From positions 208,543 through 272,542 of the forward strand of contig CAVRPK010000001.1 of the NCBI GenBank assembly GCA_963723105.1: DNA of 64,000 nucleotides, written 5' to 3'. Shown here piece after piece: positions 1 through 64,000 of the stretch (within the stretch, counting starts at the first letter, position 1; every line of letters begins with the position of its first letter). The stretch comes from an uncultured Candidatus Micrarchaeota archaeon. GTDB lineage: Archaea > Micrarchaeota > Micrarchaeia > Anstonellales > Bilamarchaeaceae. Position numbers and translations under genes: made by a program. The notes beneath the pieces are model-generated. The model searched no databases and was not told the DNA's origin. It saw nothing but the letters and a program-made list of their open reading frames with translations.

Positions 1-242
1 TCCATAAAAGCATCAAGAAGCTCTGGGAAATAAACCTTCAGATATCTGAACTCATCAAGATTGAGAAGAAGCTGATTAGTAATTTCAGATTTTTTCTTTT
101 TGATATCCCTATTCACAATAGAGATTTCCCTTTTGAGATCACGATCATAGATTCTCCTGTATTGGTCTTCAAGCTTATGCCTGTTTTCCATTTGCACACG
201 GAGGTATTCCGCTGCTTCTTCAAGGTAGTCTATCAGGAGCAT
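1..242 (-). CDS. hypothetical protein, N-terminal 80 codons only (continues past left edge)
   Basis: Stop-free frame from ATG at 242..240 to position 1 (MLLIDYLEEAAEYLRVQMENRHKLEDQYRR...). The start overlaps the end of the upstream nfo-like gene by 10 nt. No family recognised. Confidence 0.35.
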   Translation of the reverse strand, partial: MLLIDYLEEAAEYLRVQMENRHKLEDQYRRIYDRDLKREISIVNRDIKKKKSEITNQLLLNLDEFRYLKVYFPELLDAFM

Positions 243-1072
243 AATTTCATCCTTTTGTATTCATCCATGAGTTTCATGGCATCAATATCAATTTGTGGAC
301 TCTCACAGATTACTGTTCCACAATATCCATTTTCGGCTAGCACTTTAATAAAAGGTTCATATGGAGGCTCATTATTTGATCCAAGAATCAGATGATTCCG
401 CTCCCCCTTATCACTATAATTTATTTCAGAAAAATGGCAGTGAAATCGTTTTACATAGTCACCAAGCTTTGACTCAAGCTTTTCAAATATTGCAAGATAA
501 TCACTTTCGCCACGTATCTTGAAATCTCCCCGAGCATGAAGATGGGCAAAATCTATTACTGGCTCTACCATTTCCAGCTCAGATGATAAGTTGATATTCT
601 CATCAAGGCTACCAAAAGCAGTTTTCTTCCCAACATTTTCAGCACCAAGACGAATTTTGATATTGTTTTGAATAAGGGATTCTTCAATTTCCATAAGAAC
701 TTTTTTTGCACGTTCATATGCTTCTTTTGGAGAAAGCTTTTGATAAAATCCGGGATGAAAAACAGTAATGTTTCCTCCTGCAAGTGAAGTGATTTTTGCT
801 GCATCGAAAATGTGACGTTTGCTGTTGTTGATTTTGTGCTCATCATCAGTACAAAGATTTATGTAATATGGAGCATGTGAGGAGAGAGAAATATCGAGTT
901 TTTTTGAAGCTACTGCAATTTCTTTGGCAGCAGGCTCGCCCATACGAACGCCGTGGACAAATTCCATTTCCATAGCATCAAGGCCAAGTTCCCTGCAGCA
1001 GCTTACACCATCTAGGGTTGAAGATCCTTTGCATTGTATTGGAATTCCTGCAGGTCCAAAGCGTATATCCAT
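233..1072 (-). CDS. nfo: endonuclease IV family AP endonuclease (xylose-isomerase-like TIM barrel)
   Basis: 279 aa. The order of metal-ligand blocks is typical of Nfo: SSHAPYYINL, VFHPG, GAENVG, IDFAHLHARG, HCHFSE...GERNHLILG, VICESP. Confidence 0.75.
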   Translation of the reverse strand: MDIRFGPAGIPIQCKGSSTLDGVSCCRELGLDAMEMEFVHGVRMGEPAAKEIAVASKKLDISLSSHAPYYINLCTDDEHKINNSKRHIFDAAKITSLAGGNITVFHPGFYQKLSPKEAYERAKKVLMEIEESLIQNNIKIRLGAENVGKKTAFGSLDENINLSSELEMVEPVIDFAHLHARGDFKIRGESDYLAIFEKLESKLGDYVKRFHCHFSEINYSDKGERNHLILGSNNEPPYEPFIKVLAENGYCGTVICESPQIDIDAMKLMDEYKRMKLCS

Positions 1073-1138
1073 AATTAGACTTAGAAGAAAAAGAGATTAA
1101 ATGCTAATGAAGTTGATAAAAAAATGAAAAAGAAAAAA

Positions 1139-1996
1139 TTATTGGCAAAGATGAGTATTTTGATTGCAAACTTCGCCACTTACACAATCATCATCATCAT
1201 TGCAATAGCCAAGCTTGGCATTACAGTAATGAGAGCTCGTACAAACCTGCCAATCGCCACAATCTATATCTGCACCACAACGATCTGCTTCTGGAGTACA
1301 AAGATGAGTTTTCTTGATCTCGCAGTATTCCCAAACATTGCACTCATTGTCACCAGTACAGTATCCTTGCCTTGCAATGCATTTCTTTGAAGAATCATCG
1401 CATTTGGCCCATTTATCGCAATCACCATCGTTTCTACAGAAACCTTTTTTTGGCTCGCAGATATGAGTTTTTAGATTACAAGTCTGCCAGGTTTCACAAT
1501 CACCATCAAGATCGCATTTCCCTTCAAGGGTATAGCATCTTTTACTAATCACATCGCACTTTTCCCATGAATCGCAATCAGTATCAGATACACAGTATCC
1601 AGGTGCAGGGCCGCATTGATGCGTATTTGGGCTGCAGTATTCAAAATCTGGATCACATTGAGAATCTTCATCACAGTATCCAGGTGCTGCCTGACACGCA
1701 TTGGATGCGTCGCAAACCTGCCACATTTCGCAGTTGGCATTAGTACGACAGAAACCCCCCTGGAATTGGCATGTATGAGTACCTGCAACATCACAGACCA
1801 TCAAAGGATCACGTTCAATACAGGGATCATCAGAATCACAATATCCAGCAAGAGTTTCGCATGTAGTGGAAGTAGAATTGCAAAATTGCCAGTTTTGACA
1901 ATCGTCACTATCGCTACAACCAGTAGAACCACGACTGCTCGTACAGCCCACAAAAATCAAAGAAAGGACTATAAGTCCAAATAGGAGAAATCTCAT
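1139..1996 (-). CDS. secreted cysteine-rich lipoprotein built from 10 tandem ~26-aa four-Cys repeats
   Basis: N-terminus MRFLLFGLIVLSLIFVGCTSS (signal peptide plus lipobox-like Cys). Followed by ten repeats of G[YF]C-x3-D-x-C-x2-W-x2-C-x5-6-C. No other domain. Confidence 0.7.
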   Translation of the reverse strand: MRFLLFGLIVLSLIFVGCTSSRGSTGCSDSDDCQNWQFCNSTSTTCETLAGYCDSDDPCIERDPLMVCDVAGTHTCQFQGGFCRTNANCEMWQVCDASNACQAAPGYCDEDSQCDPDFEYCSPNTHQCGPAPGYCVSDTDCDSWEKCDVISKRCYTLEGKCDLDGDCETWQTCNLKTHICEPKKGFCRNDGDCDKWAKCDDSSKKCIARQGYCTGDNECNVWEYCEIKKTHLCTPEADRCGADIDCGDWQVCTSSHYCNAKLGYCNDDDDCVSGEVCNQNTHLCQ

Positions 1997-2019
1997 GAAA
2001 AATAATTGAATTGATGGAT

Positions 2020-2685
2020 TTATAAGTGTTGCATAATTTGATACAAATTGCCAAGTTCTTCAATAGTAAAATCAGCAGTGGATGGAGTATGAGAATGTTT
2101 GCCTTTTAGAATTCTGATTGTTTTCATCCCAACTTTGTTAGCTGATACAATATCAGCATCCTCACGATCTCCTATCATGACGCATTGTGAAGGCTCAACG
2201 TTAAGTGATTTGAGAATCTTGGAATAGAATTCAGGGCTTTTTTCAACTCCCACTTCTTCTGAGATAAATACATTGTCAAAATAAAGAGCAAGGCCAAGCC
2301 GTATTAGTTTGTCCCATTGTTTAACAGAATCGCCGTTAGTCGCAACATAGATATGATGGCCATCATCTTTGAGACGAAGAAGAGTTTTTGGAATTTGAGG
2401 GTATGGAGCTATGGAAGATTTGGTATGGTGATATGCTGCAACTGCTGCTGCAACAAATTTTGCAGGCTCATTCACATTGAGAATCTTGCACAGATCATTG
2501 AAATGATTTGGATAATTTGAACCTTTTTCTTTGATCAGTGAAATTAGCAGATCGTTTAATTTTTTATATTCACAGTCAAGTCCAATAGCGATCATTGCAT
2601 TGAGAGCATTTTTCCTAGCAAGTGCTGAAAACTCCGATGATGGAAAAAGTGTATCGTCAATATCAAAAAAAATATTCATAAGCAT
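2020..2685 (-). CDS. HAD-superfamily hydrolase (phosphatase-like)
   Basis: 221 aa. HAD motif I FFDIDDTLF near the N-terminus, motif II VATNG, motif IV MIGDREDADI. Confidence 0.7.
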   Translation of the reverse strand: MLMNIFFDIDDTLFPSSEFSALARKNALNAMIAIGLDCEYKKLNDLLISLIKEKGSNYPNHFNDLCKILNVNEPAKFVAAAVAAYHHTKSSIAPYPQIPKTLLRLKDDGHHIYVATNGDSVKQWDKLIRLGLALYFDNVFISEEVGVEKSPEFYSKILKSLNVEPSQCVMIGDREDADIVSANKVGMKTIRILKGKHSHTPSTADFTIEELGNLYQIMQHL

Positions 2686-2713
2686 GATAAAGATGGAAAG
2701 AAAATAAATTTCT

Positions 2714-3652
2714 TTAGGAAGCTCTCAATATTACTGTCCAATAGCATTCCCTTCCAGGAGCACCTACAGTAAGTCCAGCAAGATTCAAAGACAATACTGA
2801 AGAGATTGTTGATTCGTCACCACAAGATTGTCCATTGCATACAGCTGAAATACTTCTTAGTGAAAGAAGGCCCGATGGACCAACTACAATAGAAACATGA
2901 ATATCAAGTGTATCTTCAGGACGAATACCAAGGGAAGTACGCAATGAGGATGATGCTATTCTCAAAGAGCTTCCAAGTCTGGATAAAACCTCCCCAGTTC
3001 CAAGCGATGCTGCAAGATCAACCCGATCTGTTGGTGCAACTGCACCAGGACAGGTAAATGCAGAATTAAATCTTGGCGGAAGTTGATCTTCTCCAGCATC
3101 AGGTGGAGCCAATGTTCGAATTACCGCGCCACAATCAACATCACAAAAATGCGAAGACCTTGAATGGCATGATTCTGTTATTCTAATGGTTTCTAGTGAA
3201 TAACCTTCATGCGATACCACTGCCCCATAAACAGTATTTACATCAACTCTTCCATTTCCGCAATGAAAATCAACAGGACAATTTTCTGGGGTTTCTGAAG
3301 GCCTTTCAGTAACGTTCTGAGTCCTAAAGGATGAACTGACAGTTGGAATTGACCATTGAGGTGCTTTAACCTGTCTGATTAAATCTCCGCAATAACCACA
3401 ACTCTCTGGATCAAAAGTAGCTGAATAAGGATCAGCCTCTCCTTTTGCAACTTCGCACAAACGATCTCCTTTTTGTGGGGGGGTTGGACAGGGTCCTGAA
3501 GTATCACATGTCGAAATAGCTGTTGGCTCGGTCTGTAGTGGCTCGGTCTGTGGCTGTTTTTTTCCAGCCATAAATGCAACTCCGATTGCAATACCAACAA
3601 CTGCTGCAGGCACTATGAATTTTGCTCGAATATTACGTTTTGGATTTGTCAT
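2714..3652 (-). CDS. cassette A exported Cys-rich protein 2 (N-terminal TM anchor, paralog of 7094-8026)
   Basis: Start moved to ATG 3652 (MTNPKRN) behind GGTGGA inside the end of the upstream gene. TM anchor FIVPAAVVGIAIGVAFMA. Shares FDPESCGYCGD-IRQ, ENCPVDFHCGNGRVD and the C-terminal domain with 7094-8026 and 3658-5046. Confidence 0.65.
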   Translation of the reverse strand: MTNPKRNIRAKFIVPAAVVGIAIGVAFMAGKKQPQTEPLQTEPTAISTCDTSGPCPTPPQKGDRLCEVAKGEADPYSATFDPESCGYCGDLIRQVKAPQWSIPTVSSSFRTQNVTERPSETPENCPVDFHCGNGRVDVNTVYGAVVSHEGYSLETIRITESCHSRSSHFCDVDCGAVIRTLAPPDAGEDQLPPRFNSAFTCPGAVAPTDRVDLAASLGTGEVLSRLGSSLRIASSSLRTSLGIRPEDTLDIHVSIVVGPSGLLSLRSISAVCNGQSCGDESTISSVLSLNLAGLTVGAPGRECYWTVILRAS

Positions 3653-3657
3653 TAGTA

Positions 3658-5046
3658 TCATCCACCTACTGGAGGCCTCACTCTAACTGGAACAGTTATG
3701 ACACAAGTTTCGTTAGGCGCTCCGGTTGTAACACCGCTTAGATTAAGACCAGTAACTTGAATTACATTTGCTGATGAAGGGCACCCTTGACCGCCGCAAG
3801 ATGCATTTGCACCAAGTAAAGTTGGCACACCAGATGTATCTACGCTTACAGATACAGAAACATCAATTGCAACGCTTGAGACTCCAAGTGCGCTTCTAAG
3901 TTGTCCACCGTTGCCTGTAATAGTGCTTGTGATTCTCTGGACCAGTGTCCCCATACCAGGAACACGATTACCAGGACATGAAGTTACTTTTGTTGGTTGA
4001 ACATCCTCGCATTCACATGAGGTCGTACAGCGTTCTCCAGTACCACATCCAGATGGAGTTGCCGTAGGATCACATTCTTCGCCTGGTTGAATTCTTCCAT
4101 TTCCGCAAACAACAGGATCATCTACAGCAACAGGTGGAGGCGCTGATTTAATGACACAACGGCAAGATCTTGTACAAACCTTGCTAGTTCCGCATGCTAC
4201 TCTTCCAGCTTTGCTGCTTCGATCACATTGTTCTCCTGCAGCTTTATCCCAACTGCCATTTCCACAATTTTGTGGTGGTGGAGGTGCGCATGCTTCAAGA
4301 TTTGGACATGCACAGGGAACTAAGCTTTCAGGGGTACATAGTGGATGTGTTTCTGAAACTGCACAAACAGCTTCATCGTAGTTGACATCTATACGATAAT
4401 CATTATCATCAAGTGAAACAGTTGCAGGATTTGCATGCATCTGCTCGATCTCAGAAGAAGTCCTCCATCTTTCGAATTGAATTGCAGTATCGCCAGTCAT
4501 TCTTATTCTTGAGGTTTTAAGAATTTCATTGCTTCCATCTTCTGCGCGTTCTGCACATGGATGATCAGCAACTTTTTGTATTTGACAATCTGGAGAATTT
4601 TCATCTTCAAGTGGAAGTTTGATTGGTCTCTCTTGATCTGGTGCCCAGCTTCCATCTTCTGCTCTTTTAACATAGTGACTCATAAGATCTGGCACTGGAC
4701 GTCCTTCGCGATCCCTAAGCTTTGCCCGTTCGCTTTGATCATCGCATTGATCATTTCCACGATGGCAATCTTCAAATGAGAAATATGGATTGAATTCTAA
4801 ACACTTGCCATCTTCACTTCTTTTTTGAGTGCCATTGGGATTGAAATTGCATTCATATGCTTCTACTTCCATACAAACACCATCTCCTCGGATTGGCTCT
4901 ACTATTGGCCGAGTTGTATCACATTCTTTTGCAAATAGGAATAAACTAATTCCAGCAACCATAACTGCCGTAGTTGCAATTGATGATGCGTTATTCTTGA
5001 ATTTTCCAAGAGCTCTTTCCTTTAATGATTTTTTTCTAACTTTCAT
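3658..5046 (-). CDS. cassette A exported Cys-rich protein 1 (N-terminal TM anchor, CGNG...E[EQ]CD repeats)
   Basis: Start moved to ATG 5046 (MKVRKKSLKE), 5 nt after AGGTGA. TM anchor IATTAVMVAGISLFLFA. Two CGNG-x6-8-GE[EQ]CD units (CGNGSWDKAAGEQCD, CGNGRIQPGEECD). The C-terminal ~100 aa are shared with 2714-3652 and 7094-8026. Confidence 0.65.
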   Translation of the reverse strand: MKVRKKSLKERALGKFKNNASSIATTAVMVAGISLFLFAKECDTTRPIVEPIRGDGVCMEVEAYECNFNPNGTQKRSEDGKCLEFNPYFSFEDCHRGNDQCDDQSERAKLRDREGRPVPDLMSHYVKRAEDGSWAPDQERPIKLPLEDENSPDCQIQKVADHPCAERAEDGSNEILKTSRIRMTGDTAIQFERWRTSSEIEQMHANPATVSLDDNDYRIDVNYDEAVCAVSETHPLCTPESLVPCACPNLEACAPPPPQNCGNGSWDKAAGEQCDRSSKAGRVACGTSKVCTRSCRCVIKSAPPPVAVDDPVVCGNGRIQPGEECDPTATPSGCGTGERCTTSCECEDVQPTKVTSCPGNRVPGMGTLVQRITSTITGNGGQLRSALGVSSVAIDVSVSVSVDTSGVPTLLGANASCGGQGCPSSANVIQVTGLNLSGVTTGAPNETCVITVPVRVRPPVGG

Positions 5047-5051
5047 AAATG

Positions 5052-6968
5052 TCACCTTGTTTGTATTCCGCTTTCTGCTAGTATGAGTGCATAATCATCT
5101 TCAAGATCTGCAATAAATTGTCTTTGCTGATCTGATGGAACAGAAGTTTCATATTTGATATCTGAAAGTCTTTCTCGAAGTGCACGGTTTTTGTACGCCC
5201 CGCCATCTTTTTCAAATACTTCCGCCATTTTTCTAGAAAATAATTTATCTGAGAGTAAAAGTGCTTTGAGTTGTGTTTTTCTTCGTTCTGGATGATCGAT
5301 ATAAACTACAAGTTGAGCAAGTCTTTTTCCAACTACCACTCTCTCAACCTGATCAATAACAGTTGGAAGTTCTCTTCGGACCCTTTCATCAAGCCTCGCA
5401 TCATCCATAAGATCATTCCAAATGATTTCATGTCTGAATAAGACATCAACAACATCAAAAAGTACTTCATCGGTTTTCATAACTGATTTGATATTTGCAA
5501 GCTGAAGACCAAGATCAGTGGATGTTCTTTTGATCTGCGTGAATCTTTGCACAATATAATCGCATGCTTCCTCTTCTTCTTTGGAAAGATCAGAACGTCT
5601 TTGCAAACGAACAAGTTCTTTTGTAACTTTTCTTCTTCGAATAAGCTCTGTTGCTGCAAGAGTAAGTGCAAGTATTCCATAAGGAATTGCCTTATCTGAA
5701 TGTTCTGGAAGCTCGAATGTCGGAAGATGAAGTGTTTGTACCCAGAGTTTTGTAAATCCATTTAGCATTGTTTGATAAGCGCCAGTTAGATGTGCTGCAG
5801 TAGAGAAACCACCAACACTAAAAACTGCCCAAGTCATTGGACTTGAAATCCTGTTTTTGAACCATCCTTTGAAAGACCATTTAGGTTCTTGTTTTTGTGG
5901 ACTTGAAGTAGACTTTGGAACTTCCAGAAGTACTGGCTCTTGAGGTTCCTGAACAATACTTTGAGGCTCTTCAACATTATTTGGTTTACCTGGAATAGTA
6001 GCCTTGGAATCTTTTTGCGAAAGTTCAAGTGAAGGAACTGCAGGCATATCAGAAGTTCGCACACTTCTCATTTCATCCTGAATAACATTTGCTTGAGAGT
6101 GTTGTTTTGCTGCCTTTCCATATGCAGTAACCAGCCCTCTTAAAATAAGTAATCGATTAACGTAAATTTCCTGAGGCTCCATCTCAGATTCGTTCTTTTT
6201 TGATTTTACAGATTCTTCAATTGTACTGAGCCTGGCCTCGCCAAATCGAGCAACAAGTTTTTTGACTTCTGCTGCATAGCGAACTTTTCCGCGCTCGAAT
6301 TTTTCTTTTGAGGAATCAGCTGAGTCCCTAAGACCATTGATAAAATCAGAAAGATCTCCTGTAGCCAGAGTAAATTCTCCACCTTCAACTACGCTTGTTG
6401 GCTGATGTGAAACTGGACCATTGTCAACTACCCTGCCCATAGATGGAGGCAGAGGAGGCGACCGTGAACGTTTTTTAGGAGGAGGGGGTGGTGGAGGGAT
6501 AGAACGCCTTCTTTTCAAGTCAGGCACTGGAGGAGGCTTGGGTTTGTTTTGCTGCCCATTTACCATCCTTGTAGCATCCTCTTGTACAGGAGATGATTGT
6601 GCAGGCTTTATTTCGAATAAAGGACCAAGAAGATCTCGCTGTGCAAGTACAACTCCAAGTTCTAGAAGATGGCTGAATAATTGCTGTGAGTTTGAAACGT
6701 TGTTTGCAGCACATTCTGATCTTGCAAATTCAAGAAGAACTCCGGCATCCATTTCAAAAAGTTGTTCTTGACTAGGTACTGGAGAATTTTGACCAATATC
6801 CTGAGGAGGAGGAGCATCTAAAACAGGGATTACACTACTTGTTGGTTTTTGTGGCTTGGATCTTAAAGTTTCAACAGCCCCATCTTTATTGAATATGCTT
6901 GTTGCTTCTGATTGGGCCCTCTCAAGTTTTTGCCTTCGCTCCTCTCTACTAAGTCGTTTTTTTGCCAT
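5052..6968 (-). CDS. cassette A TM-hairpin scaffold protein (basic N-module, Pro-rich region, helical cytoplasmic C-domain)
   Basis: Start at ATG 6968 (MAKKRLSREERRQKLERAQ...). The N-terminal ~35 aa and the two-helix TM hairpin are paralogous to 8036-9208. Contains a PPPPPPPKKRSRSPPLPP tract. Confidence 0.65.
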   Translation of the reverse strand: MAKKRLSREERRQKLERAQSEATSIFNKDGAVETLRSKPQKPTSSVIPVLDAPPPQDIGQNSPVPSQEQLFEMDAGVLLEFARSECAANNVSNSQQLFSHLLELGVVLAQRDLLGPLFEIKPAQSSPVQEDATRMVNGQQNKPKPPPVPDLKRRRSIPPPPPPPKKRSRSPPLPPSMGRVVDNGPVSHQPTSVVEGGEFTLATGDLSDFINGLRDSADSSKEKFERGKVRYAAEVKKLVARFGEARLSTIEESVKSKKNESEMEPQEIYVNRLLILRGLVTAYGKAAKQHSQANVIQDEMRSVRTSDMPAVPSLELSQKDSKATIPGKPNNVEEPQSIVQEPQEPVLLEVPKSTSSPQKQEPKWSFKGWFKNRISSPMTWAVFSVGGFSTAAHLTGAYQTMLNGFTKLWVQTLHLPTFELPEHSDKAIPYGILALTLAATELIRRRKVTKELVRLQRRSDLSKEEEEACDYIVQRFTQIKRTSTDLGLQLANIKSVMKTDEVLFDVVDVLFRHEIIWNDLMDDARLDERVRRELPTVIDQVERVVVGKRLAQLVVYIDHPERRKTQLKALLLSDKLFSRKMAEVFEKDGGAYKNRALRERLSDIKYETSVPSDQQRQFIADLEDDYALILAESGIQTR

Positions 6969-7093
6969 TACACCCACTCAATAATATGTTTGAATATATA
7001 TAATTTTGTGGGAACTGTTTTTAAATGTGTTGTTTTAGAAAAAAAGATGTAAAGAAAAGGGATATTTTATAAGATTAAAAAATATAAAAAAAA

Positions 7094-8026
7094 TTATCTA
7101 AGTTTCACAGGTATAGAAAGAGTACATGATGATTCTGCACCAGCAACAGTTACTCCAGCAAGTGATAAACCAGCAACGCTAGCTGGATTTATACTATTTG
7201 GACATCCTTGTCCTCCGCAACTTGCTGAAGAACCTGCCAATGTAGGAACACCAGAAGAGCTAATTCTTACAGAGACCACAACTGTGACTGGAACAGATCC
7301 AACACCAGCTGCGCTCTTAATAGCACCACTGCTGGAAGAAATTGAAGATGAAACTCTGCTAATCAAATCACCTGCACCAGATCTAACACCAGCACCACAT
7401 GGGCCGCCAGGTGTTTCCCTTGGTGGCCTGACTGCTACCCCTGTTCCTGCGCCTTTAGCTGGAGTTCTTGCAGATCCAGCTCCCCTTGCGTTGCCACCTT
7501 TAGTTGGGCAATCGGCTTCACAATAATTATCAGAGGATACTCTGCATGATTCAGCAGGAATTGTTTTAGTTCCAAGTGCATAAGTGGCATTTTCACCTGT
7601 TCCGGTTTGAACAATTGCACCATAAACTTTAGCACGATTTTGAACCTTACCATCACCGCAAGTAAAATCAACAGGACAGTTTTCTACTGTTTCAAAGGAT
7701 TGTCTGATTCCATCACCGCAGAATCCGCAGCTTTCTGGATCCCAGTTTTCAGAAACCACATCGTGTTCTCCTTTTGTAAGTTCACAATTATTATCGCCTA
7801 CTGCTGGTTCTGCAGCACAGGTAACTGCTGTTGGACACTCTGGAGGAGGCGTTATTGGACCTTCTGTTTGTGGTCCGCAGCTTCTGAAAAATAATGTTGC
7901 AACCATTGCTGCAGTTGCAAGACCTGCTCCTGCTCCAAATTTCCATCCAAGGCGTTTTGCCTTGCTCTTTTTATCATCAACTCTGCTAGATGCAGGACTT
8001 CCGACTGTTTGTTTTTGTTCTGCCAT
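7094..8026 (-). CDS. cassette B exported Cys-rich protein (N-terminal TM anchor)
   Basis: Start at ATG 8026 (MAEQKQTV), 4 nt after GGTGAT. TM anchor GAGAGLATAAMVATLFF. Motifs WDPESCGFCGDGIRQ and ENCPVDFTCGDGKVQ. C-terminal SASCGGQGCPNSINPASVAGLSLAGVTVAGAESSC is nearly identical in pattern to 3658-5046. Confidence 0.65.
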   Translation of the reverse strand: MAEQKQTVGSPASSRVDDKKSKAKRLGWKFGAGAGLATAAMVATLFFRSCGPQTEGPITPPPECPTAVTCAAEPAVGDNNCELTKGEHDVVSENWDPESCGFCGDGIRQSFETVENCPVDFTCGDGKVQNRAKVYGAIVQTGTGENATYALGTKTIPAESCRVSSDNYCEADCPTKGGNARGAGSARTPAKGAGTGVAVRPPRETPGGPCGAGVRSGAGDLISRVSSSISSSSGAIKSAAGVGSVPVTVVVSVRISSSGVPTLAGSSASCGGQGCPNSINPASVAGLSLAGVTVAGAESSCTLSIPVKLR

Positions 8027-8035
8027 AATAATCAC

Positions 8036-9208
8036 CTACTCTTGTTGAGAGACCTCCGCAACATTAAGTTCTTTTCTTTGATTTCTTTTTTCTAAAAATG
8101 ACCATGTACTAAGACCAAGCTGAACTACTGCATATGTAGCTACTGCAACTTTGTGCCATCCCTGAAGACCATTTGCAAGATATGGGCTAGTCCATGCAAC
8201 AGCAGATGTTGCTGCAGCAAATAAACCTGCCATAGTAAGCTCAGGAAGGTAATACCTTACATTTCCAAGGAATTTTCCAACTGCAGTTGCTTTATCAATT
8301 GCATGTGCAGTTGTTGTTTTTCCACCATCGATTGTGCAGTAAACACCATCACCATCTTTGTATTCAAAAGTTAGTTTGAGAGGCCCGTCTTTTGATGGAA
8401 CTTCAACTTCTCTTTTTTGTGATGGTGCAATAGTTAATTCTACAAGAGTATTTTTACTTGAATCAAGAACAGTAAGTGCTTTCTTTCCGCTCAGTGAACC
8501 TTCGAATCTAACTTGAACACCAGAACGTAAAGAAGTAAGCTCAGCTTCAACTTCAGTTTTTACATAAACTGCTTTTGATCCTGTTTTTGCTTTTGGTTCT
8601 GCTGCTGTTGAGATTATAACTGATGGCTCTGCTGCTTGTGGAGCTGGAAAACTAGAATGCTCTAATGGTTCTGGGAAAAATTGTTCTTCTGGAGTTAGTG
8701 CTGGTTCCGGTGCAAGTGCTGCTGGAGTCTCCTGCTTTGTTGCTGAAGAATCAGGTGATTGTTCTGGTTCTTGTGCAGGTGCTGCTGGAGTCTCTTGTCT
8801 TGTTTCTGAACTAGAAGGTGCTGGTTCTGGATCTGGTGATGACGATGGAGGCGGACTGCTTCCAAGAATATCATCAAGCAAACTTCCACTACCCGAACTT
8901 GGGGCAGCTGGTGCTGGATCATCTAATACTGCAGAACCTGACACGATCTGACTATCAGAAAGATCAATAGTTTCTTCTTTTGCAACTGGAGAAGAATCAA
9001 CAGGTTTTTCTGCTGCATCCTCTCTTTGATCATTTGATTCTTCATGAACTGGAGATGATTTAGGCTTTGGCTCTACAACTGGTTTTGGATCGTCTTTTTG
9101 TGGTGGCTCAACTGCGCCTTTTCCGCTGAATAGGCCAGCAGCATTTTCCTGTGCTGCTCTTAGTTTTTCTGCTCTCTCAGCTCTACTTAATCGTTTTTTC
9201 TTTGCCAT
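8036..9208 (-). CDS. cassette B TM-hairpin scaffold protein (basic N-module, Pro/Ser-rich repeats, beta-rich domain, C-terminal TM hairpin)
   Basis: MAKKKRLSRAERAEKLRAAQENAAGLFSGKGAVE parallels the N-terminus of 5052-6968. Two C-terminal hydrophobic helices. TAATG stop/start overlap with the upstream gene. Confidence 0.65.
   Translation of the reverse strand: MAKKKRLSRAERAEKLRAAQENAAGLFSGKGAVEPPQKDDPKPVVEPKPKSSPVHEESNDQREDAAEKPVDSSPVAKEETIDLSDSQIVSGSAVLDDPAPAAPSSGSGSLLDDILGSSPPPSSSPDPEPAPSSSETRQETPAAPAQEPEQSPDSSATKQETPAALAPEPALTPEEQFFPEPLEHSSFPAPQAAEPSVIISTAAEPKAKTGSKAVYVKTEVEAELTSLRSGVQVRFEGSLSGKKALTVLDSSKNTLVELTIAPSQKREVEVPSKDGPLKLTFEYKDGDGVYCTIDGGKTTTAHAIDKATAVGKFLGNVRYYLPELTMAGLFAAATSAVAWTSPYLANGLQGWHKVAVATYAVVQLGLSTWSFLEKRNQRKELNVAEVSQQE
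8701..8830. repeat. imperfect tandem repeat (~57-63 nt period, ~2.2 copies) inside 8036-9208
   Basis: ctggttccggtgcaagtgctgctggagtctcctgctttgttgctgaag... recurs as ctggttcttgtgcaggtgctgctggagtctcttgtcttgtttctgaac... It encodes the repeated (R/K)QETPAA(P/L)A(Q/P)EPE. Confidence 0.55.
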
Positions 9209-10509
9209 TATGAATCACCTGTTTGTGCTTCGTAGGATTTTTTCACGAAATCCTGTGCAAGTCTTATTACACGCTCTGAATATTGTTCAACAAACTTGAC
9301 GCATTCTTCACGTTCTTTAGTATCTATACTAGAATTTTGTTGAAGTTCATTAAAGAATTGTCCGTAATGCAATGATGAAATTTGATCTTGGACATAATCA
9401 TTCTGATTTTCAACAATCAATTTAAGTGAACCAAGAACACGTTGTTCTCCATACTGATCTGCAAATTCAGAAAGATTTGGAGATTCTCCTTGCAGAAATT
9501 CAACTGCAAGTCTACAAACGACATCTTCATTAATTGAAACCATACCACCAATACTTTCTCCACCAGGACCGGTTAATTCTTCAAGCATTTCGCCCTGCTC
9601 ATCAACATCTTCACGAAGGGCATTGAATACTTCAGAAGATACTGCCTGGCTCTCAAGAACTGCTGTTCTGTTTTCAATAGTACCCAAAGATACTGAAAGG
9701 CCTTTTTCGCCATCAATAAGATCGCGAATTCCTTTAAGATCGCTTTCAAGACCATCGACGGATGTTTTTAAGCCTTCAACTTTGGCTACCCTGTCTTTAA
9801 GTTCTTCAACTTCTTGGTCTGGCTCTTCATCTTCCTCTTCATCTTCGCCTAGGAAAGCATTTTCAAGACCAACAATCTTTTTTCCTAGTTCTTCTAATTT
9901 TGCTTCAATAGGAGCTAAAAGTTTTGTTAGTGCTGCTTGGACTACTGATTGTACAGCATCCATATCTAGCTTATCCCCATCTTCTTCTGGTTCCTCTACT
10001 TTTGGAGTTGCTCCAGTTGGATACCTTGGAGGCTTTACAGGGGCAGCTGGAATAGGAGGGGTAGATTCTTCTTCATCAGGAGTTTGAGAAAGATCTGCTT
10101 CTTCAGTTAGTGGTTCAACAAGATCATTATCAACTGCATCGATTGCTTCCTGAAGTTCAGCGAGAACCTGATCAGCATCTTCGGAAACTGCATCAACATC
10201 AGAACCTTCAAGTGCCTCAGCAAGACCTGGATCTTCTCCAAGGCCGTTTCCGCTATCAAGGTCTACTTCGCTTGTTTGCGCAGCCATAACTTCTGCTGCT
10301 GGAGGCCTTGATCTCTTTGCTAGTGCCTTTTGTTCGTCAACATCAGCTTCTCTAGTTAGATCCTTATCCCCTGGATTATTTCCTGGATTTGGCCCACAAC
10401 CAGCTCGAGGTTCCTCTGGTTTTGGATCAGGTAATTTTGGAGATGAAGGTGCTTCTTCTTTTTTCTCAGCTCCGCCTTGGAATCGTTTTCTTAGGTTTCT
10501 TAAAGCCAT
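9208..10509 (-). CDS. cassette B acidic coiled-coil protein (cytoplasmic, no TM)
   Basis: 433 aa, very D/E-rich with heptad-like stretches (LEELGKKIVGLENAF, VEELKDRVAKVEGLKTSVDGLESDLKGIRDL). 1-nt stop/start overlaps on both sides. Confidence 0.6.
   Translation of the reverse strand: MALRNLRKRFQGGAEKKEEAPSSPKLPDPKPEEPRAGCGPNPGNNPGDKDLTREADVDEQKALAKRSRPPAAEVMAAQTSEVDLDSGNGLGEDPGLAEALEGSDVDAVSEDADQVLAELQEAIDAVDNDLVEPLTEEADLSQTPDEEESTPPIPAAPVKPPRYPTGATPKVEEPEEDGDKLDMDAVQSVVQAALTKLLAPIEAKLEELGKKIVGLENAFLGEDEEEDEEPDQEVEELKDRVAKVEGLKTSVDGLESDLKGIRDLIDGEKGLSVSLGTIENRTAVLESQAVSSEVFNALREDVDEQGEMLEELTGPGGESIGGMVSINEDVVCRLAVEFLQGESPNLSEFADQYGEQRVLGSLKLIVENQNDYVQDQISSLHYGQFFNELQQNSSIDTKEREECVKFVEQYSERVIRLAQDFVKKSYEAQTGDS
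9210..9224 (-). promoter_or_regulatory. SD/initiation cassette AAACAGGTGATTCAT at the 9208 gene junction
   Basis: Minus-strand AAACAGGTGATTCATAATGGC contains GGTGA, the TAA stop of 9208-10509 and the ATG of 8036-9208. The same 15-mer recurs at 16260-16274. Confidence 0.55.
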
Positions 10510-11231
10510 TATGAATCTCCTCCTTTATCTCCTTCTTTTGGTTTTGGAGCTTCTTGTAATTCAAAGCCGCCTTGCTCTAATGTATATATAATATCTCTAA
10601 ATAGAGCTTCGGCTTCTGGTGCATCGACTTTTAGTTCCTTAACATCAGTTTCAACTTTTGCAATTCTCTCCTGGAATCTTGCAAGTGTATGTCCGAAATT
10701 ACTGACAGACTTAACCAAATGAGAAATTGCATCACCACCAGTTATTTGCTGTGCTTCTTCACCGACTTTTCGAACTACTTTGATTGTAAGTGCTTTGAGT
10801 AGACCAGCAACAGATTCTTTTGCAGAGTCTGCGGTTTCTTTTGCTGCAGTTGATTCAGATGTAACTTTTGCAACATCATCAGCCATTGCAGATGCCTTGT
10901 CAGAAGTTTCTTCTGCTGATCTTTGTGCTGCTGCTGCTGCTTGTTTTGCCTCTCCTGCGCTTGCTGCTGCAGTTGATGCAGATTTTTCTGCTGCTGAAGC
11001 TTTTCCTGCTGCTGCAGATGCTTCATTAGAAACAGAATCAAGTCTTTCCCCAAGTCTTTGCTCAAGGGATTCTCGACCAGTTTTAGCGCCGTTTTCGACG
11101 ATTCTCAAACCTTCCATTAAGGTTTGACCCAAACGTCCACCCATTAATTTGGTAACGTTTTCAGAATGTGCTGCAAGTGCACGACTTTGTGTAATAGTTT
11201 CCTTTTTAGTTTTTTGTTCCGCCAAACTCAT
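10509..11231 (-). CDS. cassette B Ala-rich helical protein (cytoplasmic, first gene of cassette)
   Basis: ~240 aa. Long low-complexity helical region (SAAAGKASAAEKSASTAAASAGEAKQAAAAAQRSAEE...). No TM segment and no family recognised. ATG 11231 or GTG 11234 are both possible starts. Confidence 0.6.
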   Translation of the reverse strand: MSLAEQKTKKETITQSRALAAHSENVTKLMGGRLGQTLMEGLRIVENGAKTGRESLEQRLGERLDSVSNEASAAAGKASAAEKSASTAAASAGEAKQAAAAAQRSAEETSDKASAMADDVAKVTSESTAAKETADSAKESVAGLLKALTIKVVRKVGEEAQQITGGDAISHLVKSVSNFGHTLARFQERIAKVETDVKELKVDAPEAEALFRDIIYTLEQGGFELQEAPKPKEGDKGGDS

Positions 11232-11319
11232 CACCTCGATGTAAATAATATAAAGTGTTTTAATCTATACATGTGTGGGATAGTATATTTAAATGTTTCG
11301 ATAGATAAACAAACGTGGT

Positions 11320-14300
11320 TCATGATAAATCCTCCGAATCAGAGCCTAAAGCCAAAGTTACATACTTCTTATCAGCAGAATACCTGTCCAAGACCACGGT
11401 TTTGTCATCATTATGTCCTTTGATCTGCTCGGAATCCGAACCATTGGATGGATCTGGAGGAATTGATGAGGTATATCTTCCTTTTTGTTTCCTTGATTCT
11501 GCAAGTCTTAGCATAGCATGACCAGCATCATCCAAATCAGGACATTGATCAATTAATCCGACTATTTCCTTGTCCAATATAAGATCGCTGATTCCGTCAG
11601 AAGATAAAAAGTCTACATCCCCATCGACTAATTTGAATCCATTAATATCAATAAATGTTGAAACAGTACCAAGTGCAGAAACAATAACATTGGTTGGGAA
11701 CTTCCCATTCGGCTCATGTCCCAGTGACTTCATCATATAAGCCATGTTATGAATTGGACATTGGAAAACAACTTCTCTATCTCGAATAATTTTGTATTCG
11801 CTATCACCAGCATGGATCCCATAGAACTGATTCCCAATTCTGAGAGTAATAGTTGCAGTTGTGCCCATATCATTTTCCTGATTTGTGCTTTTTGGATCGC
11901 GTTTCTTTGAAATTTGCTCAAAGACTACAGCCAGATCAGCAATAACAACTGCACGGCGCGCTTCTTCAGGAGTCTGAATCCAGCCTGCGCTTGCACAAAG
12001 TTCTACTGTTTCCCTTGCAACAGTGCTTGCAATCTGGCCATTGCTCATGTACCCAGGAACAGTACCCTTCATAGTGTCGTGTCCACCCATGCCATCAAAT
12101 ACTGCCTTCAAACGAATAACCTGGCCTGTTGACAAAGTGATCTCTACGCCAGTAAAACAATCATCATTTGTCTCGCAGTAGTCATCAGTGACATGCAATC
12201 TTTTTCTGCCATTATCACCATCAACCTGAAGTGTTTGGAATTTAGGAGCAGTAAGCCCTGCAACTTTAACAAAATCTACCTTTACTGCAAGTCTTGGGCC
12301 TCCTAGAAATTCTAGTAGAATATTAAATTCTTCATTCTTGGACACTGTATCCCTAAGGTTTTTTGGATCGCCTGCAATTTCAAAAAGTCTCAAAAGCTGA
12401 GGATAATACTCTTTACTATCTTCACTATCGCCAGCATATGTTTTGTTCAAAATCGCACTACCAAAAGCACTGATATTATCTTGAGGAATTTCTGCAATAG
12501 GTTTTTCATAAATTGCTTCGAGTATTTTTGTATCTGCTTCAGCATAACTCATTGGTTTAACAAATCTTAAACGATGGGCAAAATCAGAAACAGAAAACAT
12601 GTTCACAGAACCGTTCATCCATTGCCTTTGTCTTTGCTCTTTTGTTGAAGTGAACCATTTGTATGCAAATGCATTCAATATGGAATATTCGTTAGCATCC
12701 CTCCAGAAATATGCATTGCGTCTTAGTTTTTTTCTAAATGTAGTAACAGCTTCAATATTTACAAAGTCCTGCGAAGTCATTTGACTGGGATCCTTATTTA
12801 GAATAAATGAAAGAATCATGAGATTTTCTGATGAAAGTCGATGATATGGTGAAGCTTTTGATGTGACCATGGATTGGGAAAGTGAAATGATATTGAAATC
12901 ATCGAGCAAAGTTTGTTCCCAGTAACTCAGCAGCTCTGCAGGTTCTCCTCTGGTCCAAATTCCAAAACCAGTAATGTGTTTTCCAGTAACTTCAGAAGCC
13001 TGAATTCCAAAAAGACCTGCAACCATGTCTCTTTGAACTGGAGAAAGGTTTGCAGGATTTGTTATTGCACGCTCCTTTTCGTCTGGAGATGGCAGCTTAA
13101 GTGAAAACGTTTGGTATAGTGAGGCTTTGGCTTCCCGAAATGCCTTAAGGTTGGCTTTGAAATCTTCATGAGGCCAAACTGAGGCAATGTAGTTCTGCAT
13201 ACGAAGCTCACGAACTCCAGGATCCATTGTTCTGAACTTTTCAAGATCATCTGCAGTGCAATCGGTTTGATAGAGTGCTTTTGTAATCAGAATTTTTTGA
13301 TGAGGTTGCAACCTTTGGAAAATGGTTTGATCGTCTTCTACAGGTGGCTGGTCAAATACGGAAGATATTGGCTCTGCAGCCTGCGGTGGCTGCAGCGGCT
13401 CTGGAACAACTGCCGGACGTGCCTGGACTGATGGTGGAACTTGATCTGGAAGCATTGCAGTTGATTTCTGGCCAGATGCTTCCTCGCTTGCATTAACAAG
13501 ACCTACTGCAAGAGGAATAAGATTTGAAAGTTCTGGATTGTCCTTAAGTGATTCAACTGCCTTGGCATAAACAGGTGGAATTGATGGATCGACTGGAGAG
13601 CCAGAGCGGACAGTGAGTAGCATTTGAACTTGTTCTGCGGATTTTGTGTACTCTGAATTAAGACCAAGATAAAGGATCAAGGTTCTCGCAACTCTTCTTA
13701 TGTTAACATTTCTAGGACTTTCTACTCCACCAATCTTACGGGGGAAACTTTGATTCAGAGCTTTTTCAAGATCATCATTAATACCAACGTTTGGAAGATC
13801 GAAAACCAATTCTGCTGAAACATCTTCAGAAACTTTTGATGGAGGTGGAGTTGTTGGAGCTTCTGATGGAAGCTCTAGCCATCCCATAACTATTTTGTTT
13901 GAAGGAGTAACCTCCGGATGAGTAATCCGTTCACTTGAGGGAACAGCAGGTTCATCAAATTCAGCTCCTACATCAATTTCTACACCTTCTGGCCAATCTA
14001 CTTCAGTTGGATGGGGTTCAGGAGCACCAGCTTCTCCTAAAACTGCTTCAAGCGGAGTTCCGGGTTTGCTTCCTTTATCAGTGCGCTCAGAGTCAATCCA
14101 TTGATGAAGATCAAATTCAGGTTCAGTAGTTTCTTCATCCAGACTTAAGTCTGGCACAGGTTGAACTAACTGAACTTCGCGCGCTTCAACATCCGCAGCT
14201 TCAACAGGAGGCTCAAAATGAAGATCATCCAAAGGATCAGCACTTGGTTCTTCAGAAGGCTCACGTAGTTCAGCTACTTGCATTCCATCAAGATATGCAA

Positions 14301-16260
14301 TCGAAGGAGCCTCCCATCCAGTTACAAGATGAACACGACTTGTGTTTGGATCAACAGAAAATTCAAAATATAATGCATCCTGAGTTATCTCATCTGAAAG
14401 ATCAGGATCATCAAAAGCAATGATAAGCTTTGTATCCTGATCATAATAACCGCAAATTTCTTCTGGAAGAGTTCCATTGCCCCATCCACCCATAACATGA
14501 TTTCTGAAAATAGCAGGCCCGTTCTTGAGCAAAATCAATGCATTTTCAAGAGTTTCTGAAGAAGGCAATTCATCTTCAAAATGAGTAGTAATGAAAGACG
14601 GATCTGTTGATTTCATAGTATCTAAAACCGCTTCATATTCAACTCGCTCTACTGGAGTAGGAAATTCTGGATAGACATCAGAAATCATTCCCATTCCATG
14701 GGATATGCTTACAAGTGTTTTTGCCATTCGCACAGTACCAGCATGGGAATAGTCATGACGCAATGATGCAACAGATTTTTTGTAAACATCAGGAACATCC
14801 TTGTATGAGATATTGGAAAGTGAATATGTTTTCAGAGTTCTTGCCACTCTTTTGATTAGCTGGGAGTTTCGAACATCGGACCCTGGAAGGAGTGATTCAA
14901 ATTCAGCATCATAATCTTCAACATGTGGGAATGGAAATGAAAAATCAAGTCTTGATTTTGGTGGAGATGATGCCCGAACCGGAGATGATTTAGAAATGGG
15001 AGGAGGGCGTTCAGTGGAAATTGCCTTGTATGATGCTCGCATCTCATCAATAACATCCAGTGCAAGTTGAAGTTCGCTATATTTGGAACCGTGTAGTTCT
15101 ACTAATTGGGCAAGGCGTTTTACTTTTGATGATGTAAGTGAAGAGGAAATGCGTTCAGCTTTTACTGCTCCGTGATATTCGGCTAGAGTCTCAATTGCAG
15201 CCTCAAGATCCTCAACTGCAACAGGTATTGCTAGTTCTTCGAGTAGTTCCAGAGGCTTGGACATCAGCTCTTTAATGTGATCATTGAGAGCTTCAATTTC
15301 TAAGGAAACTTTCAAAGCAGCATCCAATCTTGGAGTATGTTTTAGTTGAGTCATGCGTCTTTCAACAAAACCCTCTTTTGTTAGATCACCAGAAACAGGA
15401 TTTTGTAGCCGGTATTCGTAAATGTCAAGCACGTCTCTGGCATTTGAATAATCAGTAAGAACTTGGGCTCTGGCAGATTCATCAAGGATCTGTGGAATTC
15501 TGGATTCAATCCAGCGCAAATCAGGAAGCAATTCCAGTGCGAGAGTAAATGGAGCAGTTTTGGAATTATCTTCCTTTAGTGCCTTTTTAAAAATCGGAAG
15601 TCCGATGTACATGAAATTAAGTGGTGGTACCGATGCCACACCTCCTTTGCTATCTTCTGAATTCGGATCAGCCTGGTGATATAGAAGCATATCATTTGCC
15701 GATTCAATATCAGCTTTTGCCGAAGCACGCAATTCTTCAACAGATACTTCAGACGAAGATCTGGATAATTCAATAAAATGGAGATTGAGATCAAGTTCTT
15801 CAAAAGCAATTTTAAGCTCTGTTGAGCGATCAGATTTTATTGCAGCTTTTTTGAAATTTGGATTTGCAAGAATATTCATTAGAAGACGTTCTTTTTGTGG
15901 AGTTACTGTATCAGGTATTGGAGCATCAGGATTTGCAGCCATTTTTTCAGCTTCAATGACCAGACCAATTGCAAATGTACGCTGCTGATCACTATAATCT
16001 CTGCCAGGTAATTGAGGATGAGTATGTCTAAAATCACCACCTGGACGCGATACGATATTTGTCTCGTTTTCAAGTTCAGGAGATGTTGAAAATTTGATTA
16101 TAGAAATTTTTGGAGCTTCAAAATAATACTGTACTGGAAAGGATCTTCTGATTAAAGATCTTGCAGTTGCTTCAGGAGAGGTGATCCGGGACCTTAAACT
16201 TCTCAGAGATACATTTGGTTTAGTTGGAAAATTGCCGGTTGATGAGTTCCTCTCGCCCAA
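11320..16260 (-). CDS. giant (~1646 aa) cytoplasmic protein with C-terminal PP2C (PPM) Ser/Thr phosphatase domain
   Basis: The C-terminal ~300 aa carry PPM motifs AVFDGMGGHD, GTTATITL...GIHAGDSEY, LSSDGISDLI, DDKTVVL. No TM segment. Internal repeat I[KR]RVARTL. Start set to TTG 16260..16258, 4 nt after GGTGA. The longer track ORF (to 16410) runs into a tRNA gene. Confidence 0.75.
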   Translation of the reverse strand: MGERNSSTGNFPTKPNVSLRSLRSRITSPEATARSLIRRSFPVQYYFEAPKISIIKFSTSPELENETNIVSRPGGDFRHTHPQLPGRDYSDQQRTFAIGLVIEAEKMAANPDAPIPDTVTPQKERLLMNILANPNFKKAAIKSDRSTELKIAFEELDLNLHFIELSRSSSEVSVEELRASAKADIESANDMLLYHQADPNSEDSKGGVASVPPLNFMYIGLPIFKKALKEDNSKTAPFTLALELLPDLRWIESRIPQILDESARAQVLTDYSNARDVLDIYEYRLQNPVSGDLTKEGFVERRMTQLKHTPRLDAALKVSLEIEALNDHIKELMSKPLELLEELAIPVAVEDLEAAIETLAEYHGAVKAERISSSLTSSKVKRLAQLVELHGSKYSELQLALDVIDEMRASYKAISTERPPPISKSSPVRASSPPKSRLDFSFPFPHVEDYDAEFESLLPGSDVRNSQLIKRVARTLKTYSLSNISYKDVPDVYKKSVASLRHDYSHAGTVRMAKTLVSISHGMGMISDVYPEFPTPVERVEYEAVLDTMKSTDPSFITTHFEDELPSSETLENALILLKNGPAIFRNHVMGGWGNGTLPEEICGYYDQDTKLIIAFDDPDLSDEITQDALYFEFSVDPNTSRVHLVTGWEAPSIAYLDGMQVAELREPSEEPSADPLDDLHFEPPVEAADVEAREVQLVQPVPDLSLDEETTEPEFDLHQWIDSERTDKGSKPGTPLEAVLGEAGAPEPHPTEVDWPEGVEIDVGAEFDEPAVPSSERITHPEVTPSNKIVMGWLELPSEAPTTPPPSKVSEDVSAELVFDLPNVGINDDLEKALNQSFPRKIGGVESPRNVNIRRVARTLILYLGLNSEYTKSAEQVQMLLTVRSGSPVDPSIPPVYAKAVESLKDNPELSNLIPLAVGLVNASEEASGQKSTAMLPDQVPPSVQARPAVVPEPLQPPQAAEPISSVFDQPPVEDDQTIFQRLQPHQKILITKALYQTDCTADDLEKFRTMDPGVRELRMQNYIASVWPHEDFKANLKAFREAKASLYQTFSLKLPSPDEKERAITNPANLSPVQRDMVAGLFGIQASEVTGKHITGFGIWTRGEPAELLSYWEQTLLDDFNIISLSQSMVTSKASPYHRLSSENLMILSFILNKDPSQMTSQDFVNIEAVTTFRKKLRRNAYFWRDANEYSILNAFAYKWFTSTKEQRQRQWMNGSVNMFSVSDFAHRLRFVKPMSYAEADTKILEAIYEKPIAEIPQDNISAFGSAILNKTYAGDSEDSKEYYPQLLRLFEIAGDPKNLRDTVSKNEEFNILLEFLGGPRLAVKVDFVKVAGLTAPKFQTLQVDGDNGRKRLHVTDDYCETNDDCFTGVEITLSTGQVIRLKAVFDGMGGHDTMKGTVPGYMSNGQIASTVARETVELCASAGWIQTPEEARRAVVIADLAVVFEQISKKRDPKSTNQENDMGTTATITLRIGNQFYGIHAGDSEYKIIRDREVVFQCPIHNMAYMMKSLGHEPNGKFPTNVIVSALGTVSTFIDINGFKLVDGDVDFLSSDGISDLILDKEIVGLIDQCPDLDDAGHAMLRLAESRKQKGRYTSSIPPDPSNGSDSEQIKGHNDDKTVVLDRYSADKKYVTLALGSDSEDLS

Positions 16261-16274
16261 TGAATCACCTGTTT
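16260..16274 (-). promoter_or_regulatory. SD/initiation cassette AAACAGGTGATTCAT in front of the PP2C giant gene
   Basis: Minus-strand GAAACAGGTGATTCATTGGGCG. 15 nt identical to 9210-9224. Preceded by a TATA-like gtatatatgtatag. Confidence 0.5.
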
Positions 16275-16392
16275 CTATACATATATACTTGTGTAAGTAG
16301 GATTTATAAACCGTTGTGTGTATTTGTGCCCACAACTGTATTAACATTAAACTGCAGGGTTTTTCAATATTTCTCAAAGGAACAATAATGGT

Positions 16393-16580
16393 GGGCTTGT
16401 AGCTCAGCAAACTTTTGGAAAAAGTTTGATCAAAACTGACTTACTAAAAGTTCGAGCAATAGTAGAGCGCTCCGTTCGCAAAAACTTTTTGGAAATGTCC
16501 AAAAAATTTAGGAAATCGGAGAGGCCGGGGGTGCGACAGCTATAAATTTGATAAAATAGCCGCAGATCCCCCCAAGTCCA
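16393..16580 (+). tRNA. tRNA-Ala(CGC) gene interrupted by three insertions (D-loop, anticodon loop 37/38, T-loop)
   Basis: All four stems pair perfectly across the insertions. Acceptor GGGCUUG/CAAGUCC with G3:U70 and discriminator A. D stem GCUC (16402-05)/GAGC (16465-68). Anticodon stem CUCCG (16470-74)/CGGAG (16517-21) with loop UUCGCA. T stem GGGGG (16527-31)/CCCCC (16568-72). The spliced model is 75 nt. Confidence 0.7.
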
Positions 16581-16646
16581 TATTTCCCAAGAAGGGAATT
16601 GGTTTATATTGATTTTGTAGCACTTTTGATTCAAACTGATGATTCT

Positions 16647-17726
16647 ATGCTTCCTAATATATACAAGGGGGACTATAGATTGCTTTCTATAGCGCCTCTG
16701 ATTTTAATGGCAATATCGCTCTTTTTCATTCCATCGATAAAGATGGGGGTCGACTTCCAGGGCGGAACACTTGTGACACTTACTCTTGAGAATGCAATAG
16801 ATTCTGAAGAGCTTCAAGCGCAGCTGCAAGAAGAAGGACTTGAAGCAACAGTCAATTCATATGAAACTTCTATTGGCTACATTGCTGAGATTGAAGTTCC
16901 ACAAAGCGATAATCTTGTTCGGGCAGAAGAACTCAAAGCAGAATTTAATGATAAAATTCCAGAAGTTTCGCAACTAGAAATTTTATCTTACCAGGATAGC
17001 TCATACATTTCAGAATTCAAAGAGAAAAAGACTGAGATTGATGAAGTTGCAAATGAACTGTTCGTAATGGCAGGTATGGGAAAGGTTGCTACAAACAGCA
17101 CCAATGATCTTGAGCGCGAATTTTCAACAGCATATTCACAGGTATATTCGAATTATCAGCAATCAATATCAAAACCAATAGAAAAACATGTAAGCTATAG
17201 CTCAATGTCGGTCCAAACAGTAAGTCCTGTTCTGTCTGAAAAATTCATTGGAACGGTTATTGATACAATAATTTTTTCAGCAATTTTGAGTGTTATTCTG
17301 GTATTCATGTTCTTTAGATCAATACCACCGAGCATTGCTGTTTTGACAGGGGCGTTTGCAGATATTGTAATTGCACTTGGGGCAATGGGACTCTTTGGAA
17401 TTCCACTCACACTAGCTTCATTTGCTGCACTGCTTATGCTTATAGGATATTCACTTGATACAGATATTTTGCTTACAACAAGAATTCTAAAAAGAAAGGG
17501 AGACCCAAGAGAAAATGCATTTGATGCAATGAAAACAGGATTGACCATGAGCGTTACTGGAATTATTGCTTTTAGTTCGTTATTCATATTATCAGTGTGG
17601 ACACATATACCAACCTATTTTGAGATTTCAGGAGTAGCTCTCGCAGGACTTGTTGGGGACATGTTTGCAACATGGGGAATCAATGCGGTTCTTGTATTGC
17701 ACTATGCAACGAAGAGGGATGACTAA
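16647..17726 (+). CDS. secF: protein-export membrane protein SecF
   Basis: TM1, then GVDFQGGT, an extracytoplasmic domain and a C-terminal 5-TM block. ATGA overlap with secD. Start moved to ATG 16647 because the TTG at 16599 lies only 19 nt after the tRNA. Confidence 0.8.
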   Translation: MLPNIYKGDYRLLSIAPLILMAISLFFIPSIKMGVDFQGGTLVTLTLENAIDSEELQAQLQEEGLEATVNSYETSIGYIAEIEVPQSDNLVRAEELKAEFNDKIPEVSQLEILSYQDSSYISEFKEKKTEIDEVANELFVMAGMGKVATNSTNDLEREFSTAYSQVYSNYQQSISKPIEKHVSYSSMSVQTVSPVLSEKFIGTVIDTIIFSAILSVILVFMFFRSIPPSIAVLTGAFADIVIALGAMGLFGIPLTLASFAALLMLIGYSLDTDILLTTRILKRKGDPRENAFDAMKTGLTMSVTGIIAFSSLFILSVWTHIPTYFEISGVALAGLVGDMFATWGINAVLVLHYATKRDD

Positions 17727-19417
17727 TGGACATGTACAATGACAAAAGAATGCTTGCGCTTATCGCATTATTTGCAGTATTCCTAGCAATAGTAGCATTC
17801 AACAGTTCAACAATCAGTGGAATCACAATTATATTGGCAGTTATTGTCTTTGGGTCAATTTCTCTTATGTGGAAAGAATCCCACATAAAAATAGGATCAC
17901 TTGTGCTTCTCATCATACTTGCTATTTTGAATATTTATATTCATGGAATAACATTTGGCATTGACTTTAGCGGAGGAACACGAATACCAGTTGTACTGGA
18001 TGAATCTGTGGACCAGACAACAATGAATGAGCTTGTTCAGACCATAAAAAAGAGAGTCAGTGTCTTTGGACTGACGCAGGTAAAGGTACGTGCAATAGGT
18101 GACAATCAGGTAAATGTAGAGCTTCCAAGTGATGATGAGGCTACAATTGCAATGGTTGAAGATACTCTATCAAAACAAGGAGTTTTCCAGGCAATTGTAG
18201 ATGGAAAAGAAGCAGTCAATGGAGAGCAAATATTTTCGCAATCAATCAGACCAGCACCGCCACAACAGCTTACTGGAGGAGCTGCATGGGGAGTTTTATT
18301 TTCAGTAGATAATGAAGGAGCAGCACAGTTTGCTGCAACTGCAAAAGGAAAGAATGATTATCCGGTTTACATGTTCCTAGATAGGCCACAAGATGCAGCA
18401 GTATTCTATGAAAAAGAAGATTTCAAAAAATACATATCTGCGGATTCTGGAGAAAAAGAATCGCTTAGATCAATGGATGATGCACTTGCACTTGAGAATG
18501 ATGATATTAATGTATACATCATAGAAGACATACCAGCAAACTTTACACCAAAATCCGATAAGACAAAGGCAATTGTTTCAAAAAACATGTCCGCAGCAGC
18601 AAAAGCAAATCTCACAGGATTAGGCTTTGAGGTTGTTGAGTATGATGATGAAGAGATGATACCGGACTTTACAAGAACACGAACAGGTGTCCTTATTTTA
18701 GCAAGACTTGAATCTGTAGGACTCCTAAGTTCGCCCCTTTTAAACAGCGGAATTACAAATGGAATTCAAAGCTACTCATATACAGTAACTGGAGGAGTTA
18801 GTGCAACTAATCCACAAGAGCGCGCACTTGAAGCTCAAGAGCGAGTAAAGAGCATGGAATCAATCCTTAAAGGAGGTTCTCTCCCAGTACAAATTTCTCT
18901 TGGATCTAGAACCACCGTACCAGCATCTCTTGGAAGTGAGTTCCTTAAGCTCAGTATGATGGCAATTGCAGCATCACTAATTGCAATTTCAGTGCTTATT
19001 GGAGTTAGATACAAGAATCTAAAGGTAACGGCGCCAATCGTGTTAATTGGCCTTGCAGAGCTTGTAATTCTTATATCCATTCTGGGTTCATTCACAATAG
19101 ACCTTGCTGCAATGGCAGGTATCATTGCTGCTGTAGGTGTTGGAGTAGATGCTCAGATAGTTATCACAGATGAAATTCTAAAGAAAGATAATAGAAAAGT
19201 AGTTGAAAAAATAGAACTTGCATTTGGAATTATCAAAACAAATGCAACAGTAGCTATATTTGCAATGGTTCCGCTTCTTTTCTCAGGACTTGTTGAGATC
19301 ATTGGATTTGCAGAATCAACCATTCTTGGAGCGCTTCTTGGATATCTCCTTACAAGGCCAGCATATGCCACAATAGTGGAAATGATAGTTGAAACTAAAC
19401 ACGACGGAACAGCATAG
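17726..19417 (+). CDS. secD: protein-export membrane protein SecD
   Basis: 563 aa. TM1, GIDFSGGTR, a large extracytoplasmic domain and a C-terminal 5-TM block (GIIAAVGVGVDAQIVI). Confidence 0.8.
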   Translation: MDMYNDKRMLALIALFAVFLAIVAFNSSTISGITIILAVIVFGSISLMWKESHIKIGSLVLLIILAILNIYIHGITFGIDFSGGTRIPVVLDESVDQTTMNELVQTIKKRVSVFGLTQVKVRAIGDNQVNVELPSDDEATIAMVEDTLSKQGVFQAIVDGKEAVNGEQIFSQSIRPAPPQQLTGGAAWGVLFSVDNEGAAQFAATAKGKNDYPVYMFLDRPQDAAVFYEKEDFKKYISADSGEKESLRSMDDALALENDDINVYIIEDIPANFTPKSDKTKAIVSKNMSAAAKANLTGLGFEVVEYDDEEMIPDFTRTRTGVLILARLESVGLLSSPLLNSGITNGIQSYSYTVTGGVSATNPQERALEAQERVKSMESILKGGSLPVQISLGSRTTVPASLGSEFLKLSMMAIAASLIAISVLIGVRYKNLKVTAPIVLIGLAELVILISILGSFTIDLAAMAGIIAAVGVGVDAQIVITDEILKKDNRKVVEKIELAFGIIKTNATVAIFAMVPLLFSGLVEIIGFAESTILGALLGYLLTRPAYATIVEMIVETKHDGTA

Positions 19418-19448
19418 CTTATAAATACTATGAAACATAAAGTACAAC

Positions 19449-21077
19449 ATGCAAAGATTTCGGTCCAGGGCAAATAGGGGAATGGATCTGAGAAGGCCTC
19501 AGAGAAATTTCCAGCAAATTCAGCAGAGCCAGGACCCAATAGTTAGCACTATAGTAAGAGGAAGGCCAGAAGGAGGAGCACGTAAAAGCTATAGGGTAGT
19601 TGATATTCTTGGAAAGGGTGGAATGGGCAGTGTTTATCTTGCATATGATGAAAAAGGAGAAAAAGTTGCACTAAAGCTAAGCAACGCATCTATTACTGAC
19701 GGCGATTCCGCATCACGTTTTTTCAGAGAGATTAAATCTAATTTAAGGATAAAACACCCGAATGTTATCCGTACTCTTGATTACGAATTATACAAAGAAC
19801 AGCCATTTTGCATTATAGAATTTCTTGATGGACAAGATCTTGCAGAGGAATTGAAGGGAAATGACGGAGCATTGAGTTGGGATGAAGTAAAACCATATCT
19901 CATGCAACTTTGCGATGGACTTGGAGCAGCACATGCCAGAGGCATTATACACAGAGACCTCAAGCCAGGAAACATATTCATAACAAAAGAAGGAGTAGTT
20001 AAAATACTTGATTTTGGACTTGCAAAAAGATTAACAAACGGAAAAGAGGAAGTCACTGTTGGTGATGATCTTACACGAGAAGGAACGATAATGGGAACAT
20101 TCAACTACATGGCACCAGAGCAAACACTTGGAAAAAAAGATGGGTATGATCATAGAGCAGATTTATACTCAGTTGGAATTATCATGTACAAGCTTCTTAC
20201 TGGAGATGTTCCATTCAAAGGAGAAAACATCTTAGAGTTGATTGAAAGTATCAAAAATGATGCACCAAAGCGTCCTAGTGAAATGAAACCAGATGCAAAC
20301 ATCACTCCAGGAATTGAAGCAGTAATTCTAAAGGCAATCAGAAAAGATCCCAGAGACAGATTCCAAAATGCAGCAGAGCTAAAGGCAGCTATTATGGATA
20401 CTGAGGTATTTTCAGATCAGCTTGAAAACCTTATGTTGCTTCATACAAGAGAAAGTACAATCAGGCCGTCAATGCATCCTGAACCAAAAACAATGCCAGA
20501 GAGACCAGACAGTAGGCAGATACCAACAGAAAAAGTTGTTCCAGAAAGACCAGCAACCATAGTCAGTAATTTGGGCAAAGAAACAGGGGGATTAAGAGAC
20601 GAAGAAACTCCACAAGTAAAAACAGGCAGCTGGCTCAAAAGGACCATAGTAGTAGGAGCACTTGCTGCCATGGTTGGAGCTGGATATTATTATAGAAATG
20701 AAATAATACCTAGAATTGAGCCTGTCATAGACCAAATTCAAAGACTAGGGGAAGGTAGACAAGAACCAGTACAACAGCCAGTTCAATCAGTAAATTTCAG
20801 GGCAAGAATTGAAACAACTCCAACTGGCGCAGATGTATTTATTGAGAAAAACAGAAGATTCCACAGAATAGGAAACACGGAAAATCCACTTGAGCTGATG
20901 CTTGAGAGAAAAGAACACAGGCTAGTTATTAGAAAAAGAGGATATAGAGACAAGAGGATAACAATTTCACCAGATGAGGCTACAGCTTCGATAAAACTTA
21001 GTCCAGTGAGAAGACGACAAAGAAGATCTGCCATAAATATTGATGAAACTGAAATAGAAGCAGAAGAGGATAATTAA
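19449..21077 (+). CDS. Hanks-type Ser/Thr protein kinase with TM segment and PEGA-like C-terminal domain
   Basis: GKGGMGSVY, VALKL, HRDLKPGN, DFGLA, APE. TM segment IVVGALAAMVGAGYYY. C-terminal TPTGADVFIEKN...LVIRKRGYRDKRITISP resembles a PEGA domain. Confidence 0.85.
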   Translation: MQRFRSRANRGMDLRRPQRNFQQIQQSQDPIVSTIVRGRPEGGARKSYRVVDILGKGGMGSVYLAYDEKGEKVALKLSNASITDGDSASRFFREIKSNLRIKHPNVIRTLDYELYKEQPFCIIEFLDGQDLAEELKGNDGALSWDEVKPYLMQLCDGLGAAHARGIIHRDLKPGNIFITKEGVVKILDFGLAKRLTNGKEEVTVGDDLTREGTIMGTFNYMAPEQTLGKKDGYDHRADLYSVGIIMYKLLTGDVPFKGENILELIESIKNDAPKRPSEMKPDANITPGIEAVILKAIRKDPRDRFQNAAELKAAIMDTEVFSDQLENLMLLHTRESTIRPSMHPEPKTMPERPDSRQIPTEKVVPERPATIVSNLGKETGGLRDEETPQVKTGSWLKRTIVVGALAAMVGAGYYYRNEIIPRIEPVIDQIQRLGEGRQEPVQQPVQSVNFRARIETTPTGADVFIEKNRRFHRIGNTENPLELMLERKEHRLVIRKRGYRDKRITISPDEATASIKLSPVRRRQRRSAINIDETEIEAEEDN

Positions 21078-21102
21078 AAAATCTAATTGGATAAATTATC
21101 TC

Positions 21103-23664
21103 ATGTGTAACCTGTATCTTGAAGGGACACGTGCCATTGTCGACCTGGCAAAGTGCCCGTATGAATTTGCTTCTCCAGAATTTTTGAATCTTCATCTTAA
21201 AGATCTTTCAACCACTGAATCTCCTATAAAAACAATTCGGTATGAAGAAGAGATTGTAGTCGAATTAAATGAGAAGAAAACCTCAATATTAACCCAATAT
21301 GCTGCATTTATCAGGCAACTGGAAACAATACTTCTCAAAAATGACATTTATGGATTGAACCAGGATCCAGCTTCCGCCGGAAGGAAAAAAATGCTCAAAA
21401 GATTCTATGAATACGTTTTTCTAAATCCTATTCTGGCAGCAAACCAACTTGCAGATTATCAGGAAGATGAACCTGAGCGATCAATTTATTTTGCAGGATA
21501 TAGAACATTCAAAGGATGGGTTGCAGGAATCCTGAAGAGATACAAATCAACTGCATTATACAACCTTGTTAAAGAAACAGGAGACCTTAGAGCTGCATTT
21601 TTGAATTTAGTCGGGCTTCGAACACTTTATTTTGTTCCGTCTTTGGTTTTGGACATTCCCCCAGGCGCAAAACCAGTAAATGCAGATGATGCAAGGTATG
21701 ATCTTCCATTTGGTGTAAAGGCACAAATCTATGAAGTTCCAAACGCAGAAGCTTATCTTTATGTACAAGAAAATACAATAGAAAAGCTAGGAGGTGACCT
21801 AAATAATCTTCTGAAAACAACAATCAATGAACAATTCAAAGAACAGTTCAGCAACGTAGACTGGGATATTTTAATGAGTATCAAAACAAGGGAATATCGC
21901 CAGTTTTTCATTGATCGTGCAATGATGGAGGGGAATAAGATCACCCCGAAACAGGCAATGGAGATGGGAAGAGAATGCGCTGCATGGGTTGTTGGTATGG
22001 GAGCGCATATCGAAAATTTGGCACTTGATAAGGAGAATATTACTGATATTTACATTGACAGCGAAAACTCACCAATTTACATTGAACATGCAAAATACGG
22101 ACTTTGCCACACACTGTACAGATACAACAGAGATCTTCTTGAGAGATGTTTCAAAAATATTGTCCAGACCCTGAAAGGAACGAGAAAGTTTGATGAAAAC
22201 AGCCCTATTGTCGACGTTGTTTTGAAGAGACATGCAATGAGATGCCACTTGCAAAGGCCACCAGCAACATTTGGTGAACTTCAGGGAGCTCTTAGAATCA
22301 TGAAAGAACAGCCATTTACATACGCACAGTATTTGAATTTCAAATCATTTACTCCATTCTTTGCTGGGTATGATGATGTTATGGTAACTCTTGGATGTTC
22401 AGAAGCAGTTCTGGGGCTTAAAGGTGTTGGTAAAACTTCATTTACTGCTGCAAAAGTAACTTCTATTGGTACAAGAAGAAGAATTATCCCCATCCAAGAT
22501 ATCGAAGAAATTCCTGTTCGTGCATTTAGAAAAAGAGGATTCCATATTGGTGCTGCAAGAGTACAAAGTTCTGAGTCAGAAGGAGCAGGAACAACCAAAG
22601 AACTGGATCTGGTTACAATGGCAAATGCACTTCTTCGTATGGGTGATGCTGCGCTTATTATTAACGAAGTTAGATCTCGTGTTGCTGTACAGGGTATTAT
22701 CAACCTCCTCAACACTCAGCCAGGGGTTTTCCTGCTATATAACCTCCATGCAGAATCACTTCGTGATGTGCAGGACAGACTTGAACTTGTTTTCGGACTT
22801 CCCGCAGCAAGCATGTATGCAACAGACAGATACAGTTTCCTAAAGAAAATCAGGTTTGGTAGAAAGGGAAGAATATTCAGAGTTCTTGGTTTTGAATATG
22901 AAACAGACATTGAAGAAAAGAAATTTGTTGAAATCTTCAGATTCAGACGTGGAGATAGTATCGACGAGTGTACATGGGAAGCAAAATTCCTAAGGAATCC
23001 TGAAGCAACAATGACAGACTTTGAAAATGTTGATATTAGAAAACTGGAGAGAGAACTTGATATAGCATTTATTCCACCGGCACTTGGCAGAAGAAGTGAA
23101 GAAACAGGAATTTCACCAGAGCAGTATATTATCCAGGCATTCTGGAAAGGAAAAATGTATGATCAAATTTACAAAACAAGCCTAAGGCTAAATGATAAGC
23201 TGATGCTAGAGCTTGATTTTGTACTGAAAGTTAATACTGCTGCAACAAGACATCTTGTTGCAATGGAAAATGAACAGGGCGGAATTGACTTTGGTGATGC
23301 TTGGGACAAATGGGAACCAATATTCAAACGAATAGTCCAGGAAGAGCTAAGCAAAAGAAAGCTTGAAGCAGTACAAATTCCAGATGAACCGAAGGCAATA
23401 AAAGAAAACAATGTTTCATCAGCAGCACCAGCTTCAAAAGCACTGGATGATGTCGAGGAGGAGGATAAAGATGAGCCGCCACCAGCTCCACCACCTTCAA
23501 TTAGAGCTGCAACAAAACCAGCACATCCTCCAGCAACAAAACCAGTAGCAAAGGCAAAACCAGAGACAAAAAAAGAAACTAAACATACGGAAAAAACTAC
23601 GGCAAAAGCAAAACTTTCTCTAAAAGAGAGATTAAAACAAAAGAGAAGAGATAAGAAAAAATAA
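21103..23664 (+). CDS. divergent type II/IV secretion (GspE/FlaI/VirB11) family ATPase with ~430-aa N-extension and Lys/Pro-rich tail
   Basis: Walker A GLKGVGKTS, Asp-box-like PIQDIEEIP, Walker B-like ALLRMGDAALIINEVRSRVAVQG, His-box-like YNLHAES. All appear in the family order. Confidence 0.6.
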   Translation: MCNLYLEGTRAIVDLAKCPYEFASPEFLNLHLKDLSTTESPIKTIRYEEEIVVELNEKKTSILTQYAAFIRQLETILLKNDIYGLNQDPASAGRKKMLKRFYEYVFLNPILAANQLADYQEDEPERSIYFAGYRTFKGWVAGILKRYKSTALYNLVKETGDLRAAFLNLVGLRTLYFVPSLVLDIPPGAKPVNADDARYDLPFGVKAQIYEVPNAEAYLYVQENTIEKLGGDLNNLLKTTINEQFKEQFSNVDWDILMSIKTREYRQFFIDRAMMEGNKITPKQAMEMGRECAAWVVGMGAHIENLALDKENITDIYIDSENSPIYIEHAKYGLCHTLYRYNRDLLERCFKNIVQTLKGTRKFDENSPIVDVVLKRHAMRCHLQRPPATFGELQGALRIMKEQPFTYAQYLNFKSFTPFFAGYDDVMVTLGCSEAVLGLKGVGKTSFTAAKVTSIGTRRRIIPIQDIEEIPVRAFRKRGFHIGAARVQSSESEGAGTTKELDLVTMANALLRMGDAALIINEVRSRVAVQGIINLLNTQPGVFLLYNLHAESLRDVQDRLELVFGLPAASMYATDRYSFLKKIRFGRKGRIFRVLGFEYETDIEEKKFVEIFRFRRGDSIDECTWEAKFLRNPEATMTDFENVDIRKLERELDIAFIPPALGRRSEETGISPEQYIIQAFWKGKMYDQIYKTSLRLNDKLMLELDFVLKVNTAATRHLVAMENEQGGIDFGDAWDKWEPIFKRIVQEELSKRKLEAVQIPDEPKAIKENNVSSAAPASKALDDVEEEDKDEPPPAPPPSIRAATKPAHPPATKPVAKAKPETKKETKHTEKTTAKAKLSLKERLKQKRRDKKK

Positions 23665-24828
23665 TTATTGTGATGCTTCTTTCATGAATTTTTCAATTCT
23701 GTTAAATGCATCATCAAGTTGATCCTGCTGTGGAAGAAGAACCATCCTAAAGTATTTTTTATCAGTCTTCTTTGGTATAAAGCCAGAACCTGGAACAACA
23801 ACAACTCCGGTCTTTAGAAGCTCATAAACAAATTCAGTATCAGTTTTCCAAGGACCCTCAACACCGATAAATGCATAGAATGCTCCTTTTGGAGGAGAGA
23901 TGCTCAGGCCATCGATTTCACCGACCCGCTTCACCACAAGGTCTCTTCTTTTCTTGAGCTCTGAATTGAATGATTGGATATGATCCTGAGGACCTTTGAG
24001 CGCTGCAATATATGCACGCTGCATTTCCCAGTTAACAGAAAGCCTTTGGTTACAGAGCCTTTGAATAGTATCTTTGATCTCATCCCAGCCTTCGCCAGAG
24101 AATGCCAAGTATGCAGCGCGAGCACCTGGATAAATGTAATTTTTGGAAAGGCTATTTCCAGAAACAACAGGAACATCCTTGCACACTTCCTTTACCCGGG
24201 TAATCTCGCCATCAAAGACCATCTGATCATAAACATCATCTGCAATAATTGGCAGTTTGTATTCTCCAGCAATATCGACTATTCCTTCGATCGTTTTTCT
24301 TGAATAAACTGCTCCGGTTGGATTGTTTGGATTGATGACTACAAGAGCTTTCGTATACTCATTGATATTCATTCTAAGACTATCAAGGTCAGGTTCCATA
24401 TCCTCATCACAGTCATAAAAGTCAACTGTTCCATAGTTGATCCTCTCCTTTGTCAGATAAAGTGGATATGTTGGAACAGGAAGGAGAAAATTGCGTCCGG
24501 GGTCTAAAAGAGCCTGAAACAAAAAGTCGATTCCTTCACTAAGACCTGCAGTAATAAAGACATCTTCTGGAGAAACTTTTTCATATTCAGCAACAGCTTC
24601 CAGAAGCTCCGGATCTCCTTCTGATGGAGCATAACCAGAATAATTTTGTTTGAGCGCATCTGCTGCTGCATCAAGTATATGTTGTGGAGGCCTGAACCCA
24701 TATGGAGCAGGATCGCCGATATTCAAATAGATCATGTCTGTGCCTTGCTTTTCATATTTTTTTGCTGCTTGAACAATATCCCGGATTGGATATGAAACTA
24801 GCTCGCTTTTGATTGATGGTCCGATCAT
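23665..24828 (-). CDS. class I/II PLP-dependent aminotransferase (Ala/Asp aminotransferase-like)
   Basis: 387 aa. Fold-type I blocks NPNNPTG and SGNSLSKNYIYPGARAAY (PLP lysine). Confidence 0.75.
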   Translation of the reverse strand: MIGPSIKSELVSYPIRDIVQAAKKYEKQGTDMIYLNIGDPAPYGFRPPQHILDAAADALKQNYSGYAPSEGDPELLEAVAEYEKVSPEDVFITAGLSEGIDFLFQALLDPGRNFLLPVPTYPLYLTKERINYGTVDFYDCDEDMEPDLDSLRMNINEYTKALVVINPNNPTGAVYSRKTIEGIVDIAGEYKLPIIADDVYDQMVFDGEITRVKEVCKDVPVVSGNSLSKNYIYPGARAAYLAFSGEGWDEIKDTIQRLCNQRLSVNWEMQRAYIAALKGPQDHIQSFNSELKKRRDLVVKRVGEIDGLSISPPKGAFYAFIGVEGPWKTDTEFVYELLKTGVVVVPGSGFIPKKTDKKYFRMVLLPQQDQLDDAFNRIEKFMKEASQ

Positions 24829-24923
24829 ATTTTCACCTAAAATTATTGTCTTGATATATGCTAGAATGTTTTTATTGGTGACTATACGTCATAAGACGTG
24901 ATATTTGATAGTGACAAAAGAAT

Positions 24924-25280
24924 TTAGGTTCCCATGGAAAATTTGATTGTTTTAGGTTCAGAATTGAAGATAATTGTACGGTATGATGAAACTGAAAGAC
25001 TATGATTATTAACTCCGCCCCTGCAGTTTGTAGTTTCAATTCCATCTAAAAAAAAGCAAAGTCCAGTAACACTGCCAAGTTGATTAAGGTCAGCTTCAAC
25101 CAACTGCATATCCGACAAATCCTCAAAATTACCCCGAAGATAAAGAACTCTCCAAGCATCGCTGGAAAGTTGCATCTGATAAACCTGATAGTTAAGCTCT
25201 GGAGCCTCAAGGCTTACTAAACTCAGAGTTAGCATCCAGACAAAAAACAAAAGTGAAATTATTGCTTCGAAGGTTTGCAT
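24924..25280 (-). CDS. small pilin-like/hydrophobic N-terminus protein (4th gene of pilin-like operon)
   Basis: Start ATG 25280, 4 nt after GGTGAT. N-terminus MQTFEAIISLLFFVWMLTLSLV. Confidence 0.45.
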   Translation of the reverse strand: MQTFEAIISLLFFVWMLTLSLVSLEAPELNYQVYQMQLSSDAWRVLYLRGNFEDLSDMQLVEADLNQLGSVTGLCFFLDGIETTNCRGGVNNHSLSVSSYRTIIFNSEPKTIKFSMGT

Positions 25281-25281
25281 T

Positions 25282-25686
25282 TTAATCACCACATACAAAA
25301 AGTTTTGATATTTTCTTTGAGTTGCCAGAGACAACTACCCTATAGATACACATTGAAGATTCGTATGGCTCATCCAGAGAAATAAAGAGCTCATTGAGAC
25401 TATATCGCATACGAAGAGCTTCTGAATATGAAGAAGAGACCTTATCTTCTTCAATCCAATTTGGATATCGTATATTTCCATCTCGTACTACTGCGCCGGA
25501 TTTTACAGTATAATCAGCAACTAAAACCAGCTTGTCAAATAGATCCTGATCTTGAGAACTTTCATCTATTGACTGGCCAACATATTGGACAAATTGGAAT
25601 AATAAAACAAAAATCATCAAAATTGGAATAACAGAAAAAAGAGTATCAAAAGAGATAGCTCCTCTATAATGGCTCTGACTTTTCAT
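25282..25686 (-). CDS. archaeal type IV pilin-like protein (class III signal peptide)
   Basis: Start ATG 25686. MKSQSHYRG/AISFDTLFSVIPILMIFVLLF has a short charged leader, a G/A site and a hydrophobic helix. Confidence 0.55.
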   Translation of the reverse strand: MKSQSHYRGAISFDTLFSVIPILMIFVLLFQFVQYVGQSIDESSQDQDLFDKLVLVADYTVKSGAVVRDGNIRYPNWIEEDKVSSSYSEALRMRYSLNELFISLDEPYESSMCIYRVVVSGNSKKISKLFVCGD

Positions 25687-25981
25687 AATCAAAAACCCCC
25701 TCAATTTCAATAACTTCCTCATTATAAACGACCAAAAATCGATCATTTTCTATTCTGAAAAAAATATTTTCAGAACTAAAATCTAGCGGATAGATCCGTC
25801 CATTGTTTAGCCAAAGCGAAGCAGCAAAAGAAGCTTGTTTTGTTGCAGTTATTTTCTGAAGATCTGCATGAGCATCCTGCATTTTTTCTTGCTCAACGAT
25901 TAGAACTGAGGCCAAAGTGGAAAACAGCACTAAGCTAATTGAAAACATCAATAAAAATTCAAGACTAATCTGACCTTTCAT
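25664..25981 (-). CDS. archaeal type IV pilin-like protein (class III signal peptide)
   Basis: MKG/QISLEFLLMFSISLVLFSTLASVLIV matches the archaeal prepilin pattern [KR]G-Q-x-S-x-E-[FY]-L-L. GGTGAT lies 5 nt upstream. Confidence 0.65.
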   Translation of the reverse strand: MKGQISLEFLLMFSISLVLFSTLASVLIVEQEKMQDAHADLQKITATKQASFAASLWLNNGRIYPLDFSSENIFFRIENDRFLVVYNEEVIEIEGVFDYEKSEPL

Positions 25982-26519
25982 AAACTATCACCCCTGATGG
26001 CACATTTACCTCTCCATAAATATCAAATTTTTCAGAATGTATCAGAATAGGAATATTGTTTGTGATCTTTACAGAATCCAGACTAAATCCATTTTTTGAT
26101 ATTGGATCAGGACGAGTGTATGCTTCCAATTGCACTTCACCAATAGAAACCTCAAAATCTGGATCAAAGGAATGAGATTTCAGTTTATTTATTGATATAA
26201 GAGAATGTGTTTTGGCAGCAGCTCTGGATTCGGATTCTCTAAAGCACTTCTGGCATTTGAGAGGATCACAGGTCTTTGGATGACATGCAGGACAATGCAC
26301 GCACATTGCAATATCATAATTGAGATTGTAATTGTCAAAACCAGCTTGAGCGCCTTGCCAAAGTGATTCAAGAATAGCTTCCTTTACATTCATTGAAAGA
26401 GAATAGGAACGCTCAATCAGAAGAGCTTTTGTGGAGCTGTAATGTATATTGAACTCTATAAGCGTAAAGACTAGACCTATCGATAACAATACAAGAACAA
26501 AAGATAGATAACCCCTCAT
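25965..26519 (-). CDS. pilin-like protein (first gene of operon)
   Basis: MRG/YLSFVLVLLSIGLVFTLIEF at the N-terminus. Contains a CVHCPACHPKTCDPLKCQKC Cys cluster. Overlaps the next gene by 17 nt. Confidence 0.45.
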   Translation of the reverse strand: MRGYLSFVLVLLSIGLVFTLIEFNIHYSSTKALLIERSYSLSMNVKEAILESLWQGAQAGFDNYNLNYDIAMCVHCPACHPKTCDPLKCQKCFRESESRAAAKTHSLISINKLKSHSFDPDFEVSIGEVQLEAYTRPDPISKNGFSLDSVKITNNIPILIHSEKFDIYGEVNVPSGVIVYERSD

Positions 26520-26608
26520 TCATCCCCCAGAAATAAATTAAAGGTTAAAATTAATAAATTAACATAAAAACCACTGTTTAAGAATATAGTGGGCAATAAT
26601 GAATTGTT

Positions 26609-27121
26609 ATGATTCAAAATCAAAACAAACAAAGTGGTGAAAAAAAACCAAATCAACCTCCAGAGTTTCGAAATCCGGTTCTTTTAGTCGATAACATAAT
26701 TGAAAAAACCATAAATAGAGGAGCAGAAAAAATTGGAATCAAAAAAAGAACTTTGGCATATACTTCAATAGCAACTGGTACGGTCTTTTCCATGTTTGCA
26801 AGCAGTCCCAACATGGAAAACATGAATGACTGGCTATCTGCCAATATTACTTTTGGAATAGGATATGCTATTCTTGGAACAGTTGCCCATTCATTTCTGA
26901 CAAGCGATGATGATGCCATAAAGGATAAGGCAGGAATAGCGAAAATTGGAACCAAAGCCTTGCGCCTTTTGCAGACAGGTCTTGGAGTAATTGGAATTGT
27001 TGGTGCAGTAGCAGGCTCAACGCTGGAGCCGATTGCAACAACCATTTTCGATTTTGGAGTTGCTGGAGCATTTTACCTATTTGGAAATAAAGATAAGAAA
27101 AAAGAAGATGAAACTATCTAG
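26609..27121 (+). CDS. hypothetical membrane protein
   Basis: 170 aa with three Gly-rich hydrophobic segments. No family recognised. Confidence 0.45.
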   Translation: MIQNQNKQSGEKKPNQPPEFRNPVLLVDNIIEKTINRGAEKIGIKKRTLAYTSIATGTVFSMFASSPNMENMNDWLSANITFGIGYAILGTVAHSFLTSDDDAIKDKAGIAKIGTKALRLLQTGLGVIGIVGAVAGSTLEPIATTIFDFGVAGAFYLFGNKDKKKEDETI

Positions 27122-27281
27122 GTTTTACTGCATAGTAGCTACCAGGAACTTTTATGCCAATGATTTTTGCAATTTCAGAACGCTCTGGATCAACTACTAC
27201 AAGAAAAATGGAATATTTTCGAGATAAACCACTCTGACGTTTTACATATTCGTCTGAACTGATAATATCAAAGTCGCTCAT
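27114..27281 (-). CDS. spt4: Spt4/RpoE''-like protein lacking the zinc ribbon (55 aa)
   Basis: Hand-translated as MSDFDIISSDEYVKRQSGLSRKYSIFLVVVDPERSEIAKIIGIKVPGSYYAVKPR. The C-half matches the Spt4 pattern (..vii.dPekSeiAk.lgik.pG.YAikv). ATGA overlap with rpoE and AGGTGGA 5 nt upstream. This is the canonical position downstream of rpoE'. Confidence 0.55.
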   Translation of the reverse strand: MSDFDIISSDEYVKRQSGLSRKYSIFLVVVDPERSEIAKIIGIKVPGSYYAVKPR

Positions 27282-27856
27282 TTCTTTCCACCTTTTTTGC
27301 CCCTAATGGGCTTTTTTACAGGTTTTGCACCGATCCAATCATCCCGACCCAAACCATCTGGCCTCATTGTAAGACCGATTTTGGTATCTGAAGAAGTTGC
27401 TTTTAGACTAACAGTAGAAACCTTGACCAAAACGTCATCCCCTTTCTTTATTGCACGTTTGAGTGCTTTGGAACTGAGGGTTTTGGACTTCTTTTCATAA
27501 TAGAATTTTTCACGGTCAATTTGTGAAACATGCAACAGTCCCTGGAAAGGACCAATTGATGCAAATGCACCGAACTCTACAATCTCCTTGATTTCAGCCC
27601 GATAAACTTCGTTTACTGAAGGAAGAAACGCTAGTGCATCAAATTCAATTGTAAAATACGCTCCAGCATCTCCCGGAATAACTGCACCATCAGAAAGAAT
27701 TTTTGGATCGTCAATAGAAAGAACAATACCAAGATCTTTGTAAATACGCCCTTCATATCTCTCTCGCAAAATTTTCAGAATTGCATCCTCAAGAGCACTC
27801 CCAAAATAGGCAGGTGGCACTCTTATTCTATCGCTTATAGTTTTTACATAATACAT
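27278..27856 (-). CDS. rpoE: DNA-directed RNA polymerase subunit E' (Rpo7) with S1 domain
   Basis: MYYVKTISDRIRVPPAYFG... and S1 fold (EVYRAEIKEIVEFGAFASIGPFQGLLHVSQI). Start moved to ATG 27856 behind GGAGG. Confidence 0.85.
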   Translation of the reverse strand: MYYVKTISDRIRVPPAYFGSALEDAILKILRERYEGRIYKDLGIVLSIDDPKILSDGAVIPGDAGAYFTIEFDALAFLPSVNEVYRAEIKEIVEFGAFASIGPFQGLLHVSQIDREKFYYEKKSKTLSSKALKRAIKKGDDVLVKVSTVSLKATSSDTKIGLTMRPDGLGRDDWIGAKPVKKPIRGKKGGKK

Positions 27857-27953
27857 AAAATTTGCCTCCGTCATTCGCCTGAAGCATATTGCAGCAGGAG
27901 AGTCTAGTCCGAATTACAGACATACCAACTTTGACTAGGGCAATTTATAAAGC

Positions 27954-30293
27954 CTAACTCTTTTTCGCATCCTTCCTTCTTTTGTAAACTATGAAGAGCA
28001 CCACAGCAACAAGTAGAATCAGAAGGAAAAGCCAGGAGAAGTCATCAGTATCTTCTGCAGTTGGTTTTGTTTCATCTGGGACTTCGGGCTTTAGAAGAGA
28101 TAGTATAGATGCTTCTGCAGCAACTTCCCCATTCTCATCCATAAGAGCAAGCTTGTAGGTTCCCTTTATTGTAAGTGGAAGTGTAAAGTCTCCATTTGCA
28201 TCTGTTTTTCCAGTAATTACCTTTCCTGTTGGATCAGTGACAACAATATCGCAGAAAGCGCAGGATTGATTTCCTTCAGTAGCGTGGAAATTTCCATGGA
28301 AGCCAACGAATGCTTCCTTTGTACCATTAAGGTCACGTGAAACGCAGATATGATCCCTGCAAATGAAACCTTCTGGACAAGCGCAACCAGATTGATTGCT
28401 GCATTCATAAGGCTCTGAAACAATATGATTTGAGATAACACCGCATCCGATCACTGGTATGCAGCTTCCGCTTTGAGCACCAGTATCTCTATTGGAACAG
28501 TATTCAATATCAGAACATTGACTGTCAGTAACACAGCAGGATGGTGCAACACATTGCGGCTCTGGTTCAGGCTCAGGTTCGAGCTCTGGAGAGGGTTCTT
28601 CTTCGCACTCACTGCAGGCAACTGTGCTTGCTGTTAGGGTTTTGGAAACATAACCGCTCTTGCTTGCCCGGATTATTATTGAAGAATCACAATCAAAGTC
28701 AAATTCAACTTCTCCATTTGAGTCGGTTGTTCCGACAACATCGCCGTCAACTTTCACTTGGGCCCCGATTATATCATCGCCTTTGCTTGTAACTGTTATT
28801 GTATTGATATCGCAAGTACTGGTTAAAGAAACTGAAAGAGGATCGTCTGAACTTTCTGATGATTCGTCTGGAGTTGATGGCTGAACGGAATCATCCTGAA
28901 GTATGCTGAAGACACTGAAGTCAGATAAAGTGAAATTTGACAATGTATTTGCTGTAGTATCTGGAGTTTCATTTACAAGTTCCCAAACGCCAGCATATTT
29001 GTAGAGGACGAAATTGCCCTCATTGTATGTAGCTGATTCTGAATCAAGCCAGTGCCATACTAATTTGTCTATTACTGGTGAGCCGAAATACCTTGTAATG
29101 TTCAAGTGCTTGTTTTCAAAGGATGTGTGATCTGCTGGAAGAGCTGCTGGAAGTGCGCTCCAGGCCATATAGAATGATGAGTCAAGCTCAAGAGTTTCTA
29201 TTACTGAAAGATTTGTAAAGTCAATAAAGCCAGCTGCTGGATTATCAAAGATAACTTCAGTCATGGTAAAATCGAACGGATAAGTGAATGCAGATTCAGC
29301 ATACAAATCCCGTTCATTCCCATAAAGATGATCACTGGCAAGAGATGAAGTGTCTGAATCAAAGATATGAATTCCATCTCCATTGTCAAATACTGTGTTT
29401 GATGAAAGTGCAGAACCGGTGCTTTCAGTTAGCAGGATTCCAACATCGCTTCCATTTACTGCGTTATCATCAAGAACAGCATTCTGGCTCTGATCTACTA
29501 CAATTCCATAGGTTGGATTTGTACCCGCAGGAATCTGAGTAAATCGCACTGCATCGCTTGAGAGTGAGAAACTTGCCGAATTGCGGCCTGTTAGTGTGTA
29601 TCCTACAGTTCCATCCTGGTTTTCTATACCCTGAGTGTGAGACCCGCCATCAGAAGGACAGTTCTGGCAATGGACCTCTATGTTTCCTGATGTTTCGAAA
29701 AGTTTTATCTGGTAGTATGTAGGGTTGGTGGATGGGTAGTGCGGAACAGCATTAAACTCGACGACCAGTATCTGGTTCGGGGCAGTTCCTATTGTTTCAT
29801 AGCTGATTGTACCTCCTGAACTCGGATTGAGATCTTCCCAGAAACCTGCTACTAAACCGTCCGGAGATCCACCAGAAGGAAGGAAGTCTCCGGAACAGCA
29901 ACCATTTGACTGCCCTGAGAGGAAAGTGATGAATCCATTGCTGCTGATGTAGAATTGATTATAGTCAGTGCCAAAGAAGTTGAAATTGAAACCTATTGGA
30001 AGAGCTGAACTTACTTGATCATCGCCAAGACCAACTGCAGTTCCGCTGATTGTTGAATAACCGTAAGGTGCAGATGCAACAACATAGGTCGTTGGAAGCG
30101 AAGGCGCAACACCGCCTCCTGCTGCATGGCTTGACATTATATTTACATTGCTACTTTGGTTGAGCACAAAGTCACTATTTGATGAATTGAATGATGTCAC
30201 AGAAGAAATGGTTGAATCATCCGAGTCCATATTATAGACACCAAATGAATAGCCGGAGATTGATGGGCAGTTCTGCAAAGTAACATTGTGTGA
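27954..30293 (-). CDS. giant surface protein, C-terminal portion (after frameshift)
   Basis: Continues the beta-helix unit begun in 30295-33186 (SHNVTLQNCPSISGYSFGV). Contains an FNFNFFGTDYNQFYISSNGFITF domain, a (PE)n linker, a Cys-rich knot, the module GKTDANGDFTLPL...DENGEVAAEA and a TM anchor with KRRK tail. Confidence 0.6.
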   Translation of the reverse strand, partial: SHNVTLQNCPSISGYSFGVYNMDSDDSTISSVTSFNSSNSDFVLNQSSNVNIMSSHAAGGGVAPSLPTTYVVASAPYGYSTISGTAVGLGDDQVSSALPIGFNFNFFGTDYNQFYISSNGFITFLSGQSNGCCSGDFLPSGGSPDGLVAGFWEDLNPSSGGTISYETIGTAPNQILVVEFNAVPHYPSTNPTYYQIKLFETSGNIEVHCQNCPSDGGSHTQGIENQDGTVGYTLTGRNSASFSLSSDAVRFTQIPAGTNPTYGIVVDQSQNAVLDDNAVNGSDVGILLTESTGSALSSNTVFDNGDGIHIFDSDTSSLASDHLYGNERDLYAESAFTYPFDFTMTEVIFDNPAAGFIDFTNLSVIETLELDSSFYMAWSALPAALPADHTSFENKHLNITRYFGSPVIDKLVWHWLDSESATYNEGNFVLYKYAGVWELVNETPDTTANTLSNFTLSDFSVFSILQDDSVQPSTPDESSESSDDPLSVSLTSTCDINTITVTSKGDDIIGAQVKVDGDVVGTTDSNGEVEFDFDCDSSIIIRASKSGYVSKTLTASTVACSECEEEPSPELEPEPEPEPQCVAPSCCVTDSQCSDIEYCSNRDTGAQSGSCIPVIGCGVISNHIVSEPYECSNQSGCACPEGFICRDHICVSRDLNGTKEAFVGFHGNFHATEGNQSCAFCDIVVTDPTGKVITGKTDANGDFTLPLTIKGTYKLALMDENGEVAAEASILSLLKPEVPDETKPTAEDTDDFSWLFLLILLVAVVLFIVYKRRKDAKKS

Positions 30294-30294
30294 T

Positions 30295-33186
30295 CGAACC
30301 ATTGAGCACAACTCCCATGGTTGGATCTGTTGTCCCGTCATTTGTTATGCTATATCCATTGCAGTCAAAGACAACATCTGATGATGCAATCTTTACACAT
30401 GCAAATGCTGAAGGAAGAACTTCAGTTGCATCGTTTGGAGCGCCAGTGTAATCAAATGGCTGGAGATAATTTCCAGAAGTTGTTATTATTGGACAGTTGA
30501 CAGGAGCATTCATTGTGAATGTCCATACATCACTTGCATCAGTGAAGTTTCCGTCACTACAGTTGACTTGCCATGTATGCGGACCATTGGCAATGTTTGA
30601 TATTGGAAATGGTGTAAGCGTTCCGTTCTGTACTGTGGCATTTGTCTGGTTGAGGAGACTGTCCAGATAAATAGAACAATCCAAAGTTGTCTGCTCATAA
30701 TCAGTCCCAGTGAAATTGAATATTACTGTACTTGATGTCAGCGTGCTTCCGTTTGCAGGAAGATTAAGCTGTACATCTGGAGGGTTGTTCACAACACCGC
30801 CACCTTGCAAAATACCAAATGAACTGAGTGGAGATGCAGATAATAGGCTAAGTGTGTTTGCACCAGTATCCAGGCTTGCATTCATATCAGTCCAGGTTGA
30901 ATTATATTTGAAAATATCAAATAAAGATTCATCATATCCACTGAGTTCTGAATCGAGCCAGTACCAAATTGCAGTGTCTATGGACGGAGTTCCAGATAAG
31001 GCTTCGATTTTAACAAATTTGCCATGAAGCGATTGATATGGAGCGCCAGATGGCTGATCAGACCAGTTGATATAATAGGTTTCACCTGAAGCCATGCTGT
31101 CATTCATGGAAAATGTACTGAGATTGGTTCCTCCTTGACTAAAGTTGACCATTGTCAGGTTGAGTAGCATTGACCCAAGAGTTGATGAGGCTACTATTGA
31201 ACGATTTGATTCGTTGAAAAGTTCTTCCTGAATTATGGTATCATTTGAACTGTTGAGAAGATAGTCTGCAAGTGCAACGTTTGTTTTTATGTTACCTATG
31301 AAATTGTTGCTCGATGCATTCCAGGCAGATACTGCATAATCGACATCATCTATGTTGTTGGTTCTGAAGGTGCTCCTTGTAGTTCTATATGGAAGGTCCA
31401 AAAGATAGAATCCGACAGTTGAAGAATAGAGGCGATTGTCCTGCATTGTGTTCTGGTAGCTTTGATTTAGGATGAAAAGCGGACTTGTGTTTGAAGTAAC
31501 ATTATTCCTCTGGATACTGGCATAGCGCACATATTCCATAGTAATTCCATGGAGGCTATTTGCATAGATATTATTGTCAAACAGGTAGATGCCGGAAATC
31601 AGTGAAGGAGCAACTCCTTCTGCACCTATTCCGGTCCCATTGTTGCCATATATCTGATTCTGCTGAATAGTATTTCCATAGCCCCTTTCAGTGAAAATAC
31701 CATGGCCATTGTTTGAGTATATTGTATTGTTTGTTATCTGGCTTGTCTGAAGATTAGAGCCATATATGCCACTCAAACCATTGTCGTGGTATGTGCTGTG
31801 GCGATATTGGCTGCTCTGAGGGCCAGTAAGATATGTCCCATACTCAGTGTTGTTGTATGATTTCGAATTGTCAATCCTTGATGAGCCACCTGACATATAG
31901 AATCCGGACATGTTATTGTCAAAGGCTGTTGCGTTGTTGAACCTTGAGCTGGTCGCGTGAGAGGAGTGGTATCCATGCTCGGAATTGTTGTATGAGGTTA
32001 CGTTGGTGAAATACGTTGAAGTGCTGGGAGAAGTGATATACACACCAGACTGGCCATTGTTGTATGTTACAGAATCAAATAACTGGTTAATGCTCGAGCT
32101 GCCAATAACAGCGAAACCATAATTGGAATTGTTAACTGAAGTACTATTCCAGAAATTGTTGCGTGTAGCACTGCTAAGGTCGAAACCAATAGAACAGTTG
32201 GCTGCAGAATTGTTGTAGAAATTACTTCGGGCATCGGAAATGAAGAAACCATTACTGGTTTGAGACATGTTTCTCACTGTGTTATTCACTACATATGAAT
32301 AGGCCCCAGTAATCCCAAAACCTATTTGAAGCCCATCCTCAACAACGTTGTTGGTCACATTATTATACCAAGAATTTCTAGAAGGATCAGTAATCAGAAT
32401 TGCATAGCTAGTTAGACCACCGCGAAACGTGTTGTTATTAATCAGGTTGTAGTTGCATCCATTATTAAGTTCTACACAAAGTTCGCAGCGGTTGGTTATG
32501 TTGTGGTTCAGAATAACAGAATAATTGGTATCCTCTAAGTAAATTCCGCTCACCGCAGTACTTGTAGGGTTTCGCCACACATTATCGCTGATGTTGATAT
32601 TGGACGAGGATCTCACCTCAGCAATGGATGAATAGTTGAAGTAATTGTTTACAACTTTGGTGTTGGTGCTTTCGGTTATTATAGCCCCCCTTCCTTTCGC
32701 AGTTCCCGTAGCTGTTACTGTGTTATTATAGATGCTAATATTATCCCCATAAACCGATACAAATGCGCGGTACCCAGTACTACTGTATTTGTTAATCGCA
32801 GTGACGTTGTGAATTGAACCATTTGTAACATTCCAATAAGCGACCCCATACGAGTAACCGACCAGATTAGGACAGTTCTTCACTGTGATGTTGCTGAGAT
32901 GCTCTGCGCTTGAGCCCATGGCAAGTATTCCGATTTCTTCTATTGCAGGTCCCCGGTCTATCCCATAGCCGTTGCAGTCGATAGTAACATCGGATGTGGA
33001 AATCCTAATGCATGACTCCCAGTGTGCTGGATATATTGGCAAGCAGCTCTGGTTCGCAGCTACGAGATTTGTAGTCAGATAATAGTCATCTGAGGTTGTG
33101 ATGTTCATACATCCTGAAATCGGAGTTGCTGAAAACGATAAACCTGCCAAAAGCACAAATAAAAAAATTATGTGATAATATTTCAT
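30295..33186 (-). CDS. giant surface protein, N-terminal portion (signal peptide plus right-handed parallel beta-helix repeats)
   Basis: Signal MKYYHIIFLFVLLAGLSFSA. Many ~22-aa N/G/S-rich repeats typical of PbH1/NosD-like beta-helices. It ends inside a second copy of the ...DCNGYSIT... unit, where the frame breaks. Confidence 0.6.
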
Positions 33187-33324
33187 GCCAAAATATCAGA
33201 GGTAACAATAAAAGGGCTTGTGGCTGTGGGAGTGATAGCTAAGGTCTGTGATTACAGAAAATTTTGAAAAAGCTTTAATAGTTTTATACTATTTAATATT
33301 TGTTAAATAGTTTATGGTGAATAA

Positions 33325-34404
33325 ATGGGAAAAATCAAATGTGCTGTCGTCGGAGTAGGGAATTGTTTTGCCGGGCTTGTTCAGGGAATTGAATACTACA
33401 AGAAGAATCCTGAGCAACAAGTTATAGGAGTTATGAGCCCAGAAGTCGGCGGATACTCCATACATGATTTGGATTTTGCTGCTGGTTTTGATGTTGACTC
33501 AAAAAAGGTTGGAAAATCTCTCAGTGAAGCTGTTTATGCAGAGCCTAACAAGGTTAAATGGGTAGAATCACTCTCAACTATGAATGATGTGATGGTTTTG
33601 CAGTCACCACAGCTTGATGGGGTCGGCAGCTATGTAGAGAAAGTTGTCACACCAGTTCCGGAAAAGCCTATTGAAGAACTAAAAGAAGCGATTGTAAGGG
33701 AACTGAAAGAAAAGAATGTTGAAATTCTTGTTTCATATCTTCCGGTTGGCTCTGACAATGCAACGAAATTCTGGGCGCAGGTTTGCCTTGATGCAAATGT
33801 TGCATTTGTCAATTGCATGCCATCTTTTATTGCATCAGTACCTGAATGGGCAAAGAAATTTGAGGATGCCGGACTTCCGATTATTGGTGATGATATCAAA
33901 GGCCAGGTTGGAGCAACAATTGTCCATCGGACTATGGCAAAATTAGCAGATAGAAGAGGAACAAAAATAGAAAAAACATACCAGATCAATGTTGGCGGAA
34001 ATACGGACTTTCTTTGTATGAAAGAACAAGACCGGCTAACATCAAAAAGGATATCAAAAACAGAATCAGTTCAATCACAGCTAAACCAGAGATTGCCTGA
34101 TGATCAGATTTATGTTGGACCATCAGATTTCATACCATTTCTTGGCAATACAAAGCTGATGTTCATGCGCATCGAGGGCAAGATGTGGGCAAATGTTCCA
34201 TATAATATGGAAGTTCGGCTTGAAGTAGATGACAAAGCCAATTCTGCTGGAATCGTAATAGATGCAATTCGTTACTGCAAAATTGCCCTAGATAAAAAAA
34301 TAGCAGGCCCATTGATTGGGCCTAGTGCATGGCTGATGAAGCACCCGCCAAAGCAGTTCAGTGATGATGAGGCTCAGCGCATGGCAAAAGAATTTGCCGA
34401 ATAA
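33325..34404 (+). CDS. ino1: myo-inositol-1-phosphate synthase
   Basis: VVGVGNCFAGLVQGIEYYK, LVSYLPVGSDNATKFWAQ, VAFVNCMPSFIAS, PIIGDDIKGQVGATIVHR, NVGGNTDFL, SKRISKT. Near-colinear with actinobacterial/archaeal Ino1. Confidence 0.9.
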   Translation: MGKIKCAVVGVGNCFAGLVQGIEYYKKNPEQQVIGVMSPEVGGYSIHDLDFAAGFDVDSKKVGKSLSEAVYAEPNKVKWVESLSTMNDVMVLQSPQLDGVGSYVEKVVTPVPEKPIEELKEAIVRELKEKNVEILVSYLPVGSDNATKFWAQVCLDANVAFVNCMPSFIASVPEWAKKFEDAGLPIIGDDIKGQVGATIVHRTMAKLADRRGTKIEKTYQINVGGNTDFLCMKEQDRLTSKRISKTESVQSQLNQRLPDDQIYVGPSDFIPFLGNTKLMFMRIEGKMWANVPYNMEVRLEVDDKANSAGIVIDAIRYCKIALDKKIAGPLIGPSAWLMKHPPKQFSDDEAQRMAKEFAE

Positions 34405-34412
34405 TTTTTTCC

Positions 34413-37400
34413 TCATTTTTTATTTCTTTGAGAAAAGTAAACTATTCCTGCAAGCAATATTCCTAGTAGTGCAATCAGGAATAATGTTGACATGCCTTCA
34501 TCTTCTTCTACATTTGGTTTTGTTTCGACTTGCACAGCAGGCTTTGGAAGAGATTGGATGATTGCCTCTGCAGCTACTTCTCCGTTCTCATCTACAAGAA
34601 CAATCTTGTATGGACCTTCAAGACTAAGAGGCAAACTAAATTCCCCTTCCTCATCTGTTTTTCCAGTAAATGTTTTGCCATCTGGAGCAGTCACTTGTAT
34701 ATCACAAAGAGGACATGGTTCATTGCCTATTTTTACTTTCACCTTTTTGGAGTCGCCAACGAATCCATCTTCTCCTGAAACATCGTTTTTCTCACATGAG
34801 TAATCAACACATGTGTAACCTGTTGAACATGAATCACAATTTGCATCTGGACCGCATTCTCCAGGACATTCTGGCAAATCATCTTCATCTTCTGGCTCTG
34901 GTTGTGGTTCAGCTCCAGGTTCGGGCTCAGGTTCCGGCTCTGGTTCAGGTTCCGGCTCAGGCTCTGGCTCAGGTTCTCCATCCTCGCAGCATGAGATACT
35001 CTTTGAAAGTGAAACAGGAGAATAGTCATTCTTGTTCACGTATATTTTGACAGTGAGGCCACATTCATCAAATGTGAATTCTCCGTCTCCATCGGTTGTT
35101 CCAACTGAAAGTGATGTGAGAGATTGTGCATCTGATACCAGTACGCTGGCGCCACTCAGAGGCTCACCACCATCACTAACAGTAACAATTGCACCATCGC
35201 ATTCGGATTTGACTGATGCCGAAAACTTCTCTGCTCCACCTTCATCAGACTCATCAATAGGAACAGGAACTGCAAACAATCCATAGATTCCCTCATAAAG
35301 GTCAAAGTCTGGGAGGGTTGGGAACATATTCCGAAGGAACTGATTCTCTGGAGGTGGAAGACCATCAACATAAATCAAATTAGGCTCAAGTACCTGGCCT
35401 TCAACTGGAACCCAGTCAGCTACGATAGTAATGTTAGTCGGTTCAACAGACTTTGGACGGAATATTTCAGTTACATTAAGGTAATACAATCCCATTGTAG
35501 CAGGATCATATCCAAGAACTTCTGAATCTTTCCAAGATACAGCAAACTGTTCTATCGAAGGAGGCTTTTGATCGGCCATCATCATGATAACAAAATGCTT
35601 GTTTTTCACCGAAGATTTGTTCTCAGGTTTTGTGAGGTTGAAAAACAAAGTTCGGTTGTATATGCCATCAAAGTACTCAATACTATCAGTTGATCCAAGT
35701 ATTGTCTCGCTGGTTATGTAGATTGCCTCAGCATCATCTATAAGGGATAGTTCAACTGAAGGAGCTCCTTTTCCATGGCGTGCTTTTTCAAGTTGCCAGG
35801 TTAAGATTGGGACTTCCCCTCCGAACATACCCCCAAGCATGTAGTTTGCCTCAAACACCTCTGCCCAAAGGAGTCCTTCCGGAAATTCAGGCATTTGCAG
35901 CTCTTCGATTTCCTCACCGCCAAATGATGAGGACATGAATTGCATTACGTCTTTTCCATTGCTATAAAGATCAGTATTAACTACATTCATTCCAGGCATT
36001 CCACCAGACATATCCATTATTCCAAAGAGGCGGTTGTCATATATTTTGGAGTTGTTGATTGTCACATTTGGAGTAAGGAGTAATATAAAGCCAAGATCGT
36101 TGTCATAGAATTGTGAGTCATTGTAATAGGTAAACTCGAGCAATGTGGATGCCCCCAAATCCCTGCCCCCTCCAAATGGAAGGGCACTTATCTCAATAAC
36201 ACCTGCTCCAAGAGGAAGCATACCAAGGAAACCGGCTTCTCCGCCAAAGAGATCTGGAACTAAACCGCTATTGCCACGAGCAATGTGCTGATTAACGAAA
36301 ATAGTTCTTGATAGCGTGAAGAAAAGACCTGCTATGGCATTCTCATTTGTATCAGTGTTGTTGATAAGAATAATCTCAGAACCATAGAGCCAAACCCCCA
36401 TTGCATTGTTGTTTGATTGTGAATTGTTAATTACAGCATTATCAGTAAAGAAGAGTGCAAGAGCATTATTGTCAAAGGTATCAGAACCATCAACAGTTAC
36501 CCCATCAAGGACAGAATTATCAGCATTACAAAGTATGATTTCTGAATAGATGCCACCGACCAAGTTGACCGGATCCTCAGAATAAAGGATTGGTCTTCCA
36601 CCAGAGCCTGTATTGTTCTCAATAGTATTGCTGCATCCAGAAATGTCAAATTCAAGTGTTCTTGGGTCCCCTGCTACAAGAAGATCAGCATATTCATTCT
36701 CCTCGATCAGATTATCAATGACAACATTAGAATCAGAAAACCGGTCAAGGTTAAGACCAAGATAATTGTGATAAATGTGATTGTTGCTCAGATTATTTTC
36801 TCCGTCAGAAAGGTAGATTCCGTTGCTGTTGTTTTGTGCAGTATTATTGATGAGCAGATTACGAACCGAATGGATATCAAAACCGGCAGTATAAATATTG
36901 CTAAGACTGTTGTTCCTTGCAGTATTTCCGAGGAATCTATTATCAGGAGCTGTGCTATCAACAAAAAATCCAGATCCGCCGTTTTCTGCTGCTGTATTGT
37001 TTATGAAAAGATTATCAGTTGCATAATCAATATGAAAACCGTGTTTTCCAACGCCAAGAACAGTGTTGTTCAACAAAGTATTGTTACTGCTAGTTAGAGA
37101 TGCAGATTCTCCACGAAGATTGAGACCCGAGGATCCAGTGCTGCTCACGAAGTTGTTGCTTATTAATGAGTTAGAGACCATGAGAAAATCAAGTGTTGGA
37201 TCGGCTGTGTTTCCGTCTACAATAGCTCCATCTACGCGATAGACGACCATATCAACATCTGTACTGTTGAGAGTGTTATTGAGAATATTCAAGCCAGTGA
37301 GATTACCTGACTGGGTACCTTGCATGCTAATAGCATATGCGAAGCCGTTTATCTCACAGTTCTTGACAGTGACGTTGTCCAAAGCCTGAAAGGTATAGAC

Positions 37401-37655
37401 ACCAACTGGCGTTCCATTTGTAGAAGTTATTGAATGTCCCTGACAGTCAAGCACAACATTGGATGTGTTTATCCAATAGCAGCCATTCTCCCCGTTGTCA
37501 AGAGCAATGAGACCATCAACAAGATCTGTTGTCAAAGTATATTGCCCAGGATTCACGATTTGAAGACAATACGAGATATCCCCAGGAGGAACGGACGCAG
37601 CAAAAGAAAATCCACTCAATAACATCAGTAAAACTAAAGCCGAAAAAACCTTCAT
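34413..37655 (-). CDS. large surface protein with parallel beta-helix repeats, (PE)n linker, Cys-rich knot and C-terminal TM anchor
   Basis: Start ATG 37655 (MKVFSALVLLMLLSGFSFA). The N-terminal LDCQGHSIT unit and NN-rich repeats are paralogous to 30295-33186. The C-terminal module GKTDEEGEFSLPL...DENGEVAAEA plus TM anchor is paralogous to 27954-30293. Confidence 0.7.
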   Translation of the reverse strand: MKVFSALVLLMLLSGFSFAASVPPGDISYCLQIVNPGQYTLTTDLVDGLIALDNGENGCYWINTSNVVLDCQGHSITSTNGTPVGVYTFQALDNVTVKNCEINGFAYAISMQGTQSGNLTGLNILNNTLNSTDVDMVVYRVDGAIVDGNTADPTLDFLMVSNSLISNNFVSSTGSSGLNLRGESASLTSSNNTLLNNTVLGVGKHGFHIDYATDNLFINNTAAENGGSGFFVDSTAPDNRFLGNTARNNSLSNIYTAGFDIHSVRNLLINNTAQNNSNGIYLSDGENNLSNNHIYHNYLGLNLDRFSDSNVVIDNLIEENEYADLLVAGDPRTLEFDISGCSNTIENNTGSGGRPILYSEDPVNLVGGIYSEIILCNADNSVLDGVTVDGSDTFDNNALALFFTDNAVINNSQSNNNAMGVWLYGSEIILINNTDTNENAIAGLFFTLSRTIFVNQHIARGNSGLVPDLFGGEAGFLGMLPLGAGVIEISALPFGGGRDLGASTLLEFTYYNDSQFYDNDLGFILLLTPNVTINNSKIYDNRLFGIMDMSGGMPGMNVVNTDLYSNGKDVMQFMSSSFGGEEIEELQMPEFPEGLLWAEVFEANYMLGGMFGGEVPILTWQLEKARHGKGAPSVELSLIDDAEAIYITSETILGSTDSIEYFDGIYNRTLFFNLTKPENKSSVKNKHFVIMMMADQKPPSIEQFAVSWKDSEVLGYDPATMGLYYLNVTEIFRPKSVEPTNITIVADWVPVEGQVLEPNLIYVDGLPPPENQFLRNMFPTLPDFDLYEGIYGLFAVPVPIDESDEGGAEKFSASVKSECDGAIVTVSDGGEPLSGASVLVSDAQSLTSLSVGTTDGDGEFTFDECGLTVKIYVNKNDYSPVSLSKSISCCEDGEPEPEPEPEPEPEPEPEPEPGAEPQPEPEDEDDLPECPGECGPDANCDSCSTGYTCVDYSCEKNDVSGEDGFVGDSKKVKVKIGNEPCPLCDIQVTAPDGKTFTGKTDEEGEFSLPLSLEGPYKIVLVDENGEVAAEAIIQSLPKPAVQVETKPNVEEDEGMSTLFLIALLGILLAGIVYFSQRNKK

Positions 37656-37795
37656 GGTGTTCACGGACCTTTTAGTCTTATATAAATTTTATATACCTTA
37701 TGGGGGGAACAACGAAAATGATAGTTAGAACTGATTATTTTCGCAGAAATTAGAAACAGGCAAGCAATTAAATTTCTAGCATGCAAGCTCTTTGT

Positions 37796-39514
37796 ATGCT
37801 CCTTTTTGCTGATGTTGCTGCGGTCTTTGATAAGCTTGAGCAGCGCAGCGGCAGGCTTGAGATGACAGATATCCTAGCCGAGCTCTTCAAAAAAACAGGC
37901 AATGATGAAATTGAAAAACTAGTTTATTTCATCCAGGGGATAATTGCGCCTCCATATGAGGGGATTGATCTTGGACTCGGTGAGAGATTTGCAGTTGAGG
38001 CCATCTCATCTGCATCGGGGTACACGGTTGCACAAGTGGATCGCCATTATGAAAAAAGCGGAGACCTTGGAGATACTGCAGAAGCGCTTCTTGAGAAAAG
38101 AAAACAAACTGCTCTTTTCACAAGTGAGATGGATCTTTTGTATGTTTATGATGCCATGATGAGGATATCCATTTCAAGTGGAAGTGGAAGCCAGGAGCAG
38201 AAAATCAAACAGCTCACAGAACTTCTCAACAATGCATCACCAACAGAAGCAAGATTTCTTGTTCGTTTTGTGCTTGGAAGACTGAGGCTCGGAGTTGGAG
38301 ACCCTACAATCCTAGATGCAGTCTCAGTTGCCCATGTTGGAGATAAATCTCTTCGGAAACCATTAGAACATGCATACAATGTTTCTGCTGATATGGGACT
38401 GGTTGCAAGATTGTTCTATATAGATCCAAAAAATATTGAAAAATTCAAAGTACAGCCATTCAAACCACTGATGCCTGCGCTTGCAGAGCGACTTAGCACT
38501 CCAAAACAGATAATTGAAAAGATTGGAAAATGCGGAGTTGAAATGAAATATGACGGCTTTCGACTCCAGTGCCATAAAAAAGGAGATCAGGTTGAGCTAT
38601 ATTCAAGAAAGCTGGAAAAAATGACATATATGTTTCCAGATGTTGTTGCTGCGGTGAGAAAACTTAAGGTAAAAGAACTGATTTTCGAAGGAGAAGCACT
38701 CGCTTATAATGCAAAAAAGAAGAGATATTTTTCATTCCAACAAACAATGCATAGAAGAAGAAAACATGGAATTGAAAAAGCATCAACAGATTTCCCACTC
38801 AATCTGTTTGTATTTGATATTCTATACCTTGATGGAGAGGATTTGACTGGAAGAGAATATAGGGAAAGAAGAGACATTATCAAAAAACTTTTCAAGGGAA
38901 AAATTCTCAAGCCAAGCAAAAGCAAGGTGGTTGCAACTGCAAAAACTCTTGAAAAAATCTTTGATAAATCAATTTCAGAAGGACTTGAAGGCATCATGGC
39001 AAAGGATTTGAGCGCGCAATACACTGCAGGAGCCCGCAAATTTGCCTGGATAAAACTCAAGAAATCATATGGAAAGGCAGTTGATACTGTTGATGGAGTT
39101 GTTATTGGGTATTATAGAGGACATGGATCCCGGGCAGAATTTGAATTTGGTGGACTTTTAATTGCAACATATAATCCGGATAATGGAAAACTTGAAACAG
39201 TTGCCAAGATCGGATCTGGATTTTCTGAAGATGAGATGAAGCAGCTAAAGGAAATGCTCGATGAGATAAAAACAGAAAAGCCACCAACTAATTTGAATTA
39301 CAGACTTGAGCCAGATTTCTGGGTTGAGCCAAGATATGTAGTCGAAGTTGCATTTGATGATATTACAATTTCGTCAGTACACAGCTGCGCGCAGAAAAAC
39401 GATAAAGGTTTTGCACTTCGATTTCCAAGACTCGTAAAACTCAGAGATGATAAAACGATAAAAGAGATTACAACAAGCCATGAAATTGAGCAAATGTTCC
39501 ACCTCCAGCGATGA
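37796..39514 (+). CDS. lig: ATP-dependent DNA ligase
   Basis: Adenylation motif VEMKYDGFRLQ, motifs EGEALA, FVFDILY, EGIMAK and an OB-domain C-terminus. Start at MLLFADVAAVFDKLE is typical of archaeal Lig. Confidence 0.9.
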   Translation: MLLFADVAAVFDKLEQRSGRLEMTDILAELFKKTGNDEIEKLVYFIQGIIAPPYEGIDLGLGERFAVEAISSASGYTVAQVDRHYEKSGDLGDTAEALLEKRKQTALFTSEMDLLYVYDAMMRISISSGSGSQEQKIKQLTELLNNASPTEARFLVRFVLGRLRLGVGDPTILDAVSVAHVGDKSLRKPLEHAYNVSADMGLVARLFYIDPKNIEKFKVQPFKPLMPALAERLSTPKQIIEKIGKCGVEMKYDGFRLQCHKKGDQVELYSRKLEKMTYMFPDVVAAVRKLKVKELIFEGEALAYNAKKKRYFSFQQTMHRRRKHGIEKASTDFPLNLFVFDILYLDGEDLTGREYRERRDIIKKLFKGKILKPSKSKVVATAKTLEKIFDKSISEGLEGIMAKDLSAQYTAGARKFAWIKLKKSYGKAVDTVDGVVIGYYRGHGSRAEFEFGGLLIATYNPDNGKLETVAKIGSGFSEDEMKQLKEMLDEIKTEKPPTNLNYRLEPDFWVEPRYVVEVAFDDITISSVHSCAQKNDKGFALRFPRLVKLRDDKTIKEITTSHEIEQMFHLQR

Positions 39515-39550
39515 GCAATATTTTTTAACCTAAAGAGGATTAGTTGGTTC

Positions 39551-40954
39551 ATGAAAGTTGATTACAAAAAGTTAGTATCAGGAAATCTTATTTGTATTTT
39601 ACTCGCAGAAGAAGAGGCCCCGCCAGGAGACTTTGTTTTGCATAAGGTAAGCTTCGAAGGAAAAGAAGGGCAAAGCTTCTCATTGAGTAGTGGGAAGAAA
39701 AACATTCTTCTTGTTGGGCTTGGAAAGAAAAAAGAGATGAAAGGAGATAGTTTCCGGATTGCTGCAGGTACTTGTGTAAGATATGCAGAAAAAATCAAGG
39801 AAAAGGAAATTTCTATTTATTATCCTAAAGCAGATGAGAAATCAGCAGGAGCAATAGCTGAAGGAGCAATTTTGGCAGGATACAAATTTAACAAATACAA
39901 AACAAAAAAGGAAAAGTTTGAAGTAGCAAAAATACATCTGGTCGCAACAAAAAATTTAACAGACGCTCTTGGAAAAGGAGGAATACTCGCTAGTGCACAA
40001 AATTATGCAAGAGCACTTGATGAGGAACCGGCAAACATCGCAACCCCCCAAATGATAGCAAACGCTGCGCGTAAATTGGCAAAGGGGAATAAGCTAAAGG
40101 TCACAGTATTTGATACAAAAGCAATGAAAAAAATGGGAATGAATGCAATTCTTGCAGTAGGACAGGGAAGCGCAGTTCCGCCTGTTTTGGTAAAGTTGGA
40201 GTATAATGCAATGTCCAAATACCCCCTCTTTTGCATTGTTGGAAAGGGGATTACTTTTGACAGTGGAGGAATCAGCATCAAGCCATCCAAGGGAATGCAC
40301 GAGATGAAATATGACAAAACAGGCGCAATTAATGTGCTTGGGGTTTTCAAGGCAGTAGCAGAGATGAAACTTCCAATCAGGCTTATGGGCCTAATGCCGC
40401 TTGCTGAAAATACTCCTGGATCAAAGGCTCAGAAGCCAGGGGATATTATCAAAGCATATAACGGAAAAACAATCGAGGTTCTCAATACAGATGCTGAAGG
40501 AAGGCTTATTCTTGCAGATGCACTATCCTATGCCGCTACGCAAAAACCAGATTATATGATCGATATGGCAACTTTAACCGGAGCAATTGTTGTTTGTCTG
40601 GGCAGGCATGCAATCGGTATGTTCAGTGATGATGACAAACTTGCCAGAACATTGATTGAGGCAGGTGAAGAAACGCATGAGAGGGTGTGGAGATTGCCAC
40701 TCTGGCCCGAATATGGAAAAATGATGGAATCTGGCATTGCAGACTTGAAAAATATTTCAGAGCTGCCAGAAGCAGGATCAATTACAGCAGCAGCGTTTCT
40801 CAAGGAATTTGTAGGAGATGTTAAATGGGCACATCTGGACATTGCTGCTGTTGATGCAATAAGTACAGAACATGGATACCTTGGAAAGGGAGCCAGTGGA
40901 ATTGGAGTAAGACTTGTTACCGAAGCTTTTGAAAAGCTTGCAAAGAGCAAATAA
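39551..40954 (+). CDS. pepA: leucyl aminopeptidase (M17)
   Basis: VGKGITFDSGGISIKP, NTDAEGRLILADAL, DMATLTGA. Confidence 0.85.
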   Translation: MKVDYKKLVSGNLICILLAEEEAPPGDFVLHKVSFEGKEGQSFSLSSGKKNILLVGLGKKKEMKGDSFRIAAGTCVRYAEKIKEKEISIYYPKADEKSAGAIAEGAILAGYKFNKYKTKKEKFEVAKIHLVATKNLTDALGKGGILASAQNYARALDEEPANIATPQMIANAARKLAKGNKLKVTVFDTKAMKKMGMNAILAVGQGSAVPPVLVKLEYNAMSKYPLFCIVGKGITFDSGGISIKPSKGMHEMKYDKTGAINVLGVFKAVAEMKLPIRLMGLMPLAENTPGSKAQKPGDIIKAYNGKTIEVLNTDAEGRLILADALSYAATQKPDYMIDMATLTGAIVVCLGRHAIGMFSDDDKLARTLIEAGEETHERVWRLPLWPEYGKMMESGIADLKNISELPEAGSITAAAFLKEFVGDVKWAHLDIAAVDAISTEHGYLGKGASGIGVRLVTEAFEKLAKSK

Positions 40955-40990
40955 AAAATAATTGTTGTAAGTATATTACAGGTGGATAAC

Positions 40991-41377
40991 ATGAGCGGAT
41001 ATTTATTTCGAGAATCAGCAATAGAATGGCTAAAAGAAAACAACTTTAACGACGAGGAAATTGACGAGCTGCAAGAAATTCTAAATGTTGTTGCAAAGAG
41101 CAGAGGAGAGGGACTTATAAAGCTGCCAAAAGACGCAGGAGTCAAAGTATCTGCAATGGTTTATCTTCTTGATTCGATTACTGAAGAAGACGGAAAGCAA
41201 ATATGTTTTGATGAAAAGGGATTTATTGAAATCCCAGATGAGGCGAAAATACATTATGACGATGCAATAAAGATTGAAGAGCTGGAAGGAACAATCTCCA
41301 AGCTTCGAAAAATCAAAGTAGGCCGGGATCACTCATCTCCAAAAAGAAGGGGAAGTGTGAAAAGTGAGAGATATTAG
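40991..41377 (+). CDS. hypothetical acidic protein
   Basis: ATG behind AGGTGGA. No recognisable family. Confidence 0.4.
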   Translation: MSGYLFRESAIEWLKENNFNDEEIDELQEILNVVAKSRGEGLIKLPKDAGVKVSAMVYLLDSITEEDGKQICFDEKGFIEIPDEAKIHYDDAIKIEELEGTISKLRKIKVGRDHSSPKRRGSVKSERY

Positions 41378-41649
41378 TTTCTTATTTCAAATTTTTTAAA
41401 TTCTTTTTTTGAATCATGCCAAGAATGTTCTATTTTTGAAACCACAGCTTCAGATGGACCGTGAGAAGCCCAATTGAGTAGCTCTTCAAGTTTTTCTTTT
41501 TCCCCTTCTGCAACTACTTCAACAGAGCCATCAGGAAGATTTAACACATATCCAGAAAGACCTAGATCAGTTGCTATATCAAAAGCATTTGCCCGAAAAA
41601 AGACACCTTGAACAATTCCAAAAACATGAATGAGAATTCTTGAATCCAT
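41374..41649 (-). CDS. acyP: acylphosphatase
   Basis: 91 aa. VFGIVQGVFFR, GYVLNLPDGSVEVVAEGE. Confidence 0.8.
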   Translation of the reverse strand: MDSRILIHVFGIVQGVFFRANAFDIATDLGLSGYVLNLPDGSVEVVAEGEKEKLEELLNWASHGPSEAVVSKIEHSWHDSKKEFKKFEIRN

Positions 41650-41679
41650 AAATAGAAATAGAAAAAAAAGAATAAAAAA

Positions 41680-43323
41680 CTACATATCCATTGGTGGCAT
41701 ACCGCCAGGTGGCATTCCTCCACCGCCTCCGCCCCCTCTGGAACTGATGATATCATCAATTCTAAGGACGAGTCTGGCAGTTTCAGTTGCAGAAGATATT
41801 GCCTGAGATTTAACTCTCAACGGCTCAAAGATACCTTGTGCTTTAAGATCAGAAACCTTTCCTGCAAGTACATCAACACCAAATGTTTTACCATCTTTCT
41901 CTTTGTGCTTGTTCTTCAGAGTAACAAGCGTATCAATTACATCCATACCGGCATTTTCTGAAAGTGCTCTTGGTATGCATTCAAGTGCGTCTGCAAATGC
42001 TTGAATTGCAAGCTGTTCTCTGCCGCCGATTTCAACTGAATATGCATGAAGTTCTCTGTTGAGTTCCATTTCAACACTTCCGCCACCAACGACATATTTT
42101 CCATCTTCGAGTGCACTTGCAACAGCGCCTCTGGCATCAACAACTGCTCTTTCAACTTCGCTAACAACATGGTCAGTTCCACCACGAACAAAAATTGTAA
42201 CTGACTTTGGATCTTTGCATTTTTCAACAAAGATCATAGCTTCGCCACCAACTTTCTTCTCCCTAACATTGCCTGCAAAACCAAGCTTTACATCTTTGAG
42301 GTCTTCGAGACTAGATGCAATAGCAGCGCCAGTTGCTCTTGAGAGTTTTTCCATATCGCTCTTCTTTACTCTTCGGACTGCAGCAATGCCTTTCTTTGAG
42401 AGGAAATGTTGAACTAAATCATCAATTCCTTTTTGACAGAATACAATGGTTACTCCAGTTGCAGCAATCTTTTCTGCCATATCCCTCATCATTTTCTCCT
42501 CTTGTTCAAGGAATGCCTGCATTTTGTCTGGAGAAGTGATTTCAATCTTTGCATCAGTCTCTGTTTTTTCAATTTCAAGTGCAGTATCAAGAAGCATGAT
42601 CTTTGCATCTGCTATTGATTTTGGCATACCACTGTGAACAATTTCTTTGTCAATAACAACGCCATTGACAAGCTTTGTGTCCATAACGTGTCCGCCTGCT
42701 TTTTTCTCGATTTTTATCAGATCAAGATCAACTTCATATTTACCATTTTTCTCAGTAGAAACCTGCATCACAGCATCAGAAATTATCCTTGCAATCTTTT
42801 CTTTTTCAGCATCAGAACCAATTCCTTTGGAACCCATAGCAACAAGAGAAATTTTCTTTAGAGTCTCAGCATCATCATGGCTAACTGTTTCAGAAACAGA
42901 CTGAAGAACTTCATCTGTTTTAGCTGAAGCAAGTTCATACCCTTTGATAATTACTGTTGGGTGGATTCCCTGATCCAAAAGCTCTCCTGCTTTTTTGAGT
43001 AGGTTACCTGCAATAACTACAGATGTTGTAGTTCCATCACCAACTTCCTTATCCTGGGTTTTTGCAATTTCAACCATTAATTTAGCTGCTGGATGATCAA
43101 CATTCATTTCTTCGAGGATTGTTGCGCCGTCATTTGTAATGACTATATCCCCAAGATCAGAAACAAGCATTTTGTCCATTCCCTTTGGACCTAGCGTGGT
43201 CTTGACGATATTTGCAACAGCATATCCAATTGCAATGTTAATTCGCATTGCATCTCTTCCTAAAACCCTTTGGGCTCCTTCTGGTAGAACAACCGTTTGT
43301 TCTCCACTTACTTGTCTACTCAT
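41680..43323 (-). CDS. ths: thermosome subunit (group II chaperonin)
   Basis: [18 protein letters not shown]-terminal [17 protein letters not shown] tail. Confidence 0.9.
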
Positions 43324-43537
43324 GTTTTCACCTTAGTTTAACAATTATATCAAATTATTTCTCGATAATTAGTTTTGATAGATTTCCTATCGTAAGTTCA
43401 TTCGTAGCCAAATGCTTTTAAAACTAACGAAGATGTGAAAAATCATCAGATTATTTGCACAGCTGAAAAATGCCATAAGGCAAAGCTTTAAGAGGTGAAA
43501 GAAGGCTAAATATATTGAATTTTAATAGAGGATAATT

Positions 43538-44860
43538 ATGGATTTAGGAAAAAAACTACGCCAGGCGCTTTCAAAGCTTACAAATCGCCCCTATGTGGAC
43601 GAAGCAGATGTAAAAGCACTGATAAAAGACCTGCAAAGAGTCCTGATATCCTCAGACGTAAATGTCAAGCTTGTTTTGAAACTTTCAAAGAAAATAGAAG
43701 AAAGAACACTAAAAACAGATAAGCTCGAGGCATTATCTCTCAAGGAACATGTAACCAAGATCGTCTATGAGGAATTAGTTAACCTAATGGGAGAAACATA
43801 CCAGCCACGCCTAGACAAACACAAAATTCTCATTTGCGGACTTTATGGTTCTGGAAAAACAACCAGCTGTGCAAAGCTTGCCCATTTTTACAAGACCAAG
43901 GGGTTGAGTGTTGGGTTGATTGCAGCAGATACTGATAGGCCAGCTGCGCAAGAACAACTGGAACAGCTCTCAAAAAAGGTTGGAGCGGCATATTACACAA
44001 CAAAAGGGGAAAAAGTTCCGGCAAAAATAGTTGAAACTGCCCTTGCAGAGGCAAAAGAAGATGTGATAATAGTTGATTCGGCTGGAAGATCTGCACTGGA
44101 TGAACAACTGGTTGAAGAGTTAAGAGAAGTTGCAGATATGCTCAAGCCAGATGAGAATTTCCTTGTTATGAGCGCTGATATCGGGCAGGTTGCAGGAAAA
44201 CAAGCAACAGAATTTAATGAAACAATCCCACTATCAGGAGTTCTGGTTACTAAGATGGATGGTTCTGGAAAAGGAGGTGGGGCACTCAGTTCTGTTGGAG
44301 CATCAAACGCAAAAATTGCATTTATTGGTCTTGGAGAAAAGATGGGAGACCTCCAAATTTATAATTCGGAGAAGTTTGTTGGAAGGCTTCTTGGAGTTCC
44401 TGATATCGGAGCTTTAATGGAAAAAATCAAGGAAATTTCAAAAGAAACAGACGTAAAAAAGCTTGAAAGTGAAAAACTTACTATTGAAGCATTTTATGAG
44501 CAGCTCAAAGCAGCAAAGAAGATGGGCCCGCTTGGAGATGTGTTTTCAATGCTTGGAGCAGCTGATGTTCCAAAAGAAGTTGTCCAGCAGAGTGAAGGAA
44601 AACTTACAAAATTCGAATCAATGATCAATTCCATGACAAAGGCTGAAAAGAAAGATGCTGGCCTGCTCAAAAACAATCAGACAAGAATTTCAAGAATTGC
44701 AAAGGGCAGTGGATGTGAAGAAAAAGAAGTTCGTGAATTTTTGTCTCAATTTGAAAAAATGGAAAAAATGATGAACATGTTCAAGAAGAATCGCGGCTTT
44801 AGAAAGAAAATGGAAAAAATGATGAAAGGCGGCGGACTTCCAGGAAATATGAGTGTATAA
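43538..44860 (+). CDS. srp54: signal recognition particle protein SRP54
   Basis: GLYGSGKTTSCAKLA, DTDRPAA, VDSAGR, TKMDGSGKGGGALS, Met-rich M domain. Confidence 0.9.
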   Translation: MDLGKKLRQALSKLTNRPYVDEADVKALIKDLQRVLISSDVNVKLVLKLSKKIEERTLKTDKLEALSLKEHVTKIVYEELVNLMGETYQPRLDKHKILICGLYGSGKTTSCAKLAHFYKTKGLSVGLIAADTDRPAAQEQLEQLSKKVGAAYYTTKGEKVPAKIVETALAEAKEDVIIVDSAGRSALDEQLVEELREVADMLKPDENFLVMSADIGQVAGKQATEFNETIPLSGVLVTKMDGSGKGGGALSSVGASNAKIAFIGLGEKMGDLQIYNSEKFVGRLLGVPDIGALMEKIKEISKETDVKKLESEKLTIEAFYEQLKAAKKMGPLGDVFSMLGAADVPKEVVQQSEGKLTKFESMINSMTKAEKKDAGLLKNNQTRISRIAKGSGCEEKEVREFLSQFEKMEKMMNMFKKNRGFRKKMEKMMKGGGLPGNMSV

Positions 44861-44862
44861 TT

Positions 44863-45384
44863 CTAGTTCTTGCAAGCTTTTCGCATGGCATCAATGCCAT
44901 CCATTGCCTGCTCACCAAAAACAGACCTCACTGCATCATCCTCAGTAGACCAACTAGAATGAGTCTGCTGGATAAAACGAGTAAATCTTAAGTTGGACTT
45001 GTCAAACCCAGTAGCAGTTTTTCTAAGAGCATGGGAAACTTCCAGTGGAGCTGCTTCTGCAATGCAACTGTTCGGATCAGGCTCACCCTTGCACTGCTCT
45101 ACAGTGTTACGGATATTTGTAACTGCAAACTTGCCAACATCCCTGCCCACATGCTTTGAGAGGGCATCAGCACTTTTCTTGGATGTCAGGCACTGGACTG
45201 TCACTCTGCCTGAGCGCAAATCTTCCAATAATGGATCGGTATTGTTGATTTTCATTACTCTGGCAAATGACAGGGCCATAAAACCTGCTATTACTAGTGA
45301 TCCTGCAGTACCAATAATTAGCCTTTCATGGCGAGATAAGAATTTTCTGCATTTCATAAGGATAACCAAAGGAGATATACACAC
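44863..45384 (-). CDS. hypothetical membrane-anchored protein
   Basis: Single N-terminal TM segment (LIIGTAGSLVIAGFMALSF). No family recognised. Confidence 0.4.
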   Translation of the reverse strand: MCISPLVILMKCRKFLSRHERLIIGTAGSLVIAGFMALSFARVMKINNTDPLLEDLRSGRVTVQCLTSKKSADALSKHVGRDVGKFAVTNIRNTVEQCKGEPDPNSCIAEAAPLEVSHALRKTATGFDKSNLRFTRFIQQTHSSWSTEDDAVRSVFGEQAMDGIDAMRKACKN

Positions 45385-45480
45385 AAATATTTATAAAATA
45401 TAACAATAGGTTACAAGAAGTTTTGGTGCTATTGAAAATTATAACATCCGAGTTTTTTGCTTCTTTTTTCCTAAAAAGAA

Positions 45481-45747
45481 GAGGTGAGGGACATAGTCTG
45501 CCTTTTGTGTTCAGGTAGCATTTGACTACCACAAAAATCATTACTGATTTTTGGGCCCATTGACCGGTTTACCGGTCAATTGGGAGCGGCGCAAAGGCCT
45601 TGCTCCGTCATTGGATAATAGAACACTCGTTTCAACCCCGAAGGGTATCGTTTCTGTACTGCTCTACTGGCCCTTAAAGCCAAATATCCTCATGGAGGGC
45701 AGAACTTCCTCACTTTTGCAAGCGTGAGCTACCTGCCCCTCACCCAG
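45481..45747 (-). ncRNA. rnpB: RNase P RNA (compact archaeal form)
   Basis: ORF-free, GC-enriched stretch. P1 pairs 5' GGUGAGGG with 3' CCCUCACC. CR-I-like GAGGAAGUUCUGCCCUCCAU. CR-V-like ACACAAAAGGCAGACUAU. P4 pairing UCUGCC/GGCAGA. GGAGCAAGGCC block as in bacterial M1 RNA. A T-run (CUUCUUUUU) directly follows the 3' end. Confidence 0.7.
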
Positions 45748-45776
45748 CATATTGTTGATGCAAAAATAAGAAAAAC

Positions 45777-46697
45777 CTATCTAAATGGCCGAAAATTTCT
45801 GCGAAGGGGACTAAGGCCTGCTTTGGAATGAAGGGTTGCTTCGATAGATTCGATTTCAACTGGATCAAGCGCAGCGCACATGTCAGCTTCAATTAGAATA
45901 GCTGGATAGGCAAAATGATCGCTGATTGCAGAGAGAGCATAGACGATTTTGGCAGCTTCATCAACATCTCCAAGAACTTCAATTCGAAGCGGAATGTCAA
46001 ATTTAGATGGTTTGATATAAAAGAATTTGATTTTTGATCCGAGTGAGCTCAGATCTTTTTTCGGAGAACCTGGATCAAAATAATCCATTTCTATTGTACG
46101 CTCTCCAGACTTCAGCAAATAATCACAAAGAACACTGTCAGAACATTTTTCAGAAAATCTTTGAGCGCGAGAATCTTTGATAACCCCTGCAAAAAGACAT
46201 TTTGAAGAATAAAGTTTTTCATATTGAGATATGACTTCCTGATAAAGCGGATAGAGTTTGCTAGCTTTAGTTGGAATGTCTGATGGAACTGGAAGAAGAG
46301 ATCCATCAAGAAGAAGAATTTTGGGAGAATACTTTTCTACAAGCTCATTTGCGCAGGTAATCTCATGCTTTAACCGAACAAGAGAACGAAAAACATTTGC
46401 TTCGTGTTCATCGAGCGCGCTCATAAGTTCAACCGAAGATTTTGGAACTTTGCTGGGATGATGATCGAATGTTTTGATCTTGGAATTTTCATATACAAAA
46501 TGCACGCCGGCAGCTCGGGCAACGGTTATATCAACCCCGTGCATGCGATGAGCAAGAAGGCCACCATCAACTGCACAAACAGAAAGATTAAGCGATGAGG
46601 ATTCTACTTTGCAAACCTTGTCAGTCATTTGCATTGCAGTTTCTTGAATAGAATTTTGTGATTTGTGAATTTCAGAAATAAGCGAATCAACATCCAT
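45777..46697 (-). CDS. nurA: NurA-domain 5'-3' nuclease-like protein
   Basis: 306 aa. VCAVDGG near the N-terminus and ILLLDGSLLP are characteristic NurA acidic motifs. No herA/mre11/rad50 is adjacent. Confidence 0.5.
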   Translation of the reverse strand: MDVDSLISEIHKSQNSIQETAMQMTDKVCKVESSSLNLSVCAVDGGLLAHRMHGVDITVARAAGVHFVYENSKIKTFDHHPSKVPKSSVELMSALDEHEANVFRSLVRLKHEITCANELVEKYSPKILLLDGSLLPVPSDIPTKASKLYPLYQEVISQYEKLYSSKCLFAGVIKDSRAQRFSEKCSDSVLCDYLLKSGERTIEMDYFDPGSPKKDLSSLGSKIKFFYIKPSKFDIPLRIEVLGDVDEAAKIVYALSAISDHFAYPAILIEADMCAALDPVEIESIEATLHSKAGLSPLRRNFRPFR

Positions 46698-46792
46698 ATA
46701 TCAAAAAATCAATCAAAAACATATTTTAATACAGCCTCCAGAACATAGTATGGGGATAGAAAACCCCAACCTAAAATATTGAGGGTTTTGAC

Positions 46793-47308
46793 ATGATACT
46801 TTCTGATATTGACATCAAGAAACTTTTGAAAAAAGGAACAATAAAAATAGAGCCGCTTGAAGATGGACAGATTGGACCTGCAAGCATTGATCTTACTCTT
46901 GCAGATGAATGGCATTTTTTCAAGCCAGAATTAAAAAAGAAGACCGTAGACCTCTCAAAAACTCCTTTCCAAAAATCTTTCAATATTAAAAAAGCAAAAA
47001 GCATTATACTAAAACCAAGGCAAATGTGCCTTGCTAGGACCAAAGAAAAGATCACTCTGCCAGCAAATATCATGGGAAATCTGGAAGGCAGAAGCAGATA
47101 TGCAAGAATGGGACTTGTAATTCACATCACAAGCGCTCTTGTTCAGCCTGGAAGCAGTAATCACCAGGTTCTTGAAATCGTAAACCTTGCTCCGTTTCCA
47201 GTGAAACTTCATGCAGGAATGAGAATATCCCAGGTAGTATTTGAAGAGCTTAACTCAAAAACAGGAAAGCCATATGCAAAATTCGGAGAAATTGCAAGAA
47301 AACAGTAG
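46793..47308 (+). CDS. dcd: dCTP deaminase (dUTPase superfamily)
   Basis: MILSDIDIKKLL..., GPASIDLTL, GLVIH, PGSSNHQVLEI. Confidence 0.8.
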   Translation: MILSDIDIKKLLKKGTIKIEPLEDGQIGPASIDLTLADEWHFFKPELKKKTVDLSKTPFQKSFNIKKAKSIILKPRQMCLARTKEKITLPANIMGNLEGRSRYARMGLVIHITSALVQPGSSNHQVLEIVNLAPFPVKLHAGMRISQVVFEELNSKTGKPYAKFGEIARKQ

Positions 47309-47323
47309 AATTAAGTTCTGGAT

Positions 47324-47965
47324 TTGGCAATAAATAATGGAGATGATTGTTTGTTTGACATTGGAACGAAAAATACAACGCTAGTTGCAGTCATAATCTT
47401 GATTGGAATAATGCTGTTTTCAGGATTTGCACTAAAGCCGCAATTTGAAAATCCAGAAATAGTATTCAATGAAGAGCCGCTTGAGAAAAATGTCAAATTG
47501 CAAATTCTTCCTGGAGAGGAATACAAATACAGATATCTCATCAATGACACAGGAGTCAACATAACATACAGGTTAATGACTGGAAGCGGGTGTACAATAA
47601 TCTACATGCAGGAAAGTGCAAACTTCACACATATCTGCTTGGATGAATGGGGCATGGATAGTACCAAATCAAATTCAACTTTTGGGAATATGGCATTTCT
47701 TCTCTTCAAACCTTGGATGCTGGCTCTTGATGACAACTGGAAGTGGAACAATTCTAAGTATGTGAAATATGAGCAAATTTACAATCATATTTCAGACAAT
47801 CAGTATAGAGTTATGAGAAAGGAGAACTACAGCGGAAGAATGGCTTATGTAGTTGAAATCAGCTCATCCAAAGGACCGTCTGAATACCAATGGATAGACG
47901 AAGAAAAAAGAGTTCTGCTAAAAACAATAGGAGAAGGATATGTAGTAGAGCTGATCACTCAGTGA
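47324..47965 (+). CDS. hypothetical N-terminally anchored extracytoplasmic protein
   Basis: TM segment LVAVIILIGIMLFSGFAL followed by an N/Y/W-rich domain. No family recognised. Confidence 0.4.
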   Translation: MAINNGDDCLFDIGTKNTTLVAVIILIGIMLFSGFALKPQFENPEIVFNEEPLEKNVKLQILPGEEYKYRYLINDTGVNITYRLMTGSGCTIIYMQESANFTHICLDEWGMDSTKSNSTFGNMAFLLFKPWMLALDDNWKWNNSKYVKYEQIYNHISDNQYRVMRKENYSGRMAYVVEISSSKGPSEYQWIDEEKRVLLKTIGEGYVVELITQ

Positions 47966-48126
47966 ATTACTGTAAGTGGCATGACTTTTTTATCAAGTTC
48001 ATGCTCTGCAACTTGGATAAAGGTCATTTTTTCATCTTTAATTTTAATCAATGGTGGAGCACCAAGTGAAAGTTGTAATGCTCTTGCGCCAAGAATTCTT
48101 GCAAGTTCATATTTAGTAAGTTCCAT
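47959..48126 (-). CDS. rpoK: DNA-directed RNA polymerase subunit K (Rpo6)
   Basis: Hand-translated 55 aa: MELTKYELARILGARALQLSLGAPPLIKIKDEKMTFIQVAEHELDKKVMPLTVIH. Matches the Rpo6 core pattern (T.YE.ARi.GaRAlQ.s.GAp). Below the 60-aa cutoff of the ORF track. Confidence 0.75.
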   Translation of the reverse strand: MELTKYELARILGARALQLSLGAPPLIKIKDEKMTFIQVAEHELDKKVMPLTVIH

Positions 48127-48193
48127 TTCAACACCGAAAAGATAAGCTCCTTCAGAATCAACTCTGAAGATTTACATATATAAGTAACGTTTC

Positions 48194-49378
48194 TCACAAA
48201 ACAATATAAATATTGCTTTTTTTACCCAAAGTGAGTGCAGTCTCACCAGAGAACTTAAATGTCTTGGCAAGTGCCTTCTGCACCTTGATTTTCATGCCAG
48301 GCTGAAGCGCAATTCCGCGATCTTCAAAAAGGTAGACAACACCCTCATTGCCCTCGTCATCATTAACCAAAATACGAGTAACAATTGCCTTGATTTTCTT
48401 GGTTTTTTGATACTCCATATTTTCTACGCTTCGAACTAGAAGAGGGTCAGTATTGATATTGCGCATTTTATCTTTGATTTTTGTGATATTGGTTATGTTT
48501 GCTTCTTTGAATTTATTTTTTGCAAGAGTAAATGCCAATGTAATTTCATTTTCAGCTTCCTTTTTCATGCGCTTCATTTCTCTGCGCATAAGATCATCAT
48601 CGCCGTTAGAAAGCATCATAAGCTCGTAGGCTTTTTTGAAGAATGTATCTGGAAGAAATTCAATTCCCTCGCGTTCTTTGAATTCCTCGATCTGATCCAT
48701 CTCAAGATTTGCAATCTCAGCAGAAATTCCTTCAACCTGAGTATTCATACCAACTTCTTCAAGTTCAGTTGAAAGTACAGGTTCCTCAGAAATTGTTTGT
48801 GCTTCTGAGACAATTGGTTCAGTTGATGGAATTTCTTCAGAAGTCACTTCAAGAAGAGTTTCTTGTGAACCATCACCAATATGATCAAGGTCAGAGATTA
48901 CTTCAAGATAACTAGTAAGAAATTCTTGCATTGCAGCTCTGCTGCCATCTGAAGATTTTTCTTTGGAAGAAGGTTTGTTCTTGAGATAAATACGCTCTAT
49001 TGTCGGCATCATCTTTGCCTTGACAAGAGCTGCTTTCTCTTTACCAAGCCTCTTTTCAAATAATTGAGTAATTGGAAGAAGAACCTTTTCCCGAGAGTCT
49101 CTTGGAACTGTCTTTTTCTCTTCGGTTTTTTTGTTCGGAGTTGAAAAGATTTTTGCAAATGACATAACCTCTGGTTCGTTCTTTTTTGCTTGTTCCAGAA
49201 GTTTCAGTGCAGTTTCACGGACAGACTGATCCTTATCATAACTAAGTTCAACAAGAGCAAAAAGAGCTCCTGGATCGCCATGAGCAGCGAGTGAAGAGGC
49301 AGCTTTTTTTCTGACCTCTGGATCCTCATCAAAAGTTAGTGAAACCAATTTGTTAATGTTAACAGTTGCATCTTGCAT
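48194..49378 (-). CDS. HEAT-repeat protein with OB-fold-like C-terminus
   Basis: N-terminal DPEVRKKAASSLAAHGDPGALFALVELSYDKDQSVRETALKLL (HEAT/PBS-lyase type). Acidic linker. Beta-rich C-terminal ~90 aa. Confidence 0.5.
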   Translation of the reverse strand: MQDATVNINKLVSLTFDEDPEVRKKAASSLAAHGDPGALFALVELSYDKDQSVRETALKLLEQAKKNEPEVMSFAKIFSTPNKKTEEKKTVPRDSREKVLLPITQLFEKRLGKEKAALVKAKMMPTIERIYLKNKPSSKEKSSDGSRAAMQEFLTSYLEVISDLDHIGDGSQETLLEVTSEEIPSTEPIVSEAQTISEEPVLSTELEEVGMNTQVEGISAEIANLEMDQIEEFKEREGIEFLPDTFFKKAYELMMLSNGDDDLMRREMKRMKKEAENEITLAFTLAKNKFKEANITNITKIKDKMRNINTDPLLVRSVENMEYQKTKKIKAIVTRILVNDDEGNEGVVYLFEDRGIALQPGMKIKVQKALAKTFKFSGETALTLGKKSNIYIVL

Positions 49379-49427
49379 GATCTGACCTCAAGCCCGAAAT
49401 ATATCTAAGTTAAGCTTTTTTAAGTGT

Positions 49428-50498
49428 TCACCTAGTCAGCTTCCCAATTGCATCAAGAGCAGTATCAATATCCTCAATCTTGAAGTTGCCCATATGTGCA
49501 ATGCGAAGACCGCTTTCTTTGAAAGCTCCTCGAGCGCCGACAATTTTTATCTCATATTCTGAATCTAGTTTTGATTTGACATCTGATGCCAGAATGCCTT
49601 TGGGGCATATGAATCCAGTAACAGTATTTGATTCAAAACCAGGCTCTGCAATGATTGGAAGACCCATTTCAACTAATCTCTCTCGAACATGAGCTGCAGT
49701 TTCAGCATGGCGTTTGATGCAAGAATCAAGTCCACCAGTTCGATCAATAACATCAAATGCCTTCTGAAGTGCCCAAAACAGGGTAACTGCAGGAGTGTTT
49801 GGAGTTTGTTTGTCTTTCTCAAACCTCTTTTTATGCCTTCGAAGATCAGCATAGTAGCTTGGAATATAATCCCTTGAACTGAATTTTTCAATAGCATCAG
49901 AACTCAATCCAAGAAGTGCCATTCCAGGAGGAGCTGCTGTTCCCTTCTGACTTCCAGTTACAAATGCATCAACATTGAAGTCTTTCATATCGAGTTTAGT
50001 TCCTGGCCAAGCAGAAATTCCATCAATAATAGTGAGCATTCCTTTGGATTTCGCATAGGTGCAGATTTCTTTTATGTGATTGGTAACTCCTAGGCTCGTT
50101 TCATTGTGAACCATTGCAAGAACATCAGCTTCGCTGCTATCTATTGCTTCTTTTGTTCTCTCAAGATTCCAGCCTTTCCCATCCTCGATTTCATGGACAA
50201 TTGCACTAGAGTGCACCTTGACAGTAAGGACCTGCTTTTTTCCAAAATCACCATTTGGAAAACAAACTACAGAGTCTTCTTTTTTACACAGATTAAGAGT
50301 AAGTGTTTCAAGACCAAGTGCGCCAGAGCCTGTGAGCACGTATGCCTCTTCGCAGTTGAAATAACATGTGAGACGAGCTACAAGATCGCCGTATAATTCA
50401 GTCATGGCTTTGCTTCTGTGGGTAATCATTTCCTTTGTTTGTGCCTGAGATATTTCATCAAGCAAAGGTACTGGACCTGGAGAGAGTAATATTCCCAT
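49428..50498 (-). CDS. class V PLP aminotransferase (serine-pyruvate/alanine-glyoxylate type)
   Basis: 356 aa. HNETSLGV, DAFVTGSQKGTAAPPG (PLP lysine). Confidence 0.7.
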   Translation of the reverse strand: MGILLSPGPVPLLDEISQAQTKEMITHRSKAMTELYGDLVARLTCYFNCEEAYVLTGSGALGLETLTLNLCKKEDSVVCFPNGDFGKKQVLTVKVHSSAIVHEIEDGKGWNLERTKEAIDSSEADVLAMVHNETSLGVTNHIKEICTYAKSKGMLTIIDGISAWPGTKLDMKDFNVDAFVTGSQKGTAAPPGMALLGLSSDAIEKFSSRDYIPSYYADLRRHKKRFEKDKQTPNTPAVTLFWALQKAFDVIDRTGGLDSCIKRHAETAAHVRERLVEMGLPIIAEPGFESNTVTGFICPKGILASDVKSKLDSEYEIKIVGARGAFKESGLRIAHMGNFKIEDIDTALDAIGKLTR

Positions 50499-50531
50499 AA
50501 TGATAGATTAGAAGAAAATAATTAAAAGAAG

Positions 50532-50876
50532 TCACCAATCATTCACGGTTTTTTGGACAATCTGGCAGAAGCCCCGACTTTTTTCAACAATAGATGATTT
50601 TATTGCATCCTTGTTTTTGGCCTTGTAGAGAAATTCATAGCCACCTCGATCTTTATTTGACTGATCACGCTGGACCAGTCCTTTTTTCATTAAACCTGCA
50701 AGGCCTCTTTGCACAACACTGCGCTCACGACCAAGAGAAGCAGAAAGATGTGAAACAGAAACATATTTTTTGTTCTTTAGAAGTTTCATAAAAACAGTAA
50801 CTTCGAGTCGTGAAAGACCAAAGGAGCATCGCAAAAGATCTTCCACAGAAAGATCAATACATGACATGTCAACCAT
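50532..50876 (-). CDS. winged-helix transcriptional regulator (TrmB/MarR-like)
   Basis: LSRLEVTVFMKLLKNKKYVSVSHLSASLGRERSVVQRGLAGLMKKGLVQRD. Start at internal M35, which removes the overlap with the divergent grx gene. Confidence 0.5.
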   Translation of the reverse strand: MVDMSCIDLSVEDLLRCSFGLSRLEVTVFMKLLKNKKYVSVSHLSASLGRERSVVQRGLAGLMKKGLVQRDQSNKDRGGYEFLYKAKNKDAIKSSIVEKSRGFCQIVQKTVNDW

Positions 50877-50966
50877 AAGTTCACCAGTGTATTTATTTTT
50901 GATAACTGCATTACTCCAATTGATTTTAAAAAACAATTGTGCATCGAACATACACAGATGATATTT

Positions 50967-51266
50967 ATGACAGAACAAGAAAAGGTAATTGTATACTCAA
51001 CTTCAACATGTCCTTATTGTGATATGGTAAAAACTTATCTAAAAGAAAACAACATTGAATATGTTGACTTTGATGTTGCTGCAGATCGCGAGAAGGCAAA
51101 GGAAATGATAATAAAAAGCGGACAAAAAGGAGTTCCGGTACTTGAAATTAAAGGAAGAATAGTTGTTGGATTTAGGCCAGATGAAATACAAAAAGCACTA
51201 AATTCAACTCCAATAAGCAGAGACAGTGCAATAAACAATGTTATCTTTGATCCGTTTGATCAGTAG
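50967..51266 (+). CDS. glutaredoxin-like protein (thioredoxin fold, CPYC)
   Basis: VIVYSTSTCPYCDMVKTYL...GVPVLEIKGRIVVGF. Confidence 0.7.
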   Translation: MTEQEKVIVYSTSTCPYCDMVKTYLKENNIEYVDFDVAADREKAKEMIIKSGQKGVPVLEIKGRIVVGFRPDEIQKALNSTPISRDSAINNVIFDPFDQ

Positions 51267-52054
51267 ATAACAGTTACTGGTTCATAGTACTTTCTAACAT
51301 TTCCAGCATATACACGAGCACTTAGCATTCTCTGCATTTCTGCGTATGCATCTTCAACAGAACGGTGCAGCCAACCAATTTGCATGTTCAACCTGATAAT
51401 TCGCCCTGGAACAAGATGACGGGTTGATTTTGGTGGGAATGGAGTATGATCCTGTGCGGATTTTATGATCTCTTCTTTTGTATATGACCTTCTGAATAAA
51501 ACAGAATTTCCGGCATCCAAATCTCTTTTTGTTTCCTCATCAGAGATATAGTCAACTGTTCCTTTTTCAAGAAGCGAGAATATGTAGTTTTGCTCTTCCA
51601 CCATTTCCTCGATTTTATAAGAACCTGGATTCACAAGAAAATGTTCTTCTTTGTATTGGAGCATAAATGGTGCTTTTAGATTATTTACTGCCTGCATTCC
51701 GGCTTCTGGATCAACACTTTCGTGTTTTATTGAATCGAGATTGAAGATTTCTTCTGGAGAAAGTGAAACAGAAGGAAACCATGTTCCTACAGTAATATCT
51801 TTGCGCGAATAATCGACCTTCTGAACAGGAGCATATGGACACTCTATTATCCGGAGTACTTTTTGCCTGTGATTCCCATCTATTACAAGGCCGGTCTTAT
51901 CATCAATAATGATTGGATCAACAACCTGACCAATATTCAGCATCGACTCTTTGAGTCTCTTGACATTGGGGGAAATGGTCTGCTCATGAGGAAGCAATGA
52001 TTTTACCTCTCTTATCTCTAATCGTCCCAACATTTCATCCATTAATGTACTCAT
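51260..52054 (-). CDS. ParB/Srx-like nuclease-domain protein
   Basis: N-terminal VKSLLPHEQT...VVDPIIIDDKTGLVIDGNHRQKVL fits the ParB N-terminal domain pattern. Confidence 0.5.
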   Translation of the reverse strand: MSTLMDEMLGRLEIREVKSLLPHEQTISPNVKRLKESMLNIGQVVDPIIIDDKTGLVIDGNHRQKVLRIIECPYAPVQKVDYSRKDITVGTWFPSVSLSPEEIFNLDSIKHESVDPEAGMQAVNNLKAPFMLQYKEEHFLVNPGSYKIEEMVEEQNYIFSLLEKGTVDYISDEETKRDLDAGNSVLFRRSYTKEEIIKSAQDHTPFPPKSTRHLVPGRIIRLNMQIGWLHRSVEDAYAEMQRMLSARVYAGNVRKYYEPVTVIY

Positions 52055-52152
52055 AAATTCACTAAGATTGGATGAGTTTAAAAAGTATCGGAAGAAGCTC
52101 AGGCATCTGACGAAGAGTTGGTTTTTTAGGCATATGCTAGAGAAATTGAGAT

Positions 52153-52704
52153 ATGAAGAACTTAGGCATATTGGAAAGAGAAGGGACAGTATTTGTTCTT
52201 GTTGATATTCAAGAGAAATTTTTGCCTGCGATGAGCAATATTGATGAAACTATTGCAAATGCAAACATACTAGTAAAGACATCTGAAATACTGGAAATGC
52301 CTCTTGTTGTTACAGAACAGTATCCACAAGGACTGGGTCACATAACAGATAAGCTCAAGCTTCCTGAGAAAAAGCATCTGATAGAAAAAATGAGTTTTGG
52401 CTGTTTTGGCTGTGATGGGTTTTCTGAAAAGATCAAAGAGCTTGGAACGCGTAGAATTGTTCTCTTTGGACTTGAGTCTCATATCTGCGTTTTGAAAACT
52501 GCACTAGAGGCCATGCATAGGGATATTGAAGTTCATGCAGTTGGAGATGCCATCTGCTCAAGAAAAGAGGAAAATACAAAGATAGGCCTTGAGAGAATGA
52601 AACAATCAGGAGCATTTATTGTGTCAACTGAAATGGTAATCTTCCAGCTGATGGACAGAGCGGATACTGAGGAGTTCAAAAAAATCAGAAGTTTAATTAG
52701 ATAA
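52153..52704 (+). CDS. isochorismatase-family cysteine hydrolase
   Basis: VFVLVDIQEKF, RIVLFGLESHICVLKTALEA (catalytic Cys context). Confidence 0.7.
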   Translation: MKNLGILEREGTVFVLVDIQEKFLPAMSNIDETIANANILVKTSEILEMPLVVTEQYPQGLGHITDKLKLPEKKHLIEKMSFGCFGCDGFSEKIKELGTRRIVLFGLESHICVLKTALEAMHRDIEVHAVGDAICSRKEENTKIGLERMKQSGAFIVSTEMVIFQLMDRADTEEFKKIRSLIR

Positions 52705-52705
52705 A

Positions 52706-52777
52706 TGCGACCGCCGGGAATCGAACCCGGGCCTCGAACTTGGCAAGCTCGAATCATAACCATTAGACAACGGTCGC
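52706..52777 (-). tRNA. tRNA-Gly(GCC)
   Basis: GCGACCGUUGUCUAAUGGUUAUGAUUCGAGCUUGCCAAGUUCGAGGCCCGGGUUCGAUUCCCGGCGGUCGCA. 7-bp acceptor stem, anticodon loop UUGCCAA, T arm CCGGG-UUCGAUU-CCCGG. No encoded CCA. Confidence 0.9.
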
Positions 52778-52937
52778 GTGTTTGAGTCATTCAGGTAAGC
52801 TTCTTGCTTTACATGAATTAGGAAAATAGGTTGTTTGAAAACAAATATAAATCATATATGCGGTAATAAACTTACAAATAACCATTTATACAAACATTTA
52901 AAAACTGTTTTTGGTAAACTAACTTCGTGAGAAATTA

Positions 52938-53252
52938 ATGCCTAGTGAAAATAAAGACAAATCTAATGATATGCGCCGAATGCTACAGAGACTCCCACAG
53001 TTATCAGACACTAGGGCAAGAAGATTCAGAACCTCAAGACTCCTAGAAGATAAAAAACCAGATGAAGAAACAGCAGAACCAATACTACTTGTTAAATTAT
53101 CAAAACCACCTCCACCCCCAGAAACAACAATGGAGATTACTACTGGAGATATTGAACTTGGTGAGGGCATTGAACTTATAGACATAAAAAAAGGCGATTC
53201 TCTTCTTGCACCGATTACTTTGGATGATGATGAGAAAACTTTAGAAGGTTGA
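52938..53252 (+). CDS. hypothetical protein, probably the detached 5' part of 53290-55125
   Basis: Ends ...KKGDSLLAPITLDDDEKTLEG*. The next ORF begins inside a second copy of DSLLAPITLDDDE in the +1 frame. Confidence 0.45.
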   Translation: MPSENKDKSNDMRRMLQRLPQLSDTRARRFRTSRLLEDKKPDEETAEPILLVKLSKPPPPPETTMEITTGDIELGEGIELIDIKKGDSLLAPITLDDDEKTLEG

Positions 53253-53289
53253 AGAACCAACTGCAGAAGTAACAGTTAAACGAGATTCA

Positions 53290-55125
53290 TTGCTTGCACC
53301 GATTACTTTGGATGATGATGAGCAGACAATACCAAAGGTAAGAGTACCTAAAGCGCCACCACTTCCAAGTTTTGATATTGATCCAGATGGAGAGGATACT
53401 ACTCAAAATGCAGAATTAAAGTTGCCGTCTGTTACTCCACCAAAGAGAAAACCATGGATTGGAGAAAAACCTGTTGATGAAGTACTTTTTGTTCTTGAAG
53501 GAGAAGAGATCCCAACAACAGAGTTGATGAACGAACTTCAGAAATTTGAAGAAGAGAGAGTTCTTGATGAGATGATTGAAAGGGAAGAGGAAGAGTTCAA
53601 TGAAAAAAGAAGAGAGCTTCTGGCAGTAATAGTTGCAGCAAAAGAAAAGAAAATAGCAGATGACGCAGCAAAGAAAAAAGCTGCAAGAGATGCAGTAATC
53701 AAAGCAGAGGCAGATGCTAAAAAAGCTGAAGAAGAGAGAAAAGCAGCAGAAAAAGCAGAGGCAGAGCGAAAATCTGCGCAAGAAGAAACAGTTGAAGAAA
53801 TTGAAATTGAACTGGATCTTGGAATAGACTGGGAAGACAAACACACTACACACAAGCTAACTGAAAAGGAGCTTGAAATGTGCAAAGAAGTTCTTCCAGG
53901 AAGAGCGAGATTGTGGATTTTGCCAGTTCCTGAAGGAAGGAATGAACAAGAACAAATAGTACTCGAGACATGCAAAGATGAGCAGAAGGTAATGATCGCT
54001 GGACAAGAATATTATATTTTAGAAAAACCATTTGCAGAATCAAAATCAGTTGCACGAGTTGGCAATGTACTAAACGTCTGGCCCGAATCCCTAACAAACT
54101 ACGAATTTCTCGGCAATATAGGCGCTGAAGTCAGAGAATACAGGGAAATTGAATGGCCAAAAGGATTTTGCGGATATGAGCTCACAGAAAAAGAACTTGA
54201 GGAAGTAGATTTATACATTCCAGAAAACGCACCAAGACTTCTGCATCCAGCTCCAGATGAAGATACAAGAAATCCAAGGAATCTTGAGATTTTACAATTA
54301 TGTCAAAATTCATCTAAAATTACGCTTGGAGAAAACCAGTATTATATTTTCAACATCCACTCAATGGCAGCTTGGAGAGATATTGTAACCAGATTGCCAA
54401 AATCAAGAATAGTATCAAGAAAAGGAAGAGAACTCAGTATCTGGGGCGAAGAAAGAAACGGTAGGAAAATACTTGAAGGACTTGAGATGCCAACTGAGAT
54501 CAAGGACACTCGAAGCGTACCTCCAATTCCACCAAATGGAATGGCAATTCCGCATCCTGAGGAGATTCCTGCTATTGAAGAAATGTATGCAGGAGGCAAA
54601 AGGAAATATCTTGTACAAATGCTTGAGCGAGTTGGAGATACAGAAATGGAGACATTTGTATCAAATAATATAATGGCCCATGCGGCTTTGGAAAAAAATG
54701 GAAGATCGCCATTTGTTTCGATTCAATGGAAATGGTATCTTGCACTTGATCTTCCTCATCCTATTTCAGGAACGCGTGAAACAGTATACGAGAATGGAGT
54801 AATCAAAGGAGTCAGACAAGAAACGCCTGCCCAGGGAATGGAAAGATTAAAAGAACAAAACCGGATAAATTTAGAGAGAAAACGAAAATTAGACGAAATA
54901 AAAAGAGAATTTTTAAAGAATTTCCCAGAGGGCGAAACAAGATATATGCTGGAAGTTCCAACTGATGTACAATCAGAGCTTCCTGATATTGAGATGCCAG
55001 ATGGAAATGGCGGGTCAAAAAGATATTTAATTCATAAAGAACCAATTGGCGGCAGCATCGCAGTTGTTAGAAAAGGAGAAAACCTTCACAAAACCAGCGG
55101 AAATGAACCCCAAAGCGAATTATAA
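53290..55125 (+). CDS. hypothetical charged protein with internal ~100-aa repeats
   Basis: No ATG start; TTG at 53290 lies within the repeat and the frame is open from 53245. K/E/A coiled-coil stretch. Repeated unit LTEKELE...P....L.P.P......Q....C......I..G...YYI occurs at least twice. Confidence 0.55.
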   Translation: MLAPITLDDDEQTIPKVRVPKAPPLPSFDIDPDGEDTTQNAELKLPSVTPPKRKPWIGEKPVDEVLFVLEGEEIPTTELMNELQKFEEERVLDEMIEREEEEFNEKRRELLAVIVAAKEKKIADDAAKKKAARDAVIKAEADAKKAEEERKAAEKAEAERKSAQEETVEEIEIELDLGIDWEDKHTTHKLTEKELEMCKEVLPGRARLWILPVPEGRNEQEQIVLETCKDEQKVMIAGQEYYILEKPFAESKSVARVGNVLNVWPESLTNYEFLGNIGAEVREYREIEWPKGFCGYELTEKELEEVDLYIPENAPRLLHPAPDEDTRNPRNLEILQLCQNSSKITLGENQYYIFNIHSMAAWRDIVTRLPKSRIVSRKGRELSIWGEERNGRKILEGLEMPTEIKDTRSVPPIPPNGMAIPHPEEIPAIEEMYAGGKRKYLVQMLERVGDTEMETFVSNNIMAHAALEKNGRSPFVSIQWKWYLALDLPHPISGTRETVYENGVIKGVRQETPAQGMERLKEQNRINLERKRKLDEIKREFLKNFPEGETRYMLEVPTDVQSELPDIEMPDGNGGSKRYLIHKEPIGGSIAVVRKGENLHKTSGNEPQSEL

Positions 55126-55148
55126 ACAATAGCTGAGAAAAACTAGTT

Positions 55149-56312
55149 ATGGGAATGGGCAAAGGCGCATACCTGAAGAAAATTACTTCTGGAACCATGA
55201 AATGGAAGAGCATAGAGGTAGATGAAAAGCTGGATGGAAGCTCTCCACCTTCAGTGTTTATTGGAAGCTACGGATACCCAAAAGTTGCAGTAGGACCCAT
55301 GCTCACACCTAGCACTGGAGATACATTTGTGATGGATAGTCCAGAGCAATGGATTGGTAGATATGAACAGAATGATATCATCAAATTCAGGTTAGACCTT
55401 GTCCGGGGGAAAAAGGAAGTCGGGATTAAAGATCTTGAAAACAAGCTGGTTCGAAACATGCAGGAGATCTCCCTTGCATCAAAATCTGTTGAAAGTGAAG
55501 TTCAATTTCACTACAAGCCAAGAGGAGTCACGTTTAACCAGGATCATCAGCCATATGGCCCAAGTGCACCTCTAGATAAATTCGAAATCGGAAACACAAA
55601 ATGGGATCATCATCTTGAGAAATCATATTATGATACTGATTGGAAAGCAGCAGATGCAGTAACGGATTTGTACAAAGATGGAGTTGCTTTTTCTCAAATG
55701 CAAAAGGCATTTTCAACTGGAACTATGGGTCTTGGCAAAAATAGAAAACTCGTTCCAACGCGCTGGTCGATTACTGCAGTTGACACAATACTTGCAAATA
55801 ATCTTTACCACCAGGTAAAATACTTTGATGCCATAGAGAATTACCAAGTCTATGAGTTCTCAAGCCTGAATAATTATTATGCTGTAATCTTGACTCCGAC
55901 CCCGTGGATGTATGAATGGATTGAGGCATTTATCCATGTTCTTGGGAGAGAAGAAATGATTTTTGCAGATCAGGAATATACCCAGGGGAAGAGTGAATAT
56001 TCATCTGTTGGTGGCTGCTATTATAGCTGCAAATTTGCTGTTCTGGAGGCTCTTTCAAAGATGAAAAAACAGGCTGGAGCAATTGTTCTTCGGGAAGCAT
56101 ATGAGGGATATGTGCCTCTTGGTGTGTTCAATGTACGCGAAAACGTGAAAGCTGCAATGAAAGAAAAGCCAAGGGAATTTGAGTCATATAGAGCAGTTTT
56201 GAACTACTTATCAACAAAGCTGAGACTCCCTATTTCAAAATTCACAGAACAAGGAGTTTTGATAAAAGAAATGCTGAGCTCAAGGCAAACTACATTAACT
56301 CAAATAAAATAA
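55149..56312 (+). CDS. Nre-family (DUF650/DUF651) putative DNA-repair protein
   Basis: N-terminal [20 protein letters not shown] is the block I associate with archaeal NreA-like proteins. Assigned from memory of the family, not from a search. Confidence 0.5.
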
Positions 56313-56320
56313 AAAAATAA

Positions 56321-57013
56321 TTATGCTCTCCAAAGAGCATATCTTTCATCGATATTGATAATGCTTTTTATGTCAACTACGCTATCAACTGCCTTGAGAA
56401 TATTTACAAACACAACATAGCTTGCAGCAATTCCAAGAGCAAACAGAATTCTCTCAAATGCCGTAATTGGAAGTAGCATCAGCCATTGCTCAGCTGCCAT
56501 AGGAACAGTCCAAATCCAAAGCACTGCTCCAACAGCATGTGCAGTAAATGTTGCTCCAAGACTTCGTAGAATCAGGTTTTCTGGAAGGAACTTTGCGATC
56601 ACTGGAATTACCCAGAATAATGCATAGACCCAAGCCTGCTGTCCAACTGGATGAATCCAAAAGGCAAGCATAGCAAGAATCGGAAGGGCAAGACCAAGCT
56701 TATCCTTTATTCCTCGAATGCCATTTCGGCTAAAGTAGATTGCAGCAAAAACCATTGGAAGCAATCTAAGAAGGTTCAGAATAGAGATTTCTTTCCCGAC
56801 AAGAACCCAGTTAATGAGCTGAGCGCCTAGTACTGCCGCAGCGCCCCAAATGCCCAAAAATCCACCTGCAATTGGGCCAAAGAACTGATAGATAGTAAGG
56901 AATTGACTTTCTTCTCCAATAAGTGTTGAGAAATTCAATTTCATCCCAACGAGTGCTAAAACAGTAAACAGCACCAGGAAAACAATCCCTTTTTTAGAGA
57001 ATATTTTTTGCAT
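56321..57013 (-). CDS. polytopic integral membrane protein (about 6-7 TM)
   Basis: 230 aa, almost entirely hydrophobic helices. Family not recognised. Confidence 0.5.
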   Translation of the reverse strand: MQKIFSKKGIVFLVLFTVLALVGMKLNFSTLIGEESQFLTIYQFFGPIAGGFLGIWGAAAVLGAQLINWVLVGKEISILNLLRLLPMVFAAIYFSRNGIRGIKDKLGLALPILAMLAFWIHPVGQQAWVYALFWVIPVIAKFLPENLILRSLGATFTAHAVGAVLWIWTVPMAAEQWLMLLPITAFERILFALGIAASYVVFVNILKAVDSVVDIKSIINIDERYALWRA

Positions 57014-57161
57014 TGATACACCTCAAAGAATGATAAAGTATCAATTGTGGAGCAGGTTTATTAAACATAAAGGAAAAACGCTTTCCAGCGAGGTGGAAGA
57101 GCCACAGACTAGCAACTGATAATAACGCTATTATAAACAATTCAATATAATTTTACAGGTA

Positions 57162-58484
57162 ATGCGAATGGAAAAAGTTAGAGAATATTTATTTGCACTT
57201 AGAAAAAGCGGAGCAAAGCTTGGTCTTGAGCGGGTAATCGATCTGGCAGCAGAACTTGGAAACCCGCAAAATGATTACAGAACAATACTAATTGGAGGAA
57301 CCAGCGGCAAAGGCTCAACTACTGTAATTCTGGATTCACTGCTTCAGGAAAGCGGACTTGTAGTTGGCAGGTATACAAGCCCGCACATGAGCGACCTTCG
57401 AGAGAGAATTGCAGTAAATGGAGAAAAAATTTCTGAGCTTGAACTTGAGCAGATAATCAGCGAGATCAAAGCAGTAATTGCCATAATGAAAGAGCGCGAA
57501 AATTTTGAACATCCGACTTTTTTTGAAATTATGAGTATGGCTGCATTTGTTTATTTCCAAAAGAAAAAAGTTGATATTGCAGTTTTGGAAGTTGGACTTG
57601 GAGGAAGATTAGATGCAACAAACATCTGCAAGGCAGAAGCATCCATTGTAACTAATGTTTCGCTTGAGCATACCAGAATTCTTGGAGACACTGTTGCAAA
57701 AATTGCATATGAAAAGGCTGGAATCATAAAAGAAAATGGAGTTCTGATAAGTGCTGCAAAGGGCGATGCCATAGAGGTTCTTGAGAGAGTTAGTAGAGAG
57801 AGAAACAGCAAATTGATGAGAGTTGATCGCGAAATTTTAATCAAAAAGATCGAAAAATCTGGAAATGGACAAAAATTCAGTATTGAAATTAATGGAAATG
57901 AGTATTTTGGATTTATTCCGCTTCTTGGAGTATACCAGATAGAAAATCTGGCATGTGCACTTGGAGCAATTCATGTAATTGGAATTGAAATTTCAGATGA
58001 AACCCTAAAGCAGGGACTTTCAAAAATAAGCTGGCCAGGGCGAATGGAAATAGTTCAGAAAGAGCCCCTGGTGATTCTAGACTGTGCAAAAGATCCAGAT
58101 GCAATGAAAAAATTAAGAGAAACAATTGAAGGTTTCGAATACAAAAAACTCATTGTAGTTCTTGGAATTTCATCAGACAAAAATCTGGAGGCGATGACAG
58201 TGGAGATTGCAAAGATAAGCAACCAGCTCATCATAACTGCGCACAAGGTAATGGAGCGGGCAGCAGACCCAAAACTGCTTGCTAGGATCATCGAAAAACA
58301 CTCAAAGAAATGGATTATTGTTGATGATGTGAAGCAAGCTACCAAAAAGGCTATTGAAATAGCTGAAGCTGGAGATATTGTCCTTGTTACTGGATCATTA
58401 TTCACAGTTGCAGAAGCACGCGAGATTTGGCACACTGATAAGGCAAAGCTTGGACGGGAATTCAATGAAGTACCTCGCAAATAG
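57162..58484 (+). CDS. folC: folylpolyglutamate synthase/dihydrofolate synthase (Mur ligase family)
   Basis: IGGTSGKGST P-loop, VLEVGLGGRLDATN, HTRILGDT, ITAHKV...LVTGSLF. Confidence 0.75.
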   Translation: MRMEKVREYLFALRKSGAKLGLERVIDLAAELGNPQNDYRTILIGGTSGKGSTTVILDSLLQESGLVVGRYTSPHMSDLRERIAVNGEKISELELEQIISEIKAVIAIMKERENFEHPTFFEIMSMAAFVYFQKKKVDIAVLEVGLGGRLDATNICKAEASIVTNVSLEHTRILGDTVAKIAYEKAGIIKENGVLISAAKGDAIEVLERVSRERNSKLMRVDREILIKKIEKSGNGQKFSIEINGNEYFGFIPLLGVYQIENLACALGAIHVIGIEISDETLKQGLSKISWPGRMEIVQKEPLVILDCAKDPDAMKKLRETIEGFEYKKLIVVLGISSDKNLEAMTVEIAKISNQLIITAHKVMERAADPKLLARIIEKHSKKWIIVDDVKQATKKAIEIAEAGDIVLVTGSLFTVAEAREIWHTDKAKLGREFNEVPRK

Positions 58485-58513
58485 CTTTAAAGTTTGAGTG
58501 AAGATATAGCACC

Positions 58514-59779
58514 ATGAACTTCAAATATATGCTATTATTGCTTATTTTATCACAAATAGTGATTGCAGATTGCGCTGGATATGTTGATGAATTCAGCGTA
58601 AGGGTTCTTGATGCCAAAAACAGGCCGATTGAAGGCGCTGATGTCTGGGTCAAATTTGACAGAGGAACTTTGTTTGGTGAACAGTATTTCACAACTGAGA
58701 TAAGACAAACAGATGCCGCTGGAAAAGTAGACTACCAGATCATAAATCAGGGAACAAATACTCGAGAAATTGACTGTGCTATAGTAATTAATGGATCTGC
58801 TGGAGGCGGAACAAAAGAAATTGAAGTAGAAGCAAATGGCCATGGGCCATTAGTAGATGTGATTCTTGATGATGTATACCCTGTGAAGTTCTATGTTAGG
58901 GATCATCTCAATGCTCCAATCGAAAATGCATCAGTCACAATTGGAGACAAAAGCGGAAAAACAAACGAATATGGTTATGTGAAGTATCTTTTTGTTGAAG
59001 GGAGTTATGATTATCTTTCCAGCTATGAGATTGCAAAACAGGCAGGAACGATAGTAGTTGAAGGAGAAGATGTTGAATTTGCAGCAATATTTCCACATTA
59101 TCACATATACGTGGATGTACTAGATGATTATGGAGATCCTCTTCCAGTAAATCTCACAGTCCTCAATGAAACAGTATATTTACCAGATGGCCATTATGAA
59201 AATGAGAAAATATTTGGAGATTACATACCATACAAAATAGGATACAAAGGACTTGAAAAAAACGGAGAAATTCTGGCAATTGAAAACCCAAGAGCAGAAA
59301 TTATTCTGGATATTCACGCACCTCTCTTTGGAGAAGTGGTCTCAGAGACAATAGCCAACAGGACAAAACTCAACATCCCAATCAGTGATCCTGGAGCAGA
59401 TGCAAGCGGGGTTGATGTAAAAACACTTCAAGTACAATACAGACTAGAGCCAGCAGATGCAAGTACTCCTTGGAACACAGCAGTTGTGTTTACCACAGGC
59501 TTTAATACTTTTGCGGCCGAATTTCCTGAGTTGGCTCCAGATAGTATTGTCCAATTCACAATTGAAGTGAAGGACAAAGAGGGCAACAAAGCAACACTTG
59601 GTGGAAAATTTTCAACACTTGTTGGAACCGCTCCACCAATTAACAACACACAAAACCAGACAAATCCACAAGAAACGCCAGGTGAAAGTCAGGAAATACC
59701 ACTACTTTACATAATAGTTGTGGTTTTTGTTGTGATTTTTGCCATTATTTTGGTAAAAAAATTGAAAAGCAACGAATAG
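58514..59779 (+). CDS. surface protein with carboxypeptidase-regulatory-like beta-sandwich repeats and C-terminal TM anchor
   Basis: Signal MNFKYMLLLLILSQIVIADC. Repeats VRVLDAKNRPIEGADVWV / FYVRDHLNAPIENASVTI. C-terminal LLYIIVVVFVVIFAIILVKKLK. Confidence 0.55.
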   Translation: MNFKYMLLLLILSQIVIADCAGYVDEFSVRVLDAKNRPIEGADVWVKFDRGTLFGEQYFTTEIRQTDAAGKVDYQIINQGTNTREIDCAIVINGSAGGGTKEIEVEANGHGPLVDVILDDVYPVKFYVRDHLNAPIENASVTIGDKSGKTNEYGYVKYLFVEGSYDYLSSYEIAKQAGTIVVEGEDVEFAAIFPHYHIYVDVLDDYGDPLPVNLTVLNETVYLPDGHYENEKIFGDYIPYKIGYKGLEKNGEILAIENPRAEIILDIHAPLFGEVVSETIANRTKLNIPISDPGADASGVDVKTLQVQYRLEPADASTPWNTAVVFTTGFNTFAAEFPELAPDSIVQFTIEVKDKEGNKATLGGKFSTLVGTAPPINNTQNQTNPQETPGESQEIPLLYIIVVVFVVIFAIILVKKLKSNE

Positions 59780-59880
59780 AAAGGTGTCTTCACAAACAAC
59801 ATCTTTTTAAACTGTGTGTTTTATAGTATTGTATGGAAGAAACATACAAGATCATAAATTATCATATTTAAGGTGATGCC

Positions 59881-60612
59881 ATGCCTCGAGGAAAAAAAAT
59901 TATTATTGAAACAGAAATCAATGACGACTTTGTCGACAGATTTAGATCTATCGACATTGGGGAGATTAGGAAAGGCCGAACTAAGACCGAGAAAGGCCTC
60001 TCTTCATCAATATCTAACGTCTTTAAAGTAGCTCAAAATTTATATCGACAAAAAGCTTCTGAAGACGAGCTCGAAGAAAAACATGATTTGTATTCTGTGA
60101 GATCTGCATATGACTATTTGAAGAATAATGGAGTTTTCATTTCATTCAGAGCATTTGGTGGAAGAATCGAGAGAGGAACAATCCCATTTGTCAAAGTAGG
60201 AAGAAAGAGATATATTCCAAAAAGCGTTCTTGACGATATTACCAACACAAAAGGTGAATTTTACACAGTAAAAGAAGCCTACGAACAGTATAGAAAAGCA
60301 AACCCAAAGATCAACTTCAGAGCATTTATTGGAAGAATTGAGAAGGGATCTATTCCATCTGTTAAATTCGGAACAAGAAGGCTTGTTCCAAGAGAAGCAA
60401 TCGAATCACTTACTCATATCAGTTCAAATTACTTCTCAGTAAGCCAGGCAATTAAAGAGCTTCACAAAGGAGGCATCAGGATCAAGAGAAACGCATTTGA
60501 GCGAAGACTTGATCGTGGAAGAATCCCACATGTTAAAATTGGTGGTCGAAGATTCATCCATGAAGATGTACTTCGAGAGCTTGTTGGCAAAGAAGTATCT
60601 CTTAGAAAATAA
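59881..60612 (+). CDS. DNA-binding protein with three tandem excisionase/MerR-type HTH (HTH_17-like) repeats
   Basis: Three repeats: FRAFGGRIERGTIPFVKVGRKRYIPKSVLDDI, FRAFIGRIEKGSIPSVKFGTRRLVPREAIESL, NAFERRLDRGRIPHVKIGGRRFIHEDVLREL. Confidence 0.6.
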   Translation: MPRGKKIIIETEINDDFVDRFRSIDIGEIRKGRTKTEKGLSSSISNVFKVAQNLYRQKASEDELEEKHDLYSVRSAYDYLKNNGVFISFRAFGGRIERGTIPFVKVGRKRYIPKSVLDDITNTKGEFYTVKEAYEQYRKANPKINFRAFIGRIEKGSIPSVKFGTRRLVPREAIESLTHISSNYFSVSQAIKELHKGGIRIKRNAFERRLDRGRIPHVKIGGRRFIHEDVLRELVGKEVSLRK

Positions 60613-60699
60613 CATTCCAAAAGGCATCTAATTTTCTTTTTTTCTTTATCCTAGTTGTACTTTTAGTAAGTTTTAAATAGTGGTAATGCACATAATCAT

Positions 60700-61536
60700 A
60701 TGGTCCAAATGAAATTGAGAAGAAGGGTAGAAACGCATGCGGTTAAGATTGTCCAAAAGAGATTAGAAAATGTAATAAAAACCAGGCCAGTAAGACCATT
60801 TAATTCTAAACCAGTGAGATCAGAAGGAGAACAGGACAGAAAACCACCCAGAACAACACACACCCAAACTAAGCCAAGGGCAGAGCTGGAGAAAATAGCA
60901 ACAAAAGGCAGCATGGGCGAGATTATCAAGACCCTTGAAAACGGCCATCTTGAGCAGGCAGGAGGATACAGGGAAGCTGCAATAGTAGGACTGCCTGAAG
61001 ATATTCAGAATAATCTTGCAGATAGATTGTACAGAAAAAGAAAGCTGCAAAGAGCTCTAATAAAGGCTGTTTCGTATGCTGTTCCAATTGCGCTTATTTC
61101 AACATTAGCACTAGCAGGCGTTAATTCAGGTGCAATAGGCCTGGTTGTTTTGTTTTCAGTAATATTCAAATACGTAGTGCCAAAATTAATGAAAGACATT
61201 AGCATCAAACCTGGACAGATAGCAGGACTTCTTGAAAGTGGCAATAAGCTGGCAGAAGACGCCAGGCAGACAATTGCAAAGCTGTCCAAAGAGGAATTAT
61301 CGGCATGGTCGCCAAGGTCCAGAACAGATACCAAAAACAGAGTACTTATGAAACCGGCAAACGAAGTGGAGTTGCAAGGAGTTAATAATAATACATGGCA
61401 AGAGTTGCCAAGATTTAATAGATTTGAAGGCCCTCCTGCTGATGGATGGATCACTTTGGATGAGAGATATAGAGAACAGCAAGCAGAAGCAGAATGTCTT
61501 GAAGCAACTGAGCAACAGACCAAAAGAACACGATAG
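60700..61536 (+). CDS. hypothetical membrane protein
   Basis: Basic N-terminus and two central TM helices (AVPIALISTLALAGV, AIGLVVLFSVIFKYVV). No family recognised. Confidence 0.4.
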   Translation: MVQMKLRRRVETHAVKIVQKRLENVIKTRPVRPFNSKPVRSEGEQDRKPPRTTHTQTKPRAELEKIATKGSMGEIIKTLENGHLEQAGGYREAAIVGLPEDIQNNLADRLYRKRKLQRALIKAVSYAVPIALISTLALAGVNSGAIGLVVLFSVIFKYVVPKLMKDISIKPGQIAGLLESGNKLAEDARQTIAKLSKEELSAWSPRSRTDTKNRVLMKPANEVELQGVNNNTWQELPRFNRFEGPPADGWITLDERYREQQAEAECLEATEQQTKRTR

Positions 61537-61574
61537 AGCCCAATTCTTATTATTTTTCCTCTTGATAGATATAT

Positions 61575-63944
61575 ATGAAGAGAAAGAGAGCATATTTCAT
61601 TGATGCTAGTTATATTGTCCGAAAAAACAAAACATATGTTTCATTACTTCTAAAGGGAAAGAAGACAATAAGGTTATACTATCGTGCTGATCCTTATTTC
61701 CTTGTCGATGGACCACTTGATAAGATAGATCAGTTTTTGGATATACAAGCAGTTAGAAAAAACGGAGAGCCCACTTCACCAACACATGTTGAAGAGGTAG
61801 AAAAGCAGATTGGACTTGAGAAAAAGAATTTGATTAAAATCTACTGTGAAGTGCCCTCAGATGTCCCAATAATCAAGCGTAGAGTGCCTTTCAAATGTTA
61901 TGAGTTCAGTATTCCGTTTGCCAGAAGATTTATCTATGACAGGCAAATTTCGCCCTTTGACATCATTACCTATGAGCGAGAAGGACGATTAATCAAGAAA
62001 ATAGTCAAAATAAAGACCCCTGATAAGCCTCCTGAGCTAAGCAGTATGGCATTTGATATTGAAACATATAATCCGAAGGGAATTCCAAGAGAAAACGTGG
62101 ATCCTGTAATTATGATCAGCTATGCTGGAATGGGAAAAGGAGTTCTAACGACTAAGGAATCAAAGAACGATTATGTGAAGAAATTTGAGAGCGAAAAGGA
62201 GATTCTTGAGCAATTCTCCAAGATTGTTGAGGAGAAAGACCCGGATGTGCTCTTTGGATATAACTCGGCGAATTTTGATATTCCATATCTTCAGGCAAGA
62301 GCAGCAAAGCTCCAGGCTAAAATGGAACTTGGGCGATTTGGGGATAAAACACGCGAGCTCAAACGCGGAATGATCAAGGGAATGGAGATAGGCGGAAGAG
62401 TACATGTAGACTTGTATCCTATTGCAAGACTCTTTGGATTTATTGGAGTAATCAAAGCACAGAGATTCACGCTCAATGCAGTTGCAAATGAGGTTCTTGG
62501 AAAGGGCAAAGAAGATGTGAAGCATGATGAGATCTGGCAACTTTGGGATAGTGGTGGCATTGACAAGCTCTCGAAATATTCGATGATTGATTCAGATATC
62601 ACCCACGAACTTGGACTACGATTCCTGCCACTTGAAGTCGAAGTTTCATCAGTTTCAAAAATGCCATTGTTCCAGACAACAATGTCAACAAGCGGACAGT
62701 TAGTTGAAAGCCTTCTGATGTTCAGCGCATCAAACAGAAATATGATTATTCCCCCAAGGCCGATTGGAGATACGATTTATGAGAGGCTCAACGCCCCAAT
62801 CAAGGGAGCTTTTGTAAAGCTGCCAGAGCCAGGAATTTATGATAATATGGCAGTTCTGGACTTTAGAGGACTGTACCCATCGATTATCATCTCATACAAT
62901 ATTGATCCAGCAACTTTGATTGAGGAAGGAGATGGAATAGAATCTCCAACAGGAGCAAAATTTTCAGGAAAAGAAGTAGGACTGATTCCAGGTGTGCTTG
63001 ATTATCTTGTTGATCGAAGAACCAAAATCAAGCAGGAAATAAAAAAACTTGACAAATCAAGTGACGAATATGTACGGATGAGCGCAAGATCTCAAGCTCT
63101 CAAAATTCTATCAAACTCATTTTATGGATACTTAGGATATGCAAGATCCAGGTGGTACTCAAGGCCATGTGCCGAGAGTGTCACTGCATGGGGAAGAAAA
63201 CATATTTCAGAAACAATAGAAATGGCAGAAAAATCAGGATTCCAGGTGCTTTATGCTGACACAGATTCTGTGTTTTTAATTTACAAAAACAAGGACAAAG
63301 TACTAAAATTCATGGAAGATGTGAATGATATATTGCCTGAAAAAATGGAGCTGGAACTTGAAGGATTTTATCCGCGAGGAGTTTTTGTCAGCAAAAAAGG
63401 CGGAGGAGAGCGAGGAGCTAAAAAGAAATATGCTCTTCTTGGAGAAGATGGAAGAATCAAGATAAGAGGCTTTGAGCTTGTTCGAAGAGATTGGTCAAAG
63501 ATCGCAAAGGAAACCCAACGCGCAGTACTGGAAGCGATCCTTATAGAAGGTAGCAAGGAAAAGGCTGTAAAAATCGTAAGGAAAACTATCGAGGATTTAC
63601 AGGCAGGAAAGGTTCCTCTGGAGATGCTTTCAATAAGCACACAGATAAACAAGGATTTAGGTAGCTATGAAGTAAAAAGCCCTGAGCTTACAGCAGCACA
63701 GAAGCTAATGAAAACAGGCGCCCAGGTTGGAAAGGGCACAATGATCACATATGTAGTTGGAAAAACTGGAAAGACAATCTCAGAAAAAGCAGAGCCATTT
63801 GAACTTGCAAAAGATTATGATACTGAATATTATATCAACCACCAAGTTTTGCCAGCTGTAATGAAAATCATGAAAGAACTTGGCTATGATGAATATAGTA
63901 TGAAACATGGCGGCAAGCAGCAAAGTCTTGATTCATTTTTCTAA
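61575..63944 (+). CDS. polB: family B DNA polymerase
   Basis: Exo I FDIET, Exo II NSANFDIPYL, Pol A DFRGLYPSIIISYNI, Pol B KILSNSFYGYLG, Pol C YADTDS. Confidence 0.9.
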   Translation: MKRKRAYFIDASYIVRKNKTYVSLLLKGKKTIRLYYRADPYFLVDGPLDKIDQFLDIQAVRKNGEPTSPTHVEEVEKQIGLEKKNLIKIYCEVPSDVPIIKRRVPFKCYEFSIPFARRFIYDRQISPFDIITYEREGRLIKKIVKIKTPDKPPELSSMAFDIETYNPKGIPRENVDPVIMISYAGMGKGVLTTKESKNDYVKKFESEKEILEQFSKIVEEKDPDVLFGYNSANFDIPYLQARAAKLQAKMELGRFGDKTRELKRGMIKGMEIGGRVHVDLYPIARLFGFIGVIKAQRFTLNAVANEVLGKGKEDVKHDEIWQLWDSGGIDKLSKYSMIDSDITHELGLRFLPLEVEVSSVSKMPLFQTTMSTSGQLVESLLMFSASNRNMIIPPRPIGDTIYERLNAPIKGAFVKLPEPGIYDNMAVLDFRGLYPSIIISYNIDPATLIEEGDGIESPTGAKFSGKEVGLIPGVLDYLVDRRTKIKQEIKKLDKSSDEYVRMSARSQALKILSNSFYGYLGYARSRWYSRPCAESVTAWGRKHISETIEMAEKSGFQVLYADTDSVFLIYKNKDKVLKFMEDVNDILPEKMELELEGFYPRGVFVSKKGGGERGAKKKYALLGEDGRIKIRGFELVRRDWSKIAKETQRAVLEAILIEGSKEKAVKIVRKTIEDLQAGKVPLEMLSISTQINKDLGSYEVKSPELTAAQKLMKTGAQVGKGTMITYVVGKTGKTISEKAEPFELAKDYDTEYYINHQVLPAVMKIMKELGYDEYSMKHGGKQQSLDSFF

Positions 63945-64000
63945 AATTAGTCACGTGCCATGAAATTAACGAAATTTCTAAGAGGTGCAGTATCGGCTCT

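Follow-up and report, generated by a model that had tools for sequence, protein, structure and literature searches.

The seven consecutive minus-strand genes considered here lie on a Candidatus Micrarchaeota (DPANN) chromosome and raise the question of whether their products work as one system and what that system would do. An earlier note on the window, the whole 64,000-nt stretch of DNA that was analysed, had read them as two tightly coupled, paralogous cassettes of membrane-hairpin scaffolds and anchored Cys-rich ectodomain proteins, belonging to no named family and possibly serving surface adhesion or contact. All seven open reading frames are present between 2714 and 11234 (Table 1), with B2 to B5 forming cassette B and A1 to A3 forming cassette A.

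Table 1. Genes of the cluster and of its surroundings in the window
Gene	Position	Strand	Description
DUF5885 lipoprotein	1139..1996	-	Pfam DUF5885, 40.1 bits vs 33.2 cutoff
HAD-type hydrolase	2020..2685	-	TIGR02253 family, 184.4 bits vs 169.75 cutoff
A3	2714-3661	-	315 aa; type-II anchored Cys-rich ectodomain protein
A2	3658-5055	-	465 aa (probably 462 aa, ATG 5046); type-II anchored ectodomain protein, 29 Cys
A1	5052-6968	-	638 aa; hairpin scaffold A
B5	7094-8035	-	313 aa (probably 310 aa, ATG 8026); type-II anchored Cys-rich ectodomain protein
B4	8036-9208	-	390 aa; hairpin scaffold B
B3	9208-10509	-	433 aa; soluble, strongly acidic
B2	10509-11234	-	241 aa; Ala-rich, soluble, probably coiled-coil; opens cassette B
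Giant PP2C protein	11320..16410	-	1696 aa from TTG start, true start uncertain; first gene of the conserved block
PknB/Stk1-like receptor Ser/Thr kinase	19449..21077	+	TM segment, extracellular PEGA domain

Gene coupling and chromosomal setting

The junctions within each cassette are as tight as had been described, with SD sequences embedded in the preceding genes. B2/B3 and B3/B4 have 1 nt in common (TAATG), B4 and B5 abut (a start of B5 at ATG 8026 would leave 9 nt between them), and A1/A2 and A2/A3 each have a 4-nt overlap, which the refined ATGs 5046 and 3652 would turn into a spacing of 5 nt. The SD of B3 is GGAGGAGAT, located inside B2, that of B4 is GGTGAT and those of the refined B5 and A2 starts are AGGTGA(T), each inside the gene before; B2 has GAGGTGAT and an AT-rich, TATA-like upstream region. 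A new finding is that the 'GGDS' protein tails are nothing more than SD sites translated in frame, the tail of B2 being encoded by the SD of B3. The sole real intergenic gap in the cluster (6969..7093, minus strand; 125 nt between B5 and A1) holds an oligo-T run past B5 and then an AT-rich, TATA-like stretch about 25-40 nt ahead of the A1 start, a probable terminator or attenuator with a separate promoter for cassette A. A gap of about 90-120 nt is retained at this position in six relatives (L001, L004, L007, L008, L017 and L019).

Because purifying selection acts on each of the seven genes (dN/dS 0.14-0.46), we take them to be real genes, and they form a conserved, translationally coupled unit. 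A gene-neighbourhood search recovered the block (giant PP2C, B2, B3, B4, B5, A1, A2, A3, HAD, DUF5885) in identical order in at least 13 genomes, and this order is kept while A1 identity drops to about 20% and the outer flanks vary (SecDF vs VIT1). The cluster appears to be specific to Micrarchaeota: B5 has only 15 homologs among 5.8e9 proteins, all those with a source name being from Micrarchaeota, and A1 has relatives in only 41 representative clusters among 1.84e9. As the earlier note had supposed, no named family or machine accounts for the proteins, with S-layer, archaellum, pilus and secretion matches absent and none of the seven matching anything in Pfam, NCBIfam, PHROGs, PADLOC or PDB sequences. 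The block itself contains no gene for division, the S-layer or wall synthesis.

A run of ORFans in which B2 weakly matches 'tail fiber' in PHROG and coiled-coil proteins in PADLOC might suggest an integrated virus, a mobile element or a defence island, but this origin is nearly refuted. The B2 matches stay under every threshold and amount to noise from an Ala-rich coiled coil, and the cluster occupies one chromosomal position between housekeeping flanks in every genome. Among the neighbouring ORFs scanned there is no integrase- or transposase-type Pfam match, the window's sole tRNA is about 40 kb distant and its GC content is uniform. In addition, the ectodomain family has no relative in 2.9 million IMG/VR contigs, and A1 has no structural neighbour in BFVD.

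Paralogous ectodomains, hairpin scaffolds and cytoplasmic proteins

When the seven proteins were compared all against all, significant paralog pairs emerged, and the description of two paralogous operons proved right for the ectodomain genes and only weakly applicable to the scaffolds A1 and B4. B5 matches A3 over its full length (E 4.5e-35 in a small local database), and the C-terminus of A2 matches those of B5 and A3 (E 1e-13 to 1e-18); judged by sequence, the three are clearly paralogs. Each appears to be an exported, N-terminally anchored protein, as had been proposed, and has a basic tail, and Cys is abundant (14 in A3, 29 in A2 and 15 in B5) compared with 0-3 in the remaining four proteins. 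B5 runs from a basic cytoplasmic tail and a TM anchor (~32-50) through a Cys-rich module with 'CGDG...E..CP.D..CGDG' motifs and a basic low-complexity linker to a C-terminal alpha/beta domain (210-313), which its AF2 model gives at pLDDT ~80, the Cys-rich module being of low confidence. In A3, missing from L009, the corresponding domain spans ~202-314, and in A2 (~359-460) it is preceded by two tandem 'CGNG...GE(E/Q)CD...C..C.C' modules (~264-350). This common domain of ~100 aa forms the extreme C-terminus of B5, A2 and A3 in every genome.

Two known architectures resemble the ectodomain proteins in part. The A2 tandem units, and likewise the 'CGDG' motifs of B5 and A3, recall the Myxococcus-type cysteine-rich acidic repeat (TIGR02232, 'CGDG...GEECD'), but A2 scores 11.6 bits against a cutoff of 20.8 with degenerate spacing, and the repeat has no relation to the remaining ectodomain or to the shared C-terminal domain. 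The layout also resembles that of TonB/TolA, in which a Pro-rich or low-complexity linker joins an N-terminal anchor to a small alpha/beta domain at the C-terminus. However, the B5 C-domain has no significant Foldseek match (E 0.54 for the top one, to the C-terminal domain of TonB), the B4 match to Pfam TonB_N polyproline is equally non-significant (17 bits, cutoff 33), ExbB/ExbD and TolQ/TolR genes and an outer membrane are absent here, and TonB lacks a large disulfide-rich module.

The scaffold A1 consists of a basic helix (8-27), a disordered stretch, helical domain 1 (62-120), a 'DATR' motif with a polyproline/basic stretch (~122-190), helical bundle domain 2 (193-305), further disorder, the membrane hairpin and an all-helical C-terminal domain (460-633). 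Its hairpin helices (377-395 and 424-~445; AF2 helix 424-459) flank a conserved loop and are weakly hydrophobic in the window (Kyte-Doolittle 0.94/1.07); over the 34 family members the segment means are 1.33 and 1.71, with a net charge of +4.7 past TM2. The AF2 model from the 34-sequence alignment has a mean pLDDT of 75.9, with three domains above 90. These domains have no Foldseek neighbour in PDB or BFVD, and searches gave no Pfam match among the 34 members and no PDB sequence match for A1. B4 has a basic N-terminal peptide, a Pro/Ser/Ala-rich disordered linker of ~170 aa, a beta-rich domain (~205-305), a two-helix membrane hairpin (~321-372; family-wide hydropathy 1.68 and 1.77) and a short charged tail, and it has no family match. 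The likeness of the two hairpins holds for their layout but hardly for their sequence, since profile-profile probability is 14-30%, on TM2 and the basic stretch. Bilobed hairpin proteins such as chlamydial Inc and the reticulon/REEP type have both termini on one side of the membrane. Like them, the scaffolds would place two close, moderately hydrophobic helices before helical or coiled-coil cytoplasmic domains, an analogy with no homology and from another biological setting; in this cluster, moreover, the hairpin genes go together with genes for exported partners. Sequence features fit the proposed topology of cytoplasmic scaffolds and exported disulfide-rich ectodomains.

The two scaffolds do open with the same basic module, A1 and B4 aligning at residues ~3-43 (E 1e-5 and 6e-6); their sequence match is confined to this N-terminal peptide of ~40 aa, the overall layout also being alike, and B3 begins with a short basic peptide that resembles it more loosely. 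We found that the A1 and B4 peptides evolve in concert within genomes (Smith-Waterman 46.9 within-genome vs 25.7 cross-genome, 29-30 orthologs, p~5e-5). Recent gene conversion is excluded because their DNA identity is merely ~60-65%. This co-evolution is a new finding and would link cassettes A and B functionally.

For the two cytoplasmic proteins, the Ala-rich character of B2 (17.4% Ala, no Cys) and the acidity of B3 (net charge -59) are as first reported, and the evidence for coiled coils is composition together with sub-threshold family matches. B2, which reaches 21.4 bits against the 23.1 cutoff of Pfam Alanine_zipper and has sub-threshold SMC and Rad50 matches, is probably a soluble coiled-coil protein. 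B3, giving coiled-coil noise alone in Pfam and PDB, comprises its basic peptide, a disordered acidic/Pro-rich region, a coiled-coil-like centre (~180-300) and a conserved C-terminal domain (~315-425).

Gene order alone is no proof of a functional unit, because the HAD, DUF5885 and endonuclease IV genes are syntenic too; the HAD gene is an invariant downstream neighbour, in the same position in every locus reaching that far, with no SD and no translational coupling to the cluster. It is conceivable, if unlikely, that the seven genes are not one machine and instead form a lineage-specific ORFan run held together by slow rearrangement, the cassettes and B2/B3 having unrelated roles, for example as separate membrane receptors. 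The probable division into two transcription units and the small likeness of A1 and B4 past ~40 residues would agree with this. Against it stand the overlapping stop and start codons within each cassette, ectodomain paralogs with the same terminal domain in both, N-terminal peptides that co-evolve across the cassettes, and an order that outlasts the turnover of the outer flanks.

Phosphatase and kinase genes beside the cluster

The suspected link to a PP2C/kinase pair is firmer than first thought. The giant PP2C protein is acidic and cytoplasmic, with a C-terminal Stp1/PstP-type PP2C domain (~1398-1640) that matches NCBIfam Stp1_PP2C (E 3.5e-17), Pfam PP2C just below cutoff (19.5 vs 20.3 bits) and, in PDB, Stp1 2PK0 (E 1.1e-6) and also PstP; its DGMGGH and SDG motifs are intact in the translation. 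A PP2C gene lies upstream in every genome with that flank recovered, as a directly adjoining ortholog in nine (L001, L004, L007, L008, L009, L010, L016, L017 and L019) and as three genes in L003, and we presume that the protein is a regulator or platform. The PknB-like kinase (Pkinase 179.8 bits, PEGA 23.3 bits; NCBIfam PknB_PASTA_kin E 3e-74) is a candidate cognate kinase. A kinase of this kind adjoins the block in at least seven genomes (L001, L007, L008, L010, L014, L017 and L019), in most relatives just downstream of the DUF5885 gene; in the window, SecF/SecD stand between it and the cluster.

In Firmicutes and Actinobacteria, PknB/StkP and PstP/PhpP (Stp1) control envelope and division substrates such as MapZ, DivIVA/Wag31, GpsB and CwsA/CrgA. 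The PP2C and kinase domains described above are genuine homologs of their bacterial counterparts. In both settings, genes for coiled-coil cytoplasmic proteins and for membrane proteins with long disordered Ser/Thr/Pro-rich cytoplasmic regions are flanked by those for a receptor Ser/Thr kinase, which has an extracellular sensor domain, and for a Stp1/PstP-type PP2C. For the seven proteins themselves the comparison would be analogy rather than homology, as they have no sequence or fold similarity to known substrates. Further differences are that the host belongs to the archaea, that the kinase has PEGA where the bacterial ones have PASTA, that the phosphatase forms the C-terminal end of a 1696-aa protein, and that the bacterial modules lack equivalents of the hairpin adaptors and Cys-rich type-II ectodomains.

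The invariant PP2C linkage and frequent receptor-kinase linkage could also mean that the cluster is a signalling hub, in which the ectodomains sense ligands and the hairpin and coiled-coil proteins act as adaptors or substrates relaying to the kinase and giant PP2C. Long disordered Ser/Thr/Pro-rich linkers, polyproline/basic motifs typical of docking regions and the short basic cytoplasmic tails of the ectodomain proteins would suit such a role. We nevertheless consider it distinctly unlikely: no HTH, cyclase, histidine kinase, FHA or other domain recognisable as an output is present in any of the seven proteins, and seven dedicated proteins with large, structural-looking helical or coiled-coil domains would be heavy for a sensor.

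Ectodomain conservation and a possible role

We also found that the ectodomains are better conserved than the cytoplasmic parts. The ectodomain proteins (33-53% identity) are the best-conserved and strictly one-to-one members of the cluster, A2 and A3 have the lowest dN/dS of the seven genes (0.14-0.16), and the cytoplasmic proteins diverge fastest. This bears on the proposed contact apparatus, in which the Cys-rich ectodomains would bind the surface of a host or partner cell, with the platform in the cytoplasm anchoring or signalling the contact, and which could be a DPANN-side docking structure or an intercellular bridge. A DPANN lifestyle, the restriction to Micrarchaeota-type genomes, evolution of the seven genes faster than their housekeeping neighbours (dN/dS 0.06-0.10) and solo ectodomain paralogs outside the cluster in L013 and L015 all fit this reading, as does the 'docking platform', of unknown components, seen by cryo-ET in the envelope of the cultivated Micrarchaeote ARM-1 (PMC11329633). 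However, the ectodomains evolve slowest, their Cys scaffolds do not vary and their orthology is strictly 1:1:1, neither copy-number expansion nor a hypervariable region was seen in them, and Pfam-type searches detected no adhesin-type domain in the seven proteins. Because variable host adhesins show the opposite pattern, the contact reading is somewhat disfavoured, and we regard it as rather doubtful.

Our leading, still tentative, explanation is that the products of the seven genes form a single complex, specific to Micrarchaeota, that is inherited vertically, regulated by phosphorylation and spans the envelope. It would more likely organise the cell's own envelope than act as a variable host adhesin; we favour such a self-directed role because no other parts are as well conserved as the ectodomains, which are single-copy. 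Judged from sequence and topology, the hairpin adaptors B4 and A1 sit in the membrane with both ends cytoplasmic, and translational coupling would allow stoichiometric synthesis of B4 with B5 and of A1 with A2 and A3. The C-terminal domain in which all three ectodomain proteins end may mediate their mutual assembly or recognise a single conserved target outside the cell, for example the S-layer or wall of the cell itself. On the inner side, the basic peptide opening B4, A1 and, more loosely, B3 may dock them on one shared, fast-evolving cytoplasmic partner, either the B2/B3 coiled coils or the giant PP2C. From the conserved synteny and the bacterial analogy, the PknB-like kinase and PP2C might switch the assembly by phosphorylation of the long Ser/Thr/Pro-rich linkers. 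The complex would then organise or anchor the envelope, or mark a site such as the division plane. A possible extracellular partner is the DUF5885 lipoprotein (lipobox FVGC; 41 Cys in about ten 4-Cys repeats), whose gene is invariant two genes downstream and 62-69% identical between genomes.

Gene order, junctions and distribution of the cluster

The seven consecutive ORFs at 2714-11234, all on the minus strand, were confirmed exactly as the earlier note had described them, and the gene-cluster observation is real and well above chance. We call the two hairpin 'scaffold' proteins B4 and A1, the type-II anchored Cys-rich ectodomain proteins B5, A2 and A3, and the soluble cytoplasmic proteins B2 and B3, with B2-B5 forming cassette B and A1-A3 forming cassette A. 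With a GC content of ~40% and genes for thermosome, SRP54, PolB, DNA ligase, NurA, Nre and SecDF, the window is an archaeal chromosome segment of ordinary kind, and no compositional island was found within it. Compared with close relatives, all seven genes are under purifying selection (dN/dS 0.14-0.46), with the neighbouring housekeeping genes evolving more slowly (0.06-0.10).

Coordinates of the cluster genes, of the modelled parts of A1 and of neighbouring genes in the window
Feature	Position	Strand	Length	Remark
B2	10509-11234	(-)	241 aa	cassette B, cytoplasmic
B3	9208-10509	(-)	433 aa	cassette B, cytoplasmic
B4	8036-9208	(-)	390 aa	cassette B, hairpin scaffold
B5	7094-8035	(-)	313 aa	cassette B, ectodomain protein
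A1	5052-6968	(-)	638 aa	cassette A, hairpin scaffold
A2	3658-5055	(-)	465 aa	cassette A, ectodomain protein
A3	2714-3661	(-)	315 aa	cassette A, ectodomain protein
A1 N-terminal helix	residues 8-27			AlphaFold2
A1 all-helical domains (three)	residues 62-120, 193-305, 460-633			pLDDT >90
A1 hairpin helices (two)	residues 377-395 and 424-459			AlphaFold2, conserved loop between
Giant PP2C protein	11320-16410	(-)	1696 aa	C-terminal phosphatase domain
DUF5885 protein	1139-1996	(-)		
TIGR02253 HAD hydrolase	2020-2685			
secF, secD, kinase, ATPase genes	16599-23664	(+)		0-32 nt gaps
Receptor Ser/Thr kinase	19449-21077			
Beta_helix/NosD + CarboxypepD_reg proteins (three)	27954-37664		795/984/1083 aa	
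Mur-ligase-like gene	57162-58484	(+)		

Inspection of the gene junctions base by base revealed a 1-base overlap (TAATG) at both B2/B3 and B3/B4. For B5 and A2 the most likely start is an ATG three codons downstream of the longest-ORF start, and A3 probably begins in the same way; from these refined starts, AGGTGA(T) lies upstream at suitable spacing and the gaps shrink to 5-9 nt. The Shine-Dalgarno (SD) sites of B3 (GGAGGAGAT) and B4 (GGTGAT) lie inside the preceding coding sequence. Orthologs of B2 and B3 in the related loci of other genomes (L001-L019) end in 'GGDS', 'TGDS' or 'GGDA' (in the window, B2 at 10509-10525 and B3 at 9208-9225), and because these tails are simply the SD of the next gene translated in frame, we dropped the idea of a protein motif. 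Where operons are tightly coupled, such tails can mislead a search for protein motifs. B5 and A1 are separated by the sole real gap, of 125 nt, in which an oligo-T run precedes a TATA-like AT-rich sequence; B2 has a similar AT-rich region in front of it. On this evidence, the giant PP2C gene, B2-B5 and A1-A3 would be three separate transcription units. Rfam and tRNA scans gave no match in the cluster region.

Nineteen related loci were collected from contig look-ups and from a scan in which each GTDB species was represented by one genome; since the scan used a single peptide pattern, CPVDF[TAH]CG[DN], the true distribution is under-sampled. Mapping by ORFs and phmmer, plus called genes for L017-L019, showed that at least 13 distinct genomes carry the cluster in a single rigid block, in the order giant PP2C protein, B2, B3, B4, B5, a ~100-nt gap, A1, A2, A3, TIGR02253 HAD hydrolase and DUF5885 lipoprotein. 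A PknB-like kinase follows next on the opposite strand in at least seven genomes. This order is kept as A1 identity drops to ~20%, while the outer flanks vary (SecDF in the window, L001 and L004; VIT1 in L017). Among 5.8 billion clustered proteins, B5 has 15 homologs, and those with a named source all come from Candidatus Micrarchaeota. An exhaustive HMMER search of 1.84 billion proteins found 41 representative clusters for A1 (145-760 aa, most of them 440-760 aa), the organism-named members being Micrarchaeota or Micrarchaeia; a word-indexed search with the A1 ortholog profile returned four close relatives only, its candidates having probably been saturated by polyproline words.

Individual loci depart from the standard block. 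Three consecutive PP2C-domain genes (at least 220, 586 and 830-861 aa) replace the giant gene in the most divergent one (L003:1-5563). A MAG labelled 'Candidatus ainarchaeum sp.' (L009, 10924-14406) is without A3, and its A1 is without helical domain 2; this possible co-loss, a single case, would suggest that domain 2 works with A3. Solo Cys-rich ectodomain members occur outside the cluster, amid unrelated housekeeping genes, in two genomes (L013:9941-10792 and L015:9890-11158), and one of them shares a 542-kb contig with the main cluster, at a distance of ~30 kb.

Architecture and paralogy of the seven proteins

The structural picture drawn by the first reading, of hairpin helices and anchored Cys-rich proteins, proved largely right. 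B5, A2 and A3 are built alike: a single hydrophobic anchor (family mean Kyte-Doolittle 1.93) follows the short basic N-terminal tail, and a basic low-complexity linker joins the shared C-domain to a preceding Cys-rich module, whose cysteines are invariant and which carries 'CGDG / CP.D..CG.G' motifs. By the positive-inside rule, the Cys-rich parts would face outward; N-glycosylation sequon density was uninformative as a sign of surface exposure. In the AlphaFold2 model of B5 (16 sequences), the C-domain is the sole confident part (pLDDT ~80) and forms a helical hairpin packed on a four-stranded sheet. Composition agrees with the first reading as well, with 14, 29 and 15 Cys in A3, A2 and B5 versus 0-3 in the other proteins, 17.4% Ala in B2, and a net charge of -59 in the strongly acidic B3.

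The A1 model (34 sequences) has a mean pLDDT of 75.9, and a conserved 'DATR' motif and a polyproline/basic stretch separate its first two helical domains. In the window's copy the hairpin segments are weakly hydrophobic; over 34 homologs their means are 1.33 and 1.71, and the 15 residues past TM2 carry a net charge of +4.7, which supports a predicted N-in/C-in hairpin. In B4, ~170 disordered residues rich in Pro, Ser and Ala separate the N-terminal peptide from a beta-rich domain, and the hairpin is C-terminal. B3 begins with a looser form of that peptide, continues with an acidic disordered stretch and a centre that looks like coiled coil, and closes with a conserved domain. B2 and B3 both appear to have coiled-coil character, and B2 is probably an Ala-rich coiled coil.

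The two cassettes had been described as paralogous operons. For the exported proteins this is solid: all-against-all BLASTP and phmmer identified B5 and A3 as full-length paralogs (E 4.5e-35, local database), the last ~100 residues of A2 are common to both (E 1e-13 to 3e-18), and an HMM of this domain matches the very C-terminal end of B5, A2 and A3 in each of the related genomes, with no other match in the window. The scaffolds share only their layout and an N-terminal peptide. Their alignment is confined to residues ~3-43 (E 1e-5 and 6e-6), and we rejected full-length homology of A1 and B4 as hhalign comparison of the ortholog families reached just 14-30% probability, over the second hydrophobic helix and the following basic stretch. 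Profile comparisons of B3 with A1 and of B2 with B3 gave no match. A B3 ortholog (L001:7216-8865) carries an insertion at residues ~184-222 that resembles A1 helical domain 1 (hmmsearch E 4e-4; domain i-E 0.02) and hints at domain exchange between cluster components.

Over their first ~35 residues, B4 and A1 of the same genome resemble each other far more than orthologs from different genomes do. The window's peptides are MAKKKRLSRAERAEKL and MAKKRLSREERRQKL, those of L019 are MGSLRDRVKKNVGKPAS and MGSLRDRVKGKAGASKG, and those of L016 are MALKIKKGGKG and MALKVRKNGG. Across 10 genomes, mean Smith-Waterman scores were 46.9 within a genome versus 25.7 for B4-A1 pairs across genomes and 29-30 for orthologs (permutation p~5e-5). 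Recent gene conversion is an unlikely source of this likeness, since the 5' ends of the window's two genes are just ~60-65% identical at the DNA level. The concerted evolution of the B4 and A1 N-terminal peptides is a new observation and a clear example of within-genome co-evolution of short peptides, which points to a specific docking interaction. On the simplest reading, both peptides would dock on one common fast-evolving partner, and cassettes A and B would thereby be functionally linked.

Comparison with described families and machines

None of the seven proteins matched S-layer, archaellum/type IV pilus, Sec accessory or T4SS-like components with a meaningful E-value in Pfam, NCBIfam, PHROGs or PADLOC, and 69 orthologs scanned one by one against the same collections produced low-complexity or coiled-coil noise only. 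With all of these proteins below every curated threshold, the statement that they belong to no named family or machine stands. The only FlaI/VirB11-like ATPase lies 10 kb from the cluster, within the secDF-kinase operon. PDB sequence searches with ortholog profiles found no relative apart from coiled-coil noise. Foldseek gave no match at E<0.2 for the A1 model against PDB and BFVD, leaving its three confidently predicted helical domains without a structural neighbour there, nor any at E<=0.001 for the B5 model against PDB.

Several sub-threshold candidates were rejected. The nearest likeness at motif level is the Myxococcus-type cysteine-rich acidic repeat in A2, whose TIGR02232 score (11.6 bits, E 0.19) falls below the 20.8 cutoff; B5 and A3 gave no match to it. 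The B4 linker scored 17 bits against the 33-bit cutoff of TonB_N, and the best Foldseek match of the B5 model, a TonB C-terminal domain, was non-significant (E 0.54, probability 0.21, TM 0.16/0.38). For B2, which has zero Cys, the Lpp/OprI alanine-zipper lipoprotein family was missed in Pfam (21.4 versus 23.1 bits) and NCBIfam (17.3 versus 43), neither the PspA_IM30 nor the Snf7 profile (PspA/ESCRT-III-like) was listed even at E<=1, and its PDB sequence relatives were coiled-coil noise only. The JGI name 'HD-GYP domain-containing protein (c-di-GMP phosphodiesterase class II)' on two A1 orthologs (P0020 and P0060) is unsupported: the 34 A1 family members have no Pfam match, to HD or otherwise, their alignment shows no invariant His/Asp pattern, and the C-domain with pLDDT >90 has no Foldseek match to any PDB chain. 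It is probably an artefact of annotation, and one that could spread further.

An origin from a virus, mobile element or defence system was rejected as far as testable: the block keeps the same place in the chromosome, the seven gave coiled-coil noise only against PHROGs and PADLOC, and no relative turned up in IMG/VR and no structural neighbour in BFVD. Our literature search found no description of this gene cluster. As far as the tools used can show, nothing among described families or machines is related to the system, which is an uncharacterised, phylum-specific envelope module of ten genes.

Flanking regulators, a proposed assembly and neighbouring genes

The C-terminus of the giant protein is a PP2C phosphatase of the Stp1/PstP type (NCBIfam Stp1_PP2C, domain E 3.5e-17 over 1414-1640; a fused domain would not be expected to reach the 230-bit cutoff for full-length equivalogs, and this one does not). 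It matches Stp1 (E 1.1e-6) and also PstP in PDB, retains intact DGMGGH and SDG motifs, and is marginal for Pfam PP2C (19.5 bits versus 20.3). The receptor kinase is of the Hanks type (Pkinase 179.8 bits versus 31.7), with a PEGA ectodomain (23.3 versus 20.8) and a hydrophobic segment at 394-412. No PASTA domain was found in it and we do not regard it as a PknB equivalog (251 bits versus 450). The hunch that this pair controls the cluster is strengthened by synteny, the PP2C linkage being invariant and the kinase linkage frequent. On the other side of the cluster, the HAD hydrolase scores 184.4 bits against 169.75 and the DUF5885 protein 40.1 against 33.2. Always encoded two genes downstream of the cluster, the DUF5885 protein carries a lipobox (FVGC) and 41 Cys in about ten tandem 4-Cys repeats; at 62-69% identity, it is far more conserved than the seven, and it may be an extracellular partner of their products.

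Translational coupling, topology, the shared terminal ectodomain, co-evolving peptides, PP2C/kinase linkage and deep vertical conservation were established in the analysis. A model of one phosphoregulated complex would combine them as follows. Within the membrane, the hairpin adaptors would associate with the type-II proteins that are co-translated with them; the three ectodomains would assemble through their common C-domain or bind one conserved target with it; the N-terminal peptides of A1, B4 and perhaps B3 would tether these proteins to B2/B3 and/or the giant PP2C platform; and kinase and phosphatase, acting on the Ser/Thr/Pro-rich linkers, would switch assembly. Taken as a whole, we hold this model tentatively, at somewhat less than even chances. 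Envelope proteins controlled by PknB/PstP are known in Gram-positive bacteria, a likeness by analogy and without homology.

To our knowledge, the molecular basis of DPANN envelope building, division and cell connection is largely unknown, and the lineage-specific genes of DPANN are mostly unannotated. The cluster and its neighbours, about ten genes across the phylum, offer a concrete object for direct tests: their topology and paralogy are defined, and a kinase/phosphatase link is part of the set. Its ectodomains are the most conserved of the seven proteins (33-53% identity versus 18-41% for A1, B2 and B3), A2 and A3 have the lowest dN/dS, and all three are strictly single-copy. We therefore favour a conserved, self-directed target, which by analogy might be the cell's own S-layer, wall or division site, over a variable host receptor. 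A role of the cluster in host contact is a less likely but still serious rival, made topical by the envelope 'docking platform' of unidentified components that cryo-ET revealed in a cultivated Micrarchaeote (PMC11329633); the label 'adhesion' is unproven and somewhat disfavoured. A bolder idea, which we consider a long shot, is that hairpin adaptors, disulfide-rich type-II ectodomains that share one terminal domain, a cytoplasmic platform of coiled coils and a giant scaffold bearing PP2C, all of novel fold, would form a previously unrecognised trans-envelope organelle specific to Micrarchaeota, switched by eukaryote-like Ser/Thr phosphorylation, and that this could be the DPANN side of an intercellular connection, namely the docking platform or the cell-cell tubes of that cryo-ET study (PMC11329633). 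Should the complex turn out to form contacts or bridges, or to be a new organiser of division or of the envelope, it would give a way into a part of DPANN cell biology that has long been a black box; as a routine structural membrane complex, it would still improve the annotation of dozens of MAGs.

Four genes arranged head to tail diverge from the giant PP2C gene: secF, secD, the gene of the PknB-like kinase (TM and PEGA) and that of a VirB11/TadA/FlaI-like ATPase (853 aa), which has a long extension at its N-terminus. An operon in which a receptor kinase and a secretion-type ATPase are combined with Sec accessory proteins is unusual. The three large Beta_helix/NosD proteins with CarboxypepD_reg domains are likely surface proteins; an overlap of ~110 nt between two of the called ORFs makes it probable that one start is misplaced. 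Further along this archaeal genome, the Mur-ligase-like gene (Mur_ligase_M and Mur_ligase_C) adjoins a gene for a 421-aa protein with weak Ig-like matches.

Follow-up and report, generated by a model that had tools for sequence, protein, structure and literature searches.

A tRNA-Ala(CGC) gene with three predicted introns in a Micrarchaeota archaeon, two of them members of one sequence family

In Candidatus Micrarchaeum acidiphilum (ARMAN-2), 56% of tRNA genes are disrupted, with position 59/60 included among the intron sites and with two introns in the T loop of pre-tRNA-Pro(GGG) (Fujishima et al. 2011, PMC3239211). The epsilon2 splicing endonuclease (EndA) of this organism, for which structures have been reported (PMC3488258, PMC12397907), cleaves both strict and relaxed bulge-helix-bulge (BHB) motifs in vitro (PMC3239211; PMC12397907). 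In Thermoproteales, up to three BHB introns occur in one tRNA gene and intron transposition has been described (PMC4090602, PMC4033280, PMC8450103), and removal of one intron may be a prerequisite for formation of the BHB motif of another (PMC4090602, PMC4033280). The studies of Sugahara et al. (2007/2008) and Fujishima et al. (2010) on this order are cited here as summarised in PMC4090602 and PMC4033280. The tRNA-Thr(GGU) gene of Caldiarchaeum subterraneum varies in intron number between close genomes and has a 5′ tRNA fragment upstream (Sugahara et al. 2012, PMC3293823). The mode of spread of archaeal tRNA introns has been called unknown (PMC4090602, PMC5829648).

Here we describe a 188-nt locus at positions 16393-16580 (plus strand) of a 64-kb stretch of archaeal DNA, hereafter the window. 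Comparative sequence analysis indicates that this locus is very probably a functional Micrarchaeota tRNA-Ala(CGC) gene, with four exons and three endonuclease-spliced introns at tRNA positions 15/16, 37/38 and 59/60. The gene belongs to a known kind of multi-intron tRNA gene, with precedents in ARMAN-2 and Thermoproteales. The likeness to ARMAN-2 extends to the phylum, to non-canonical sites including 59/60, to a mixture of strict hBHBh′ and relaxed motifs, to the presence of several introns per gene, and to disrupted genes that are missed by standard tRNA finders. The locus differs from those of ARMAN-2 in having three introns in one gene, of which the D-loop intron uses an intronic decoy of the D stem, and in carrying introns of a sequence-related family that is not mentioned in the accessible part of PMC3239211. 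With Thermoproteales the locus shares a multi-intron gene and the recurrence of similar introns at more than one position and in more than one tRNA gene. However, the host belongs to DPANN rather than TACK and its endonuclease type is presumably different. Moreover, the paralogous introns lie within a single gene and contain a palindromic module, a hairpin plus GATCAAAAC, which occurs in either orientation and sometimes with terminal inverted repeats. As in Caldiarchaeum, intron number varies at orthologous loci, and relic copies of exon 1 lie upstream of the gene at two related loci, L004 and L008. The relics are only tens of bases away, with no recombinase seen adjoining, whereas in Caldiarchaeum a 1.8-kb recombinase-encoding element separates fragment and gene. 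Within the portions of the ARMAN-2, Thermoproteales and Caldiarchaeum literature that were compared, we did not meet a D-stem decoy helix, nor, in the compared portions of the archaeal tRNA-intron literature, a module with inverted repeats that occurs in both orientations.

The host is a Candidatus Micrarchaeota (DPANN) archaeon, as read from its SecF and SecD homologues, and the DPANN/ARMAN lineage guessed in the original prediction agrees with the Micrarchaeota origin of the SecF matches. The top match, 97% identical, is found in MAGs GCA_018822695.1 and GCA_018812625.1 (‘Modern_marine.mb.41’), and other Micrarchaeota SecF proteins follow at 80% falling to 60% identity. The host clade is non-acidophilic and distinct from ARMAN-2, with ‘Modern_marine.mb.41’ as the nearest MAG. 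The locus lies in a 250-bp intergenic gap, flanked on one side by a giant PP2C-like ORF (minus strand, called start at 16347) and on the other by secF-secD (plus strand). Elsewhere the window holds ordinary archaeal genes, including those for a thermosome, SRP54, an ATP-dependent DNA ligase, NurA, Nre and an M17 aminopeptidase. The G+C content of the exons is 65% and that of the introns 23-31%, in a window of about 39-40%. An ORF at 16404..16634 (minus strand) and a TTG-extended start of the giant ORF overlap the locus. Both were set aside as mechanical, and the gene calls at L001 and L002 leave the interval empty.

The unspliced DNA of the locus is not recognized as a tRNA by ARAGORN or Rfam, and the single Rfam match at E ≤ 10 is a meaningless one to the lncRNA model KCNQ1OT1_3. 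Even at this cutoff, Rfam detects no group I or group II intron, and the inserts, at 29-52 nt, fall short of the hundreds of nucleotides expected of such introns. The original prediction held that three inserts interrupt a tRNA-Ala(CGC) gene whose four stems become perfect, with G3:U70 present, when the inserts are removed. Its 75-nt reconstruction is indeed called tRNA-Ala(CGC) by ARAGORN, with four perfect stems, G3:U70 and A73. Of the junctions that it had proposed, the anticodon-loop pair enclosing 16481-16515 was right, whereas the placements in the D loop and T loop were wrong.

In an archaeal BHB motif, a 4-bp helix separates two 3-nt bulges that lie on opposite strands, and cleavage follows the second nucleotide of each bulge. 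This established rule holds here, since it recovers the canonical junction at 37/38 as well as the sequences that intronless homologues possess. A search for such motifs had been suggested as a check on the locus, and a BHB-type motif is found at all three junctions, strict in the T loop and relaxed in the anticodon and D loops.

Exon 1 (16393..16407, plus strand; tRNA positions 1-15) supplies the acceptor 5′ strand GGGCUUG, U8 and A9, the D-stem 5′ strand GCUC, and A14 and G15. The cut after 16407 is set by the 5′ bulge A14 G15 | C, and the sequence of the 97% relative, L002, departs from that of the window directly after this AG. Intron 1 (16408..16459, plus strand) is 52 nt long and interrupts the D loop at position 15/16 with a relaxed, HBh′-type motif. 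Its central helix pairs the D-stem 5′ strand GCUC (16402-16405) with GAGC at 16454..16457 (plus strand), which lies in the intron as a decoy of the D-stem 3′ strand and has the 3′ bulge A A | U (16458-16460) directly after it. The inner helix, entered through the 5′ bulge AG | C, joins 16410-16420 with 16441-16452. Since the D-loop motif has no outer helix, it is assigned to the HBh′ type of relaxed motif. When checked by hand, the real D stem gave no pairing as an outer helix in either orientation. At the decoy site, all seven 15/16 introns examined keep the pattern G[AG]G[CA] and, next to it, A[AG]. A K-loop or box C/D element was also considered in intron 1 (UGAUCA..CUGA, 16427-16439, with a 3-bp stem) and rejected, as GA/CUGA is absent from L025 and L027 and the stem is lost in L035 and L042.

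Exon 2 (16460..16480, plus strand; positions 16-37) continues with the D-loop segment UAGUA, the D-stem 3′ strand GAGC, G26, the anticodon-stem 5′ strand CUCCG and the loop segment UUCGCA. It is followed by intron 2 (16481..16515, plus strand), 35 nt at the canonical position 37/38, with a relaxed BHB. The central helix of this motif consists of U32-A16513, U33.G16512 and C34-G16511, with G35 and A16510 mismatched, so that three of four pairs form. The bulges are C36 A37 | A and A A | U38, and the inner helix comprises AAA/UUU plus 8 bp; the junction carries a one-A ambiguity. Intron 2 resembles the canonical strict-BHB intron that is a substrate of alpha4 and alpha′2 EndA in its 37/38 site, its 3-nt bulges and the pairing of the anticodon loop with the 3′ end of the intron. 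It departs from that type in its incomplete central helix, and introns 1 and 3 do so in lying outside the anticodon loop.

Exon 3 (16516..16537, plus strand; positions 38-59) contains U38, the anticodon-stem 3′ strand CGGAG, the variable loop AGGCC, the T-stem 5′ strand GGGGG and the T-loop segment UGCGAC. Intron 3 (16538..16566, plus strand), 29 nt in the T loop at position 59/60, presents a strict hBHBh′ motif, in which the T stem GGGGG/CCCCC continues into a 4-bp helix of UGCG (16532-16535) with CGCA (16561-16564). This helix is flanked by the bulges ACA (16536-16538) and GAU (16565-16567) and by an inner helix, GCUAU/AUAGC. Exon 4 (16567..16580, plus strand; positions 60-73) completes the gene with U60, the T-stem 3′ strand CCCCC, the acceptor 3′ strand CAAGUCC and A73. 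The four exons measure 15, 21, 22 and 14 nt.

These junctions revise the predicted product. The T-loop insert, placed earlier at 16537-16565, keeps its length and moves by one nucleotide, and this change of register replaces the T loop UGCGAAU with UGCGACU. The D-loop insert, estimated earlier at about 49 nt, becomes the 52-nt intron 1; its removal leaves a 7-nt D loop, AGUAGUA, instead of the 10-nt loop AGCAAUAGUA, and hence a mature tRNA of 72 nt rather than 75 nt. It might still be argued that the gene is functional and spliced at the earlier junctions, to give the 75-nt product with D loop AGCAAUAGUA and T loop UGCGAAU. This product satisfies ARAGORN, and the T loop UGCGAAU is present in intronless homologues such as L019. 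We consider such splicing very improbable, however, because a 10-nt D loop occurs in no homologue, with 7 nt being found at 43 of 43 loci, and because a hand check of registers finds no 4-bp helix with 3-nt bulges at those junctions. Moreover, the duplicated AGCAA within which the D-loop junction had been placed is not kept in L002, which has AGTGA at the 5′ side and must give the same tRNA. The BHB rule, on the other hand, matches intronless sequences exactly: L014, spliced accordingly, yields precisely the intronless D loop AGCAGCA, and the 72-nt product of the window is identical at 72 of 72 positions to the intronless gene L032 of another Micrarchaeota species.

The corrected product, with D loop AGUAGUA, T loop UGCGACU and anticodon CGC, adopts a perfect cloverleaf as its minimum-energy fold (-31.2 kcal/mol). 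The L032 gene scores 64.9 bits (E 2.8e-12) against the Rfam tRNA model RF00005, for which the threshold is 29. The identity elements of tRNA-Ala are intact, with G16395 (G3) pairing with U16577 (U70), A73 at 16580 and the anticodon at 16477-16479. CCA is absent from the 3′ end of the gene. No marks of a pseudogene are seen, as all stems are perfect and the exons are identical to those of L032 and L002. When the 188-nt precursor is folded without constraints, the minimum-energy structure (-58.7 kcal/mol; z = -4.6 relative to shuffles) includes the D-loop and T-loop motifs, and the fully splice-competent conformer, at -52.9 kcal/mol, lies 5.8 kcal/mol above the minimum.

By analogy with the known pathway, a broad-specificity archaeal EndA would make six cuts in this precursor and RtcB ligase would join the exons. 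The predicted spliced junctions read GCUCAG then UAGUAGAGC in the D loop, UUCGCA|UCGGAG in the anticodon loop and UGCGAC|UCCCCC in the T loop. The real D stem could form only once intron 1 is gone, and after splicing CCA would be added and the tRNA charged by AlaRS through G3:U70. An enzyme of relaxed specificity, such as an EndA of the (alpha-beta)2, epsilon2 or loop-bearing alpha4 type, would be needed for both the G35×A mismatch of intron 2 and the 3′ site of intron 1, which lies beside the central helix in otherwise unpaired RNA. A tblastn search of the window with M. jannaschii EndA, a query checked against PDB 1a79, returned nothing better than E = 1.9, and Pfam scans of 18 window ORFs revealed no EndA or RtcB. 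A weak EndA match at 50336-50500 falls within a class-V aminotransferase and was discarded. The ARMAN-2 catalytic unit was reconstructed from a PDB alignment and used as a further query; it retrieved 47 proteins, mostly of 180-218 aa, none of them tied to the host genome.

The same gene was then followed through relatives. A tRNA-Ala(CGC) gene with 0, 1 or 3 introns lies between the giant PP2C-like ORF and secF in these genomes. L002/L003 (SecF 97%) have the same three introns, with introns 2 and 3 identical to those of the window and an intron 1 of 109 nt. Among loci with SecF at 80%, L004 has only a 17-nt intron at 37/38 and L008-L012 are intronless genes of 72 nt. Single 15/16 introns of 182 nt and 43 nt are present in L014 (SecF 76%) and L016 (SecF 75%), respectively. 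We also scanned one genome per species with the 21-mer TCGGAGAGGCCGGGGGTGCGA, which identified 42 matching stretches. Of these, 41 are labelled Micrarchaeota, ainarchaeum, Bilamarchaeum or ‘archaeon’, and the remaining one is on a Coraliomargarita (bacterial) contig, where tRNA-Ala exons are not recognisable. Over 43 non-redundant loci, 13 genes have no intron, 18 have one, 7 have two, 4 have three and a single gene, L043, has four.

Application of the same removal rule produces a 72-nt tRNA with a 7-nt D loop at all 43 loci. The products differ only in the compensatory pairs 5:68, 6:67 and 11:24 and at loop positions 16, 20 and 59, with U:A changed to C:G at 5:68 and 6:67 and C:G changed to A:U at 11:24 in L005. 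The junction helices are also maintained. In an alignment of ten 59/60 junctions, 93.6% of cells are paired, as against 50-63% in slid controls, which are the fairer comparison because the register of these small alignments was set from the junction rule. All five inner-helix pairs are changed on both sides, and none of 500 shuffles reached the covariation score. The corresponding alignment of six 15/16 junctions has 90.3% of cells paired, compared with 35-57% in slid controls, and includes four pairs changed on both sides, again with a covariation score reached by 0 of 500 shuffles. The architecture of intron 1 recurs in L002, L048, L043, L014 and L016. Homologous introns at 37/38 form three or four of the four central pairs in 25 of 25 cases, and the G35×A mismatch of the window is shared by L028, L046 and L052.

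These comparisons bear on whether the locus is instead a decaying or dead copy of tRNA-Ala(CGC). GCG is the rarest alanine codon, accounting for only 5.2% of alanine codons in 30 window ORFs, and tRNA-Ala(UGC) might be able to decode it, so that selection on the gene could be weak and insertions might have piled up in it. The relaxed nature of two of the three BHB motifs would also fit decay, as would a C11×U24 mismatch in the D stem of the related L016 and the departure of the gene from the universal G18/U55. Nonetheless, we judge decay unlikely. The exons are identical throughout to an intronless gene of another species, the stems, G3:U70 and A73 are intact, stem changes across the 43 loci come only as compensatory pairs, and the BHB helices covary. 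In distant species, the genes L037, L048 and L043 likewise combine three or four introns with intact exons. A search for a second copy had also been suggested, and each of 41 Micrarchaeota genomes, one per species, contains the exact 21-mer once; among them is the incomplete MAG of the 97% relative, which has no second copy of it.

The departure from G18/U55 is itself conserved. As had been noted in the original prediction, both partners of the 18-55 pair deviate: in the Rfam alignment, position 18 is A and position 55 is G, in place of the usual G/psi pair, with G19:C56 retained. The tRNA-Ala(UGC) genes at seven Micrarchaeota loci likewise have A18/G55, with T loop UGCGAAU and D loop AGCAGYA, whereas Trp, Ser, Met and Thr tRNAs and the window's own tRNA-Gly have the normal GG and UUCRAAU. 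Conservation of G55 within the genome-scan set is partly circular because the scan required UGCGA, but sets assembled independently of this pattern, namely the SecF-fetched loci and the tRNA-Ala(UGC) genes, are all A18/G55. Its presence in these sets and its absence from other isotypes mark A18/G55, as far as gene sequences can tell, as a conserved tRNA-Ala trait of both isoacceptors across the phylum, and not as damage. Together with the BHB motifs, the exon identity and the covariation, this trait favors the functional multi-intron tRNA over the decaying copy, two alternatives that had been left side by side before. Relative to what the compared parts of the literature document, conserved A18/G55 in tRNA-Ala is a small extension, as is the four-intron gene L043, given the maximum of three stated there.

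Introns 1 and 2 are related to one another. It had been proposed that the D-loop and anticodon inserts share a motif and have a common origin. The motif AAACTTTT(N0-2)GGAAA occurs twice in the 64-kb window, both times at this locus, relative to an expectation of 0.10, and none of 100 shuffles reached two; the common origin is upheld by homologous introns elsewhere. The two introns form one family, AAACTTTT..GGAAAAAGTTT.ATCAAAA. The first copy of the shared module, AAACTTTTGGAAA (16409..16421, plus strand), begins a hairpin+GATCAAAAC unit at 16408-16439, and the second, AAACTTTTTGGAAA (16482..16495, plus strand), lies in the anticodon intron and aligns with 37/38 introns such as those of L052 and L028. 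A scan of the window found no further copies of the module.

The D-loop copy probably represents a relocated paralogue of the 37/38 intron of other species, judging from alignments with those introns. Window positions 16408-16439 match nucleotides 2-33 of the anticodon-loop intron of L035 at 32 of 32 positions. The D-loop intron can be aligned over its full length to the 37/38 introns of L042, L059 and L025, and it also aligns with L027 and L036. Similarly, L046 and L048 have anticodon introns of 111 nt to which the D-loop intron of L002, 109 nt long, is a match, and L048 has family members at both 15/16 and 37/38. The 35-nt anticodon intron of the window is a shortened member, like those of L052 and L028. 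The copies differ at their 3′ ends, where the D-loop copy ends in ..GUUC GAGC AA and mimics a D-stem strand, whereas anticodon copies end in ..GUUC CGAG AU and pair with the anticodon loop.

When metagenomes were scanned for the hairpin module, at least 31 family-like copies were recovered. Their tRNA hosts were assigned from explicit hand-spliced constructs evaluated with ARAGORN, since brute-force deletion followed by ARAGORN was too noisy. Among the matches listed, the module is present in Ile, Asn, Arg, Leu and Ser tRNA genes, and some copies have no tRNA exons nearby. In tRNA-Ile(GAU) genes it is found within 37/38 introns in forward orientation at L065 and in reverse orientation at L144. 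Further 37/38 introns with the module interrupt tRNA-Arg(CCU) at L129 and tRNA-Asn(GUU) at L118. The L118 gene has a second intron at 15/16, and the best matches of a neighbouring protein there are from Micrarchaeota. Other sites are a 59/60 intron of tRNA-Arg(UCG) (L156), a variable-arm intron of tRNA-Leu(GAG) (L079) and an intron of tRNA-Ser(CGA) (L093). At two loci, L077 with tRNA-Ser(GGA) and L173 with tRNA-Ile(GAU), the module abuts the 5′ end of the gene and is not intronic. The long anticodon introns of L035 and L026 have terminal inverted repeats that are identical at 21 of 25 and 24 of 28 positions, respectively.

The occurrence of both orientations is impossible by RNA-level reverse splicing, which makes a DNA-level mobile element the more likely source of the intron family on these sequence grounds. 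Neither a transposase nor a target duplication was found for the module. It is possible, although we give the idea somewhat less than even odds, that introns 1 and 2 derive from a palindromic, MITE-like DNA element that colonises Micrarchaeota tRNA genes and persists where a BHB can be presented to the endonuclease. If so, this element would be an archaeal counterpart of the eukaryotic ‘introners’, and the tRNA-Ala(CGC) series would capture the mechanism by which archaeal tRNA genes gain and lose introns. The series encompasses genes with 0 to 4 introns, the element at 15/16 as well as at 37/38, its two orientations in tRNA-Ile genes, the exon-1 relics next to alleles that lack introns, and an indel that is confined to an intron and separates nearly identical genomes.

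This indel distinguishes the window from L002. The two are identical over ~310 aligned bases except in intron 1, where a 57-nt indel and clusters of substitutions separate them, a pattern that points to replacement or recombination rather than to point mutation. One could accordingly suppose that the inserts are recent mobile DNA that is not removed from the RNA, and that the gene has been newly inactivated; the terminal inverted repeats, the two orientations and the copies outside tRNA exons would all suit such an account. We nevertheless regard recent inactivation as highly unlikely. Every insert sits exactly at a BHB site, and the junction helices are kept by compensatory changes among species whose SecF proteins are only 62-80% identical. 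If the inserts were not spliced, many species would not be expected to retain them at these three sites while keeping their exons intact.

The main interest of the locus is that it makes the spread of archaeal tRNA introns amenable to study. Together with its 43 homologues it forms a dense phylogenetic example of intron turnover at one orthologous gene, and the palindromic module, with its two orientations and inverted-repeat versions, gives the question of intron spread a concrete sequence. Genes of this kind are missed by routine annotation, as the blank results of ARAGORN and Rfam at this locus illustrate, and DPANN genomes can therefore seem to be without tRNAs that they do encode. Upstream of the gene, by 21-33 nt, the sequence reads as a TATA-like A+T-rich stretch, TTTTTCAATATTT (16360..16372, plus strand), which is a possible archaeal promoter. 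The stretch has no strong consensus across homologues and is unchanged in L002.

The block formed by the tRNA-Ala(CGC) gene, secF and secD is flanked in the window by genes for a 1675-aa protein (11320-16347, minus strand), whose PP2C match is weak and restricted to the C terminus, and a Ser/Thr kinase (19449-21077, plus strand). This gene order is kept in L002, L004, L014 and L016, which are homologous loci with SecF proteins of 75-97% identity. At a further homologous locus, L005 (SecF 79% identical), the flanking genes are as elsewhere, but a 551-aa ORF separates the tRNA from secF.

Comparison of the window with L002 reveals that the D-loop intron (window 16408-16459 versus L002 3716-3824) is the sole difference between otherwise identical intergenic regions. 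The two versions differ by a 57-nt indel with two extra hairpins and by clustered substitutions. This pattern suggests that intron copies have exchanged segments.

Exon positions 1-13 (GGGCTTGTAGCTC) are present again, as one or two relic copies, immediately upstream of those tRNA-Ala(CGC) alleles that are intronless or carry one intron (L004 and L008-L012). These copies lie at ~3755-3861 in L004 and at 2735-2839 and 2912-2951 in L008, and the arrangement is the same in L009-L012. Every copy adjoins a hairpin, ATTGAACGG..CCGTTCAAT, that is also present in the D-loop introns of L002 and of the metagenomic tRNA-Asn(GUU) locus L118, and within which 11 nucleotides match tRNA positions 24-34 exactly. 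In L008, a 3′ relic (..CAAGTCCA) is additionally found downstream of the gene. The relics around these alleles may have been left behind when introns were lost or when an element integrated.

The hairpin module common to the D-loop and anticodon-loop introns of the window also occurs outside introns. On two metagenome contigs, GTTTTTGATC and its hairpin abut the 5′ end of tRNA-Ser(GGA) (L077) and tRNA-Ile(GAU) (L173), where they are not intronic. A different repeated element, ..CCCAAACCCGCAAACTTTTTGGGAAAAAGTTTGACAAAAAC.., is present in several copies per contig, outside tRNA genes, in L100, L106, L110 and L158 (metagenome contigs Ga0123355_*). This element has its hairpin in common with the intron family, but carries a TTGACA-type tail.

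An orthologous tRNA-Ala(CGC) gene in L043 (JBDRIM010000054.1, ~6530-7100) contains four BHB introns, located at 15/16 (79 nt), at a second D-loop site, at 37/38 (88 nt) and at 59/60 (~139 nt). In the second D-loop intron, the central helix (CAGC/GCUG) bridges the first splice junction, such that removal of the introns must be ordered. The maximum stated for an archaeal tRNA gene in PMC8450103, PMC4033280 and PMC3239211 is three introns.

Metagenomic endonuclease proteins of the PF01974 family (P0121-P0150) measure 180-218 aa, and their catalytic unit shares 56-79% identity with the one in the three-unit epsilon2 enzyme of ARMAN-2. Several of the genes reside on long contigs, so that the short length of these proteins does not result from truncated calls. 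These features suggest proteins that are related to the catalytic unit of epsilon2 but stand alone.

Positions 18 and 55 of tRNA are near-universally G and U. Both Micrarchaeota tRNA-Ala isoacceptors carry A18/G55, within D loop AGCAGYA and T loop UGCGAAU: tRNA-Ala(CGC) in all loci, and tRNA-Ala(UGC) in L019, L021, L022, L029, L031, L045 and L058. The canonical state is found in the neighboring tRNAs for Trp, Ser, Met and Thr. A18/G55 looks like a tertiary-pair change specific to both lineage and isotype.

Scanning one genome per species with a tRNA-Ala(CGC) 21-mer yielded one match in a bacterial contig (L054, 3048-3068; a Coraliomargarita MAG), upstream of which the sequence lacks tRNA-Ala exons. 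Because ~0.3 chance matches are expected in the collection, this match is probably fortuitous.

Elsewhere in the window, 45482-45745 (minus strand) matches the full archaeal RNase P RNA model with 67.5 bits (E 1.4e-16), a score under the Rfam gathering score of 84, and probably encodes the organism's RNase P RNA. The sole tRNA of the window seen by standard tools is tRNA-Gly(GCC) at 52706-52777 (minus strand), which has no intron and whose D and T loops are canonical.
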